Notes under the pieces: model-generated
What the model saw: the letters and a program-made list of their open reading frames with translations, nothing else
Told to the model about the DNA's origin: nothing
Databases searched by the model: none
In this document: positions 1 through 64,000 of the stretch, piece by piece
Layout of the letters: each line of letters starts with the position of its first letter
Position numbering within the stretch: the stretch's first letter is position 1
Made by a program: the position numbers and the translations under genes
NCBI GenBank assembly: GCA_045837725.1
Contig: JBEWZL010000077.1
Location: 372,001 to 436,000 of the forward strand
Length of the DNA stretch: 64,000 nt
Reading direction: 5' to 3'
Source: Vermamoeba vermiformis
Lineage: Eukaryota

Positions 1-1493
1 TCAGACTTAGTGGCAATTTGTTTCGGTAAGCGGCGTAGCTCCATCCAGCAAGAGATGCACCGAACACAACTTGCGTAGCTTTCGTTAAGTACTTTGCATC
101 GGCCTGAATATAAAAGGTATGCATAAATATATATTATATTGAGCTATATGAATATTTCTTACGCGTTGGTAATTATAATTCCACACTTGCGTCATGTCCC
201 AATCATTCGAGGCCATGTCGTTGAAATAGACCGTTGATAACATGCCGAAATTAGCCTTATTGTCGTGCAATTTCTTGCTCAAATTGTAATATTTGTCATA
301 AGTCACTGGATCTTTCTTCAATTCGTCGCGTAATTTCGGGTTGGCCATGTACGATGCCAAAATTAGACCAGTCTTGGTTGGATATGATGTATGAAGTCTA
401 TCTAAAATATAATACAGCTCTGGTATTCTGCTCAATCGTACGGCACCACTCTCTGTTTGCAACAAATTGCCCATAGATCGGACGACGGATCCAACTTTAT
501 CAGGAACCTTTTGATCTTTGATTTCTGACTCGCCCATACGATCAGTGTTCTTAAGTATGAGCTCTATCGCACCTTTTTCAATAGCTGCGTGTGCTGCTTC
601 AGGCACACGAGTAATTTTGTTGAAGAAATCGAGCGTACCCGTCTAAATAAGGAAAGTTTAGTTTTAAATTAACCTAATCGATCAAAATTACGCATAAATT
701 ATAGTGGATGGTATCATGATTACTTACGTCCCAACGCTTCTGATACTTCAACAACGAAATTGCCAGATCGACTCCACCAACTCGTTTGGCGTGTTCGTAT
801 GAGATTGGAGACGAGATCAATAGGTAACGCATGTTAGCATCCCAAAGCTCGTTATTATCCTTGGCACTATCAGTCTTCTTTTTTGATCGTGTTTCCGTTT
901 CGGAAGATGCAGATTTCGAACTTGATTGTGGTAAATTGAGGGCCTTACTAAAGAACGTAACTATTCTAGCTTTGATGTCCTTTTCATCGCCTATCATAAT
1001 AATAAGCAATTAGTGCGCCAACATCAGAAAGATTTCAACCAGCAGATTCGCGATCGGCGGTTGACATTTCGGAAGCTATAATTCAGTAATTACAATATTA
1101 TAACAGTACTTACTCTTCAATGCGTTCAAATCCGTTAATAAATGACGCAAATGAGGCACGGGCTCGATTAAAAACGATGCCACTAAACCTCCAACGACTA
1201 TTCCCAAGCTGCTGCGGGCATTAAGAAAGCGCAAGTACAATTCCTATTATAATGAATAATATTACTATCGGATTATAGCCGCTAATTAATTATAATTTAT
1301 GCATTATAATCTCCGTAGCAATTAAATTCTCCGGATTCGATCGACGGCTTACCTTTTCTTCGTTCACCTAATAAGTATAGCCGGTTAATAATAATATTAT
1401 AAATAAAGATTTAAAAATTTTAGGCTTACCATTCCTTTGAACAGGACTTGATCTTGGAAATGACGAACAGCTTGGCGGAACATATTAACAGAT
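1..1493 (-). CDS. Multi-exon protein of unknown function (possible targeting peptide plus hydrophobic segment, helical/ARM-like body); 3' end may run off the window
   Basis: ATG at 1493 (MFRQAVRHFQDQVLFKGM|gtaag), 15-nt exon 1367-1353, then an exon ELYLRFLNARSSLGIVVGGLVASFLI and ORF-track segments 674-1009 and 85-606 bounded by GT/AG sites. No family motif recognised. Confidence 0.6.
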
Positions 1494-1774
1494 GAAAGCC
1501 TCAATAAAACAATGCAGCTCTTGTGCTATTCTATCAATAAAACGTGAAATCAAATAACCAAAACAGTTGTTGTGAATTTAACGTGAGTTATTAAGATTGA
1601 CAGAAACCCGACACAATTTCGATTTGTTGCAAGATTTGTGTGGCCGATCTGCTCAATCTTTACAAGTTTAATATAATAGTAAGTGGCATTAGGCTATTTA
1701 AATGGCAGATTTAAGTTTGAATGTACGGATTGCGCGCTTTTTTGAACGTCGTCTTAGCAATAAAGGTGATTCAT

Positions 1775-3069
1775 TTATTCACTATCATCATCATCGCCAT
1801 CATCGTTATTATTATTGTTGTTATTATTGTTAGAATCTGATGCGTCTGTACCGTCATTCAATTTTCTTCTCTTGCGCGTTCTTTTTCGCTTCTTCTTTTC
1901 GCCCTAAGTTGCAAATTAGCAACAGAATATAATAACTATTAACTAGTAAATAACGTACATCAGTGCTATTTTCATTCTGTTGCTGTGGTTGTTGAGGAGG
2001 TTTCTTTTGTTTCTTCTTAACAGACAGAGGATTCGGTCCTTGAGCGCGTTTCCTCTTCCGTAACAAGTGCTGTAACTTGGCTTGGACTTCTGGATTTGCA
2101 TTTTCTTTCTTTTCTGTCTCGCGTATTTTCTCTGCCATGGCTGTCTCAGCGTTAGACGGCCTTGCTTTTTCTCGTTCAACCTAAATAAGATATAGTATTA
2201 ATAATTGTATTTTTAAATAACAAAGTAGTATGTTCGAGCTCCGATAATTGTATTCGATGTAATCAGAGGATGGATTTGATCTGGGACTCGAATAGATTGT
2301 TTGAATAGAGCAAAGTGCGTACCTTATTTTGATATTTCATACTAGCGGGTGACGGAGTGTCTAATATAAGCATATTGTTCATGATAAAGAAGGTGGGAAC
2401 GCCAGGCATATGATACAAAATATTTCTCAACTTCTCGTCCATTGCACCGACGAAGTATTCCTTGTTATTCTCGACCAATGATCTTACACATTCATTAGCA
2501 GACACTGTCTATAAGAAACTTTCGTTAGTACACGAAAGAAATGGTTTTTCGGATCGCGACGAAACTTACTTCATGAGTGTGAGGGCACTTTACGTGCTCT
2601 AATCTTCGTGCCAAAGTATGAGCTCCCGAGTAGGCATCACCTAAATTATCAGAATTAATAAAAATAATAATCAAGGAGCTACTACGTGCCTCTTTGTCGG
2701 ATGTCAGCAACAATACAGCGTGTAACTACTGGGAATGCTTTCTCTTGCAGAATTTTTGGAATCATATCTCTGAAGTATACCTTTTTATCGAGGGCATGTT
2801 GAATAAACGGCCCATCAACTGTTGCAAATGGATCGCATCAGAAATTTATTAACTTATTCCGGAAACTAAATTATTAACTGCCTCTACGGCTATAAATTGC
2901 ACTAAAATTAGGTGATATTTTATCCTTAATTATAAAAAGATTAAATATTAAATTGACGCGATCAGATCGTGATCTTACCCAAAACTTTGTATGGCGGCTC
3001 AATGCCGAAGTTAATTTTGTAAAATAACAAATGCTTTCTATACTTCTTTCCTCTACTAACTCGACCCAT
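1775..3069 (-). CDS. UTP23: rRNA-processing protein UTP23 (Fcf1/PIN-like)
   Basis: Spliced reading: MGRVSRGKKYRKHLLFYKINFGIEPPYKVL / DGPFIQHAL / ARRLEHVKCPH / ECVRSLV..YFVGAMDEKLR..PGVP / KRKRAQGPNPLSVKKK. The GPNPLS-KKK motif is typical of Utp23. Confidence 0.9.
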
Positions 3070-3179
3070 GGTGATATGTTGATTAGGTTGTGTTTAATGG
3101 ACGCAGTTTTTTCCCACAATAAATCAAGCACCAAGGATCTGATTCACTTATTACTGCCATAAATCGTTAATTATTCTTT

Positions 3180-3321
3180 AACTGATGGCATTACCGCACG
3201 GTGTTGCCTCTCGCAAGAGACATTAAACTAGCAATGTCCCGTCGAAAACCATTAGGAGAGTAAATGCATTTGTGGGTGAGGCATTGCTGATATACCTATG
3301 AACTCTGCCACAATCACATCT
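3180..3321 (+). ncRNA. Candidate box H/ACA snoRNA
   Basis: Hairpin 1: CTGATGG(3182-3188)/CCATTAG(3249-3255) and ACGG(3198-3201)/CCGT(3239-3242) around an internal loop. H box AGAGTA at 3257-3262, 14 nt from the upper stem. Hairpin 2: TTGTGG(3270-3275)/CCACAA(3308-3313). ACA at 3316-3318. Confidence 0.6.
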
Positions 3322-3377
3322 GCTAAATTCTACCTTTCTTTTTGCCCAAGCAACTAACTTCCTTCTAATAAACGAAA

Positions 3378-3537
3378 TCCGACACTTCGGTCAGCGATCT
3401 GATGAGGGCTTCTCAAAATGAGCACACGCACGCTGCTCTAGCATAAATGTGATCTCAAGGTGTGCAAATAGCTTTCTATACGAGCCGGTCAGCAGGGTCG
3501 TGGGTACAAGCTGGTCGGGAGGGTTTTTAGCTTTTTG
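3378..3537 (+). ncRNA. Unidentified structured RNA candidate followed by T-runs
   Basis: GC-rich island in an AT-rich intergenic region with nested helices (CGATCTGATGA/TCAGCAGGGTCG, GGCTT/GAGCC, CTCA/TGAG, CACAC/GTGTG, ATAG/CTAT) followed by TTTTT tracts. Confidence 0.35.
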
Positions 3538-3690
3538 TTCTTTGTCCGAGAGAACACAAGTGGTCCTTTATATTTTTCAGCCTTTGAAGCAGTACTCATT
3601 TGTAATATATAAAACTGCTTTCAACAGCCTATTCAGGTCGAGTTTCGTCGCATTTTTGGTTCAGATTCGCGATGAATAATTCATAAAACC

Positions 3691-6600
3691 ATGGTAAGCA
3701 ACCTCATAGTGCGAATGCTTCACGGAAACATTTATTGTGCACGAGCAAATATATTATAATTGATGAAATCTTTAAAATAGTTCTGAATCAAGCTACTAAA
3801 TTGTTTGTCGTGTCACTGAATATCTTGAACAGCCAAAATTATTGAAAATTGTTATCAATTATTTACTTGACTAGTTTTCGGTGATGCGACTATCTTTTGT
3901 TTTTTGTGCTTTTATTCTGGACGACGAAAAATATTTCGATCCAGTTCAAAATTTCGCGCCCTTTTCGTAATTCTTTAGCCTTTACGCAAATGTTGTTATA
4001 CTGCATTTCCATGATATTAACGTTTCTTTTGTCATAGAGCTCACCTGATAGTAACACACGAGCCTCCCGAGTGAGGAAGAGGAAGATCGACCCCGATAAC
4101 ATTCTCGAAGAAGACGTGTTGTCGGACGTGTCTGACGAGGTGGCGCCTCCTCCTCGCAAAAAACAACGAACTTACAGCAAGAAAGATGCCGCCGGACTGG
4201 GCAAGGGCAAAGGCAAAGGAAAGGGCAAGGGTAAAGGCAAGGGCGCGAACAAAGAGGACAACAACACCAACGAGCTGTCGTCCCCTCCTGCTTTGAGCAA
4301 CAACGACAACTCCACCAGCGAGGTATGTGCTACTAAGCAGTTCCAATATCAGGTGTACTAATTGCGGTGCAGGGACCTGAAACCTCTCCCAATGGTGACA
4401 ATAAGAAGGGTCTCAAGATCACACTGACCATCAAGAAGAGTCCGACAGGTGACGGCAAACAAGTCATCGCTGCCTCTCAGACTTCGCCTACGCCACGAAC
4501 ACCAAGCATTCGAACACGCACTAACGCCAGTGCTGAACCCTCACCTGCCTTCCAAACCCCTCAAACTCCGCACACTCCCCACACCCCTCATACTCCGTAC
4601 ACACCTCGAAGTATGTTCTCACCGGCCTCGCACGATGACAGCATGCTCTTCTCAAGCCCTGGTGAAATCTCGTTGGCCACTCCTGGCAGACCCGCCACGA
4701 GCAACAAGAAGCGTCCATCAGCCTATCCGTTCACGGTTACAGAGCTGTTCCAAACGATGGATTCTTTCTTCAGCACACCTAATCCCTTTGAGGTGGGCAA
4801 GAAAGTTGCACTCACCGTTCAAAAGGACGCGAAGATTTTGAAGCGAGCCACAGAGCTTCAACGTGAAGGTATCCTTACAAGGAAGATTGCCAAAGTACCA
4901 GAAATGCCTCGAAACAAGACGCACTGGGACTACCTTTTGGATGAAATGGTGTGGCTGTCCACTGACTTCCGAGAGGAGCGCAAGTGGAAGATCGCCATGG
5001 CAAAGAAAATTGCTAAGTAAGTTTTGGAAATAGATGATAAATGATCAGTACTAACGATTGATTAGGGCTGTACAAAAGTACCACGATGAAAAGAGGAAAG
5101 AGAGTGACAAGACGACGCGCGAGTCGGAGTTTGGCACTCGTCAAGTTGCCAAGTGGATCTGGCGCGAAGTTCGAAATTCTTACTGGAAGAAGATCGAAGA
5201 ATTAGTTGTATATAAGCATCAATTAGAACTTGATCAGAAGAAAAAGAAAGCTCTCGACAAGCACTTGGACTATCTCGTCGGCCAAACCGAAAAGTTCTCG
5301 ACAATGTTAGCTCAAGACCTCGTCGCGGAGAAACCTGAACAGCCTAAGATTGTTCCTCTTGAGTCTGCTGACAGTCAGCAATCCAACTCGAACGTGCAGC
5401 CTTCTGTAAAGGAAGAAGAGGACGAGTTCGATCCGTCAAAAGTCAAAGAAGAGGAAGACGACGAAGAGACTCTTATTGCCGCTGAAAAGGAAGCCAGCGA
5501 CGTTCCTAAAGGCAAGGAAGAAATCGATTTACTGCAAAAGGAAAGCGAGATTCCTATGGAAGATATCATCGCTGAATACAAAGAGGCCCTGAAGCACGAA
5601 GAAAGTGAAAGGACGGGTGCTGAAAGTGACAGCGAAGAAGAAAGCGGCGGTGAAGAGAGCGCTGGTCTTGAATACCTCATTGGAGAAGATGACGATGAGA
5701 AAGATCAGAATGAAGAAGCTACTCTTGAGTCCGCTTCAGCACTTGCCTCTGCTGCCCAGCCCACTGGCAACACTCTCGACACTACCAAGATCAGAGTCAA
5801 GGTGCCTCCATTAATTAAGGGTAAGGAAGACGTGACGTTCTATTCTTGCTTGTACGAGTACTAACAAATATTTAGGAAATCTGCGCGAATATCAACAAAT
5901 TGGTCTCGATTGGCTCGTGACCATGTACGAAAAGAACCTCAATGGTATTCTTGCAGACGAAATGGGTCTCGGCAAAACAATTCAGACGATCTCCCTGTTG
6001 GCCTATCTTGCCTGCGAGAAAGAGGTTTGGGGTCCGCACTTGATCATCGTGCCGAGTTCCGTGCTTCTGAACTGGGAAATGGAGTTAAAGCGATGGTGCC
6101 CTGGCTTCAAGATTCTTACTTATTTTGGTACTCAGAAGCAACGTAAACTAAAACGTGTTGGTTGGACCAAGCCTAACTCGTTCCACGTCTGCTTGACCTC
6201 GTACAAATTGATCACACAAGATCAACACGTGTTCAAGAGAAAGAAGTGGCATTATATCATTTTGGACGAAGCGCATCATATCAAGAACTTCAAGTCACAG
6301 CTCTGGCAGACTCTCTTGAACTTCAGCTCAAAGCGAAGGTTGCTGCTAACAGGCACACCGCTGCAGAACGATTTGATGGAGTTGTGGTCGCTGATGCACT
6401 TCTTGATGCCTCACGTCTTCCAATCGCACAAAGAGTTCAAAGACTGGTTCTCGAACCCTGTAAATAATATGATCGAAGGTTCAGACAAGGTCAATGGCGA
6501 CGTTATTCAGCGATTGCACGGTGTTCTACGGCCGTTCTTGCTTCGTAGATTGAAGAAAGATGTCGAGAAGCAGTTGCCTCAGAAGCACGAGCACGTCATC

Positions 6601-9600
6601 ATGTGCCGACTATCAAAGCGACAAAGATATCTGTACGAAGAGTTCATGTCGCGTAGCAACACGAAGACGACACTAGCGAGTGGAAACTACTTGGGCATTG
6701 CAAACGTTTTGATGCAACTTCGAAAAGTTTGCAACCATCCTGATCTGTTTGAAACCCGACCAATAGTTTCACCTTTCGATCAACTTCAACGAGTTCGCAT
6801 GTGGGTTCCATCACTTGCAATCAATGCCTTGAATTACAAGCCTCTTGATGACTTGAACTTGGATCATCTTAGCCTGCGGTTAATTGACACCGAGGAAGAT
6901 TCGCAAAACCAATTTATCACAACGACGCAGCTTCAACCTAAGAGGCCAAAGATCGTCGAAGTTGGTGCAAACTTGATCAAGGAGAAGAAAGAAGAATACG
7001 CCAAGGAGCACAAGTTGCCCTCAGTGTTTGACTCTTTCACCAAGGCTCGCGAGGACATTGAAATGCAAGAAATCAACGACCGCTTCAATTGTTTTGCAAC
7101 GGAGAATGAACATCGGTGCCACGAGAGACCTATCTTTGGCGAGGATCTTATCCGACTCGTTGAAGTTAAGTCTACGACAACAAAGACCGTGGAGAATAGC
7201 CAAGATCCGAAGAAGTACTTCGAGTACACTAATGCACTTCGTAATACGATCGTTTCTCCTGAAGAACGATCCGAACGTATGAACGAAGAGCTGACGAAAT
7301 TCCTTTGCTACATTCCATCGGCCAGAGCCCAGTCGATTCAGTTGCATTGCTCTCATCCTGACCCTTCGGAAGCCCTCAAGAAAGAGACCAGCAAACAAAA
7401 CATTATCGAAGAGCTCAACCCTGCCATGGACGTACTCCACACTGCCAATGTGCGCACGCAGATTTACTTCCCCGACAAGCGGTTGATTCAGTTTGACTGC
7501 GGCAAGTTGCAACAGTTGGACATTTTGCTTCGTCGACTCAAGACTGAAGGCCATCGCGCATTGATCTTCACGCAGATGTCAAAGATGTTGGACGTGTTCG
7601 AGATCTTCTTGAACATTCACGGCCACACTTACTTGCGATTGGATGGCACGACTAAGGTCGAGCGAAGACAGTATCTTATGGAGCGATTCAACAATGACCC
7701 CAAGATCTTCTTGTTCATTTTGTCGACTAGAACAGGAGGTGTTGGTGTCAACTTGACAGGCGCGGATACTGTCATCTTCTACGACAGTGACTGGAACCCT
7801 GCTATGGATCAACAGGCCCAGGACAGATGTCACAGAATCGGTCAGACTCGTGAAGTCAACATCTATCGATTGGTCTCTGAGCACACGATTGAAGAGAACA
7901 TTCTTAAGAAGGCACGACAAAAGCGCGAGCTGGATAAGCTTGTCATCAAGCAGGGCAACTTCACAACTGATTTCTTCAAGCAAATCGATTTGAAGGAGCT
8001 CATCTCCGACGCTAAGGCCAGTGCTGGTGTTCAACAAGACGACCAAGACATTCAACAGCTCAATGAAGGCGATCTTGAGAAAGCCTTTACAGCCGCTGAA
8101 GACGAGTCTGATGCCTTGGCATTGAAGACTGCTCAACGCGAACAAGCCGCGCTCGACGTTGGCGAAGAGAACGAGTTTAATGAAACGGCTCCTGCTGCTG
8201 AAGAACAAAAGGAGATCAAATTCGAATTCGAGAACGAGTTGATGCCTGTAGAACGATACGGCATGCGCTTCGTCGAGACTGTCAACCCAGTCATCGATAA
8301 GAATGCACTGGAAGAGGCTCACCGTGAGCTCGAAATGGAAGAAAAGCAGTGGGAAGAAGGCACTAAGAAGTTGATGCAAATGAATCAAGTGAGTGCTCCT
8401 GATAATGATGACGATATTTCTCCGATTAAATACAAACCTCGTGGTCGCAAAGGTCGGCCACGAAAGTCCGATACCAATAATAATAACAATAATAATAAGA
8501 AAAATACTCCTAATAAGGCCAATAATAACGACGAGGATATTTCGAATAGTGGTGACCAATAATAATTTTTAAACCTACCGAAATACTATGAAAAATTTCT
8601 AACCAGCTTATTCTAATTTTGTACAAGTAATTATTTTCGATAGAATAAGCTGGAGAATTTTTTATTTTTAATCGGATCTACATCCATATTTGGTTTGCAA
8701 AAAGAAATAAACCAAAAATTCAACAAAAATCGATTACACGCGATCACCACTATACTACGTATTTACACTATTTAACACATTTTCAATCTCTTGTTGCTAT
8801 CAAATATGGATGTATAATTATTATTAAGTCACCATTTAATTATTCTCGGGCACCAATTCGTTTTTGCGGATCGAGATCTTCCCTTGAAATTCGGACTTTT
8901 CAACGCTTCATCCATGTTTGAGCAGCAAGAGAAAATTCTTTAAAATTTGTGTACTTGTTACGTTTATTGTATGTAAGCGCGTGTCTCAAGCATGGAGCGG
9001 CTGAAAGGTAAAGTTCGGATCAAGGGGTTCAGATCGACTGTAAAAGCAAATTGGTGCAAAATAGATTGCAAAAGTAGTGAGTATATCTAACTTAATAACA
9101 ATAGACGGGTGATAAGGAGCGTCGAGAGGCTTTAGATCTTGATCTCGACAGCAAATCTGAGCGCGATGGTTACAGTTACGAGGAAGAAGAGGAATTGTTC
9201 TATGAAATCACTGACGCGCTGAAAGAAGAAATAGAAAGCAAGATTAAGAGCGGCGAGATCATGTTGTACGCGCCTCCCAATCCCGACAGAGAATTTGATC
9301 TGTACAAGCCACCCTATGATGACTTGGAGTACTTGCCTTTGGTGCTCGGAATATTCGAGAGAGCGGCAGAGGAGCCTAAGAGGTACAGAGAAAATATGTC
9401 ACGATGCTGTTGGTCAGATCTAACGACTTAAACAGGGTGCCTAAGATCGCAATCACGCCTGCTGACAAAAAGAAATCTACTATTGGTGCAACCAAATCTT
9501 CGCAAAAGAAGAAGGGTCGCAAGGCTAATGAAGATCTTGACGAGTTGTGGAACGAACTTGAAGCCAACGCGATGGATCTGGTTGATGACGAGGTGCACGA

Positions 9601-11715
9601 AGAGGAAGAAGTGTTCACAGCCACCAAAAAGAAGCGAAAGAGAGTCATTAACGACGATGACTTCTCCATTGCAGATCCTTCGACACCAACAAATTTGGTA
9701 CGAAGACCTGGCAGACCACGCAAAGCAGTACCAGTCATCACTCTGCCCTCAGCACAGCCCAATGCACCTGAAGTCACGATGACCCTGCCTGGGCCAATCT
9801 CGACGCAAGTTGGTCAATATCCCGTCAGCGATGATCCCAACAAGGAAATTCCGCCCTTCACGGATGAGGAAGATCAGATGATTAAAGACAGCATTGAGAA
9901 GTGGGGCACGAACTGGGACTTGATTACTGACCTCGTCAATCACTACAAGGCACGAGCAAATGTTGGGCCAGGCCCGGCTGTCGTTCGCTTGAGGAGACAC
10001 GTGTTCGAACGATGGCGCGACACCATCTTGCCAACAACTACGCCAAATAACAACAATATTAATAACTCCAATATCAAGAAGAAAAGGTACGATAAGTCTT
10101 TGCTTTAAGGGGCTTGGTAAGGCTCACGAACTAACTTTGTGTTGTCAGGCAAATCTTGGGCACGAAGTATGTTGGCGTCATGGAAATGGTCAAGAAGTTC
10201 CTTGACGAGAAGCGTGGCTTGTCAGGTCGTTATGGCAGTGCAGCGCAGTCTACCAATGAAGCTGTTGAAACGAGCCATGTAACTCAAATCGCCGCACAAT
10301 CTGCTGCGCTGGGTGGCTTGCCCGTTCCTCCTAAGCCCGAGACTGGCGAGGCAGACTGGGACGTGTCTAAGACTTACAATCCACTCATGTTGGTCCGCCG
10401 TCGTTTGTCCAAGCCCGACACGGTGGCTAGTTATCGTGTTCCTGAGCCATCGCCGCTGCGTGAAGATGTGCCCGTGTGGTGCAAAGACATGACTAGCAGC
10501 GGCAAAACACCTGCAGCGAGAACAGCGACAGTCACTGCTACTTCAGCTGCCACACCTGTTGCACCTGTACCTCCAACTGTCGGCACTGCGCCAATCCCAG
10601 CCGCGGTATCAATGCTTCCCAGTGGTCCGACCCTCCCAACAGCTTCTCTTGCTGGTCCACCGACAATACCTCCCGGCCCAGTGCCTGCACTTCCCCCGCA
10701 GTCTCCTCAGGGCCCTCTGTCACCCGCGGCCGTGCCACCGCATGTACCTGCTGGCCTTGGCTTGCCCACTCGACCAGCACACGTCCCCCATGTGCCCACT
10801 GCATCGCCCATTCCTGTTCCTCAAACGGGACATGTGTCACTCCGCCCCACCACACCTGATGTGCCTATCAACCCGAGTGAAATTGAAGTGAGTCCCGGCG
10901 CTGGTGTGGGACGAGGCATGCGCATTCACACGTCACCTATATCAGTGCCAGCACCTGGGTACAACCCAACGGGCGTGCCTGTTGCTACTGGTACACCGCC
11001 AACAGGAGGACCTCCAAAAGCACCACGTGTAGTACTGCGCATTCCAAACATTAATCGCAGCACCCCGCACATGCCTGCAGGACAACCCACTGCTACTGGA
11101 GTACCGAATGTTGGCCCTCCTCCTGGCGTTGCGCGCCCTAACCCAACAACTCCTGGTGGTCACGTGCCCATTATGGTCCCTAAAGTACCTCAGGTTGGCA
11201 TACCAATGGTGCCCACTAATCCTACTGGTCCTCCTGGTGTACGTCCGATAGTAGTGCCTGGCACAGCTGGCCTCCCTGGTGCCATTCGTTCGCCGCCCAG
11301 TGGTCCTGTACCTCCCACTAGGGCAGTGCCACCTCATCCATTGCCCCGCGGACCTCTCGCCTTCCAGCCAAAGGTGCGTGTCTTGAGTCCTGGTGGTGCA
11401 CCACCAACTGCCGGTGTTCCAACGGGACCTCTTGCCGTGCCTAAAGGACCAGGTGTAGCAGCCCCTACTGGCAATCTCGTAGTGCGATTGAACCCTGGCG
11501 CACAACCAGCTGCTGCTCAGCCCAAAGCTTCACTTCTCGGCACGCTTGTCAACTACTGCATGAAGAAGTTCCCGACGCAAGTGATGCAAGTGCGTGAGAT
11601 TGCCATCAAGAAGGAGTTGCCTGAATTTCAGCGCGTTGAAATGCTGCGGAATATGATCCAACAGCTTGAACCCAATGCTCCCATCTTGACCATGTTCACG
11701 CAAGCGAAAAAATAA
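3691..11715 (+). CDS. SWR1: SWR1/Domino/PIE1-type SNF2 chromatin remodeller (HSA, split ATPase, AT-hook, SANT/Myb-like domain, Pro-rich tail); alternative short form ends at 8562
   Basis: HSA: KTHWDYLLDEMVWLSTDFREERKWK. ATPase motifs: NGILADEMGLGKT, ILDEAH, LLLTGTPLQN, FDCGKLQ, DSDWNPAMDQQAQDRCHRIGQ. SANT-like: FTDEEDQMIKDSIEKWGTNWDLI. The first coding exon is ATG only (3691-3693|gtaagc), spliced in frame to 4038. Confidence 0.92.
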
Positions 11716-11846
11716 TTGTTTTATTACAAGTTGTATTAAAGAAATGTACATAGTAAACTAATATTGTTTAAACCAGAGCTGGCGAGGTCAGTTGGAAAAA
11801 ATAGCAGTAAGATTTTTGACAGATACTGATTTTACGTGCATCACAG

Positions 11847-12190
11847 GGTTGCATTTAACCTGCGGGCACTCAACCAATCATATCTATCTGCAACAGCGCC
11901 AATGTCTACGTGACTGGCAACACAGTGACGTCACCAGGACAGTTCATCGCGAATGACAGAGCTGCACTGGCACGAGTTCTTGCTACATATCAAGCTGCCG
12001 CTGTCAAGAACTTTGCCGCGCAAAGTGTGACATCGGATATCGAGGAACCTGCCGTTCCAAATGATGTCTTCCGCCAGTATTGGAGGATGCCCCTACAACC
12101 GTTCAAACTGGCGAGTTTGTTAGTGGAGGCATTGGTCTGCCTTTAGCGGCGTATTGTAGTGTGATTGCCTTCGCCACTATCATTTTCTAA
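11847..12190 (+). pseudogene. Disrupted remnant of a Cys-rich surface protein with a GPI-signal-like hydrophobic C-terminus
   Basis: The frame starting at 11960 reads SCTGTSSCYISSCRCQELCRAKCDIGYRGTCRSK*CLPPVLEDAPTTVQTGEFVSGGIGLPLAAYCSVIAFATIIF*. In-frame TGA at 11954 and 12062; no clear start. Confidence 0.5.
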
Positions 12191-12674
12191 AGAGACAGCA
12201 TTGGAATTTAGTATTAGGGATATGAATAGTTTAATTGAATAAACGCTAGAGATGTCTGTTGCTCGAGACTGAAAAAAATTAAAATTTGCATTCGCCTAAA
12301 TTTATTTACAAATTAATTAATTATCGATACGAATCAAATCCAACCAAGAGATGCAAGAAGCTTCTTCGAAGGAGGTTCGTCATACAGGCCACTGAGAGCC
12401 AAAACGTCGTCTGTTGAGTCGTGGTAATCGAGAGTAACCACGAGAGGTGTTTTATTAGTTCTAGCATGTGCTTGCTGCACGGGTGTGCTGGTAGTGTCGA
12501 TGGAAGCGGGCATATTTGTCTACTGTGTTCAACTGTTTAAGCTTTAAAGAAAATAAAACCAGCAAACTGAAAATGGATTTGCAGCTGGACCAAGAAATTT
12601 GCCAGAATATTACTGCTAATCCTTTTATCGCTGCAATCATAACATTTATGCATAATGTAATAAAGCCTATTTTA

Positions 12675-15148
12675 TTACTTGTCTTGCTTATCATACACCA
12701 TGCAAACATCGTTGCCGAGCACTTTGCACTCGTTCAATTTCCAAAACTTAGCATCCTTGATCGTCGTCGCTAATGTGACGCTAGGCCAGCTAATGCCGCT
12801 GCCACCAATCAAACACGCACCGACATATAAGACCACTCTATCAACTAAATTCTTTTCTAAGAACTGCCCGAGCACATTTGGTCCGCCTTCTATTGAAGTA
12901 AAGGTACGAATGTCAGTCAATTTTCCTTATTTGGAAATAATACTTGAGACTCACCAATTAGCACATGCATGATACCTCGTCGGCCTAAGTCTAACAACAG
13001 CTCTTCCAAGTCAATCTTGCCTTCGCTTCGTGAGTTTTTACTGGTCCAAATGTCAACTCCGGCATTGCGCCATACTTCAACTGACTTTGGATCTGCTGCC
13101 TCAGTCGTGGCAATGAGCTTATGATGGGTACGTATTAGTGCTCGTGCGATAAGATAATAAGAGCACTTACTGTCTTCGCCTCGCCGTCAGGACCGCCTTG
13201 AGCAAGCAGCGGTGTCGTTGGATCATTCACACTGCCTCGTCCGTCAATCACAATTCTGAGTGGTTGTTTGACCTCACGCTGTTCGTTCGTGTTCGTGGCG
13301 CTTGTTTGCGGACTTCGTACAGTCAAGCGGGGTCTGTCTTTGATCGCTGTTCCTGCTCCAACTAGCACAGCCCCTGCGTGTCCAACTGTTCCTCGCCACG
13401 TTGAATGCGCGTGTGTTCGTGCATTCTGTATATAAAGACTATTATAACCGAGAAGAAACAACACGAACAGAGTTCGCCGGAAGTAAAAAATTTGTATCGT
13501 GCGTGGGGTCATGTTTGACGTACCTCACCAGTGATCCATTGCGAAGTATAGTCCTCGCAGCCTACTTTTCCATCGATGCTCGAGGCGATCTTTGCAACTA
13601 CTAACGGCTTGCCCGTTCGGCGGTGATGTAAGTATGGACGAAGTGAGTTAAATGCTTGTTCATGGCAGATCCCGACAACAACTTCAATGCCGTGGGATTT
13701 TAAGTATTCGATGCCCTTGTTTCCTACATTTTTATCTTCATCTACTAGCGCAATAACCACTCGTTTGACTCCACATTCGACCAATAGATGATCACAGGCT
13801 GAAAATTAATAATTAGTAATCGGCTTTATATTTAAATCAATGAATAATTAGCACAATAAACTTATTTCATAATTATTTATAAATTATTTCGATTAAATAA
13901 TCACTTACGAGGTGTTCTTTTGCCTTCAAACGGATGACACGGCTCCAAAGTTGAATAAACAATACTATTCTTTAATAAATGTTCATTCCCTGATTCTTTA
14001 GCATCGCGGACTGCATTAGCTTCTGCGTGTCCTTCTCCTGCAAGTCAAATAATCAATAAACAAATCTAAAATCAAATTATTGAAGCTTCAATCATGAATT
14101 AGCCACAATAGCTTACCAGCTTTAGCATGGAAACCACGTCCAATAATATCGCCGTGCTCAGTAACGATTACACAACCAACCCACGGATTTGGCGCGCTTG
14201 TTAATCTTCCTCGTTCTCCGAGTTCAATAGCTTTCAGCATGAACTCTTCATCTTTTAATTTCAACTCCCAATCGGTAAGTTCAAATAATGAGCGCTTAAC
14301 TGCAAATTAAAATATTAGAGCCGTTACTAATATTAATTATTGAATTATCTTACCTTCTGCTGCTGGAGCTTGTAATAATTTGAGTGCTTGATCAAATTCA
14401 ATATTAATAATATCTCCGATTTTTCTGTATTGCAAATTGGTATGCGAGAGAGTGTGTGGGATCAACGAGACACGGATCTGCTGTTCTTTGATCTCTGCGA
14501 CTGTCAAGCTAACGCCGTCAAGGCATATAGAACCTTTATAAATAACGTGTTTGCTGATATCTTCTTTGGAAAGTGCCGACGACAAGTCGATCCACAAGCA
14601 TTGCGAGCCATCCGGATGTGGCAGAACACTTGCAACGCGACCAGTACCGTCTACGTGTCCAGAAGTAGTATGACCTCCGAGATGATCACCGACTTTAAGC
14701 GATAATTCTAAATTGACGACTTTTTCTTCCTCGGTGGACCTGTTTGAGCAACGAAGTACGTTAGATCGATTTGTCGCGCGATTGCATTTTCAAATGATTA
14801 AAATGAGCTAATTATGATATTATAGGACCATCCCGCTGCTATAGGACGCTTCAGTTATTTTTTTGAATCGCGTACCAATATTTCAATTTCAGATCCGGAG
14901 CGGTCTGAAGCGACTTACCACAACGAGCTATTGAAATTCGTTTTGTTCCTCGTTTCCTCCATAGCAAAGAAAGTAGCAGTATCGCTTCCGTTAGTTTCTT
15001 CTAAGAGCGTCAAGCAAACTCCGTTCACCGCGATCGAATCTCCTTTTTTGCAATGGCGCCAGAACTCTGGTGAGCATCGTACGTGCAATATAAAATTTTT
15101 ATCGTATTTGGCATAGCCTATAGCTTGAATTAATCCTGTGAACACCAT
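12675..15148 (-). CDS. ribE-ribD: Riboflavin synthase (alpha type) fused to bifunctional RibD deaminase/reductase
   Basis: Synthase: MVFTGLIQAIG, GDSIAVNGVCLT, VNLE, GGH..SGHVDG, KGSICLDGVSLTV, LIPHT, GDIINIEFD. After a 54-nt phase-1 intron (14353-14300), deaminase: FMLKAIELG, APNPWVGCVIV, HAEANA, STLEPC..KRTPPC. Reductase: KIASSIDGK, SQWITG, VLVGAGT..DRPRLTVR, IEGG. Confidence 0.92.
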
Positions 15149-15382
15149 GTCTGCTCGTGCACTAATTCACTTTCTCAGATGTGGTCTGAAAACTCTTTAG
15201 TAATAAAACTAACGGCACCGAATGTGGAAGAATCTCGGAACCGAACTTTCGGATTTAAACGGAAAGGGGGAATGGTGAACTTACCACCCGAAGTTTCCGC
15301 AAACTTCCCGAAGCTTCAGCCATGTGCCTTCGGGTAACGAAAAAACAGATTTTTTCACGGCCTACTTTTTGAAGATTATTCG
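15149..15382. promoter_or_regulatory. Bidirectional promoter region between the two rib fusion genes, rich in CCGAA/TTCGG inverted repeats
   Basis: 234 bp between divergent ATGs. Inverted repeats at 15241-15252, 15260-15299 and 15307-15334. Confidence 0.55.
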
Positions 15383-17726
15383 ATGAACACAATGCAAGCC
15401 GAGCAAGTCAAGTTCTCTACTATAGAAGAAGCCGTCGAGGCCTTCAAGAAGGGCCAGTTCGTTATAGTTATGGACGATGAGGATCGCGAAAACGAAGGCG
15501 ATCTCATCCTCGCGGCGGAGCTCGTGACCGCTGAAAAAGTCGCATTTGCTTTGCGCCATACGAGCGGTATATTATGCGCTCCTATGACCTATTCCCGCGC
15601 TAATGAATTGCGATTGCCAATCATGGTCACGGAGAATACGGATCCGAACAAAACCGCTTTCACCATCTCGTGCGACGCGAATGAAACTTCGACGGGCGTA
15701 TCAGCTCAAGATAGATACTTGACCTTTACTGCCTTGGCTGACCCGAGCAAAGGTTCCGCAGATTTCCGCCGGCCCGGGCATGTGTTTCCGTTGGTTGCAA
15801 AACCAGATGGAGTTTTGCAACGCAGAGGCCACACTGAAGCTGCCGTTGATTTGTGCAAACTTGCTGAGCTGACTCCAGTTGGATTTATCGGCGAGATGAT
15901 GAAGCAAGATGGTAAGTATTTAGATTCATGAAATTTGAGATCCGCAGACCAGATCAAACCAGAAATTTAACTAATTCGAAATTATAATATAATGACTCTT
16001 GTATTGATGTATTATATGTTTCGCGTATTCACGTCTTTTTGAAAAATCACCTGAACTCACATTTTGGCTGGCAGGTACAATGATGCGCCGCGACGATTGC
16101 TTTGCCTTTGCCAAAGAATATAATTATCCTATTATCACTATTGACGCGCTAGTGGAGTATAGAAAGAATCAAGCTGACCAAGCTAAGGAACTCTCCGAAT
16201 CCCAAAAGATCGTCGAACTCATCTCGCACTGCGATTTGCCTATCGAAAGGAACAACAAGAAATTAGGAACATGGCATTTATATTGCTACTTCTCTCACCG
16301 CGATGGCAGACATCACGTGGCCTTGGTCAAAGGTCGCGGGATCGAGGAAGCGAAATCTGAAGTACCTTTGGTCCGAGTGCACTCTGAATGCTTTACTGGC
16401 GATGTATTAGGCTCATTGACTTGTGACTGCGGAGAACAACTGACTTTGGCGCTCGAAAAGATTGACGAGGCTCAGTCAGGCATTCTCATCTACCACATGG
16501 GTCATGAAGGTACGTTAATCCTCGACTTCAAAACTCTTTTGATAGCATTGAATATTATTTTTATCATTTAAGCGCGTCGCTACTATTTATTATTTTCCGA
16601 ACCTAAAATTGGATGCACTTCTTTACCAGTAGTAGATCGTAGCTAAATTTCAGTATCGAATTATAGGTCGAGGCATTGGCTTGGGCAACAAGATTCGCGC
16701 GTACAACTTGCAACAGACTAAGCAAGTCGATACATTCGAGGCTAACAAAATGCTTGGCTTCCCTGCTGATCTGCGAACATACGAGACTGCTGAAGCTATT
16801 TTGGATGACTTGGGCGTTAAGAAGGTTAGATTGCTCACTAATAATCAAGAAAAAGTGAACTCTCTCAAGAAATACGTGCAAGAAGTAGTGCCGTTACAAA
16901 CCCCGCCAAACACCCATAACGCCAAGTACTTGAAGGCCAAGCACGATCATCAAGCTCAATTGAAGGCTACTATTCAGACAGTAGTCAAGGATTTAATCGA
17001 GAATAATAATTTGTTGGGCTCAACAGCAGTTATTGGCACATCCGCGAAACCGATCGAATCCACTTCGGAGTCGACTCCGAAACCTCAGGCTTCAGAACAC
17101 CACAAATCGGTGCCACTGTACAGCAGCGTTCCTCTGCCTCGAGAAGCAGCTCATTTGCGAATTGGCCTCGTCAAGACAATGTGGAACGAAACGCTGGTAC
17201 ACGACCTAACAACGCAGATCAAAGACGAGTTGAAGAAGCTTTCAGTCCAAGACGAGAACATCATTGAAGTTACAGTACCGGGTTCTTTCGAACTGCCATA
17301 TGCTGCGAAGCAACTGGCTCATCCTGGTAAGTCCAAGCAGTCGTGCAGGCGGATCAACAGCGGATCTAACCAATTTTTTCAGATGAGAAACTCGATGCAG
17401 TGATATGCTGCGGAGTGCTTATTAAAGGAGAGACCTTCCATTTTGAAATGATCAGCACGAGTGTTGCAAACGGCTTAATGAACATTCAGATCGAGACTGG
17501 TGTTCCAATGATCAACGGAGTATTGAACTGCATGACTATTGATCAAGCTGAGGCTCGATGCGGTTACAAGAGCGACTTGCCGTCGTCTTTGGCTTGCACA
17601 GCTGTTTATATGGCCAATTTGAAGAGTAGCAAGTTCACACGGACACCTTTCTCATCTGTGGCCCGATTCAACCACAACGAAGCAGCAAATAACGTCTTAA
17701 CTGTTCCTCAACCCTGCGGAAAATAA
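15383..17726 (+). CDS. ribBA-ribH: Triple fusion: DHBP synthase (RibB) - GTP cyclohydrolase II (RibA) - lumazine synthase (RibH)
   Basis: Rib[43 protein letters not shown]. Rib[42 protein letters not shown]. Rib[42 protein letters not shown]. Exons 15383-15911, 16075-16509, 16667-17326, 17383-17726. Confidence 0.95.
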
Positions 17727-18042
17727 CTTAAAAGCCTATAATAATAATGTTTTGATCAACTAATGTAAATAGCGTTAAAAAGCCTTTAATCCGAACTCTT
17801 TATTTAACTGAGTCATACCGTAGTAGCTCTACATGGTGGCTTGCATGAAAACACACGCTTCATAGAAAAGAAAAGCGCTTACCAAAAAAGGAAAGTTGTT
17901 CTTTCGTTACGTTAAAAAACAAATCGCAGAAAATTTGGTTTCGGCCAAAAATGGAGAAAAACAAAATTTGTTGTATTGTTGGAGTTAAAAACAGTTTACT
18001 AACCTTACTTCAACCCAAAGCAACAACACCGACATTTCAATC

Positions 18043-18252
18043 ATGAACTTTTGGAACGCAGTTGTCAGCGTAGTGACCGGCAGCACCCCGACCATCACTC
18101 CCAATATTCCTGCAACCTCGACTACTGGCTACACTAACAACAATGGTACCGACAACTACATTGCCTACAATAACACGCCTTTGGGTGATACGTTCTACCA
18201 AAATGTAGGCAAGACTGTGCCAGTTGAGACGTTCTACGAGATGACCGAATAA
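18043..18252 (+). CDS. Small intronless Thr/Asn-rich protein (69 aa), unknown function
   Basis: ATG in a C/A-rich leader like other genes here, coding-like GC content, AATAAA about 90 nt downstream. Confidence 0.5.
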   Translation: MNFWNAVVSVVTGSTPTITPNIPATSTTGYTNNNGTDNYIAYNNTPLGDTFYQNVGKTVPVETFYEMTE

Positions 18253-18536
18253 CCGTCGGTTAGTCGAAAGATTTCCAAAGAATGCTATACTAAGCGAACT
18301 GAGACTATTGTCATTTGGATATCCGTAGATATTGATTATTAAATAAAGTCCGGCTTTTCGGAACCAGATCTAATTTATTTTAATCTACTTAATTTAATCT
18401 TCGTGTTAAGGGTCGCCTAGCTACGTATCGATATCATACTTAGGTACTACCCTTCACGTGGTGCGCATACAGCAAGACTTTTGCTTATCCGTAAACGGTG
18501 GATGGAAATTCCATGCTTTTGGTGCAAAGTGGACTT

Positions 18537-21500
18537 TTAAATGTTGAATTCTCTTTCATACATTGTCTCCAATCGTTGGATAATTGCCTTGAGCGGCAAT
18601 CGTTTCTCAGGTTCAGGGTGCCAGCAATCCGTAATCAAATCGGCGTAATCTGTGGGACAACCTGCTGGAATTGCTTCTCGATTGCCGTCAAGGACGAACT
18701 TTGACACGTCCCACACGTGTTTGAAAGCGGTATATGGCTCTTTTTGCGTAATGATAACCCAAAGCAAGACACCGTAGCTGTAAATATCGGCTTCTTTGTT
18801 ATACCGCTTGCTTAGTAAGATCTCTGGGGCCATGTAAATAGGGGTGCCAACACCTTTGGTGAAAGTTTCGAGCTTGTCTTCCATCCTTCGCGCGCTTCCA
18901 AAATCGCTCAAGCGGATCATGTTTGGCGCATTGACATCCGTAGACTCGATGAGGACGTTGTCTGCTTTAATGTCGCGATGAAGTACGTTGTTTTGGTGCA
19001 AGTAGTCAATGGCTTTAGCGATCTCTAACGCGATCCGCAGTTTGGTTCCATACGGAATTTTCTTAGTCATTAACTTCTCTAAACTTCCGTTGGGCATGAA
19101 TTCGGTTATTATTGCCATTTTCCCAGGCAATTTAGATGCGCCAATGAGTGACACAATTCCTGGATTTTTCAGCTCGGACAATAATTGGATCTCGCGTTCA
19201 AATTCTTCTACGGTCTTCTCGTCAACGATATCTTGATATTTCAGCATCTTCACCGCCACATCTTGACCTTTGTATTGACCTCTATATACGACTCCAAATC
19301 CTCCTTCGCCAATCGGTGACTGATCCATTTGAATTTCCTCGATGTCAATCCACACTGAGGGGTTTGTGGTGATATTGCACGGAATGTAGAAGTGTCTGTG
19401 AAGCTCGGGCAGTTCCACACCGATCAGGGCCGTGACGCTGGTTGCCACATTCATTTTCAGCTTAATCATGACACTCTCAACGCCAGACGATTCGTCATGA
19501 GAGCTCAGTCTGCTGGGCCTCCAATTGTAATCCAATGTAACCGCATCAGGTTGGACTATCAACGAGCATTTTGGCGTCTTGGGAGCGTGAAAAATGACTG
19601 TTAAATTCTTGTTGACGAGAGGCACGTGCATGTCAGAAGCTTTTTTCGCGACAAGTTTTTTGCTTTGTCTAATCGTGGCCAGAGCCAGCTGCAATCCTCC
19701 GTGCAGATTTAAGTCAATAGTATCGGTATACTCTTCGTTGACATCGAAGCTTGTTGTTCCTCCGAAAGTTAAGGTTGTTTTTGAGAAGGAAACAGGCAAG
19801 TTGGCGATGTTGGAGCTAAGTTTAGATCCTTCAGGCGGAGTCCAGACAGGCAACAACGGGTATTGGACGTCATCGACGCCGTACGTGGCCTTATGGAACG
19901 TGATTTGTCGGCGCTGGTTGATTTTTCTTCGAACGTAAACCACAGTAACCACAATGGCCACAACGGCGCTGGAACAAACGAGCACTACAACCAAAGAGAT
20001 GTCTCGGTCTGACAGTCTGACGTTTAATGGCACTTCCTTGCTGTACACCGTTTTCGCTGGATTCGATACTTGCACTTTAATTCTATCGCCATTCATGGAG
20101 CGAGTAGCAGTGAATATCAAAACTCTGCCAGTCGCCTGTGTAAATGCGTTAAGAGTGAGTCTCCGATTTTGTCCCAAACCCCCAATTTTGTCCCAAACGA
20201 TTTTGGACTAAAATTTAACAATAATTTATTTTAATACTTATTTAATGGAGTGATTTCAATACGAATAGATAAATAATAAGTGAATACTTGAATTACAGTT
20301 GATTTAATCGTGCAATTCGCCTTCATCACTGGCCAGATCGGATCTTTCTTCGCTCAGATCAGATCCGCATTCAGCAGCATGCTCATCATGAATATCTCGT
20401 TTTTGACACTTCTTGCATACTTGATAGCTATTACATGAGGTGCAGACCCAAAATTTGTGCTTCTTGGTATATATACGACGGCAAGGTGAGCACGTCCTAC
20501 TAATCACATCACTCTGTTTGTCAAGTTTGCGTCGCTTGACGAGCTCTTGTCGCTCTTCTTTCTCCTCTTCTCTCTTTCTCTTCTTGTCCTCTCTTTCTTT
20601 CTTCGCAAGTTCTTTAGCCTCCTTCTCTTTCAGTGCTTTTTCCTCCTTCTCACGGGCATAGATCACCAACTGCTGGCCAGTCACCAATTTATTCCGCTCA
20701 TTGGCACGTACTCGCTTGATAGGAGTCTTGGTTTGATTAGGTATCAAGGCCTCCTTAAGTATCAGTGCCATAGCTTTAACTTCTTCATCTTCACTGGTGT
20801 GCAGTTGAGGTTTTGTGTCGAACATGTACATGTTCTGAAATTTCTTGCTGATAAGTGCACTATCGAATGGCCAAATGCCTGTATGTCGAAATCCTGCCTT
20901 AATGACCTCTTTATCAAATATATTGGACTTCTCCTCCGTGATAATGTCTTCAATAACAGAGTGCAGGGTCTCTCCAGTGAGGAGCCGTCGCATTCTTTCA
21001 AGGTCTCTCTTGACACGCATCTTGCGTTTGAACGAGCCAAAAATCACGTCGTCAAGAGGTTGAAGCAAATGAGTTGTATGTGCTGGTAGGTACAGGGGCT
21101 GTATATCAGAATCTAATAGCAAGTTGATGCTGGTCAACTCCAGGTGGGTGGAGTGGCGGTCAAGAAGTAAAAGAGCTGGTTGTCCTTGCTTGAACGCTGA
21201 AAGTCGCTCCACGAGTCGCGCTATTATTTGCTTCCACAACTCATTTGTAATAAAGCCATTAGCTGTTGTGGCATAATAAGTTGGTATAGTGCTGCGAGTA
21301 TATCTCAGCTCTGTAGTGACGGGAATCGAATTCTTCTTTTCGTTGCCATTTTGTGACATGTCCTTGTAGATGAGCACTATCATCCAAACACGACCAGATG
21401 CTGCAACGAATGGAAGTATAGTGCGTAGATGACTCTTGGGAGTACTCAATCTACCCTGCTTTTTCGAATTTGCACTCGTTAGAATCTTCGAACTTTCTCC

Positions 21501-24500
21501 GTCAGTAAATTTACAGGGAGATTCGTCAGCGTTGATGATGAAGTCGTCCGTGTAACTTTTCTCTTCTAGTAGCCTCTTGTATTCTTTCACAAATGACTCA
21601 ATAATATCAATAGTGACAGAATTGACACGTCCCATGTCGAGGTCTTTACCAAACGCGTGAGAGATGTGATCTGAATTGCGGATCAGAAAATTGCTAAACC
21701 AGTGATCGCCTCGCCAGTCTTCAGGGAGCTCAAATATCTTACGTACAAAACTAATGAATACACTTCTCGACAGAGCTATTCCGCTTGCTGAAAAAGCTAA
21801 AATGATGCTGCATAGTCTTTTTTCTTGCTGATCGGTGAGCATCTGATTTCCATGTTTCTTCTCTTTATTCTTTTGAGCCCGCTGGTAGGCTTTGCGAAGT
21901 GTTTCGAATTTATTGGGACTATTCCGCGTCAAATCGCGAATAATTTCGCTAATTGTCTCGCCGTTTTCTGAAATCCGTTGATTGATCTCATGAATTTCGT
22001 TTTCATACTTCGCCATTACAGGTCAGAAAAATTATAAATAAAATCAATACTATTGAACAACAAGCTGTCGTGTTCGTGTGCGAAGCAACTTATTGAATGC
22101 CGTTGGTAAAATAATTTGCGAAATTACGCAAAAAAATCGGTTGGGACAAAATCAGGGGTTTGGGACAAAATCGGCGACTCACTCTAAAATATGGCGAAAA
22201 AATCTGAAAAAAAAATCTTACGCCCTCGATCTCTTGGTCATTTCTGTACCACTGGTAGCTCAGACGGTACTCAGGTGTGGCTATTGCTGAGAAAGTGACG
22301 TTGTTACCCTCTTGTACGTCTGCGACTGGCTGATTGAAAATCTCGTTCTGCAGCACAGGGCCGCCGAGCAGTTCTAATTGAGTCACGTGTTTTTCAAGAG
22401 GTATTGAGCCTCGATTGTTGTGTATAAAAATGTCGTATGAGCCACGGTGCCTCTCTGTGACGTTCGGAATAAGCAATGTCGGGGATGTTTCTCCTGTTTT
22501 AGCGTGTCAAAAGTGTCAACGTGAGACACGGCCAAAAACAACTTACCCGGCAAAGGCGTGCGGTTTACAGCCCATGTGAACTTTAGATTGCTTAGTGCTT
22601 GACTAGACAAGTCGACAGAGAGTGTTACAGGATGGCCCACAAATGCGTAGGCGACGGGATAGTTGGGCGAGTTGACTTCCAAAGGCACGACCGTGACCGA
22701 GAAGTCTATTGGCCCCGCAGTGCCAGCCAAGTTGTGCATGTAGAGTTGGTAAGGTCCAGCGTGCTGATCAGTCACACTTTTAATCTGGAATCGACTCGTA
22801 TTTACCGCCACCACAATGCCGTTGTGTTTCCACTCGTACAACACGCCCCAGCTAGCAGACACCGCATCGATTTGCAGCTCGGCACCCTCTAACACCTCGT
22901 AGCTGGAGCTCAGCGGCACCACTAGCTCGGGAAGTGTGACAACAACGATGGTCGTTGAGACTGTGGCTGATCCAGAGGGATTGCTTGCAGTTACACGAAG
23001 GATTGTGCCGTTGTACGCGGTGGTGACTTGTGGCAAAATCCAGAAAGTATCTGAAGTGTTGTCGAGTACGACAGTATCGTTCAGGACCCAAGTGTACGTG
23101 ATGCCGCCTGTTGCTGGCCGATCGAACAGATTGGACCTGCCAACCACGATAGGAGTTATGTCGCGCGGGGTACGATCGAACACTGGTTTTGGCTGAACTA
23201 CGATGAAACCTGGCGCACTTGTGAGTTGTCCTGCGCGATTTGAAACTGTGACAAAAGCAACAATCTCAGCTCCCGTGTGGATGACATTAGGCACCACGAT
23301 AGTAGAGCTTGTTTCGGACTCGATGGTTGTGAATTTAAAAGAAGGTATTAATCTCCATTGGAACTCGAGCGATCTACCCTCCGCTGTGACACTCAGTTCG
23401 GCAGTCTGATTGAGAAATATTCGGACAGTTTCGGGTTGTTGAGTGATACTTGGTTCTGGCTCCATCATCAGCGCGATGTTAACTGCGGTCGAAAATCCGT
23501 TAACGTTGAACGCCTCGCCTCTTATGACAAGCCCATCGTCTGCTTCAGTTAAGGGCCACAAGGTGAGCTGGGACGAGTTCTGGTAAGGTATGAGAGTTGA
23601 GCCTTTGTACCACCGATATTGCGCGCCTTCGCCAACGGTTTCCATGAATAGAATGGGTGTTTCATCAAGCCAAAAGGAAACAGGAGATTCAGAGTAGTCG
23701 ATAATTTGCGGCGCGGGCTCGGGATGGATCCAGATCTCAGGACCAAGTGTTGCGCCTGAAGGGTTGCTGGCTTCCAATTGATACAGCGTTGAAACAATAC
23801 TCGGGTCCAACTGCACGTCTAACGTAGTGGTATTTCGCTGGCCTATAGTCTCGTTGTTCCTGAGCCATCGAATAGCGAGCTCTTCGCCGAACATTTGATT
23901 GGTCAAATCCAACGTGATTGTATCATTTAGCAGCAAATTGAAGTCCCGCCTCGTGTAGTCGATGAACCAAGGCTGTGGGTTGAATGCGACTTGCATTTGG
24001 GACTCTGCAAACCCATTGGGATTTGAGACCCGAACCACAACTTCCGTCGAGTCAGCGATCGTAGATCCCGCTTGAAGTTCTATTGTTGTTAATCCTGTCA
24101 AGTCTTCTTGTTTGATTCCGTTGACGAACCATTCGTATTGAAGACGCTGACCAACTGCCGTGGCAGAAAAAAACACCGTTCGCCCCGGAAAAACTGCAGC
24201 TGGATCGACTAGTGTAGACAAAATTGTTGGACTTGGATAAGCTACAAGGACAGTAGGCGCCGTCTTCAATGAAAGGCCATCGGTGCTGATGCTAACGGTA
24301 TACTTGGCACCATCGTCTTCAAGCGTAAAGTTGGCGATGTCAATGCTTGGCGAAGTTTCTCCGGGAAGTGGAACGCCGTTTCTGTGCCATTGATAAAATA
24401 CTTCAAAGTTGTCTTTTTCTGATTATTAAATATTAGCAAAATCAATATTGATATGAATCATGCTTACTCAAAACTTTAACGGCAAGTCGGATCGAGTCTC

Positions 24501-25471
24501 CGACGAACATAAATACTTTGCTTGGTGGGCTTTCTTTGATAGAGAACGGCTTGCTGGCAAGCATGATTTCCACTTCGGTTGATTGTCCGCAGGCATCTTC
24601 AATTATGACTGAATAAGCACCAAAATCTTGTGGTTCGAAGGAAGAAAAGTTTAAAGTGTTGGCGGCTGATAAAATTACGTTGTCTCTCAGCCACGTGAAG
24701 CGAAGGTCCAGCCCTGTAGCCTCCACAGAAATGGAAAAGGGCATTCCAACATCTGGGGAGTTAGGGCTTATTTCTTGAACGATTATTGTGGGACACACCC
24801 GCAAACTGGCTGTGCGGGATGTGATGCTTGTTTGACACTCGTCACTAACTCGAACGGAATACAAGCCGTCATTATATTCTTGAGTTTCTAAAATTGAATA
24901 GGTTGGTTGAGTGGCTCCAGCTATCAGTTCGTTATTGAAAAGCCATTGATACGAGATTTGTGTTCCAGATGCGCTTGACCAAAATTGAACAGGTGAGCCA
25001 ACGACGGCAAATGCATCTTGAGGGTGTTGGTCTATCAATAGTGGTCTGCAAAAGGAAAACATATCCGAATATTGTAGAACGGTCCTGCATCCTCTTTGCG
25101 AGAAAGAGTTAAGTCGTAGCCTCAGGCGGCCGGTTGGCGCATCGAACCTAGAAGTCCACCGAAATGATGATTCGGTAAAGGAGGCCGAGCCTAATCTACT
25201 GCATCCTTGTGTCTGAGCACCTGGACAGAATTGAATTTCTACGGTGTTTGGCGAGCATAGCGGAAAGGTTTCCCAGGTCCATTGTAAAGTTATTATTTGT
25301 CCTGCTGTAATTGGGCCGCCTCTAGGACTTGTCGTAAAGCCCGATATCTCGTTGATCTGACCTGTTTCAGAATTTAAGTCGAAGTTAATGATTCTACTGC
25401 AGCTTACATTTATAACTGCCAAAAAATAACGGCAATAGATATAAAAGTAGACTCAAAAATTTAACCTCCAT
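18537..25471 (-). CDS. Single-pass receptor kinase: signal peptide, multiple Ig-like repeats, TM helix, TKL-type kinase
   Basis: Signal MEVKFLSLLLYLLPLFFG. Ig-like repeats (e.g. ITQQPETVRIFLNQTAELSVTAEGRSLEFQWR; YQWLFN..IAGAT..DGLYSVRVS). TM ISLVVVLVCSSAVVAIVVTVVYV-RRK. Kinase IGEGGFGVVY, VAVK, HRDIKADN, DFG, GTPIYMAPE. The last intron (22221-20136) contains a transposon. Confidence 0.88.
20153..22184 (-). mobile_element. Pogo/Tigger/Fot1-like DNA transposon with ~52-bp TIRs and flanking TAA duplication
   Basis: Left end GAGTGAGTCTCCGATTTTGTCCCAAACCCC; the right end reverse-complemented is GAGTGAGTCGCCGATTTTGTCCCAAACCCC. Each TIR has an internal repeat of ATTTTGTCCCAA. TAA at 20150-20152 and 22185-22187. 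Confidence 0.93.
20304..22016 (-). CDS. DDE_1 (pogo-type) transposase, 570 aa, intact, with C-terminal Cys/His cluster
   Basis: FIINADES, LLLLDRHSTH, LPAHTTHLLQPLDDVIF (DDD triad). CENP-B-like HTH region (LTDQQEKRL...WFSNFL). CxxC...CxxC...CxxC...H tail. Confidence 0.9.
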   Translation of the reverse strand: MAKYENEIHEINQRISENGETISEIIRDLTRNSPNKFETLRKAYQRAQKNKEKKHGNQMLTDQQEKRLCSIILAFSASGIALSRSVFISFVRKIFELPEDWRGDHWFSNFLIRNSDHISHAFGKDLDMGRVNSVTIDIIESFVKEYKRLLEEKSYTDDFIINADESPCKFTDGESSKILTSANSKKQGRLSTPKSHLRTILPFVAASGRVWMIVLIYKDMSQNGNEKKNSIPVTTELRYTRSTIPTYYATTANGFITNELWKQIIARLVERLSAFKQGQPALLLLDRHSTHLELTSINLLLDSDIQPLYLPAHTTHLLQPLDDVIFGSFKRKMRVKRDLERMRRLLTGETLHSVIEDIITEEKSNIFDKEVIKAGFRHTGIWPFDSALISKKFQNMYMFDTKPQLHTSEDEEVKAMALILKEALIPNQTKTPIKRVRANERNKLVTGQQLVIYAREKEEKALKEKEAKELAKKEREDKKRKREEEKEERQELVKRRKLDKQSDVISRTCSPCRRIYTKKHKFWVCTSCNSYQVCKKCQKRDIHDEHAAECGSDLSEERSDLASDEGELHD

Positions 25472-25606
25472 TGAGGTCTTCCTCAGTTGTTTTGCAAGTG
25501 AACTAAAAAAAATCTCGTTGATGTGTTGACAGCGGAAAAAACCCGCGCAATATTTTAATCGTTGCGCACTAAACAGGATCCAGCTTGGTTAACTAACGTT
25601 TTCATT

Positions 25607-27068
25607 TCAACAGTGTGGCCGCGTGTAACATCCATGTGAAGCGGTTCCCGTACAAGTGTAAATTTGCAAAGTGCTCTGTTTGCGTGTCCAATTGTAGCCA
25701 CCGCCTTTAGCTTGCACAAGCATGTTTGAGCAGCCTACGTTGTGGTAAGTAAGTGGCACTACTTGAGGGACGTTCCAGTTGTCGGAGGTGAATGTCAAAG
25801 TCGAGTCCACAGTCACGCAATTGGCACAATAAAATTGACCGTTTGGATAAGTTTTCACTGTAACGCTGACAGGGCCGAGCTCTTCGATAGGCGGGGAGGT
25901 CAATGAGATGGTAGGCTGGACGTCGGCAGATCCGTCAGAGTACATAATAAAGGGATAGGGAGGAGTCACACGGAAGCCTGTTTAGTTCAACCGTTAGACT
26001 GAGAATACTACGATTACTACAAGTAGATGACGTACCAGCGTCGCCGTTGCCACATCGAGATTGCCATTGATCGGGTACCGCAAAGTCTGCATCGGATACT
26101 GAGGTCTTGAAGGTATGATAAACTCGCACGTAGTACCTGTGCAGTCCCGTTAGTAAGTATAACTAACATATCTCAGTTGATTTTTGTTGACCGACTTACG
26201 AATCAGATCCGAAGCCATGTCCAGCTTCTGCTTGAATGTCCATAGCAGGCAAGGGATTAGCACCTTGTGTGAACATGACGCTGTTGCACGGAACGTTTCC
26301 GATGCCGGATGTAGTCAATTTGCAAATGTCGGTAGAATCCCATCTCTTTAATAGCATTAAAAATATATTAGAAAGACTTAAATAATTATATTATTAACAT
26401 AACGTACGTCAGTCCAAATACCAAGCTCGTCCACGTAATAGGGACCGGTGTATTGCAAGTTGTTCGGCAGTTCATAAAACGGACCAACTTCTTCGAAAGT
26501 TTGGCTGTTCGCAGCGTACATCCAACTATCAGGCCAAGGACCTTGATCGTCGACCTGTTCGTAGTAGCACTTTACTGTGTTGTTGTACGGGTAGCCTGGA
26601 TTCAGTACAAATTGGGTGTAGTTTTGGCCGTAAGTCTGTAATAATTAATAAAGGTAAGAACATTATTGACGTAAGCTGCTCGTGATTTTGAAATACCGTA
26701 TATGCTACAATTTTAGCTTAAATCAAAATTAATTCTCGATCACGTTAAGTGCAAGTACTTACGCTGGTTGGATCAGCGCCAGACGGTCTAAAAATTAAGA
26801 GGTATTCTCCGGGGAGGTAAGGATAGATGGCTTTTGCTCTTTTGTTCGGTAAATCCAAGTAAAAAGAGCTCATCTGGCCAGGCATTCTATAACCAAGATC
26901 TAAAACGTACATTAATATTTTCTTAATCATAAACCTTGTAGGTTACTCACTTGAAGCATTGAAAATAGCAGTAAAGACTTCCGGATACGGATTTAGCGTT
27001 GGTTTGCCTTTCGAGTACACAACGGCAAGCAAGCAACAAGCGAACAACAGTCCTAAGATGCTCTTCAT
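25607..27068 (-). CDS. Secreted protein; possible ependymin-like N-terminal region plus C-terminal beta-sandwich with LTFTSDNWNVPQ motif
   Basis: Signal MKSILGLLFACCLLAVVYS. Multi-exon. FYLDLPNKRAK and YHTFKTSVSDADFAVPDQW..C resemble ependymin-related proteins (weak). Confidence 0.55.
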
Positions 27069-27294
27069 GTCGTGACTGGCTATTATATACAAAGAATCAC
27101 CGTTTTTTGTTATGTTTTAACTGTCTGTCGAAGAATGTTCGGTTCGACAGCAGAAGGATCTGAACTCTTTCTGGCGACTTTTCGAGCACGTGGCCGGTAC
27201 AAAATAGGCATAAATCGCCTTGTTTGAATTTAATTGCTCGAAAATATTCCCAACGAAGGTCACAGTCTTAAAACATAAAGATCTGGATCGAAGG

Positions 27295-27900
27295 ATGAAT
27301 TTTCAAAGCGCAACAATAATTGTCGTAGTTTTGTTGGTTGCTTCGGCATCTGCAGAGTGGATGGTCGCCGGACACTGCGGTGGCAACAAAGTCAATGGTA
27401 TTACCATCTCAAACGGCAATTGCTCGCCTAATGGTTCCTTCTACAACCTGATCGTAACGAAGCGTGGAAAAGCTCACTTGCACTGGTGCACTGATAGCGC
27501 TTGTACTTCGTGCACAGATATGAAAGATTATGAAATAATACCATTTGATAATTGTACTACAGCTCAGTTTAGATACACCACAAAAACGAATCCCGAATCT
27601 GCCGTTATCGCGCTACTTGGTGGAATGGCCTACGGATTCGGTGACTCGTACGACAACTGCACAACTGCATGCGAGACAGGTTATTATGCTGCCAACAGAT
27701 GCAATTCGTATCCTAAAAAAGGTATTTCTCAAAGGATTGATTGCACTCCTGGCGAGCAGACAGGATTACAGATTAATTACGGGCATGATGCGATGTGCCA
27801 AGGAGAGACTTCCAGTAGCCCCCTCCCGGTAGGAACTGGTTGTAACGGCGATAACAGTGGAGGGAAGATAAGATTCTCTTTCTGCAAGTTCCAAAAATAG
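27295..27900 (+). CDS. Secreted Cys-rich protein (~201 aa), intronless
   Basis: ATG 27295 gives signal peptide MNFQSATIIVVVLLVASASA; many Cys in the mature part. Confidence 0.75.
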   Translation: MNFQSATIIVVVLLVASASAEWMVAGHCGGNKVNGITISNGNCSPNGSFYNLIVTKRGKAHLHWCTDSACTSCTDMKDYEIIPFDNCTTAQFRYTTKTNPESAVIALLGGMAYGFGDSYDNCTTACETGYYAANRCNSYPKKGISQRIDCTPGEQTGLQINYGHDAMCQGETSSSPLPVGTGCNGDNSGGKIRFSFCKFQK

Positions 27901-28117
27901 AATTATTTAACGGAACGCAGTACTGCGATTTATTATTGTATATTAGATTAATACTGGTTGAAAATAAAAAAATAGCCATCAAACTCTTGTTTGGACAATT
28001 ACTCACCGCCTTGATTACATCATCGCGCACAACTTTTAGGCTTACTGATATGCAAGGATTTCTCATTTTATTATTCACATGAACTTATTTTACATTGTTT
28101 TATTATTCAAGCATCTA

Positions 28118-31100
28118 CTATGCTTGTTCTTCGTCTTCGTAGCCAAGAGCAGTCCATAGCCACGAGAACCAGCCCGATTGTTGTTGCTGTTGTTGACCGG
28201 ATCTAGGATTGTTCGTTCTGGCCGGCGGTTTAGCACCCGCTTCAATATCAATTGTAGTGTTGTTGTTATTGGCAGGGACCATATTACTTGCTGGCGGCAA
28301 AATGTCCACGGCCTTGGTGCCAGATCCGCTCACTGGAACGATAGGCAAAGTTGCCATGTTGGTATTATTAGCGCCTAATAACGTTCTGTATTCTTCAATG
28401 ATCTGTCGCAGTTCATTATTTTCGACTTTCAACTCGATGATGACAGTGTTCAATTGCGCGACAGTTTGTTCGAGATCGTTAGCGCGGTACAGATTTGTCG
28501 GGTTGTGCGCGGGATGATTGTTTTCATCGTGGTTCATGGTCGATGGCAAAAGATTGTACTGCTTGAGAATGTTCTCGAATTGCGTGCGTTCACTTTCAAT
28601 CTTGTTCTTCTCTTCAAGCAGCACTTCTTTCTCCTTATTCACGTTCTCTAATTTCTCCGTCAACGATGACACTTTGTTGACAGCATCGGCCTCGACAGCA
28701 CGCTCTTGCAACAATTCTTCCAAGACACGTGTCTGTTGGTGCAATTGCTTGCTAACAGTCACTTTCTCGCGCTTCAAAATTTCAATCTCGGTACGAAGTG
28801 CATTGACTTGGGCGTCATTGCTGAGCGGGATCTTTGCATCAGCTTGGACCCTAATAGCGGCTTCTAATTCTTCAATGCGCTTGCCTTGTTGAGCAATCTT
28901 CTCGAGCATTGACTGATGGTCGGCACCGTCTTGAAAAAATATCATTAGTAACTCGTGAAAAAATTGCTAAAGTGTCATGTGGACGTACCCGGCAAAGTGC
29001 TTTTAGCCTGCAACAAGGTGTTTTGTTGCTCGATTTGACGTTGAAGTTGCACCAAGGTCTGTTTCAGCTGATTGTTCTCGTTCTGATACTGATCCACGTC
29101 ACCGTTCAATTTGTAAATCGTGTCGAAGATCTCTCTGTTCTTGTCATTAGAGTCAATCAACTCGCGCTTCAACGCATCAAGTTGCTCGGCCAAACTCTTG
29201 TTGCTGCTGCTTAGCGCGTGTAACTCCTCGGACAAAGTCACGCTAGTATGATTCAGCTGTGAATTTTCCTCGGAAAGTTTTGAGTTGCCTTCAGTCATCA
29301 CCGCCAATTCTTCTCTCAACCGCGAAATTTCGTTTTCTTTGAGCATAGTCAACTCGTCCAATTGTCGCTGGAAGTCTTGTTGTTGATCAGACAATCTCGT
29401 GTGTTCGAGGCTCTTAGACTCAGCCTCTTCTTCCTTGGCCTTAAGCTCTTGTTTGACGCGCTCAAGTTCCTCTTCGAGCGTGACCACTCGCTGGTTGATC
29501 AACGTGATTTCTTTTTCTTTCACGTCTGAATGAGTCTTGTACTTGACGAGGTCTCTGTTCTTGGCCTCTAATTTGGCAGTGAGCTCGTAGAACTCTTCTT
29601 TCTTGTTCTCCAATTCGTTCATCAACTCGTTCTTCTGTTGCATCAACTCGTCCAACATATCAGTGTTCTGTTGGGCCTTGGACTGTTCTTCTTGCAATTG
29701 GCTGTTCAACGACTCTTGGACGGACTGTTGTTCATTGAATTGTTGCGTGATAGTGTTCAATTGTTCTTGCAACTGTTGCACTTGTTGACGCAGTTGTTGG
29801 CTTTCAGCGGACTCGGATTCACTGCGCTCAGCTTGCACGGCTACAACGCGGCGTTAGTAAAGACTTGCCTAATATGGTAATGCCGTTCAGTGAAAACGTA
29901 CCTTTAGCTTGCTCGGTCATCTGTTGCATGGTCAAGTACTGGCTGCGAATCTTTTCGTTGGCTTCTGACAGCAATTGTTCCAACTGACGCTTGTCAGAGT
30001 CGAGTCTGTCAACACGTTCCGCGAGTTGTTTGACTTGTCCTTTGAACGACTGAGCCTCGGACATGAAGTCATTGGCAGTCTGAACTTGTTCTTTCAACTG
30101 CGCGTTTTTCTCAGAAATTTGAGCTGTCAACTGTGACACTTGAGCTTGTAACTTTGACACGGCTGCAGCTTGAGAACTGAATTCGCCAGATTTGTCGGTC
30201 AAAGTCGCGTTGAGTTGTTCCTTTTCGCTAACAAGTTGCTCGAATCTCGTGTTCATTTCTTCGATCTTCTTGTTCAATTCTTCGTTGTGCGAGGTCAACT
30301 CTTGAATCTTATCGTTCAATTGGCTCTTTTCATTGAACAAAGTTGAAATTCGTTCAGCGAATTTGGCCTCGAGCTCTTGTACATTTTCATTGCCTTGAGC
30401 TTGCTCAGTGGACTTAGCCAACTCTTCTTTCACCGATTCAAGATCGCGTTTGGCTTGCTCGAGTTGACTGTCCTTCTCGGCAACAGATCTTTGCAGTTCT
30501 TCGAAATCTCGCTTGGAGTTTTCCAAGGTTTGCACGAGCTCGTTCTTTTCAGCTTGCCAATTGTTGTTTTGGTCGTTGGCTTGCTGTTCTAACTTAGCCT
30601 GCAAATCTTGAATCAATTTGTTCTGTTTCTTCAGTTGCACGGCCTTCTGTTGCAATTCAGTGAAATATTGTTGGGCAGTTTCGACCTGTTCCTTCAATTG
30701 ATCGTTTTTACGGTGCAATTGCGATGAAATTTCATCGAATTGGTGCGTCTTTTCAGCCAATTGCTTTTGCAGTTCTTTCGTGTGCGAGCGCATCTGTTCT
30801 ATGGCGTCATTTTGTTCTTGGAATTCTTGTTCCTGGGCACTAGCCAGATCGATTTTTTCACGTTGCAAATTGGCGATTTGTTCTTGGAACATTTTGACAT
30901 TTTCACCGAGAATTCTTTCAGACTCTTCAATGTCCTTAGACTTTTGTGCAAGCAATTGATCACGTTCTTGAACAGACAAACTCAACGTCTCTAACTGCTT
31001 CTCTCGTTCTTCAGCGGCTTGTTGAAGTTTTTGCACTTGTTCGTTCAGATCCGCAATAATCTTCTTGGTAGTTTCATCCGAAGAAGAATTGGATTCGAGC

Positions 31101-34100
31101 TGTGCCTTCAAATCAGCAATAGCTTTGTCTTTCTGTTGCAAAACGACTTGAACTTTCTTCAGTCGTTCTTTGTTGTTCTGCTTGAACGTCTCGAGCTGTT
31201 GTTCACGCTCTTTGACCTGTTCTTGCAAAGTTGAAATTTCGCCGTTGATCTTAGTGACTTCTTCGTCACGCTTAGCGAGCTGTTCTTTGACTGTTTCCAA
31301 CTCCGTTGAAGCGTTGTTGATCGACTCTTGCTTGGACTGCAATTGGGACTTCAACTCTTCAAGTTCTTTTTCACGCTCAGCCAAGATTTTGTTAACCTCA
31401 TCTACGGCTTGAGTGTTAGAACTAGCCTCGCTTAATGACGTTCGTAATCTCTCCGCTTCGTCATTTGCAGATCGGACTTGTTCTTCCTTTGCAGAAATTT
31501 CGCTCTTCAATCGTTCAAGTTCAGCGTCAGCCTCGGAGATCTTAGCGTTCAAAGTAACAATCATTTGATTCTTTTCTTCATCGCCAGCCGAGCCAGAAGT
31601 AATTCTCTCGTTCAATTCTTTCACGGCGTCTTCGTGCTGCTTTTGAGCCTCAGCCAACTTCTCTTCGAAGGCCTTAAGTTCATCAATCTTTGCAGACAAC
31701 TCCTGGTCCCTTTCAGATAACTTGTCCTCGCGTGACTTTATCTCAGAGCCGTGCTGCTCTTTCAACGAGTTGAGTTCTTGTTCGAGCTGCTCCACGCGTT
31801 CAGATCTGCTCTTGAACTCGCTCTCTTGAGTCTCGAGCTTTGTTTGTGTATCTTGCAACAAAGTCGATCGTTCTTCGAGTTGCTTAGTCAAATCACCGTG
31901 TTCGGAAGTCAAAGAATTGAACTTGGACTCGAGTTCTTGCAATTTAGTTTCAGTATCCTAAAAAGGAAGTTAGCACGTGCAAGTCCATACAAACATCAAA
32001 TCGTACCTTTTTGCTATCATTCGTGCTGCTCAAATCTTTTTCTCGTTCTTCCAAAGTGCCACTCAAGTCACGTACTTTGTTCTTGAGTTCTTGCACCTCG
32101 TTCAACAACTTGTCATTTTCAGTACGAAGTTCTTGAATGACTTGACTTTCTTGTTGACCAGCTTGTTCACGGAGTTGTTCTAACTGCTTCTTTAAGCTAT
32201 CGGACTCCTCCTTGAACTTGGCTTGCTCGGCAGTGAGGGCCTTGATCTTTTCGAACGATTTCTATTTGGTCGAATTAGTACTGTAAGGCAGTTACTATTC
32301 TCTAATTATACGTACTCGCATGATCGCATCTTTTTGACCGACTTGATAGTCGAGCTTCTGAGTGTCTTCAGTGTATTTTTTCTCCCATTCGCCGACCTTC
32401 ACAGCCAATTCGTTGTACTTGTAAGTGAACGATGAGAACCTGCTTCGAAGGTCTTCGCTCTTTTGCTTTTCTTCGTCAAGGGTCTGTTGCAAAGATTTTT
32501 CTCTTTGGCTGGTCTCTTCGATCTGTTGTGCCAGGGTTGTTTTTTCCTCAGTCAATTTTTGCACTGTTTCGTTCAACGAGCTTTCACGTGTCGTGAGTTG
32601 CTCGAGGCTCTCTGACTGCTCTTTGTTCTTTGCCTGCAACTCTTCAATTTGCTTCGTCAGCTCTTCTCTGAGTTGTTCTGCGTGTTGAGTGCTCGATGAC
32701 TGCACTTCTGAGAGTTGAGTCTCGAATTGAGTGTTGGCGGCTTTCAACTCCTCTACGAGCTTTTGCGAGGCCTCGAGATCAGTCCTCAGTTGTGCGACTT
32801 GCTGTTCAACGTCTATTTGTGCAATTAGTAAAAAAGCATTTGCGGTAACTGTATGCATGACTTACTAGTCTTTTCTTCGTTCAAGGAACTCTCGCGCGTG
32901 GTGAGTTGCTCGAGGCTCTCCGACTGCTCCTTGTTCTTAGCCTGCAACTCTTCAATTTGTTTCATCAACTCTCCTTTGAGATGTTCCTCGCGCTCAGTGC
33001 CAGCTGTCTGAACCTCCGAGAGCTGCGTCTCAAATTGAGCGTTGGCAGCCTTCAACTCTTCCACGACCCTCTGCGAGGCCTCGAGATCGGTTCTGAGTTG
33101 TTCGATTTGCTTTTCAACACCTACTCGCCGCATTAGCTAATAGACACTTATTAAAGTATCGATCTCTGACTTACTGGACTTTTCTTCGTTCAAAGAACTT
33201 TCACGTGTAGTGAGTTGTTCAATAGTTTCCATCTGCTCTTTGTTCTTAGTCTGCAACTCTTCAATTTGCTTTGTCAGCTCTTCTCTGAGTTGTTCTGCTT
33301 GTTGAGTGCTTGATGACTGCACTTCTGAAAGTTGAGTCTCGAATTGGGTGTTGGCAGCCTTCAACTCCTCGATGAGCTTTTGTGAGGCCTCGAGATCACC
33401 TCTTAATTGCTCAACTTGCTGTTCGACGCCTATTTGAAACATTCATTAGAAACTGTTTGGAGTATCAGGTATATTTGTGACTTACTAGTCTTTTCGTCGT
33501 TCAAAGTTGTGTAAGAAGTCTTACTAGCCTCGAATTCTTCGCGCAACTTGTTGAGCTCGTCAGTGAGAGCTTTATTTTTCTCTTCACTTTCGCTCAACTG
33601 TTGCGTGTACGCTGAAGAATTTTGGCTCAACTCGCCCTTCTCGGACTCCAACTGAGCCACGCGGTCCTTAGTGCTAGTCAACTCTTCGGACAACGATTTG
33701 TTCTCCTCAGTGAGCTTATCTTCGCGTTCTTTCAGGGATGATATCGACTCTTCGGACGAAGATTTAGCTTGGACTAATGAATCACGCTCTTCGGTGAGGG
33801 CTTGAAGCTGATTTTTCAACTCGTCAATGGTAGTTTTGAAGCTTTCTTCTGCTGATTTCAAAGCAGAAAGTGACTCATCAGACGAGGATTTTTCACGCAT
33901 CAAAGTCTCTCGCTCATCGTTGGCAGTGTTAAGTTGAGTTTTCAGTTCTTCAATGGTTTGAGTGAGTGCTTTGATCGTGTCAAAATTCTCAGAAAGTGTT
34001 TGTTGTGACACATTTTGGTTGTCTTTTAACGCATCAAGCTTTTGAGTAGTTTGGGCCAGTTCTTCACGGTACTTGTCATTTTCGGCTTGCAAAGTGTCAA

Positions 34101-36624
34101 ACTCATCCTCTTTCTAAACAAGGTGTTAAATCTTGCAAAAAAATGCGGTTTTTTAATCTCCTCGGACACTTACCTCAGTCAAAGTTTGTTTTAATTCATT
34201 GAGTTTCTCGTCCTTGCTCGTGGCTTGTTGACGAGCCTCTTCGAGCTCTTTGTTCAATTGTGAGAGTGTTTCGTTGAGGTTCGAACTCTCGCCAATGAGT
34301 TTTTCACGCTCGTGCTTCATCTCTTCGTTGTCCTTCAGAGCTTGCATTAACTTCTGGCCCAGCTCCTCTTGCGCCTGACTTCCGAGATTTTGATTCTCTT
34401 TGAGCAATTCTTTCTCGCGTTCAACGGAATCGAACCGAGATTTCAAGTCCTCGTAGTTTTGCGCCAAAGTAGTTTGCTGTTCCTTGATTTGTTGGTTCTC
34501 GTCCTCCAGGTCACGTGACTTTTCCTTAATTTGGTTAAGTTCTTGCGCAAGTTTTTCTTTTGCAGCGTTAGCCTCGTTTAATGCCTTCGTTTGATCTTCA
34601 CGCAGTTGCTCAATTTCGCTTTCAAATCGCTGCACGGTCTCTTTAAGATTTTCTTTCACAGATTCATAATCGGTCTGCAAAGATGCAAATTGTTTTGCTT
34701 TTTCATCGAGCAGACCTTGCAACTCTTCTTTTTCTTGTTGAGCTTTAGACGCTTGTTCGGTCAGTTCCGATTCTCTGTGTCTTAATTGCGTGAGCTGTTC
34801 AGTGAGTTCGCTCAAGCGATCTCTAAACTTTTGCTGTTGTTCACTAAGTTCGCCTTGATTAGCTCGCATATTGTCACGCTCAGTCTCGGCCTCTTTTAAC
34901 TTTTCAAGCACGCTCTCGTAATTGGCTTGCAGCTCTTGTTTCTCTTTCAAAACCCCTTCGCTGCCTTGCGACATAGACGTCACTTGTTCTTGCAACTTTG
35001 CAATTTGTTCGTTCAAGTCGTTATTCTGCTGCTGAGAAAGTTGTTTTTCTTCGGTCAATTGAGCCAATTTGGTCTTATATTCGTCCAAAGCATTTTGAAG
35101 TTCTTGTTGTTTCTCTGACAAATCCTTATTCTCATTCGCCGAGGTCTCTTGTTGCTGCTTAATTTCTTCGAATTCTTGACGCAATTTTTCTTGTTGTTCT
35201 TTCAACTCTTCGTTTTCTTTCTTGGCCTGTTCGAGTTGTTGGATCTGTTCTTGCATTTGACTGGACATTGATTCTTGTTGCTTTTGCTTGAACTCTTCGT
35301 ACTCTGCATTCAAAGTCTCGAGCTGTTGCTTAATCTCGTCTCGGCTCCTCTCAATTTCTTCGCGCTTGGAGATAAACTCAGTTTCCAACTGCGCTTTGAG
35401 CTCTTGAATCTTTTGGTGGCCTTCTTCTTCCATCTTTTTAATCGTATTGTTCAATTCACGAACAGACGCGTTGGCTTTTGCCACGAGAGTAAATTGTTCG
35501 TCGATCCGGCCTTGCAACTCCGACTTTTCCTTATTAATTTGATCGTTCATCAATACTTGAGCCTAAAATATATTATTAGTAATTAGTATTACTATCATAA
35601 TATTTATTTTTACCTTTAGTTTCTGTTGCTCAGTTTTGACTTGTTGCAGTAACTCGTTCTTTTCGTTAGTAAAAGCGTCGCTCTTTTGTTTCCAGTCTTC
35701 AAGCTGCTCTTTTAACTGCGTCAAATCACCGTTCAATTTTTCAACGGTCTCGCGGTGCGAAGTAATTTCTGAGCGATATTTGTCGAGTTCTTCAGCGTGT
35801 TCTTGTTTTAATTGTTGAATAACTTGATCATTGTTATTAACTGCAGCCTCTTCGTGCTTTGTCTCACCATTAGTCTCGGTGGAATTATTGGCTTCAGTTT
35901 CTTGGCTCGGTTGCTCAGCGGGTGATTCTTGCTTGGCTGCATCTGAAGCTTCAGTGGAGGGCTGATCTGAAGTCGTAGTTGATTCTTGAACAGTATTTTC
36001 AGTATTATTAGCGGAATTATTTCCATCTATGTCATTGGTTTGCGCGCCATTATTTTCTGGTGCTTGATCGGTGGTCGATCCTGCTTGATCTGGCTTGTCC
36101 ACCATATCTACCGCAGCATTTTCTTGTTTAGGTGTTTGATCAACGTTGTTATCACCGTTTTCGTTATTATTACTGGCTTCTCCTTCTTTTGGATCCTTCT
36201 AAATATTGCACACGTCAGATCTCATCTAGGTTTTTATATTTGAATAAATCACTTACCTTTTCAGGAGTGTTAGTTGCTGAGTCTCCTTGATTTTTCTTTT
36301 TCTTGAAGGCCATGAGCTGCAATTTCAAAAAAAGATTCGTTATTATTCCGTACGATCTGATAATTATTTGTTTGAATTATTTAACGAAAAATACAATCAA
36401 AATAAGTATTGCTTAATTAATTGACCAAAAAAAATAATGATTACGTAATATTCAGATTTTTTTTGAATTATTGAAAATTTTTTACTTGCCTTCTGACGGC
36501 CCATCCGCAGTAATTCTTCGCGAGAAGAACCTCCTTTGCTCGAGCCACCAAATACATATGTGCTAGGCGCGGCCTTTTCACCGATATTAAATCCTTTCGC
36601 GTTGGGCGAATTGTTGTTCGACAT
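28118..36624 (-). CDS. Very long coiled-coil protein, golgin-like, with GM130/AKAP450-like basic N-terminal motif
   Basis: More than 2,000 aa of Q/E/K heptads over many exons. The spliced N-terminus reads SREELLRMGRQK|LMAFKKKK; C-terminus SGWFSWLWTALGYEDEEQA. Confidence 0.8.
32570..33429 (-). repeat. Three tandem exon duplications (~309-bp period) inside the coiled-coil gene
   Basis: Exons 33429-33175 and 33120-32866 (255 nt each) and a third copy starting at 32812 all encode VE.Q..QLR.DLEASQ..VEELKAAN.QFETQLSEVQ...LTTRESSLNE. Confidence 0.9.
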
Positions 36625-36807
36625 CTTGATCGCGTCTTAACGTCACTTACAATTCCCCTACTTAAGTCTGCGATTGCATCTAATATCGCTGTAATTTAGA
36701 TAAAAAATGAATACTTGGTCCGTTTGAATAAAAAAGAAAATCAGGCCGAATTTTCACTCAGATGCACGAACAACCGTAACCTGCAAGCAAAAGTTTTACA
36801 CAAAATT

Positions 36808-37848
36808 CTACAAATTGCGTTGGAACAAGTCAAAAATAAGCTTGAAGCAAACGTCAGTCAAAGCAGGAGCATAGCGACCGCTCGGATCCTCATCCTGAAA
36901 CAGAAATTAATACGACCAATTATATAACAGATTATACTTACGGTCATAAAGGAGTGATCACCATTGACCTCGTGGAAGCTGTAATTAGCAGTAGAGTTTT
37001 GAAGAGCCGTGTACAACTTCATTCGACCATCCTTGGGCACGTGCGGATCTTGTCGACCAACCACAACGATTAACTCGCCTTTGATATCATTTAATCTGTT
37101 GATAGTGTCAGCGGGCTCCGTTCCGAGTGTGCCACTGTGCACGTCAGTAGGATAGAAGCTAGCACTAGCGACTACATTCGGGTTCAAAGCAGCGCGGAAC
37201 ACGAGATGTCCACCAATGCCTTCACACATCAAATTAGAATTTCATTCGTTCGGTATATAAAACTTACAGAAGCCGACGGAGCCAACACGTCCGTTACAAG
37301 CAGGATGAGTTTTCAATGCCTGCACGAGTACCTCACAGTCGTTATCGAAGGTTGACATGGGTGTCAATTTCTTCAAGTCGTTGCCTTTAGTCTTGCCTTC
37401 GGGATCAGTGCCCAATACTGTACCGGCGGGCAAGTCTGAGTGATAGATCTCGGGAACCATTACAACATAACCTTTAATAGTGATCAGAAAATTTTTTGTT
37501 TGACAGATCGAAAGTAAGGATTCGTAAATTGTCAATTATAACTTCAAATACTTTAAAATTAAATCTTTACCATGACCCGCGATGAAAGAGGCAGTTCTTT
37601 GGACGGGAGGAGTGTGTTGAAAGATTGCTGAATACAAAATGACGCCGCCTTATTCAGAAAATTAGATTAATATCTCCAAACATAGTAGAGTATAATGGAC
37701 TATTATTGTATATGACTTCTAGAATATTCTAAATTTTACCATATTTTTTCTCTTGGTGCGGGGCGATTTTGTGCTTTGGTTGGTAAATGTAAGTTCTCAT
37801 AACACCAGTAGGTGTTTGTAAATCTTTGTAGCTTGTTTCTACGTTCAT
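36808..37848 (-). CDS. Dienelactone hydrolase family protein
   Basis: MNVETSYKDLQTPTGVMRTY, GYVVMVPEIYH, nucleophile elbow GSVGFC|IGG split by an intron, GRQDPHVP, H in GDHSFM. Confidence 0.88.
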
Positions 37849-37953
37849 TTTAAAATTGAAGCAAGGATCTGTGTTGTACAGGGTGGATCAAAAATTGCAA
37901 TGACTGGGTTCAAGAGACACGGATCTGAAATCTCGTAACCAAATTAACCGAGT

Positions 37954-39591
<1,638 letters not shown>

Positions 39592-39616
39592 GTTGTGTTT
39601 CGTTCAAGAAAGTTAT

Positions 39617-41867
39617 CTATTTGCTAGCAATTTTTGCTTGGGCTCGAACTTCTAACACTCCTTTCAATTCTTGAATAATAGCTAACTTCTCTAACATCGC
39701 GGCTTGGCGTTGGGCTTGCTGTTTGTGCAAGGTTAGTCAGATGTCAAACAAACTGGAATCCGGATGTCATCCAACTCGTACCTGTTCTCGTCTTCGTTTC
39801 ATCTCTAATATTCGTTCCTCGCGACTCTTTAGTCTTCTTTCTGTCTCATCTTCTTCAGCTTCACCTCCAGTAACGCCTTCATAGACTTTTTCAACTTGAT
39901 CTTGTTCCTTTTCCTCAGATCTTTCCAAAGCAACAATAGTCGGCTCATACTCCAACTCTATAAACAATCGAATTAATATATATACGCTATTCATATACTA
40001 TTTAATCATACCAGCTGAAGAAGTGGGAATCTGTTGCGCATCTCGTTGTTTGGGATCGCGATCTTTGTTCATTTTGTCGATGAGCTTAATTAATAAGCCA
40101 TTACTAGACTCCCAGTTCTTAATCGACTCTTCTAAGTCACTCTTAATTTGACTGAAGTGCTTCAAAAGCTCGTTCAATTCATTTCGTAAGTCCGTGTTGG
40201 ATCGCGTGTTGTCAGCGTCTTCAGTCTGGCTCTCCACATTATAAAGACTTAAATCTTGTTTGCATAGGTTAATCCTGGCGATTACTGATTGGAGTTGCGT
40301 TTGCAAGTTGTTGATACTCAACACGAACTGATTTTCAAGCGTCTCTTTGTGCTTCTTGACTTGAGGTAAGTTGAGCTCATCTGCAACAACGAGTTAGCTC
40401 TCAAGGGTATTAATATCGTATATATTACTTACTACTGACATATAGCTCCTTTTGCAAAGCCTTATCAATCTCATTTCGCTCAGCTTTCAATGAATCGGAG
40501 ATGTTTGTCACGTGTAACAAAAAATCTCGTGCACGGAGTGGCTCATATTCTATTCGTTATTAGCTCGGCAACGATTTACTGCTAGATCTTATTACTTACT
40601 GCAAACAGTAATAAACGACTCCAGGAAGTGTGTTCGCATCGTGTGAATTCTCGACCGGATGTGCTTCAAGTACGCGAGCGAATTGCCGTCCTCATCCACA
40701 TTTTCCAATTCTACAGTGATACTACTCAAATTTAGTCTCATTTACTATATTAATATTGCTTACTTTAATGAATCCACTGTGTTTTTGTACTCCGTGCCCA
40801 ATCGCAAAAGTGACTGTGCGAGCTGTTTGCGCAGCATTTGACACTTGCGCTGTTTCGCGTTTTGCTCTAATCTCGTTATTGGAGATAAAGGGTAAGACCT
40901 AATGTATAATTAGGCATATAGTATGGTTGTAATATTACGTACAGTTTATAACCACGTGACACGAGCTCCACCTCCGCGATAGTGATGATAACTTTTTTAA
41001 CGAGCTTATCGAACTTGATTGAATTATCTGAATAAAATTAATAAATTTTACAATTTATTTAAGTAACTTACCGATAAATTCTTCAATGTGACCGAGTTTT
41101 TGCTTGTGATCCGTAAGATTTTCCTTTTGTAACAGCCAAATGCGATATCGTGCGTACAATGCTATTGTAAAATATACAAAGAATAGAAATGAAATTGATG
41201 GCAGCACTCGTTTGACCATGAACACGAGTAAAATGAATAGGGCGGCAATATTTTTCATTATATGCGGCCTGCATCAATAATATTAGCCTGTGGATATTAA
41301 ACAATCTATTATATATAACTTACGATACAGTATATGAGGTAGATGAATATTGGTTGAAGGGTGTAATTGGATTTGGTTGCGTGTCACTAGTTACTTCGGC
41401 ATCTAACTTATCCGCATCAATAAGACTCGAATTCAGTATTAATTCAGCATATTTTGGTGCTTTAATTCGCTCTTCAGAAGCGAGGCTTTCATAAATCTCC
41501 GGCTCCAGGTGCTTGAAAAACATCAATTTTGGATCTTCTTTCTATTCACACAAAAATTAACTCTAATATTTTTAATAATTATAATGCATCCTATTTCTTT
41601 ACCTTTTGACTATTATCGATTTTTTGAACCGGTTCTTGAATTTTAATTTCTGGATCTTTTTGGTCTGAGGCTGACAACTCGTTCCATGCTTTATTTATCT
41701 CATCATTTAAGCTCGAAGACGTTACTGTGCTATTGTGAACCATATTTTCTTGCTCAAGCTCTAAGCATTACTGTCAAACACGATTCTGGATGTAGATATC
41801 GTACAAGCTTACCCTGCAAATAGCGGGCCATCGGCGAGTCATCGAATATGACTTCTTCAGTTGCCAT
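39617..41867 (-). CDS. VEZT: Vezatin-like membrane protein
   Basis: N-terminal MATEEVIFDDSPMARYLQ, two hydrophobic helices (41055-41258 ORF), IAEVELVSRGYKL, C-terminal SREERILEMKRRREQ...IIQELKGVL. These resemble vezatin-family motifs. Confidence 0.75.
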
Positions 41868-42438
41868 TATTATTGTGACACATTAATACCCATTTGTGGT
41901 AGCAGTGGAACGGACAAAAAATTCTGCTCAGTGTAATTGACACGAAGCACCCTAAAACCATCCGACCAGTGACAACAACTACCATCAATTGTTTCATAAA
42001 TATAAATAGAATCGCTGGAAAGCCTGCTATTTCGTAGGTAACTGTTTGAAAGTGGAGAACGCTTATGAATATTCATCCTGTAACTACTTTTCAGAGCTAG
42101 CAGGAGAACTACTGATACGCGAGGATGTATATGAGAATAACGCTAAGATAAGAAAATATATGCGATTTTAATTATACGAGCTCTTGTTGCATCGCCGAGG
42201 TTTACCATTTTGTAAAGGGAAGGTACGACCTACGGTACTGTACTTTGTTTTTTTCTTTGTACTTTCTTATAGGATTTTGGAAGAGTACAATGTTAAATAC
42301 GATAATGTACTTGTAATTCTTTGTTGGTATCTTACGACCACAAATATTCAAATGTTGCTTTACCAGGGGGACAACACTCGTTGCGCTTCTTTTTCATACC
42401 GACCGTAATGAATATATCATTTACCTTACATTGGAGTC

Positions 42439-43394
42439 TTACTTGAACTGTTCTACACTGTCATCGTGGATTTTTCTGAAGTGTGGCAGATGCACTACTT
42501 TGACGGGCTTTTGTACAGCTTGACAATGAGACTCGGGCTTCTTCGTTAGTGATTTGCAAATAGGACACACCTCCGTTCTATTGTTACGTCCGTTGTCATC
42601 CCACTCAATTGTCTCGCCGTATTTCAAACTGCAATCTGAGCACTTGCAAGTGTATTTTGTAAACACGTGGATATTTGCTGCAACCGAAATTTAAATTAAT
42701 ACGTGCCGTTACAATAATATTATAGTATTATGATAACTTAATAGACTTACTGTGATCGGTGTAGGACTCCGGACGAGATTTCATTCCTGCTACTTTTTTG
42801 TTGCATAACGGGCAGATCCAACATCGCGTTGCATAATTTACGAGCAAATAATCGTTATAATACACCTCTAGCATTCTGTTTCAAAGAGAGCATTAGATCT
42901 GAGCTCATTTTAACATGCATGAAATTTTGTTTTTACCTTCCCATGGTTCCTACGAGTCGATAATAATCTTCTTCGATTGATTTTAATTTTGGAATGAAGT
43001 TTGGCCACATTTCCATTGCCTCTTCTTCAATGAAGCGAAGAATAATCGCGTAAAATTCTTTCGAAACGGATGCGACGAGTGCTTCAGCTCTACTTGACAA
43101 ATCCAACCAATATAGAATATTTGTCCATATTTCTACCGGTAGGTCGATAAGAACTAAGTAGAAAACATCAGCAAGGCTGAACCAAGTTTAAGCAAAAAAT
43201 AAAGAATATAATTATTATTATATTTACAACGCTCGGGTTAAAATGTCGATCAACCGTGAATAAAATAATTTTGATTTACAGAAAATTTTTTTAATTGAGT
43301 TTGAAACGGATTTGAGATTAGGTCACAAAAGAATCTTACCTGCCTTGCGTTTCTTGCAATCTTGCTCACTTTCGAAGTCCGGTTTGCGCTTCAT
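42439..43394 (-). CDS. F-box-like protein with Cys-rich C-terminal region (3' end uncertain, may extend to ~41870)
   Basis: MKRKPDFESEQDCKKRKA|gtaag, then LIDLPVEIWTNILYWLD...VASVSKEFY (F-box pattern); CxxC pairs downstream. Confidence 0.6.
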
Positions 43395-43477
43395 TGTGGA
43401 TTGTCGATAGTTAAACAACCATTTGTGGTGTTATTCAAGTGCTAAAGAAAGAAAAAACACACTTCAAGATCTTGCCG

Positions 43478-44474
43478 TCAATTTATTTCTTTGTCTTCTT
43501 TTTTAGCGTTGAATTTTCCGTAAATATGATCACCTACTGCTATTACTGCAATAGTTACAATTCCGCGAACAAAAGCCAATTCGGCTCCACCGAAAAAACC
43601 GACCAATCCTTCGTGCTTAAAAATTGATCTGGCAGCCTTAATTCCAGTTATATCCAATCCATTAGATACCATTGCATGATTTCTTATAGTATCGCCTGGA
43701 TAGATCAATTGGCTGACACCAAGAAACGTAAGGCTGCTGAGCCAAAATCCTCCCTTGGTACCAAGTTGTTCCTTCAAGAAGTCGTATATCACCACGTATA
43801 GTCCTTTGTGTATAGTAGCACTGACTATGCATGGTATTATGCCATTAAAGCTGGATAAAAAGTTGATCGGAGATGCGAACAGATCTTTAACCACTGAAAG
43901 AGTCGTAACTGGATTGATAGCACTAGGAATTGATCCACTAATGCGTGTGCTTATTGTGTTAAGTGGAGCTGTTAAAATATAAGCTAAAGATGTCGCCAAA
44001 GTTCCAACGAGATGTGTCTTGATCTGTTTTTTGGCGGGGCTGTCTTTTCTAGGCTTAATTTTGAATATATTGAGGTTGCTAAGTGTAATTCTAATATTTT
44101 TCAATAGCAGTTGAAACGGGAAGCCTCGTATAACTTCTAATAAGCCGCCTTTAAAAAATGACACGTATCCTTCTTTGTTAATTACATCTTTAGCCCACTC
44201 CAAGTTGGATGATTTTCTTGATATTCTATTTGTGAGCAAGTATTGGCCCTGATAATAATTTAGTGAGTTCACGTCAAGAAAAAAATCGGATGCAAGCAAA
44301 AAACAATTTTAAAAATCATTGCAGCACTTTGCCAATAACTCGTAATAGGCACAGTATGATTAATTGTTTTGTAAGAAAAATATTAAAAATTACCTGGACT
44401 TGGCGCAGCATTCGGATCCGTTCCAGCGGACAAGTCACGACTTTATTGATAGACGAAATCGCCAACGAATACAT
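43478..44474 (-). CDS. Divergent mitochondrial carrier family (SLC25) protein, ADP/ATP-carrier-like N-terminus
   Basis: Three carrier repeats: CPLERIRMLRQVQ..EGYVSFFKG; APLNTISTR; YPGDTIRNHAM..EGLVGFFGG. Confidence 0.75.
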
Positions 44475-44639
44475 CTACAGTGTTCTATGCTACTATCGAT
44501 GAGTGTATAAATATAGACAATTAGTCGCCAATAACAATGCAACTAACTGTGGTGGTTTTTCTGTCTTCTCTAAAAATAGAAAGTCAATTCAAACTCAATC
44601 ACAAACACTAAGCAATAGTAATACCACAATTTAACCCTA

Positions 44640-45093
44640 ATGAACTATCCTTACGAGGCAGTATTCAAAGCCCAAGGCAAGACCCGCAATGCGAAGGACG
44701 GCAATCACGCCATTTTAAACGAACTTACAATTGAGCTTCGTAACGGAAAAATTAATGCTGAAGGCTTCTATAATGAAGGTGGAATTCGAAAACCAACCAG
44801 GTACGCTCTTAAATGCTAAAATTGATTAAATTTTGATTTTTGAACGGTAATTTAATTTCCGAAGAGCTTCAGTATTAACGTTGGGGGGCATTGATTGATC
44901 ATTTTAATATAGATGGACCGGCACTATAGACAACAGAAATAATGTGGTCTTTACCGAGATCTACAATGGCGACACGGCCAGTCCTTATCTTTACAATGGT
45001 GTCCTCGATTTGGACTCTCGTATTCTATGGGGTACTTATGTACATCCAAGAACTGGCAACTTAGGCACTTTTAAGTTCGATCTCCAACTTTAG
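44640..45093 (+). CDS. Small beta-rich protein (113 aa), paralog 1 of a tandem pair; absent from the ORF track
   Basis: Exons 44640-44800 and 44913-45093: MNYPYEAVFKAQGKTRNAKDGNHAILN...GGIRKPTR|WTGTIDN..VVFTEIYNG..PYLYNG..LWGTY..NLGTFKF. Confidence 0.85.
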
Positions 45094-45300
45094 CGAAATT
45101 GAATCAGCAATAAATCTTAGCGTTGATTGCAGGATAAAAATAGGATCGTCGCATTAATGCAAAGACCCGCACTCGATTTCTCTTTCGAAGAATGGCCACA
45201 AATATCGTTCGGATGTTTTTTTGGTCTTTGAAAAGTACTCAAATATCGTTCGAACTAAGTGCATTTTTCATTACGTACAAGACACAACAACTCAATTACA

Positions 45301-45801
45301 ATGTCTTACGAAGGCGCTTTTCAAGTTAGCGGCAGAACTCGCAACGCCTATGATGGCAACCACGCGACTTTGAATTACATGGTCATCAACGTTCAAAAGG
45401 GAAAGCTCGTTGGTGCCGGTGTGTACGAAGAAGGTGGTGTTAAAAAGTCGACCAGGTACGTTCAAACAAACTCTGTTTCAATTTAATTTTAAATTTAATT
45501 TTTCAATTAATTTGAAAGACTAGATCAGCTCAAAAAAACATGGAAATCAATAATATCATATCTTTTACAATATTACGCATAATATTAATATTTGAAAATT
45601 TTCAGATGGACCGGAACCGTTGACTCAAAAGGTTACGTAGTCTTTGAGGAGATCTACAACGGCGAGGACGCTTATCCTTACATATATAACGGCTACATTG
45701 ATGGCGAGACCCTTTGGGGCACTTATCGTTACACTAAGCACAACAACTTGGGCACGTTCAGCTTCGCATTGACCAGTGCTTACTCTGTTAATAATTTGTA
45801 A
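45301..45801 (+). CDS. Small beta-rich protein, paralog 2
   Basis: Exons 45301-45455 and 45606-45801, with the same phase-2 intron position: MSYEGAFQVSGRTRNAYDGNHATLN...GGVKKSTR|WTGTVD..VVFEEIYNG..PYIYNG..LWGTY..NLGTFSF. Confidence 0.85.
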
Positions 45802-46127
45802 GGCTTTAAGTACCAAATTTCATTTGCCTAATTTGTATTTATATTTGATATAATAAACCTTAACGAACCACAAATTCTTTTTTCTGTCGGATTGAGTTAG
45901 CAAATCTAACGGGAGGAATGTTCCTCAGACAACAATAAGAGTATCTTCATCTACTTGAATGTTATCTATCTATGCCGGGTCTTTCAGTTATTCCGTTTCA
46001 ATTTTGCGCGAATTGGACCTTGCTGAAACGATTTTCTCTGTGAATTTTCGAAATCGTGGATATTTTTTACTTTTTGAAAGAATTTACCATCATTGTATAA
46101 TAAGAAGAAGTAGACGTGTAGCCACAA

Positions 46128-46401
46128 ATGAGCAAGTACCCTCAAGACACTCGGATTCAAATTGTTGGATGCCAGATGGAAGGTTGTACCCTTCAAGGAG
46201 TAGCGAAGTGCCATAAATGCAACAAGGTGATATGTTTCAATCACACACGCGACGCAAGGTTGGCTTTCAGGCTGTTGGGACGCACAACAAGCGCAGATGT
46301 GTCCCGAATGCGGCTCAACAAATTACGCTATGATTATAGGTCTCACAATTGTAGTCGTAGTAATAGCGTCAATTGCAATTATTGTAATGAGCAGCCAATA
46401 A
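46128..46401 (+). pseudogene. Small zinc-finger, tail-anchored membrane protein with a frameshift near a CA repeat
   Basis: Frame 1 gives CQMEGC..CHKCNKVICFNH. The +1 frame from 46246 gives HATQGWLSGCWD..MCPECGSTNYAMIIGLTIVVVVIASIAIIVMSSQ*. Confidence 0.55.
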
Positions 46402-46529
46402 ATTAACCAATCAATTGATTTCTTCGTACACATCTGGAACGTAATGTAATTAGTAAAACAACAATTTAAATCGCATTTTAACTTTCTATCTACAAGAATA
46501 TACAACTAATCTAATAATACACTACTCGC

Positions 46530-47486
46530 TCATTTGCGTCGCAAAACAGGGTTAGCGACTGCCTTTGGTCGATAAGGCATGCGCGAAACAAATCTGAACC
46601 ATTGCGGTTCAACATCCGACTTTTGATAGACGACCAACCGACCACCAATCTCGCTCACGAGATGTGCTGGTGTCTTATTACCTTTTTGCATTTTTTCGAG
46701 TTTTTGAGGGTTGCATTGAAAATTGACGTAGTAATAGAAGTCTCGCGCGCACTTATGTTTCTTCAGATCTGCCTTAGTCCATACATCATTGAATTGGCCG
46801 TTGTATGTTCTAACCTCTATAGCCACAGAAGCTGTAGTACCAGATGTTAAACGAAGACATAAATCCTGCAAGAATTGACGCTGAACGACGTGGATGTAGT
46901 GCCTCTTGACCGCTTCTTTAAAATTTAACTGGCTGACCAAATTCTTGTCGCGTAAATTCAGCTCGTCATTAGGCTTCAATGGGGTGCCATTAACAGTCAA
47001 TTTCTCGCCCTTAAACGCAGCGAGAAGGATCCGAGCCACACTACTCGCTTGGTCTGGAAGCAAAGCACTATCGCCAAGAAAAGTTAATGGTTCGTCCACG
47101 TAATTTTCTGCTATTTTCTCGCACATTTGAGCCCAAAGGAAATTGTTCTATGGACAAATGTCAGTTGCGCCAAAAAGATTCTTGATTTATTCTGGATCTT
47201 GCTTACCGAGCCGAAAAGTTGATTGAACGTACGACATAACATAGTCAAATGTGTATAGTCTGCCACAGTAAGGTGCTTAAGCACAACTAAGAACGTATCT
47301 TCGTTAAATAAGCCCAATGGCGAGTTGCCAACAAAGCTCGAGCTAAAATTTGAAATTAGTATCATTATAAATAGGAAATATTAGCATTAATTTTTGCACA
47401 AAGAGAAAACTACTTCAATTAAACGTGTCAGAATCTTTAAAGTAAATCTGGGTTCGTACTTACAATTGCTGTTGTACGTTACCCAT
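46530..47486 (-). CDS. F-box-like protein, possible N-myristoylation (MGN)
   Basis: MGNVQQQL|gtaag; LGLFNEDTFLVVLKHLTVADYTHLTMLCRTFNQL|NNFLW; 198-aa last exon. Confidence 0.6.
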
Positions 47487-48052
47487 GTTGATTTGATAAA
47501 TACTGCTGAAGAGATCACAATTTCTAGGAAGGTGATGAGGTATCAAGTTTGAATGAGAAATGAGAACGCAGATTTTTGGTTTTTAACTTGCAATTCGTAA
47601 ATTTTTGCTGCTGACAACTACCCACACCAGTATTCAATGAAAATATTGAACAGATAATGTACTTTCTTATTTATGGCACCATGAATATCATCACAGCTCG
47701 TTCGCCGATGTCAACCAAGATCAAATCTGTTTTTGACACGATCCAAAGACATAAGTATAAACTGACTATCTCAGGTTATTTAGCGTAAGTCCTTATTAGT
47801 AATTTAGCAAGCTTGCAATAGACTAGCAATTGACTAAATTTCAAATTGGGTTTTGATTAATCTGTACAATAAGCCACGTTTGCGAGTTACGTATTGTTGT
47901 TTGGTTTATAAATTTCGAATTTATGTCAATTATTGTGGTAAAATTTGCGCAGAGTTGATTCTAGAATGAACTCACGGGATTGATACTCCGTTTTTCCTTG
48001 GCTCACAAAGTTTCATTGCTATCATTAGTTAAAATTATTGCTTACAAGCACA

Positions 48053-49244
48053 ATGTCTCAACAAAAAGTCGAATTATTTTCACCAAAGTTCTACGGGCTA
48101 TGCGCTGCCGGTGGAATGATGGCCTGCGGTCTCACCCACACGGCCATCGTAACTTTGGACGTTCTGAAAGTTCGAAAACAAGTATGTTAATATTATTCAA
48201 GGTACAGTTGCTTCGAAGATTACCAAAATTTTGACTTTTCTGACAGATCGGCCTTCAAACTTCCGTTCGAGAAATTATAGCAAAAGAAGGAGCGCGCGGA
48301 TTGGTTCTTGGATGGGCCCCTACTTTAATAGGATATTCAGCGCAAGGTCTATTCAAATACGGTTTTTACGAGGTAAAATTGAAATTTAAATTGCCGGATG
48401 CGTTTTTCGCAAACTGATGCTCAGCTTATAGTACTTCAAAAAAACTTACGCCGACATGGCTGGTGAAGAAAATGCCAAGAAGTACAAGGATCTCTTATAC
48501 CTATCGGCTTCTGCAAGTGCTGAAGTGTTAGCTGATATCGCTTTATGCCCGTGGGAGGCAGTCAAAGTCCGGATCCAAACCGACGACCCAAGAAACAGAA
48601 AATTCCCTACAACATTAAGGTATATTAGTGCCCGCCACTCCGATCAATTCCATAACTTTGATCGGCTTATCTCTAATTAACGTACTGAAATTTCTTGGCA
48701 TCTAGGGAGGGTCTTCCAACGATCATCAAAAACGAAGGCACAGCTGGTCTATTCAAAGGTCTCGTGCCTTTATGGTCACGCCAAATTCCGTACACTATGA
48801 TGAAGTTCTGGGCCTTCGAACGAACCGTTCAAGCGCTCTACAGTTACGTGATCCCGAAGCCAAAGGTAAATTTCGAACAACGGGATCCGTTGGTGAGCTC
48901 TGCTCTGACAAATTTTCTTATAGAGTGAATGCTCTAAGCTCGAACAATTGGGCGTTTCATTTGTCGGTGGCTACATCGCTGGTATTTTCTGCGCAGCCGT
49001 GTCACATCCAGCTGACTCTGTCGTATCGAAAATGAATCAAGGCGCTACTAGACCATCAGTGAAACAAATATTGAAAGAGCTCGGTCCTCGAGGTATTTGG
49101 AACGGATTTGGCTTGAGAGTGGTGATGGTTGGCACACTGACCGGTTTGCAGTGGTTGATCTATGACACTTTCAAAGTCTACGCTGGTTTGCCGACGACTG
49201 GTGCTGCGCCAGCGGACGAAAAGAAGCCAAACAGCTCGCACTAA
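48053..49244 (+). CDS. MIR1: Mitochondrial phosphate carrier
   Basis: [89 protein letters not shown]. Confidence 0.92.
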
Positions 49245-49403
49245 ACTTTAATTAGTCTTTGTATGTATAAGGTTTTAAATATCCATAAACTCACTTGTCG
49301 CTCAGAACGATCTTCTTTTTTGAAGTTTGGTAGTGGTCATGGATCTTACAGGCAAAGTTGGGATTGCCATAATAATCCATCTATTTCATAATGACGGTAG
49401 CGC

Positions 49404-52400
49404 TTAAAGCTTCAATTGAGCGAAAAATGGTCGCAGTAGATCCGCGACATCCGGGCAACTGAATTCTGAACAGACGAACTCGAACTTCCTCGCAGGGTAA
49501 AGCAGGTTCTCTAACTCTGCAAATGATAGCGATGTGAATAGCGGGTGTAACTCTTCTAGGTAATTATGATCGCTCTTCTTCAATTCTGCTTGCCATTCAC
49601 TGAACGGCACCACTTGCCACTCACATCCGCTGAACGACTTGAACATTTCGAAGAGCTCGTTGACTGCAATATGCTTTTGATTGGCAAGATGATATATCTT
49701 CTTATTATTGGCCCTAAGAGACAACGATACGATTGCCTTGCTGACGTAATCAACGGGTGTAATGTCTGTTTGACACGTGTCAAAGTCTGGTCGAAGTTTC
49801 ATAGCCGCACATTGACGCAACAACCTCGCCAGCCAATCGCTAGCAAAATCACCAGTAGTGCTATGACTAGCTACTAGGCCAGGCCTATATATCACCGCCT
49901 AAGTTCAACGACATCAATCGACATTCTTGCCTCGCACTAGTATTATGTACTTACCTCGAGACCTTGTTTCATTGCCGCTTCAACAACGCGTTCTGCAACC
50001 CACTTTGACGCGGCGTATCCTCCGTAGATTTCCGTCGCTGTGTTTTCCGTGACCAAATCTGTTTCGTGAATAACTCGCTTGCTAGTATTCGTTGACGTGA
50101 AGACTGATAACGTTGAAATATAGTGTAATCGCTTAAGCTTGCCATTGGTGCAAAAATCAATAACATTTCTTGTTCCTTCGACATTTGTCTTCTTTAGTAC
50201 GTCGTACGGAAGTATGACATTGACATTTCCTGCGCAATGATAAACAGAGTCAATCTCGTTTAGGAGATTATTATAATCTGACAGAATATTAGCAATGATA
50301 TCAGCACATGTCTTTCAATGTTCTATTACCTTCTTGTGACATGCCCATATTTGGAAGGGCCACATCACCAATAACAACATTGAAGTTGTCGCTTCCAATC
50401 TTTGCACTAATTTTCGCCTTGGCATCCCTTGAACGAACTAAGCACGTGATAACGGCACCAATAGATGACGTTTGATCTATTAGATCTCGTAGTAGATAAG
50501 AGCCTAAGTAGCCAGTCGCTCCTGTAAGTAAAATATTTTTGACTCTAGGGCTTGTGTTTTGACCAATAGTGCCAAGTTGTATATGACAGTCGTTCAATAA
50601 ATCTTTGACTAATATAGACAAGGTCTGTGCTTGAGTATTAACCTTGTTAATTAAATCTCCAATCGTCTTATTGGTCAGAATATCGCTCAGTGAAAGTTCG
50701 ATGCCTTGCTGCTTGGCCTTTTGAATCAGTTGTACGATGGTAATAGAATTGATTCCCAAATCGAATAAACTATCTTCTTCATTGACTTCAGTATGAACTA
50801 TTTCCGCTATTATTTTTTTCAGAACTTCTTTACGGGACGAAAAAGTGGTACTTTTCTCCTCTGCCTTGCGTTGCTTGTAGATTTCTTTCAGTTTCTTCCG
50901 ATCAATCTTTTCATTGTTGTTTCTTGATAGCTCGTCTAATACTATGAACTCGCTAGGCACCATGTAATGAGGAACTTTTGAGGCCAAGTACTCCTTAGTA
51001 TCTTTTTCACTGAAAACGTGGTGCTGTTCGACTACAATAAACGCGACCAAGTGACTATTTTCTCCTTCATCGGATAAAATAACCTTCGCTTGTTTGATAG
51101 ATGGATAATGTAACAGCTGATTTTCAATCTCTTGCAGCTCGATCCGTTGACCACGTAATTTCACTTGGTCGTCAACTCGCCCAAGAAACTGCGTGCTATT
51201 AGACACTATATAAATAGACTCTAAGGACTTACCAAGATATCGCCGTCGCTTTTTCTAGCCACTCTGTCTCCAGTTTTGTACATTAATTTACCGTTGTGAC
51301 GGATGAACTTGGCAGCTGTCAGTACCTCATCACGGAAGTATCCGCGAGCCACGCCAGGTCCGATGATATACAGCTCGCCGTCGTCTATCTCGTTCATATT
51401 CTCATCGAGCACTAGCAGCTCTGTGTTCGGGATTGGCTTGCCGATAGATGTTGATTCGAAGTCGCCTTCTGGTTCGTAGATCTGCATTGACGTGCAAACA
51501 GTAGCTTCAGTAGGTCCATAAACGTTAACTAATCGAACCTATATGATGTCAGAAGGACTATCATGAATGTCAAATCAACGTACTTTCTTGCGCCATCGGT
51601 CAATTTCTTTCGCTGAACAGACCTCACCGCCAATAATAACAGTCTTCAAACAAGTTGGCGTAGGTTCCATTGGCAGAAAAGGCAAGAAGGCAGGAGGAAG
51701 GCAAGCCACGTTGAAATTTCGTCGTTCGATGATTGGAAATATCTTCGAGGCCAGTGCTTTATCAGCGTACTCTTCCATCGATAAAAAGCATAGCTGAGCA
51801 CCAGACAACAGCGCCACAAACATTTCAGAGATTGAGGCATCAAAACAAATCGGCAAAAACTGAAGTAAACGACATTGAGGGGGCACGTTAAATGCCTCTA
51901 TTTGAGCCCTTATAAAGTTACATATACCACGGTGCTCTACTGCCACACCCTTAGGTTCGCCAGTGCTCCCTGAGGTATAAATAATATACCTATAAATAGT
52001 CAATATTAACCCTTCACAAGACCACCAGCTTACGCTAAAGAATCGAGTGGCAAAGATCCGAGTTGCATTTGGTTCTCCGAGACTAACGAATCGTTAAATG
52101 CCTCCATGATAGTATCGATATATATTGGCCGGCATTGAAGGTCTTGCACGATAGACTGCAACTTCTCGGCTATGAAACAGAGAATAAGAAACTTGAGTTC
52201 GGATCTTACTGACTTACCATACTCTCGACAGGTAATTATGTAAGGTGCTCGCGTATGCTTGCAAATAAAATTAAGTCGCTCGTGTGGGTGATTAACATCC
52301 AAGGGCACGTAAGCTAAACGCGTTGCCATGACACCCAGCATTGAGATCACGAGCTGCAGGCCACGAGGAAGCAAAACGACTATTGGCGTTTCATAAGAAA

Positions 52401-52695
52401 TATTTTTTTGTAATAAATGGTGCCTAAGCAAGTAATAATCAATAACGCGGGCCAAACAAAAGTTATCAATTTATTAAAATGCATGTCAATTTTATTTCGG
52501 CCCAAAACCACCCTCACATTGCACCAAATAACAACGTGTTACTTACCTAAAATACGCCACTTTTTTTAATAATGTTTGGTAGGTGCAAGTCGATCCTTGA
52601 TCGTCAACCGCGATCCCTTGCGGCTGTTTCGTACAAACATTGATAATTGCAGTTAAAATATCGTCGTTCGCCTCGAAGTAATAGGAGAGGCTCAT
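49404..52695 (-). CDS. NRPS-like adenylation-thiolation-thioester reductase (A-T-R) enzyme
   Basis: A domain: AYVPLD, YIIYTSGSTGEPKGV, FDASISE, NVYGPTEAT, YKTGD, GRVDDQVKLRGQRIELQEIE. T domain: LFDLGINS. R domain: ILLTGATGYLG, GYAASKWVAE, IYRPG. Confidence 0.92.
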
Positions 52696-52840
52696 GGCCA
52701 GCGGTTGTCTGGTCGATCTGTTGTGCGCGCCAAAAAAGCCAAAATCACTTCCAAGAAAAAATTCAAACATTGTTTTTCTTGGCATTTCTTTTTTATTTTA
52801 TTTTTGAACGCGTACCGAGCTACCACAACTCATTTACACA

Positions 52841-55163
52841 ATGTCTGTCGAAATGGATAGCTTGAATATCACCAACGACGGTGAGGCATCCGCAGAGCTT
52901 TACGACAACGACGAGAACAACGAAACCGTCGACGATCGCGACTCAAAAAAGAAAGAAGAAGTAAAAGAAAATGGCAAGGGCTCTCAAGGAAAAGCTAAGA
53001 TCGATAAGGCAGCTACTAAGGACGAGAACAGCGCAGATGAGCAAGGTATTTATTTTTTGGCAATTAAAAAAGATTTATTAGAAATTATTTATGGATCATA
53101 AAATTGCTTGATCTAAGTTATTTAATTACGCGAGCTCAAATTTATATTTATAGAAAAATCTAAAGACGAAATGGATGTCGAGGAAGAAGAGGTAGCGCCC
53201 AAGAAGAAAATCTCTGCAGTTGCGCCCAAAACCTACAAAAGATTAAAGAAGGACGAAGACTCGACGAGTACTGACGAGAAGGCTAAAAAGAACGCGCGAG
53301 CTCCCTTGCATAACAAGCCGTCAGCATCCAAAGAAAAGCCAGCCGCAAAGAAAGTCGTCGAAGAAGAGAAGAACGAAGAAGACGATGAAAACACCAGCAA
53401 TGACGAGGTTGCTTCGAAGCCTGCGACCGAAAAGAAGCAGGATAAAGCTGCGGCCAAGGACGACAAAGCCGAATCCAAGAAGAAACCCGAGCTCGCGAAG
53501 AAAGAGAAGGCTGCTGTCGCTAAGAAGGAAGACGAGGATGAAAAGAGTGCTGATTTGATGGAGGACGATGAAGACGAGGCTACTGACGACGAGAAGAACA
53601 AAAAAGGCAAAAAATCTCCGGATGTGACGGAAAAGAAGCAAAAAGAAACAGAAAAAACCAAAAAGCCCGCGGCTAAGAAACAAGCTCCTGCTAAAGGTAA
53701 TTATTTATTGAATTTACCGTCCAGTTCTTAATTGCAGCATCGCTTTAATTTTTGCGATGATCTCGAGCCAGCATCGCGCTATTTCTCGTCTTGAACTTCA
53801 ATTTTTCAAATATTAACGATTTTCTTGATAATAGAAACTAAAGCCGAAGGCAAGAAAACTAAGCCTAAGAAGAAAGATGACGAAGAGGAAGAGAACGGCG
53901 ACGAAGACAAGATGGATGTAGTCATCGACGAAGAGAAGGAAAAGAAGGACAAGAAGCCACGAAAACAATCGACTGCCAACAAGAAAAAGAAGGCCGACGA
54001 CGATGAAGAGGAAGAAAAGGTACGTAATGCTCTTAGTAGTTACCTTTTTACCTTCGTGCTCATGTGTCTTTCTGACCAGCCCAAACCACGTGGTCGCAAG
54101 CGCAAGGCTGAAGACGACGAAGAACATGAGGCCGAGAAGTCGCCTAAGAAGAAGGCGAAGACCACTAAAGAGGCTGCATCGCCCAAGAAGAAGTCCGAGA
54201 CTGCCAAGTCCCCTGCCAAAAAGAAGAAGGCCTCGAACGAAGATGAAGACGAAGAGACTGAAAAGAAGACCAAGTCTCCGTCCAAAGAGAAGAGAAAACA
54301 AAATCCCGAGAAGAAACCTAAAGAAAAGGCTGCTAAAGAGAAGAAAAAGTCGTCAAAGGACGATGATGAGGGTACGTTGCAAGGATCCGACTTAAAATGC
54401 TCACTTTCGATACTAACGTCGCTTTGTGTAGAAGTTGAACGCAAGGTCGTCACCTACAGCAGCATTCCTGACGAGGATCGCAAGTTGTTGCAGGACCTCG
54501 CAAGCGAAAAGAAGTTCCGTACACGCATCGAGCTCAAGTCGGATTGGGACACTAACGTGACTCATTTGATCGTCGGTGACAAGCACGTGCGTACCATGAA
54601 AGTCTTGCAATCTATTTGCAATGGCGCGTGGATCTTGAAATGGAACTACATCACCAAGACCATTGAAGACAAAGAATGGTACGGCTATTAGAACTGTCCT
54701 ATGATCTGATTTGATTATTGACTTTAATGTCCGTAGGCCCTCTGAAGAGAAGTACGAAGCTTCCTCGTGGTTCCCTGGCTGCAAGAAGGCACGATTGGCC
54801 ATCGAGTCTGATGACCCCGAGAAAATGTTGTTGCACGGCAAGAAGATCTACTTGTTCGGCAAGAGCGATGAAAAGAAGTTCCCCAAGAAGAGCATTCAGG
54901 CTATGATTAAGGACTTGGGCGGCGCTGTTGTGGCCAACGACACGAGCTGCGACTACGTGATTAGCGGCGAGCCTATGCCGGCTGACGAGAAGCGCAAGGC
55001 GCCCGTTGTATCTGCTAAGGTATGATACAGGCGTCTACTATTATATCCCTATCATTTACTAATATTGCCTTATTAGTGGTTGTTCGACGCCATTGAAAAC
55101 TACGAGTTGCCAGATCCCAAAGACGAAGAGTACGCAGTCAAGGCCGAAAAGAAGGAGAAGTAG
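52841..55163 (+). CDS. Protein with long Lys/Glu/Asp-rich disordered region and C-terminal tandem BRCT domains
   Basis: VTHLIV..RTMKVLQSICNGAWILKWNYI and LLHGKKIYL..IKDLGG..VVSAK|WLFDAIE are BRCT-like. Confidence 0.75.
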
Positions 55164-55696
55164 ACAGCCCCTTCGTGTGAAAGGCCTTCCAATGTATAAA
55201 GACGGTTTATTGTTTATATAATAGTATGTAAATGTTTTTTAAGCGATCAAGATCTCTCGGTCAAAATGTCAACTCGTACTAGCCGTTTTTTTTTCGTTTG
55301 TGGCTTCTGTAACGCACCCACCTCAGTAACACCACTAAATCCTCATAAGGAGTTCTAATGAGACTATTGCACGACCACCTACAGCCGGGAAGTAGACTCG
55401 GAAGCTCTAAGTTGGAAGGATTTACTTTGTCTTCGCAAGTAAGAACCACGTAGTACTTTACTTTACCATGTTAGAATATTTGTGTTTTCATATTTTATTT
55501 CGATACCGCGAGCTTAATCAAGCATAGGGGAGTGCGGCTCCGATTTTTCGAATTTTTAGCCAATTATTTTTTCTGCAGCTTTTGAATAATTCATAGCCGC
55601 TAATTTCACACGGTATCTTTTCTTTGCCGTACACCGGCTTCACTCGCATAAAATCCAAGCGAATTTCAGTTGTTTTATTAATTGCAAAGAACGAAC

Positions 55697-58276
55697 ATGT
55701 CACAAGACGATCGAGAACCAAAACGAAGAAAACTGGAGCCTGGCCTTATTCAACAGAATAACAACACGATACAAACACCAATGTCCAATCTTTCGAAAGA
55801 AGATTTAGATTTTTTGGCCTTCAAGGCGTACAAGATTCGAAGGGATAGCATCCGCGCCACTACTGCAGCCAAATCTGGTCACCCAACGAGCTGCTTGAGT
55901 GCTGCCGATATTGTCTCGACACTCTTCTTCAAGGAGATGAGCTACGACCCTCAAGACATGCACAGCCTCAACAATGATCGACTCGTGCTTTCTAAAGGAC
56001 ACGCGATCCCAGTCATCTACGCTGCGTGGAAGAATGTCGGACTCATCTCCGACGAAGACTTGCTTAGCTTAAGAAAGGTCAATTCGCCCTTTGAAGGTAA
56101 GTTCTCGCTCTACAAGGCACTTGCTTCAGGATGGCCATCAAAAACTTTTCTACCATCAACTTCGTCCTTAGTTTACTTGAAAGTATCGATGATTAGCGCT
56201 TAATAAGAGCTATCATGTATATTACATAGGTTTTACTACAATTGCAAAGAATTGCAAGTCGGGTAATTGACGGAGAGATTTTTAGGACATCCCACTCCCA
56301 GATGGGCTCACAACGAAGCTTCTACCGGCTCTTTGGGTCAAGGTACGTGCATTCTAAATATCATGAATCATTATATACATAACAACAGCTTCCTTGAGTC
56401 TAACTCGATTTTCCTTAAGGTTTATCCATCGGACTTGGATTTGCTTTCAATGCCATAAGAAAGAAGATATCGGCTCGTACTTATGTTATTATGGGAGACG
56501 GCGAGATCGCCGAGGGATCCGTAAGTATATTTACTTGAATATCCGATGTGTTTTTGAGTTTGAGACCCGGGAGATCTAAGCCTTTGCCAGATTTGGGAAG
56601 CCGCCGAAATAGCCTCGCACTACGGCATCGATAACTTGGTCGGCATTGTCGACTGCAATAGATTAGGTCAATCTGGCGAATCATTGCACGAGCACGATGT
56701 CGAGAGGTTGAGAAAGAAGTGGGAGGCTTTTGGCTGGAACGCTATCGCGATAAACGGTCATGACCTGAATGAGATCAATGCCGCTCTTGTTAACGCCCGT
56801 AATACTAAAGGTACGTATATTTATGATCATTTTATGCGCCTGTTATTTGTAGCGAGTTTTTCGATGAAGTTTCAAATGCTGACCCGCGTTACAGGCAAAC
56901 CTACAGCCATTATTGCGAAGACTATTAAGGGCCATCCTTTGTCAATTCAAGATAAGAATGGTTTCCATGGCAAGCCTATTAGCGCCGAGGATATGCCGAA
57001 GAGATTGAAGGAGCTTGATGACAAGTAAGTCGGCTTGAAGTGTGCTTCCGTCGCAGATCTGAAGTCCTAATGTGTATCTCTAGGCACCCTGAGTTTGCTA
57101 ACTACAAGCCTAAAGAATGGAGTCCTCGAAAGCCAAGCGGTGGCGACGAAGTTGTTACGCACCCGAAGATGACAATCGATCTAGCCAAGGATCCTAAATC
57201 CGCCGAATTTGACAAGAAGATTGCTCCTAGAAAGGCATTTGGCTACGCGTTGGTTGCATTAGGCAAGGTCTGCGACAAAATTTGGGCTTTGGACGCGGAT
57301 GTAAAGAACTCTACGTACACGGAGTTTTTCGAGAAAGAATTCCCCGAACGATTCATTGAAGGCTTTATTGCCGAGCAAAATCTCGTTGGCATGTCCATCG
57401 GCTTGCAACTCCGCGGCGATATTCCTTTCTCAGCGACTTTTGGAGCCTTCTACACTCGTGCTTTTGACCAGCTGAGAATGGCAGGTATTGGCCGCAATGC
57501 TATTAGAGTTGCTGGCACACATTGCGGTGTTTCGATTGGTGCTGACGGGCCCTCGCAAATGGCACTCGAAGACATTGCTATGATTCGCACTATTCCTCAT
57601 TCTATCGTACTTTACCCCTCTGATGGCGTCTCTACCTACAAACTCACCGAGGTACGTGAATACAATATTAAGCTATCAATATGATACTAATAGTTGTGTA
57701 TAGTTGATGGCTAACTATCACGACGGTATATCGTACTTAAGAGCTACTCGTGCAGATCTCGATACTTTGTACGACAAGAACGAGAAGTTCGAGATTGGTG
57801 GCTGCAAGGTCTTGAAGCAAAGTGACAGCGATCAAGCGGTACTTATCGCTGCTGGCATTACTTTGCACGAGGCACTGGCTGCATATGAGTCCTTGAAGTC
57901 TGAAGGCACCAACGTTGCCGTAATTGACTTGTACTCGGTCAAGCCCTTGGACGCGAAGACTATTCGTGCCATCGCTAAGAAGTCGCAGAACCGCATTATC
58001 ACCATTGAAGATCATTACCAAGCTGGCGGCATTGGCGAGGCCGTCTCAGCTGAAGTTATCAACAACGTAAGCACTCGACTTTTGAACATTACAATCTTGA
58101 ATGCAATGAGTTCTAACGAGTGGTTCTAGGGTATTCGCGTCGAGACTGTCTGCGTGACTGATTTGTCTCGTTCAGGCGATGAAAGAGAGTTGATGGAGTT
58201 GGCTGGCATTGACCGCAAATCCATCGTCAAGCGCGCTAAGCAAATGTTCCAGAAACAAAAGTCCGAAGCGAGCTAA
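55697..58276 (+). CDS. TKT: Transketolase (animal-like short type)
   Basis: [75 protein letters not shown]. Confidence 0.93.
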
Positions 58277-58393
58277 GTAGAACTACAAACCCTAACCCTA
58301 ATTAGTTGATTACTATTCTATACTGCAAATGATTTTGAACGATTTTTCTGTATGGAATAAAATCCTTTTTTACTTTACACGTGCTTAAAACAT

Positions 58394-59827
58394 TTAATAG
58401 TAGTAAACAGGAGCAGCTTGTGGCGTGTAATAAGCGTTAGTAGGAGTCGTGGTGTAGTAAGGCATAGGAATATAGACGACTTGTTGCTGTTGTTGTTGTT
58501 GTTGCTGAACGGCAGGTCTGAAAGTCGCAGCTGAAGTGCGCGGCATAATCAATCTTTGCACTTCTTCGTCGCTGTCTTCATCTTCATCAATCTCGTCCTC
58601 GCTGTCGTAGTTCACGGTTGACGAGGTCTTAGTAGTCACGTGACTCTCCATGTAGTACTTGTACAGGTAGTACATGGACAGATCTGACAACAAGAACCAC
58701 CAGAACTCGCTGTTGAACCACTTAGTGAAAACAGCGCACAAAAGTCTAGAGAGCGGCGAATAGAATACGCTAGCTATATATACGATACATTAGTATTAAT
58801 CATTTTTTTAGCGGATCTTCGTTAGATCTTACCGAGACCAATAGTTCCGTAGCCGACACCAATAAGAAGCCATTCTATAATACACACGTTAGATATATGC
58901 CGTATTATTGTGATATATCCTTACTAAGTCCCAAACCGTTACTCTTGATGACGCGGATCAGCGTAATAATGCTGTACAGACCGCAGCTCACCGCGACTAC
59001 ACCCAAGTACAAGATCTTGAAGGCGTTGTGAATGTTATGCACCATCGCGTAGATCCAAGTGCCAATCATCAAAGCATAGCTGCCGAACATAATCTAAGTG
59101 ATATTAGACCGAGTCTTCTTCGCGGAAAAGAGATGCAGATCGAGCTTACCAAAGAAGACTTTGGGCTGTTTTTCATCGCGCCCATATCAAATAAAGCATT
59201 GAAACCGAAGCTCAAACCAATGCTGGAGGTAAGACCAACATCGATAATGCCAGTAATCTGCAGCTCTCATGAAAATTAGATTCGGAACTTTCGGATTCGA
59301 ATCTGTTGTAACTTACGGTTGCGGCTAAAGAGTGCGAAGAGTCTCCCAAAAAGCAATGGAAGATCATTGCATCAGTCATCATGCATCTAATAGGTTATAA
59401 GCATTGGCGTTGAGCAGATTCGGTGTACAAAAAATTACTTACGCAAACATAAAGAAGCTAGTAGAATACGCGGAAGAACTCTGACCGTTTGATCTCTTAA
59501 TTTTTAATCCGCAAAAAATACCAACAGCAGCGGCGAGGAGGCCTGGTAATATTTAAAATTAAATTAGAAAAATTGAAAATAAAAAATAACTAAATCCAAA
59601 ATTGAAGTTCGCCGTCGTGAGAAAAATATCTTATATCCAATACTATAATAATAAGGCTACTTACAAGTCGGAATTAATGAAGGGCTATTAATTGTCCAAT
59701 CGCCAAGCTGGATGTAAGTTCCACGGCAAGGATCAGTCGTGTGATTACCAGGAGTCGTCGCATTATAACTCCAGTCGTTTAAATAATCTTCAGTTACGAC
59801 TTGGCGAGTATAATCTTCAGCGTACAT
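58394..59827 (-). CDS. Multi-pass (about 7 TM) membrane protein; weak resemblance to Chs7-type export chaperones
   Basis: Several hydrophobic exons. C-terminal LLCAVFTKWFNSEFWWFLLSDLSMYYLYKYY followed by an acidic/Gln/Tyr-rich tail. Start uncertain. Confidence 0.55.
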
Positions 59828-60199
59828 AGTGTGGTCTTGCTGCACAAATCGAACTCAATAATCGGGACGAAAAGTCGCAAGACAAAACTGGTTCAACGGT
59901 CTCCATAGAAATAAGGCCTGGAACGTCAATTGATGAAAAAAGCGACTAAAATATACGTGTTGGCAGTATCAAAGAAGATGATGCACCTCAAATGGCTGAA
60001 GTTTGTGGATTTGGTCGAGGTTTAAAGTGTCGCAGTAGAGGCGTATTGCATTCTTGAGAGTTATTAGAATATTTGTCACCAATACGAAGCTCAAATTGCC
60101 ATTGCTGGCAGCAGGTAGAATGGACTGGATCTAGCCTAATGGGAGCAGCAGCAAGAATTAAGGACGAGTGGTCTGGACAGGCCCGAATATTGCTATTTA

Positions 60200-63100
60200 T
60201 TACACTACATCATCAGTATGTTCCTCTATGATAACATTACTATTGTTCTTATTCGTGCCTTGCTTGCGTTCTTTTCGAGCAACGGATCCAGATCCGCTCT
60301 TCGGCTTAGAACTGTTGATCGCTACCTCGCTATCTTCCAAGTCTATAGCCACGTCTGTATTATCAGAGGGCATCTTACTATCGAATAGCGCAGTAATATT
60401 GCTCAAAAACCGTTGCGCGTAACGCTTTGGTGGCTGCACTGAAATTCCTTCCTAGAAAATAAATACAAATTAGTGCTAATGCCCCAAAATGCAATATATA
60501 TATTCATATATATACATACCTTATCTTTTCTTAAGAAATAGACCTTGCAGCATCGTTCCATTTTCTTATTCTTGTCGTACAACTGCAGTACATCGATCAA
60601 GCCCAACAAATAAATCTCTTTGCCATCAATAGAGGCTACTCCGCCGTGGTGTGATCTTAATAGAGGTCTTGGCGATCTAATAATAACGGTTAGTACTTCA
60701 TATTCAAATGAGTTTTCGAGCGCATCTGGCTTACTTGGATGTGTCGCGTAACGGAATCGCCAATTTTTCTAAAATAAGAAGGTGAGTTATATAAATGTAA
60801 TATTGTGATGCCCTTACGTTGCATTTGCTTAATAATCGAGTCTTTTCGTCCTCGGTGAGCGGATGCGTTTGTTGGAACTTGCTCTTGCTCGTTATTATTA
60901 TTGTTTAATAGAGGCTGTTGTTCCTCCTTAATATTGACATTACTATTATCACCTTCTTCTACTATATTATTATCTTCAATCTTTTCTTCTTGGCTAGGCT
61001 CTTGCTCAATATTTGTATTATTAACATTGACGTTATTAATATTAACTCCGGCGCGTTTAAAGTACGGCGAGTCTTCGCGTTCTGTAAAGTGGAAGCCGAG
61101 CAATAAGCTGTAGTCCATAATACTAACACTTCTTAAGAACTATAATAATAAAAATTAGTCATCAAAAAAGTTTTTAGATCCGCTCAAAAGTCGAATGATT
61201 TTTAGCCTTAAGGAGGCCTCATATATTATTAATTAGTATAAGTACCTCGACATCGCGTTCTAGAATGTAATTTAGCTGAGATCTAACGTGCTGGCTCAAG
61301 TGTAATCGTCGGTTCAAGTCGAGATCCATGCCCAAAACAGATCTATCTTGTTCATGCTTTTTACCGACTTGACGATGAACCCACGAGCCCTAATAACACA
61401 ATTATTAATGCGACATATACGCAATAATACTATGAATGGGCGTACCTTGAGATCGTATTTCTCGTGGATCTTGAGGTCAGTACAAAACACGTTCTCCATT
61501 ACTACCAATCGGATAGGCTCAATTCCTTCAAGTTCCATCATACAGCATCCGTAGAATCGAATGATTAATGATTCAGGGTTGCGCGACAAAAACTAAAATT
61601 AGGTAATGAGTAAAAGTAAAGCGGATCTGAAGTCGATTTTTTTTCTTACCTTATACAGTCGTGGCAAGATTGATATTAACAATTCAGACTCATCCTTATT
61701 GATAGTCTTAATAATGAACTTCTTATCTGGCGAAAACACGAAGAAACTTCCACTTCTTCCTTCAGAGAATTTTTGATCTGAAAGCTTCGCCATAAAAGTC
61801 TCTGGATCCAACGATCGCTGCATAAAATATTAGAATAAACAGTGTCTATGACATATTAATGAACGCACCTTATAGTCCTCTAAGCTGATTCCGTTCATGG
61901 CCCGGATGTGTTGGAAAGCTAATGGCGCATAATCGTAAAATTGAAAATCGATTGTAGGAGCTCGCTTAGATTTAGGCGCATTCAATACTTTCTGCTGCGG
62001 TTGTTGAGGGTTGTTTTGTCCTAATAACGGTGTTTTTTCTTCTTGTCTAGGAGTTGAAACTGCTGGCGAACCGGATGCCGATCCGCTGCTGTTTTTTCGT
62101 TCAGGAATGTTGAAATGCTTCGGCGAATTATTGCCAAGCCCGGGGCTGTTACTCTTTGCCGTTTTTACATCATATTCTTCGTCTATCAATAATTTCTCTT
62201 TTTTGTTTCTGACTTTAATGTTCGCTGATTTAGCGGTGGATGTGACCACTACTTGTCGCTTGCCGGCATCCAATCCCGTCAACTCCCTAATATATAATCA
62301 TTATACATCATACATTATAAAAATAGAGATCCGTACACTTGTCGATGGTCATGAACGACTACTGTTTGAAAAGCAGGTAGATCCAACTGTCCTTTGACTT
62401 CAGCAACGCTATCGAACTAATAGTGGTAATATTAATATAGTTGTCTGTCTATACGAATATTAATCATTACGTACCGAAGAGTTGACACCGATTAAAATAC
62501 AATTAATAATGTTGGTGCGCATCCAGGTATCAATTCTGTTAATGTCGACTGAATCATCTTGCAATGTGTCTTCCAAGAACTTTGGCATGAGAGGAATGCG
62601 CTTGTCTTTAGTCAAGAAGCAGCTGAAGTATCGTTCGAGGATCTCCTCGCGGAACGGTACGAAGAAAGTAGGACTCGTTAACCAAACTAACGCATTAAGA
62701 GCACCCTAATAATATTATTAATATACTATACTACTACTAATAATATTTTAGTACGTACTTGCGATGTAATTGAAACTACGTCAATGTAAACTAAAATTCC
62801 GTTATCATCGTTCAACATATCATCAGGACTAAAAATAAAATAGTATTAATATACTATAGGCACTATAGTATTAATATACGCAATATTGCTTACGAAAAGA
62901 TTTGAATGAATCGATGTACCAAAGGGCCAGTCCAAAACATAATGAAAATAAATACGTAGAGCGTCATTCTAAATGCTACGCGACGATCATTTCCAAGTGT
63001 TTTAAGTCTTTGCAAGTATACTACGAGCGATGCGAATGAGACGCCAAAGTAAGCTAATAACGGCGCAAAAAATAGCAGCTTGTAGTACGGATCTGTATAC

Positions 63101-63830
63101 TCGGGAAACCAGCATCTAAATCAAACAATAATATTATTATACATGATATTGGATCGAATAGATATATCTAATTAAATAAACTGGTTTTTATAAAAGGAAA
63201 AAATATTCGAATTTTCTTTCAGAATCTTTAAGGCGGATCAGAACTAGAGAAAAGTATAGAAATCGATTAAAATATGCTACTTACGTTCCGTCGCCAGATT
63301 TACCAAAGCTTTGAGTCATGACCAACGCAGCAGTAGTTAAGGACGAAAGGCCCCATACCCAAACATGATAGAACTTTTCGTAACCGGCTGAATTGGTGAA
63401 CGGTGACTTCAATTTGATGATCAAGTTGAGCGATATTATAGCGTTCCATGAGACCGATGCTAAGGCCCAGAATTGCGCCCATCCGGCTAAATTCAGAAAA
63501 ATTAATAAAAACGAAAAAAGTTAGGTTGGAGATCGAAAGAGGATCTAACGAATATACGCATAATAGTACAATATTAATATTTTCGCATTTTAGTGATTAG
63601 AAATTACCTTGAAGAATGCAGAATTCATAAATATTCTGAAGCGAGGCAGATCCAGGGTATAAAGCGGTGGCAATAAACTTCAATGATAGCATAAAGTCTG
63701 ATAATGCTAAAAATACAACGAGAGTATGCGGATTCTCTCGTAGCTTTGATATTAATAGGGCAGATAAGATTATGCCAAAAGATCCAAAAGCTGACACCGT
63801 CGCTAGAGATCCGGCAATGCGATATAAGAT
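60200..63830 (-). CDS. rpkA: 7TM receptor fused to PIP 5-kinase (RpkA/GPCR-PIPK type); 5' end probably beyond the window
   Basis: TM region GSFGIIL..LRENPHTLVVFLALSDF..FCILQ, YGKSGDG..CWF. Kinase FYDYAPLAF, SEGRSGSFF..DKKFIIKT, KYDLK|GSW, MDYSLLLG, GLIDVLQLY. Confidence 0.87.
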
Positions 63831-64000
63831 CTAAATATAAGAATACTATATTAGTAATTATTATTTTATTAAAACAATGATTTGTGACACGAAATATTGA
63901 AAATAGAATCAAAAGATTGGATTCACAAAAAAAAAATATAACATTAAGCAGCGTTGATGGAACAGTAGATTTGTTTGATTGGAATTTAAGCTTATTTAAT

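What the first reader, a model, noticed from the sequence alone, without database searches (positions are those of the whole stretch)
12675..17726. Riboflavin pathway compressed into two divergent fusion genes in an intron-rich eukaryote
Seen: two head-to-head spliced genes 234 bp apart encode riboflavin synthase+RibD(deaminase/reductase) and RibB+RibA+RibH. Established: these are the enzymes of the bacterial ribD-ribE-ribBA-ribH operon, whereas yeast uses separate RIB genes with unfused deaminase and reductase. Inference: a bacterial-type rib operon was acquired and converted to eukaryotic expression by gene fusion, intron gain and a shared bidirectional promoter, giving a two-polypeptide vitamin B2 module. 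Only the pyrimidine phosphatase is not evident.
Basis: partly seen in the sequence, partly recalled or inferred. Interest (0 to 1): 0.92.

Follow-up and report, generated by a model that had tools for sequence, protein, structure and literature searches.

The report
Two-gene fused riboflavin pathway, amoeba-type
Two neighbouring genes that point away from each other encode the six core enzymes of vitamin B2 synthesis as two fusion proteins; this is real, but the same fusions already occur in many amoebae, other protists and giant viruses.

Summary
On the minus strand, 8 exons (15148 to 12675) encode a 611-aa riboflavin synthase + RibD deaminase/reductase. On the plus strand, 4 exons (15383-17726) encode a 655-aa RibB + RibA + lumazine synthase. 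All 10 introns are GT..AG, and the two ATGs lie 234 bp apart. The RibB/RibA and RibA/RibH joints lie inside single exons. Intron-free contigs of run X5 skip 8 of the 10 introns exactly, including the one between RibE and RibD.

Both architectures are widespread: 64 of the 120 listed relatives are RibBA-RibH fusions, and 84 of the 150 best representatives have RibE before RibD. Named holders are Stenamoeba, Protostelium, Dracoamoeba, Balamuthia, Eutreptiella, Orpheovirus and Indivirus. The Orpheovirus paper (PMC5786535) already reports both fusions and a homologue of the RibBA-RibH fusion in Acanthamoeba castellanii.

None of 160 prokaryote-type loci fuses RibH to RibBA or places ribE before ribD. 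In the trees the sampled bacteria form one well-supported clade apart from the fused forms. These are therefore old protist/giant-virus fusion families, not a recent operon capture.

Three points look new: the head-to-head pairing, a cluster of three CCGAANNTTC sites in the spacer, and gene B grouping with the Orpheovirus gene.

The parts
12675..15148 (-). Gene B: riboflavin synthase (RibE) fused to bifunctional RibD (deaminase + reductase); 8 exons, 611 aa
   Evidence: Splice model; Pfam per exon; colinear with 9 fused homologues; 5 of its 7 introns are skipped in X5 contigs.
14919..15148 (-). Gene B exon 1: start codon and first lumazine-binding barrel of riboflavin synthase (begins MVFTG)
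   Evidence: Lum_binding 5.1e-11. A stop lies just upstream in frame, so there is no presequence.
14354..14739 (-). Gene B exon 2: second barrel of riboflavin synthase and the start of the linker
   Evidence: Lum_binding 2.4e-23; NF006767 riboflavin synthase positions 77-188.
14300..14353 (-). 54-nt intron at the RibE|RibD joint (GTAAGA..TTTGCAG)
   Evidence: Skipped exactly in an X5 contig (depth 4, 127 nt on the shorter side). If retained, the frame stops after 5 codons.
14117..14299 (-). Gene B exon 3: linker and the start of the deaminase
   Evidence: dCMP_cyt_deam_1 8.7e-07.
13909..14037 (-). Gene B exon 4: deaminase zinc motifs (HAE ... PC), with a 2-residue insert shared with Orpheovirus
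   Evidence: dCMP_cyt_deam_1 8.3e-06; alignment.
13524..13798 (-). Gene B exon 5: end of the deaminase and start of the reductase
   Evidence: TIGR00326 eubact_ribD positions 78-168, 83.6 bits.
13171..13425 (-). Gene B exon 6: reductase
   Evidence: RibD_C 8.3e-09.
12955..13117 (-). Gene B exon 7: reductase (no family hit on its own)
   Evidence: Colinear with homologues; both flanking introns are skipped in X5 contigs.
12675..12889 (-). Gene B exon 8: end of the reductase and the stop codon
   Evidence: RibD_C 2.7e-07, positions 139-196 of 197.
15149..15382 (.). 234-bp spacer between the two start codons; inferred shared bidirectional promoter
   Evidence: Length and sequence. The N-terminal extension of relative P0246 matches 15268-15312. 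Promoter function is inferred.
15241..15317 (.). Cluster of three CCGAANNTTC sites (15241-15252 palindromic, 15288-15297, 15308-15317); candidate shared regulatory sites
   Evidence: 4 of the 7 strand matches in the whole 64-kb window fall here; 2.5 are expected for the whole window. Direct repeat D1.
15383..17726 (+). Gene A: DHBP synthase (RibB) + GTP cyclohydrolase II (RibA) + linker + lumazine synthase (RibH) + C-terminal tail; 4 exons, 655 aa
   Evidence: Splice model; Pfam; 90% identical to P0243 without gaps at the joints; all 3 introns are skipped in X5 contigs.
15383..15911 (+). Gene A exon 1: DHBP synthase
   Evidence: DHBP_synthase 1e-72, positions 1-162 of 191.
16075..16509 (+). 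Gene A exon 2: end of DHBP synthase and first half of GTP cyclohydrolase II (Cys-x10-Cys-x-Cys)
   Evidence: Both families hit within one exon.
16667..17326 (+). Gene A exon 3: second half of GTP cyclohydrolase II, a linker of about 65 aa, and the start of lumazine synthase
   Evidence: GTP_cyclohydro2 positions 89-161 and DMRL_synthase positions 2-57 within one exon.
17383..17726 (+). Gene A exon 4: rest of lumazine synthase and a tail of about 35 aa ending PQPCGK, then the stop codon
   Evidence: DMRL_synthase positions 59-138 of 139; tail motif.

Best explanation
This is a working, nuclear, probably cytosolic riboflavin pathway of an amoeba-like protist, packed into two spliced genes. Gene A supplies GTP cyclohydrolase II (first step), DHBP synthase (the four-carbon branch) and lumazine synthase. 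Gene B supplies the pyrimidine deaminase and reductase (steps 2 and 3) and riboflavin synthase (last step). Intermediates must therefore pass A to B, then to a separate phosphatase, back to A, and again to B. Only two of the fused pairs are consecutive steps (deaminase to reductase; DHBP synthase to lumazine synthase). The most likely benefit of the fusions and the 234-bp divergent spacer is therefore fixed 1:1 dosage and common regulation of six activities without an operon. Channelling would be at most partial. Both genes belong to two old fusion families (RibE-RibD and RibBA-RibH) shared by amoebozoans, some other protists and giant viruses. They are not an innovation or a recent bacterial acquisition of this genome. 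Shown here: gene structures, domains, splicing, family membership and distribution. Inferred: enzyme activity, cytosolic location, the shared promoter and the dosage rationale.
For: The gene models are complete, in frame and bounded by GT..AG introns. All six enzyme domains are found per exon. 8 of 10 introns are skipped in X5 contigs, and spliced raw RNA reads cover gene A. Motifs I recall as catalytic or metal-binding are present, and most fall on columns reported as invariant or nearly so in the homologue alignments: [55 protein letters not shown]. The full-length relative P0243 passes the curated cut-offs for ribB (247.4 vs 177.45), the RibA subfamily (201.4 vs 148) and lumazine synthase (116 vs 84.6). 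The relative P0125 passes eubact_ribD (258.7 vs 156.35) and riboflavin synthase (174.4 vs 155). Both proteins start directly with their first enzyme domain, with an in-frame stop just upstream. The neighbours are ordinary eukaryotic genes: an SNF2/HSA remodeller, a protein kinase, Ig-domain proteins, a mitochondrial carrier and a BRCT protein. Distribution: 64 of 120 listed relatives carry RibBA+RibH, and 12 of those also carry RibE+RibD. 84 of the 150 best representatives have RibE before RibD. Three CCGAANNTTC sites cluster in the spacer.
Against: No enzyme assay or genetic test exists. Two gene B introns (14038-14116 and 14740-14918) have no RNA support here; they rest only on splice signals and colinearity. 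Run X5 is only guessed to be RNA. The raw RNA reads are few and 1-5% divergent. The ribA equivalog-domain score of relative P0243 (189.7) is below its cut-off of 205.85. No transcription start was mapped, so a shared promoter and co-regulation are inferences. The phosphatase step is not accounted for: none of 22 large ORFs scanned in the window hit a phosphatase family, but that was not a systematic search. The rest of the genome could not be searched for further rib genes.
Confidence: 0.85

Rival explanations
1. One reading: this lineage captured a bacterial rib operon fairly recently and converted it by fusing neighbouring genes, gaining introns and adding a bidirectional promoter.
For: The domain content equals that of the ribD-ribE-ribBA-ribH operon. 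BA followed by H is the operon order. The RibD part is of the bifunctional bacterial type. The unfused proteins that score best against the RibBA part are bacterial, at about 50% identity.
Against: RibE precedes RibD in the fusion, but this order is seen in 0 of 160 prokaryote-type loci. The few prokaryote-type fusions run RibD then RibE (P0186, L172, 5 of 150). The bacteria form one clade apart from all fused forms, with support 100, 99 and 100. The same fusions occur in several amoebozoan lineages, a euglenid record and giant viruses. The RibH part scores best against solved structures that I recall as fungal.
Confidence: 0.08
2. One or both genes came into this amoeba from a giant virus, or the fused cassette is passed between eukaryotes by such viruses.
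For: Gene B groups with Orpheovirus ORPV_596 (P0125) and P0128 with SH-aLRT 99, and shares two indels with them. Giant-virus contigs carry the module apart (L161), tail to tail (L163) and as one 1108-aa frame (L162). Records labelled as rotifer, nematode and locust fall inside the protist-type clade.
Against: The window-plus-Orpheovirus group sits inside a clade with Stenamoeba and Protostelium (support 90), which fits host-to-virus transfer better. Gene B has 7 introns, and the composition profile shows no break at the locus (GC 0.42-0.43 in the 2-kb bins from 12001 to 18000, against 0.25 for the Orpheovirus locus). Gene A does not group with the Orpheovirus RibBA-RibH gene. The trees are unrooted and cellular sampling is thin.
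Confidence: 0.12
3. The RibE|RibD fusion is an artefact of the splice model: intron 14300-14353 is normally retained, and riboflavin synthase and RibD are made as separate proteins.
For: With the intron retained the frame stops after 5 codons, and an in-frame ATG lies 21 codons into exon 3. No raw RNA read covered this joint.
Against: An X5 contig skips exactly these 54 nt. Nine homologues, including Trinity transcripts of Stenamoeba and Protostelium and the intron-free Orpheovirus gene, are continuous across the joint. In 84 of 150 representatives RibE and RibD are in one protein in this order.
Confidence: 0.04

Closest known systems
Orpheovirus IHUMI-LCC2 ORPV_596 and ORPV_666, with the homologues its authors name: Indivirus ILV1 for both fusions and Acanthamoeba castellanii Neff for ORPV_666 (Andreani et al. 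2018, PMC5786535; passage read)
   Same: The same two fusion proteins. RibBA+RibH is a single 573-aa frame (L161). P0125 carries Lum_binding + deaminase + RibD_C. Gene B is sister to P0125 and shares its indels.
   Different: The viral genes have no introns and lie more than 10 kb apart. The paper labels ORPV_596 as DHFR/deaminase/RibD and does not name its riboflavin synthase part. Here the genes are spliced, head to head and 234 bp apart.
Single-polypeptide riboflavin proteins of giant-virus type (Indivirus ILV1 P0311, 1101 aa; viral contig L162, 1108 aa)
   Same: The same five-domain order, RibE-RibD-RibB-RibA-RibH. This equals gene B followed by gene A.
   Different: They are one reading frame. 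Their RibBA parts lie outside the clade of two-gene protist forms (the base is unresolved). They lack the C-terminal [QPA]PC tail (0 of 18).
Bacterial rib operon (ribDG-ribE-ribAB-ribH of Bacillus subtilis; PMC9048828 abstract seen) and its 'heavy riboflavin synthase' capsid (PMC2935281, passages read)
   Same: The same six activities. RibB-RibA is fused in the same order, RibD is bifunctional, and the genes are co-expressed as a unit.
   Different: The operon has four separate proteins in the order D-E-BA-H (68 of 160 loci complete, none with E before D). The alignment shows that the window's RibH lacks the GTKxGNKG turn seen in the bacterial rows. My recollection is that this turn marks capsid-forming enzymes. 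RibE's C-terminus is not free, because it is fused to RibD.
Fungal RIB genes (separate RIB1, RIB2, RIB3, RIB4, RIB5, RIB7; recalled) and pentameric fungal lumazine synthases (PMC2935281)
   Same: No targeting peptide, so the pathway is probably cytosolic. The RibH part scores highest against 4kq6, 2jfb, 1c41 and 1ejb, which I recall as Candida, Magnaporthe and Saccharomyces enzymes.
   Different: In fungi the deaminase and reductase are separate proteins. Here the bifunctional RibD scores 319-338 bits against five solved bifunctional RibD sequences and 77-130 against monofunctional reductases.
Plant RIBA (bifunctional DHBP synthase/GTP cyclohydrolase II; PMC3509567, abstract seen)
   Same: A eukaryotic RibB-RibA fusion.
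   Different: Plant enzymes are plastid-targeted (recalled) and, as far as I recall, are not fused to lumazine synthase. No plant sequence could be brought into the trees.

Membership tests
RibBA (bifunctional DHBP synthase / GTP cyclohydrolase II) | A complete DHBP_synthase domain followed by a complete GTP_cyclohydro2 domain in one chain | tested here: met
   PF00926 positions 1-162 (exon 1) and 164-191 (exon 2). PF00925 positions 10-86 (exon 2) and 89-161 of 165 (exon 3).
RibBA (bifunctional DHBP synthase / GTP cyclohydrolase II) | Curated NCBIfam cut-offs | tested here: inconclusive
   The window could only be scanned exon by exon, so every piece is below cut-off. The 90%-identical P0243 passes ribB (247.4 vs 177.45) and the RibA subfamily (201.4 vs 148). 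It misses the ribA equivalog domain (189.7 vs 205.85) and all bifunctional equivalogs (472.4 vs 569).
RibBA (bifunctional DHBP synthase / GTP cyclohydrolase II) | Zinc-binding Cys-x10-Cys-x-Cys and the GHEGRGIG loop of cyclohydrolase II (the role of these motifs is recalled) | tested here: met
   [18 protein letters not shown] and GHEGRGIG are in the model. The corresponding columns are invariant in 20 fused proteins.
Lumazine synthase (RibH) | A complete DMRL_synthase domain | tested here: met
   PF00885 positions 2-57 (exon 3) and 59-138 of 139 (exon 4). P0243 scores 116 against the TIGR00114 cut-off of 84.6.
Capsid-forming (icosahedral) lumazine synthase | The G(T/G)K(A/H)GNKG turn between the last two helices (recalled as the mark of 60-mer enzymes) | tested here: not met
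   The window has [13 protein letters not shown] where bacterial rows have GTKAGNKG (alignment). The oligomeric state itself was not tested.
Riboflavin synthase (RibE) | Two tandem lumazine-binding barrels starting at the N-terminal MxFTG | tested here: met
   PF00677 in exon 1 (5.1e-11) and exon 2 (2.4e-23). The protein starts MVFTG. NF006767 positions 1-74 and 77-188 of 192.
Bifunctional RibD (eubacterial type) | A CDA-fold deaminase with HAE and PC..C zinc motifs, followed by the RibD_C reductase | tested here: met
   PF00383 in exons 3 and 4; PF01872 in exons 5, 6 and 8. HAE and PC(x10)C are present, with a 2-residue insert shared with Orpheovirus. A profile of the fusions matches 2b3z over chain residues 10-368 with 337.7 bits.
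Protist/giant-virus RibE-RibD fusion family | RibE N-terminal to RibD in one chain, on the fused side of the tree | tested here: met
   Colinear with 9 members. On the non-bacterial side of a branch with support 99, and sister to P0125/P0128 with support 99.
Protist/giant-virus RibBA-RibH fusion family | RibH C-terminal to RibBA in one chain, on the fused side of the tree | tested here: met
   Both joints lie inside exons. Outside the bacterial clade, which has support 100.
Bacterial rib operon taken over as a unit | Gene order ribD-ribE-ribBA-ribH on one strand, with bacterial sister groups for the parts | tested here: not met
   Here the order is E-D on one strand and BA-H on the other. 0 of 160 prokaryote-type loci have E before D. 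No bacterial sister group appears.

The most novel reading that the evidence does not exclude
The two fusion genes are a self-contained vitamin B2 cassette that moves between eukaryotes, with giant viruses as carriers. The cassette appears head to head (this window), tail to tail (L163), dispersed (Orpheovirus) and welded into a single protein of about 1100 aa (Indivirus, L162). It also turns up in records labelled as rotifer, nematode and locust. Gene B of this window is the closest cellular relative found for the Orpheovirus copy. A further possibility concerns the conserved C-terminal [QPA]PC tail on RibH, which is present only in the two-gene cellular forms. It may dock the two polypeptides into one complex, standing in for the bacterial capsid that encloses riboflavin synthase.
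Probability: 0.2. Interest if true: 0.65.

Novelty: new member of a known kind. Interest (0 to 1): 0.35.

Why it matters
This is a clean, transcript-supported example of how a eukaryote without operons keeps six enzyme activities in step, using two fusion genes and one short divergent spacer. Three modest points go beyond what I found in print. The first is the head-to-head pairing with a cluster of three CCGAANNTTC sites, which gives a testable shared control region. The second is the close kinship of gene B with the Orpheovirus gene, a concrete case of gene flow between an amoeba-like host and a giant virus. The third is a conserved C-terminal tail of unknown role. In the library searched, the eukaryotic fusions are mentioned only in one passage of a virus genome paper, so a proper comparative study appears not to exist yet. 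It is not a new kind of system.

Tried and rejected
1. The window's own genome is not held, so I could not look for further rib genes, the phosphatase or paralogues.

3. Synteny in other protists was not obtained. The single metagenome scan returned 80 loci, and none has RibH in the RibBA reading frame; where ribD and ribE lie nearby they sit in the bacterial operon order. Single tblastn hits spanning RibBA and RibH looked like bacterial fusions at first. An ORF check showed that they run through stop codons: 0 of 160 are fused.

4. The RibH-only tree (104 rows, 143 columns, FastTree) was too poorly resolved to use. The bacterial rows needed 3 changes.

5. The protein atlas search of the RibH part gave only bacterial lumazine synthase clusters at score 0.90. 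This is a lead only. It points the opposite way to the PDB scores and is not decisive.

6. The complex-prediction job (RibE-RibD of Stenamoeba with the RibH + tail part of Stenamoeba) was not folded by the tool, so there is no information about binding.

7. Two searches for PDB codes in papers did not confirm the source organisms of 4kq6, 2jfb, 1c41 and 1ejb. Only 1rvv = B. subtilis was confirmed. The other organism names are recalled.

8. Contamination or a bacterial contig was considered and rejected, because of the introns, the eukaryotic neighbours and the absence of a composition break at the locus.

9. Literature searches found no paper on these eukaryotic fusions other than PMC5786535. 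The supplementary tables of PMC4921024, a catalogue of prokaryotic riboflavin fusions, could not be opened and may list related architectures.

Full report
**What is there.** The region holds two complete, oppositely oriented, spliced genes.

- Gene A lies on the plus strand. Its exons are 15383-15911, 16075-16509, 16667-17326 and 17383-17726. They give an open 1968-nt reading frame of 655 aa. The three introns are 163, 157 and 56 nt, all GT..AG.
- Gene B lies on the minus strand. Its exons are 15148-14919, 14739-14354, 14299-14117, 14037-13909, 13798-13524, 13425-13171, 13117-12955 and 12889-12675. They give 1836 nt and 611 aa. The seven introns are 53-179 nt, all GT..AG.
- The two start codons are 234 bp apart. 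The finding's coordinates are the two stop codons.

**Domains.** In Pfam, 11 of 12 exon translations hit the expected family.

- Gene A carries DHBP synthase, GTP cyclohydrolase II and DMRL (lumazine) synthase.
- Gene B carries two lumazine-binding barrels of riboflavin synthase, a cytidine-deaminase-fold domain and RibD_C.
- Only the 54-aa exon 7 of gene B had no hit of its own.
- Exon 2 of gene A holds the end of RibB and the start of RibA. Exon 3 holds the end of RibA, a linker of about 65 aa and the start of RibH. Those two joints are therefore continuous reading frames in the DNA.
- NCBIfam places the pieces on the same models. Full-length relatives pass the curated cut-offs for ribB, the RibA subfamily, lumazine synthase, riboflavin synthase and eubact_ribD. 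P0243 misses the ribA equivalog-domain cut-off (189.7 vs 205.85).

**Transcript evidence.**

- Contigs of run X5 skip 8 of the 10 predicted introns at exactly the predicted borders: all three in gene A and five of seven in gene B. The tool only guesses that X5 is RNA.
- One of the skipped introns is the 54-nt intron 14300-14353, which joins RibE to RibD.
- Introns 14038-14116 and 14740-14918 were not listed.
- Raw RNA-seq reads under the same species label (X21-X23) are few: 28, 31 and 70 laid. Nearly all are 95-99% alike, so they come from another strain.
- Even so, 4 reads in X22 span intron 15912-16074. Loose ends at 16510/16511 and 17326 continue with the next exon's sequence in variant form.
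- The gene A model is 90% identical (596 of 659 aligned positions) to P0243, a 655-aa protein called on a 2087-nt contig. The only gaps are in the linker and the C-terminal tail.
- The gene B model aligns end to end with nine other RibE-RibD proteins at 37-51% identity.

**Setting.**

- Neighbouring ORFs are typical eukaryotic nuclear genes: an HSA/SNF2 remodeller, a Myb-domain ORF, a protein kinase, a DDE transposase, Ig-domain proteins, coiled-coil proteins, a mitochondrial carrier, an adenylation/carrier/reductase protein, a BRCT protein and a transketolase-type E1.
- GC content shows no break at the locus.
- Both proteins begin directly with their first enzyme domain, with a stop just upstream in frame. 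I therefore infer a cytosolic location.
- The nearest named relatives of both genes are amoebozoans. I infer that the organism is an amoebozoan-like protist.

**How widespread the architectures are.**

- Starting from exon 3 of gene A, 5 of the 120 listed longer proteins combined lumazine synthase with the cyclohydrolase. One was a 1024-aa protein with all six families.
- With the full-length relative P0243 as query, 64 of 120 listed proteins carry RibBA plus RibH. Twelve of those also carry RibE plus RibD.
- Named sources are Stenamoeba stenopodia, Dracoamoeba jomungandri, Balamuthia mandrillaris, Eutreptiella braarudii, Indivirus ILV1, and records labelled Rotaria sordida, Ditylenchus destructor and Schistocerca gregaria.
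- Starting from exon 2 of gene B, 10 of 120 listed proteins combine riboflavin synthase with RibD. Nine have RibE first. Their sources include Stenamoeba, Protostelium nocturnum and Orpheovirus IHUMI-LCC2.
- A profile search of 1.84 billion representatives was followed by a domain check of the best 150. It gave 84 proteins with RibE before RibD, and 33 of these continue into RibB or further. A further 55 were plain RibD, 5 had RibD before RibE, and 6 had other layouts.

**What is in print.** The Orpheovirus genome paper (PMC5786535, passage read) reports two proteins with fused bacterial-type riboflavin domains. These are ORPV_596 and ORPV_666 (RibA+RibB+RibH). It names Indivirus ILV1 as a homologue of both, and Bacillus subtilis and Acanthamoeba castellanii Neff as homologues of ORPV_666. 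Six literature searches found no other paper on these eukaryotic fusions. The supplements of a catalogue of prokaryotic fusions (PMC4921024) could not be read.

**Is it a captured bacterial operon?**

- I examined 160 prokaryote-type loci: 80 from metagenomes and 80 from named GTDB genomes.
- None has RibH in the RibBA reading frame. The gene order is ribD-ribE-ribBA-ribH in 68 complete cases, and ribE never stands before ribD.
- One fused protein (P0320) groups with a KSB1 bacterium, so it looks like an independent bacterial RibBA-RibH fusion.
- The few prokaryote-type fusions of RibD and RibE run RibD first.
- For the trees I kept at most three named bacterial loci per phylum. In a RibBA tree of 119 rows (FastTree), the 39 named bacterial loci, 4 named bacterial proteins, the unnamed P0310 and P0320 form one clade with support 100. 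Every other fused or all-in-one protein lies outside it. So do four RibBA-only proteins that I had grouped with the bacteria: the unnamed P0302, P0309 and P0317, and the diplonemid P0305.
- A 50-row IQ-TREE quick run gives the same split with SH-aLRT 100. The base of the fused side is unresolved.
- In a 48-row RibD tree, 23 bacteria sit on one side of a branch with support 99.
- Against solved structures, the RibD part scores best with bifunctional RibD chains. The best five sequences score 319-338 bits; I recall 2b3z as B. subtilis RibG and 2g6v as E. coli RibD. Monofunctional reductases reach 77-130 bits.
- The RibH part scores best with 4kq6, 2jfb, 1c41 and 1ejb (92-105 bits), which I recall as fungal pentameric enzymes. 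Aquifex (1hqk) scores 76.5, B. subtilis (1rvv) 70.5 and spinach (1c2y) 71.
- The atlas search points the other way, to bacterial clusters at 0.90, but it is only a lead.

Taken together, the fusions are old, are shared by protists and giant viruses, and have no identified bacterial donor. An ancient bacterial ancestry of some domains remains open, because no fungal, plant or dictyostelid sequences could be placed in the trees.

**Giant viruses.**

- In the Orpheovirus contig (L161) the RibBA-RibH gene is a 573-aa frame, with no RibE-RibD gene within 10 kb.
- A 362-kb viral contig (L163) has the two genes tail to tail, about 65 bp apart.
- A 151-kb viral contig (L162) has one 1108-aa frame with the order RibE-RibD-RibB-RibA-RibH.
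- Gene B of the window groups with Orpheovirus P0125 and P0128 (SH-aLRT 99), inside a clade with Stenamoeba and Protostelium (support 90).
- Gene B shares two indels with those viral proteins: EPCHPFEGKRTPPC and HSTWRGTVGHAG.
- Gene A shows no such link.
- Orpheovirus was isolated on Vermamoeba vermiformis (PMC5786535). The simplest reading is that the virus took the gene from an amoeba related to this organism. The direction of transfer is not proven.

**How it most likely works.** Gene A makes the two entry enzymes and lumazine synthase. Gene B makes steps 2 and 3 and the last step. Intermediates therefore alternate between the two chains and pass through a separate phosphatase. Only the deaminase-reductase and RibB-RibH pairs are consecutive steps. 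I therefore favour dosage coupling over channelling: one message gives three activities at 1:1:1, and the 234-bp spacer couples the two messages.

The spacer holds three CCGAANNTTC sites within 77 bp (15241-15317). These account for 4 of the 7 strand matches in the whole 64-kb window, where 2.5 are expected. I propose them as shared regulatory sites, but this is an inference. The N-terminal extension of relative P0246 matches 15268-15312 (80% of 15 residues), so the spacer is conserved there. That protein sits on contigs of up to 3853 nt, and P0252 on contigs of up to 4117 nt. These are long enough to hold both messages, which hints that the pairing is kept in the sister species.

The alignment shows that the window's RibH lacks the GTKxGNKG turn of the bacterial rows, a turn I recall as typical of capsid-forming enzymes. 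Published work says fungal enzymes are pentamers and the B. subtilis enzyme is a 60-mer that encloses riboflavin synthase (PMC2935281). I therefore expect a pentamer core decorated with RibBA, not a capsid. This was not tested.

**An unexplained feature.** Of the 53 two-gene-type RibBA-RibH proteins examined, 22 end in a tail with [QPA]PC plus two or three residues. The window's ends PQPCGK, and Stenamoeba, Dracoamoeba and Balamuthia also have the tail. None of the 18 all-in-one or viral proteins has it. The one attempt to test whether the two chains bind each other was not folded by the tool.

**Verdict.** It is not supported on a recent operon capture, and it is refuted on novelty. This is a new member of known fusion families, with a few modest new details.

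Noticed in passing
window 15241-15317: Three CCGAANNTTC sites (one palindromic) lie within 77 bp of the 234-bp spacer. They give 4 of the 7 strand matches in the 64-kb window, where 2.5 are expected for the whole window. The core GAAnnTTC resembles a heat-shock-element half-site pair (recalled).
   Followed up: partly
window 17625-17723 (end of gene A): The C-terminal tail after the lumazine synthase core ends in PQPCGK. 22 of 53 two-gene-type RibBA-RibH proteins end in [QPA]PC plus 2-3 residues, against 0 of 18 all-in-one or viral proteins. Its role is unknown.
   Followed up: partly
window 12675-15148 vs P0125/P0128: Gene B is sister to the Orpheovirus RibE-RibD protein (SH-aLRT 99) and shares two indels with it. 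Gene A shows no such link to the Orpheovirus RibBA-RibH gene.
   Followed up: partly
L162 8345-11668; P0311, P0041 and others: Single proteins of about 1000-1350 aa carry the whole pathway in the order RibE-RibD-RibB-RibA-RibH. There are 12 among the 120 rows. Among the 150 rows, 33 continue from RibE-RibD into RibB or further (20 of them have all six segments). Indivirus ILV1 is one example.
   Followed up: partly
L163 9905-13508: On a 362-kb viral contig the two fusion genes are adjacent but tail to tail, about 65 bp apart.
   Followed up: partly
P0277, P0279, P0292: RibBA-RibH fusions occur in records labelled Rotaria sordida (878 aa, with extra domains), Ditylenchus destructor (on a 4.8-Mb contig) and Schistocerca gregaria. 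They nest among protist-type sequences. This could be gene transfer into animals or contamination.
   Followed up: no
P0320; L172 8056-9879; P0186: Independent prokaryote-type fusions exist. P0320 is a RibBA-RibH protein that groups with a KSB1 bacterium. L172 and P0186 are RibD-RibE fusions in the operon order.
   Followed up: partly
window 20304-22022 (-): An uninterrupted 572-aa ORF with a DDE_1 transposase domain lies 2.6 kb downstream of gene A. It is a possibly intact pogo/Tigger-type element.
   Followed up: no
window 12200-18300, runs X21-X23: RNA-seq reads filed under the same species label as the likely source differ from the window by 1-5% at many mostly synonymous-looking sites. 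Strains under this label are therefore quite divergent.
   Followed up: no
window 50301-51254 (-) and 43478-44308 (-): One ORF has AMP-binding_C, a carrier domain and a reductase domain, so it resembles alpha-aminoadipate or carboxylate reductase. A mitochondrial carrier gene lies nearby.
   Followed up: no

Follow-up and report, generated by a model that had tools for sequence, protein, structure and literature searches.

Riboflavin synthesis provides a textbook case of enzyme co-assembly, the lumazine synthase capsid that encloses riboflavin synthase, and this solution is a bacterial one. The stretch of Vermamoeba vermiformis DNA analysed here (64,000 nucleotides, hereafter the window) belongs to a eukaryote and solves the problem in another way, covalently, with two divergent fusion genes whose relatives merge all six domains. 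It raises the question of whether the chain that joins RibB, RibA and lumazine synthase (RibH) also builds a higher-order assembly, and of which kind.

The gene on the forward strand (15383-17726) is confirmed as a real, spliced, nuclear three-enzyme fusion. Its four exons (Table 1) form an in-frame coding sequence of 1968 nt that ends in TAA and encodes a 655-aa RibB-RibA-RibH protein of ~72 kDa, and its introns of 163, 157 and 56 nt are all of the GT..AG type. Exon 1 matches the Pfam profile DHBP_synthase with 244.1 bits (positions 1-162 of 191) and ends at a GTAAGT donor, while exon 2 carries the tail of that profile, a GTP_cyclohydro2 match of 86.7 bits (profile 10-86) and the Cys-x10-Cys-x-Cys triad. 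The open frame of exon 3 (16669-17325, 219 aa) matches both GTP_cyclohydro2 (89-161 of 165, 83.7 bits) and DMRL_synthase (2-57 of 139, 53.6 bits), so that the passage from RibA to RibH is independent of splice prediction; the first-pass annotation had placed the RibA C-terminus, the linker and the RibH N-terminus in one exon, and rightly so. Exon 4 contributes DMRL_synthase positions 59-138 (80.7 bits), and both exon pieces of this domain exceed the curated cut-off of 26.7 bits (PF00885). All three splice junctions are reproduced by P0001, a public protein of 677 aa from a 2132-nt contig, which is a close relative whose sequence differs from the window gene's own (598 of 652 aligned residues identical, ~92%) and whose tblastn match on the window DNA (16666-17385) spans exon 3. 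According to the gene model and the Pfam matches, there is neither an N-terminal extension before the RibB domain nor a presequence.

Table 1. Features of the riboflavin locus, in positions of the window.
Feature	Positions	Strand	Description
Partner gene	12675-15148	-	8 exons (predicted), 611 aa, riboflavin synthase fused to RibD
Intergenic region	15149-15382		234 bp between the divergent start codons at 15148 (-) and 15383 (+)
Exon 1	15383-15911	+	Start codon; larger part of the RibB (DHBP synthase) domain
Exon 2	16075-16509	+	Last part of RibB, stretch between the domains, RibA N-terminal half
Exon 3	16667-17326	+	C-terminal half of RibA, spacer, N-terminal part of RibH; single open frame
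Spacer	16936-17151	+	aa 412-483, 72 aa between HNAKYLK and HLRIG
Intron 3	17327-17382	+	56 nt, GTAAGT..CAG, within the RibH domain; P0001 contiguous across the junction
Exon 4	17383-17726	+	First part (17383-17630): C-terminal lumazine synthase with catalytic His and AEAR Arg
C-terminal tail	17631-17726	+	31 aa ending in VPQPCGK (motif 17706-17723), then stop

The encoded protein has the composition of a bifunctional RibBA, with DHBP_synthase (PF00926) and GTP_cyclohydro2 (PF00925) in N-to-C order and their motifs present, followed by a lumazine synthase domain of the family PF00885 that is covered as a whole above the cut-off (in P0001, 141.7 bits over profile 2-138). Lumazine synthases use a catalytic His, an aromatic residue that stacks on the substrate, and a phosphate-binding Arg that the neighbouring subunit contributes; the RibBA motifs are the zinc-binding Cys triad, RENEGD and GHTE. 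The Cys triad, RENEGD, GHTE, GHEGRGIG and the W, H and R of lumazine synthase are all found in the window protein, and in an alignment of 20 fused proteins (A1) the three Cys, RENEGD, GHTE, GHEGRGIG and the lumazine synthase His are invariant, with the Arg and Trp kept in at least 90%. In the window sequence, TMWN has its W in register with that of ARWN in 4kq6, 2jfb and 1c41, and the His of GETFHFE and the Arg of AEAR align with the His and Arg of 1c41, 2jfb and 5im4; the earlier statement that active-site-type residues are kept is thereby borne out against solved lumazine synthases. The zinc-binding residues are described as essential (PMC3509567). By sequence, the fusion protein would be catalytically intact. 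No further rib gene besides the two fusion genes is seen in the 64-kb window.

Pfam matches on exon pieces of the partner gene (Lum_binding twice, dCMP_cyt_deam_1 and RibD_C) correspond to two barrels, a deaminase and a reductase, such that ~400 aa of RibD, up to aa 611, come after a riboflavin synthase domain that covers aa 1 to ~205. For this gene, the splice sites were predicted with P0041 as a guide (tblastn). One locus of 5 kb thus holds all enzyme domains of riboflavin synthesis but the phosphatase. The region between the start codons is presumably a shared promoter of both genes; it contains six copies of CCGAA/TTCGG against 0.37 expected and is the densest 234-bp stretch in the window for this motif, which was picked post hoc, after the repeats had been noticed. 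Rfam families, including the FMN riboswitch, gave no match between 12000 and 18500 at E values up to 1, and no tRNA was detected in the 64-kb window. A search with the SWR1/PIE1-like SNF2 ORF returned plant proteins at 50-57% identity and no close named relative; its best local identities, 76-78% over roughly one third of the query, were to transcriptome entries. The head-to-head arrangement of genes 234 bp apart, together with public chains that join both halves, lends indirect support to a coupling of RibB-RibA-RibH with the riboflavin synthase-RibD partner. Such Rosetta-stone fusions and a shared promoter show a functional linkage, not a physical one.

GTP cyclohydrolase II and lumazine synthase were found in one protein in 5 of the 120 matches listed in the first search for relatives, in 27 of the 120 among the matches listed in another, in 53 of the 110 cluster representatives scanned (the first 110 of 148 new proteins), and in 85 of 503 collected proteins when local HMMs were used. 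Records that bear the names of a rotifer and a locust contain the fusion as well. At least eight public proteins, P0041 and seven of the 110 representatives (P0151, P0158, P0160, P0191, P0206, P0208 and P0213), are six-domain chains in the order RibE-RibD-RibB-RibA-RibH. They resemble the two genes of the window placed end to end, with the same internal orders, but form a single chain of 1024-1262 aa that ends 1-3 residues past the lumazine synthase domain, without the QPC tail, and on the first tree of the RibBA part, a FastTree one, they stand apart from the group of the window protein. In the RibBA-part tree, a branch with UFBoot/SH-aLRT support of 100/100 separates 49 fused rows and P0161 from 48 rows made up of 20 bacterial loci, 24 RibBA-only proteins and 4 fused ones (P0179, P0289, P0290 and P0292, which lie on the bacterial side), and the window protein falls within the fused side, away from bacterial RibBA. 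Judging from these comparisons, the three-domain RibB-RibA-RibH fusion is an old and widespread architecture.

Between RibA and RibH, Ser, Thr and Pro make up 29% of the whole spacer and 43% of its distal 44 aa, versus 15.8% of the remaining protein; the description of the linker as Ser/Thr/Pro-rich therefore stands for the distal part and fails for the full 72 aa. When P0001 is modelled with AlphaFold2, a helix runs on from RibA through the first ~30 aa of the spacer, and the distal spacer is predicted to be disordered (residues 445-491, pLDDT <50); confidence is equally low over the tail (643-677, pLDDT <50). The three domains are mostly modelled with pLDDT >90, and the pTM of 0.43 indicates that they are not fixed in position relative to one another. 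Across relatives, the gap between the domains ranges from 21 to 131 aa.

The lumazine synthase part is predicted to associate with itself. Four copies of P0001 481-677, modelled without an alignment, reached a self-association score of 0.83 (best of three controls, 0.00), beyond a mark that is attained by 21 of 30 one-chain solved pairs and by none of 23 single chains, counts that carry over to four copies only approximately. At least 74% of the contacts recur between runs, the pLDDT of the partner is at least 74, and in the predicted interface the stretch around the catalytic His (575-578) faces 603-609 and 613 (P0001 numbering). As the basic unit of this family is a pentamer, of which many have been solved, and no alignment was given, the predictor may have drawn on solved relatives that it had learned, and the result may reflect likeness alone. 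With this reservation, the prediction speaks for self-association at the usual inter-subunit interface, as the oligomeric core suggested earlier would require, but does not demonstrate it.

As the best explanation of these observations, which we consider likely, we infer a core of oligomeric lumazine synthase to which RibBA arms are attached by flexible tethers, with an association with the partner favoured. The lumazine synthase domain would assemble through the usual inter-subunit interface that forms the active site, giving at least a pentamer in which ~45 aa of flexible tether join every subunit to its RibBA module, and RibB, RibA and RibH activities would be kept at 1:1:1. Since RibBA is tethered to the lumazine synthase subunits, the DHBP made by RibB would be released beside the sites that use it. 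The intermediates would alternate between the two polypeptides, from RibA to RibD, the phosphatase, lumazine synthase, riboflavin synthase and back to lumazine synthase, and it is this shuttling that would favour physical contact between the two proteins. Bacterial RibBA is a dimer, hence five arms on a pentamer could not all pair internally, and the unpaired ones could cross-link pentamers into larger assemblies. In B. subtilis, a confined motion of RibAB that is partly dependent on RibH has been described (PMC8414670).

Other readings of the gene have to be weighed against this one. Homologues in Orpheovirus and Indivirus (38-40% identity) would fit an artefact of assembly or annotation, or a recent giant-virus or bacterial insertion instead of a resident gene, and so would bacterial operons, where ribH is the next ORF after ribBA in 49 of 80 loci (the best 80 of at least 589 matching stretches in genome contigs). 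Yet the junction lies inside a single open exon, GT-AG introns interrupt both genes (3 and 7), the GC content of 0.42-0.43 is the same as in the flanks, the independent 92%-identical P0001 has the same structure, and a fused ORF occurs in none of the same 80 best bacterial loci, a count that leaves room for bacterial fusions given the four fused proteins on the bacterial side of the tree; the probability of a foreign or artefactual origin is close to nil. Conserved sequence is no proof of activity, as the silent loss of one of the two activities in bipartite RIBA proteins has been described for Arabidopsis RIBA2 and RIBA3 (PMC3509567), and one of the three domains of the fusion might likewise be catalytically dead and act as a scaffold or regulator only. 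The three to four tandem lumazine synthase domains of P0131 indicate that duplication of this domain is possible in the family, which would be compatible with such a loss. The completeness of the catalytic motifs listed above and three Pfam matches far over their cut-offs speak against it, and we hold it to be very improbable. A further reading is that one chain is translated and the disordered spacer is cut in vivo into a separate RibBA and lumazine synthase, the sole use of the fusion being co-expression and 1:1 stoichiometry. The predicted disorder of the spacer (P0001 445-491) and its widely varying length and sequence (21-131 aa) suit a dispensable connector, but the alignment of fused proteins reveals neither a protease site nor a conserved cleavage motif, and the fusion is retained in dozens of divergent clusters, including some with gaps of 21-45 aa. 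The six-domain forms moreover carry additional covalent links, which argues that tethering itself is selected, and we consider cleavage unlikely.

If the chain is kept whole, the shape of the assembly is the next point. The first-pass annotation had pointed to the B. subtilis shell around riboflavin synthase; transferred to this locus, such a 60-mer would enclose the riboflavin synthase partner and display 60 RibBA modules on its outer face. After AEAR, the window protein does align to the capsid formers 1hqk and 1rvv over 81-82 residues with a one-residue difference in length, whereas alignments to fungal lumazine synthases end at residues 61-62, so that the last-helix region is colinear with capsid-forming enzymes; the termini of lumazine synthase also face outward and tolerate fusions (PMC7369331). 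The overall likeness is nevertheless greatest to the fungal group (4kq6 108 bits, 1c41 107, 2jfb 105, versus 80 for 1hqk and 74 for 1rvv), whose members have been reported to be pentameric or decameric (PMC7369331; PMC13376624). Encapsulation in bacteria relies on the C-terminal peptide of riboflavin synthase, which is free there and acts at the interfaces between pentamers, and all 60 predicted encapsulating pairs of a 2026 survey of 166 organisms are bacterial (PMC13376624), while the riboflavin synthase of the partner runs directly into RibD and has no free localisation peptide. A trimer of the 611-aa chain would, in addition, be roughly three times as heavy as a trimer of riboflavin synthase. 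A fungal-like lumazine synthase and a synthase without a free C-terminus make a B. subtilis-like enclosing shell unlikely, and we give this arrangement little credence.

The C-terminal tail hints at another way of bringing the two proteins together. Tails of at least 10 aa are found in 25 of 70 fused relatives with a complete lumazine synthase domain, and 14 of these 25 end in [QPA]PCxx(x), an ending shared by none of the 418 other proteins compared and by none of the 12 forms covalently joined to RibD or RibE (partial forms included); the conserved QPCxx tail is thus seen only where a covalent link to the partner is lacking. Its reading as a CaaX prenylation site was rejected, as the following residues are mostly not aliphatic and the position of the Cys varies (in 15 motif tails, P0149 included, it lies three residues from the end in six, among them the CGK of the window, and four in nine). 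We tentatively raise the idea, itself rather unlikely, that the two fusion proteins form a defined, non-covalent 'riboflavin synthasome', in which the tail would dock onto RibE-RibD and the products would be cage-like or decameric assemblies or a condensate. A docking peptide of this sort, the mirror image of the bacterial localisation peptide of riboflavin synthase, fits the distribution of the tail between tailed and covalently joined forms. Pentameric lumazine synthase, dimeric RibBA, trimeric riboflavin synthase and dimeric RibD would force closed assemblies, and such a synthasome, if true, would be a natural counterpart of the designed pentamer-dimer and pentamer-trimer cages.

Should the fusion assemble as an oligomeric lumazine synthase core with tethered RibBA arms, it would offer a natural test bed for substrate channelling from DHBP synthase to lumazine synthase, a case from nature, relevant to cage engineering, in which a lumazine synthase core displays a large enzyme, and a simple two-gene cassette for the entire pathway. 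The window gene belongs to an architecture already catalogued in Orpheovirus (PMC5786535) and in BFVD. In the literature covered, to which subscription journals and supplements may add, RibA, RibB and RibH appear together in one 2018 sentence on Orpheovirus, and no biochemical or structural study was found. The value of the locus is limited by the presence of its architecture in databases and one paper.

Compared with known systems, the first ~420 aa of the window protein are a canonical RibBA as in bacteria (PDB 4i14) and plant RIBA1: 4i14 matches P0001 29-435 with 312 bits, and bacterial RibBA are ~50% identical. Bacterial and plant RibBA stop after RibA, with ribH as a separate gene, whereas here the two are fused; plant RIBA proteins are imported into the chloroplast (PMC3509567), whereas the window protein has no N-terminal extension ahead of RibB. 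The lumazine synthase domain has its best matches (105-108 bits) among fungal enzymes and shares with them a Trp, not a Phe, at the substrate-stacking position, as well as the His and Arg. Fungal structures of this group are 4kq6, 1c41, 2jfb, 1ejb and 1kyv, which come from Candida, Magnaporthe, Saccharomyces and Schizosaccharomyces. They stand alone as proteins of ~160-200 aa, in contrast to the window domain with its 480-aa N-terminal extension and 31-aa tail. The stretch that is specific to fungi and follows ARxG is missing from the window domain, and this is the point where the alignments end. The heavy riboflavin synthase of B. subtilis and Aquifex brings together the same two enzymes for consecutive steps (PMC13376624; PMC8414670), but does so non-covalently, a lumazine synthase 60-mer holding a riboflavin synthase trimer (PMC13376624); in the window, the covalent link is the one between RibBA and lumazine synthase, the C-terminus of riboflavin synthase is taken by RibD, and capsid formation is not indicated.

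Close counterparts also exist in viruses. ORPV_666 of Orpheovirus IHUMI-LCC2 (A0A2I2L4Y7, 572 aa) has the RibB-RibA-RibH order in one chain, and the window gene shows the same trifunctional architecture in order, single frame and full-length homology (40% identity to the P0001 model over 609 alignment columns, E 4.8e-70; Foldseek, BFVD). The 2018 genome paper calls ORPV_666 tri-functional and mentions homology to Acanthamoeba (PMC5786535). Indivirus ILV1 A0A1V0SE20 (1101 aa; 38% identity over 615 columns, Foldseek, BFVD) is ~450 aa longer, under the record name 'Deoxycytidylate deaminase', and is a putative viral case of both halves joined in a single six-domain chain. Both viral genes are intronless, whereas the gene of the window is spliced and cellular, and comes with a divergent RibE-RibD partner and a QPC tail.

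The gene occupies the forward strand and encodes DHBP synthase (RibB), GTP cyclohydrolase II (RibA) and lumazine synthase (RibH) in four exons, whose three introns (163, 157, and 56 nt) leave a coding sequence of 1968 nt, or 655 aa. The junction between RibA and RibH is independent of splice prediction, because exon 3 alone, a single open frame of 219 codons, runs from the C-terminal half of RibA through the spacer and into lumazine synthase, of whose profile it covers the first 56 positions. This bears out the first-pass annotation, which had placed the fusion in one uninterrupted exon; the span it gave (16667-17726) also includes the 56-nt intron within the RibH domain. A search for relatives with exon 3 (2751 candidates, 1215 matches at E ≤ 0.001, 120 listed) found PF00925 and PF00885 together in five of the 120 listed proteins, the other 115 having no lumazine synthase domain. 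The best of these five, P0001 (677 aa, from a 2132-nt contig), shares 598 of 652 aligned residues with the spliced model, and crosses all three splice junctions without a break, both in this alignment and by tblastn. Since the first ATG of the window is not conserved in P0001, whose extra N-terminal residues match the 5′ flank, translation may actually begin at a Met three codons downstream. The gene model and the comparison with P0001 gave no presequence before the RibB domain with either start.

Features of the riboflavin gene pair and neighboring genes (window coordinates)
Feature	Position	Strand	Details
SWR1/PIE1/p400-like gene	4337-10108	+	HSA, SNF2, Helicase_C, Myb/SANT domains
526-codon open frame	10135-11715	+	extremely Pro/Gly/Ala/Val-rich; GC peak 0.54 vs ∼0.43 around
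Partner gene (RibE-RibD)	12675-15148	-	eight exons, 611 aa; start codon at 15148; predicted splice sites
Fusion gene, exon 1	15383-15911	+	DHBP_synthase 244.1 bits (Pfam on exon translation)
Fusion gene, exon 2	16075-16509	+	GTP_cyclohydro2 part, 86.7 bits (Pfam)
Fusion gene, exon 3	16667-17326	+	GTP_cyclohydro2 83.7 bits; DMRL_synthase 53.6 bits (Pfam)
Fusion gene, exon 4	17383-17726	+	rest of DMRL_synthase, 80.7 bits (Pfam)
C-terminal tail	17631-17723	+	31 aa, predicted disordered, ending VPQPCGK
Motif of the tail	17706-17723	+	
Kinase ORF	18537-20177	-	intronless, 546 aa; PK_Tyr_Ser-Thr 196.6 bits (Pfam)
Transposase ORF	20304-22016	-	intact, 570 aa; DDE_1 (pogo/Tigger-type) domain; just downstream of kinase gene
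ORF piece	50301-51254	-	AMP-binding_C, PP-binding, NAD_binding_4 (Pfam)

The active-site-type residues noted earlier are indeed kept: the Trp of TMWN aligns with that of the solved lumazine synthases 4kq6, 2jfb, and 1c41, and the His of GETFHFE and the Arg of AEAR with the His and Arg of solved enzymes. The RibB motifs, GHEGRGIG, the three cysteines of RibA, and the His of lumazine synthase do not vary among 20 full-length fused proteins that were aligned, and the Trp and Arg of lumazine synthase are retained in 90% or more. The spacer, at 72 aa, has the length of the proposed ∼70-aa Ser/Thr/Pro-rich linker, and its richness resides mainly in the distal 44 aa (43% S+T+P, 29% overall, versus 15.8% elsewhere in the protein). 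An AlphaFold2 model of P0001, built on an alignment of full-length fused relatives, has a mean pLDDT of 80.3 and a pTM of 0.43. The pLDDT mostly exceeds 90 in the three domains and falls below 50 in residues 445-491 and the C-terminal 643-677; a helix (426-454) runs on from RibA. The low pLDDT, together with a RibA-lumazine synthase gap that varies from 21 to 131 aa among relatives and is not conserved in sequence, makes the spacer read as a flexible tether and not a domain. The gene thus encodes one chain with three intact-looking enzymes and a tether predicted to be disordered. No solved structure spanning all three domains was found, the best being RibBA 4i14, which covers residues 29-435.

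An exhaustive HMMER search with exon 3 against 1.84 billion cluster representatives returned 4857 matches at E ≤ 0.001, only 15 of which reach E ≤ 1e-30. GTP_cyclohydro2 and DMRL_synthase co-occur in 53 of the 110 representatives scanned with Pfam (the first 110 of 148 new proteins listed), and the full set of six riboflavin domains, ordered RibE-RibD-RibB-RibA-RibH, is present in seven of the 110 and in the public protein P0041. A profile search with the alignment of fused relatives found the fusion in 27 of 120 proteins listed, one of them a EukProt entry. This search also listed fused RibBA-RibH proteins filed under the bdelloid rotifer Rotaria sordida (P0282, 878 aa, with an additional NHL/SGL part) and the locust Schistocerca gregaria (P0284, 619 aa, RefSeq name ‘RibBA-like’). 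Since riboflavin synthesis is not expected of animals, these two records suggest horizontal transfer or contamination. When the P0001 model was compared with viral proteins using Foldseek, the first match was Orpheovirus A0A2I2L4Y7 (572 aa, 40% identity over 609 columns, E 4.8e-70) and the second Indivirus A0A1V0SE20 (1101 aa, 38% identity over 615 columns). In the Orpheovirus genome paper ORPV_666 is already described as tri-functional (RibA+RibB+RibH), and homology to Indivirus, B. subtilis, and Acanthamoeba castellanii is noted (PMC5786535); this single sentence from 2018 was all that we found in the literature on such a protein. The window protein is therefore a further case of an already-known, biochemically unstudied architecture. 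Other riboflavin fusions among the related proteins were P0131 (1147 aa), in which three to four lumazine synthase domains stand in tandem, P0157 (RibBA-RibD), P0170 (RibD-RibA), P0159 (GCHII-lumazine synthase followed by a PAP2 phosphatase-family membrane domain), and P0181 (glycosyltransferase-GCHII-HAD hydrolase); the PAP2 or HAD domain of the last two might be a source of the missing phosphatase step of the pathway.

At least 589 bacterial loci matched, and in the 80 best of them RibA and RibH never share an ORF. In 49 of these 80, ribH is a separate downstream ORF on the same strand, so that the fusion is colinear with the bacterial ribBA-ribH order, and 29 of the 80 show the order ribD, ribE, ribBA, ribH. 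The order RibE-RibD found in the partner and in the six-domain forms is opposite to the usual ribD-ribE. A tree of the RibBA part was computed from 98 rows, namely the 53 of 85 fused proteins whose RibB and RibA domains are near-complete (the 32 partial ones being left out), a random sample of 25 from 211 eligible RibBA-only proteins, and 20 bacterial loci, taken as every fourth one of the 80. In this unrooted tree, 49 fused rows and P0161 (458 aa, possibly truncated) lie on one side of a branch supported at 100/100 in a careful IQ-TREE run whose bootstrap had not fully settled; the opposite side has all 20 bacterial loci together with 24 of the RibBA-only proteins and the remaining four fused ones (P0179, P0289, P0290, P0292). 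Such a topology is consistent with a single ancient origin of most fused forms and a small number of separate fusions in bacteria.

The partner gene is divergent, with its start codon 234 bp from that of the fusion gene, and its splice sites are predictions guided by P0041 (tblastn). Two Lum_binding barrels (riboflavin synthase) are followed by dCMP_cyt_deam_1 and RibD_C (RibD) in Pfam, and the predicted protein thus holds the other two enzymes, riboflavin synthase and RibD. The intergenic region (15149-15382) contains six CCGAA/TTCGG pentamers versus 0.37 expected, the densest cluster in the window, a statistic inflated because the pentamer was picked after the repeats were seen. It also contains an 8-nt inverted repeat (ACCCGAAG/CTTCGGGT); the region may be a shared regulatory element. 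No Rfam family, including the FMN riboswitch, matched within 12000-18500.

The window is eukaryotic nuclear DNA (GC ∼0.37-0.54, short GT-AG introns) that also carries genes for a SWR1-like SNF2 ATPase, a putative transmembrane kinase, Ig-domain proteins, and a pogo-type DDE transposase. The nearest named relatives of the SWR1-like gene are from plants (only 50-57% identity), the best local identities (76-78%) being to transcriptome entries; the collection searched gave no close annotated relative of the organism. Opposite the Pro/Gly/Ala/Val-rich frame the other strand is also open over long stretches, as expected from composition. The kinase ORF lies ∼800 bp downstream of the fusion gene and convergent with it, and a hydrophobic stretch before its kinase domain resembles, by eye, a single membrane span; the C-terminus of the transposase is Cys-rich and Lys/Glu-rich. 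Between 28000 and 36000, a strong negative AT skew (-0.25 to -0.37) over ∼8 kb coincides with several long minus-strand open frames; of those scanned, three gave sub-threshold coiled-coil-type Pfam matches only (ATG16, TPR_MLP1_2, Filament, and similar) and three others no Pfam match. A single, very large gene for a coiled-coil protein may occupy this region. The domain set of the ORF piece at 50301-51254 corresponds, by Pfam, to the architecture of a putative alpha-aminoadipate or carboxylate reductase (Lys2-like).

Tails of at least 10 aa occur in 25 of 70 fused proteins with a complete lumazine synthase, and 14 of these 25 end in [QPA]PCxx(x), a motif present in several branches of the tree. 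It was found in none of the 45 short-tailed fused proteins, none of 12 six-domain or truncated six-domain forms (whose chains end 1-3 residues past lumazine synthase), and none of the 418 other proteins compared. Because the motif is missing from every form with covalently attached RibE-RibD, the tail is a candidate docking peptide for the RibE-RibD partner. A CaaX reading was rejected, as the Cys positions do not fit.

We propose that lumazine synthase would form an oligomer, at least a pentamer, with one RibBA module per subunit on a ∼45-aa tether, so that the RibB product DHBP would be set free beside lumazine synthase sites and the three activities held at 1:1:1. As the pathway steps alternate between the two polypeptides, their association would be favored. 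Relatives exist with all riboflavin domains of both genes in one chain. Data from B. subtilis suggest a transient interaction of unfused RibAB with RibH (PMC8414670), and lumazine synthase termini are described as facing outwards and tolerating fusions (PMC7369331). Because bacterial RibAB is reported to be a dimer (PMC8414670), the five RibBA arms of a pentamer could not all pair internally, and unpaired arms could, purely by inference, cross-link pentamers. A defined assembly with the partner, or docking through the QPC tail, would if true sharply raise the interest of this gene pair.

The lumazine synthase domain is nearest in sequence to 4kq6, 1c41, 2jfb, and 1ejb (95-108 bits), all of them enzymes of fungi, and also matches highly 6vfj and 5im4, designed cage components derived from this group; 1hqk (80), 1c2y (74.5), and 1rvv (73.9 bits) score lower. 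The alignment with the fungal enzymes stops just past the AEAR motif, whereas that with capsid-forming ones stays colinear to the end of the last helix and differs in length by only one residue in 81-82; the higher-order state is therefore not readable from sequence. Fungal lumazine synthases are described as pentamers or decamers and those of the B. subtilis type as 60-mers (PMC7369331; PMC13376624). A four-copy prediction of P0001 residues 481-677 scored 0.83 (best of three controls 0.00). Of proteins solved as one-chain pairs 21 of 30 reached the mark for a pass, and of those solved as single chains 0 of 23, counts that are only rough for four copies; where, as here, like complexes are already solved, a pass may also reflect the predictor's memory of them. 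At least 74% of contacts recur between runs, with a partner pLDDT of at least 74, and residues 575-578, around the catalytic His, are placed against 603-609 and 613 of the neighbor, with the tail outside; the predicted interface is the usual active-site one. The prediction supports binding without demonstrating it.

The self-assembling scaffold put forward in the first-pass annotation is partly supported: the fusion is confirmed, functional coupling and, through the predicted self-association, a likely oligomeric core are supported, and a capsid that encloses the synthase is unlikely. Bacterial enclosure is reported to use a free C-terminal peptide of riboflavin synthase, and encapsulation was predicted in 60 of 166 organisms, all bacterial (PMC13376624). 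The main text of that paper contains no word beginning ‘eukaryot’, no ‘RibBA’ and no ‘GTP cyclohydrolase’, and uses ‘fusion’ or ‘fused’ only for GFP constructs. In B. subtilis the C-terminal peptide of the synthase is free, whereas that of the partner continues into RibD; for this reason, and because the predicted encapsulators are all bacterial, an enclosure of riboflavin synthase in the manner of B. subtilis is unlikely here.
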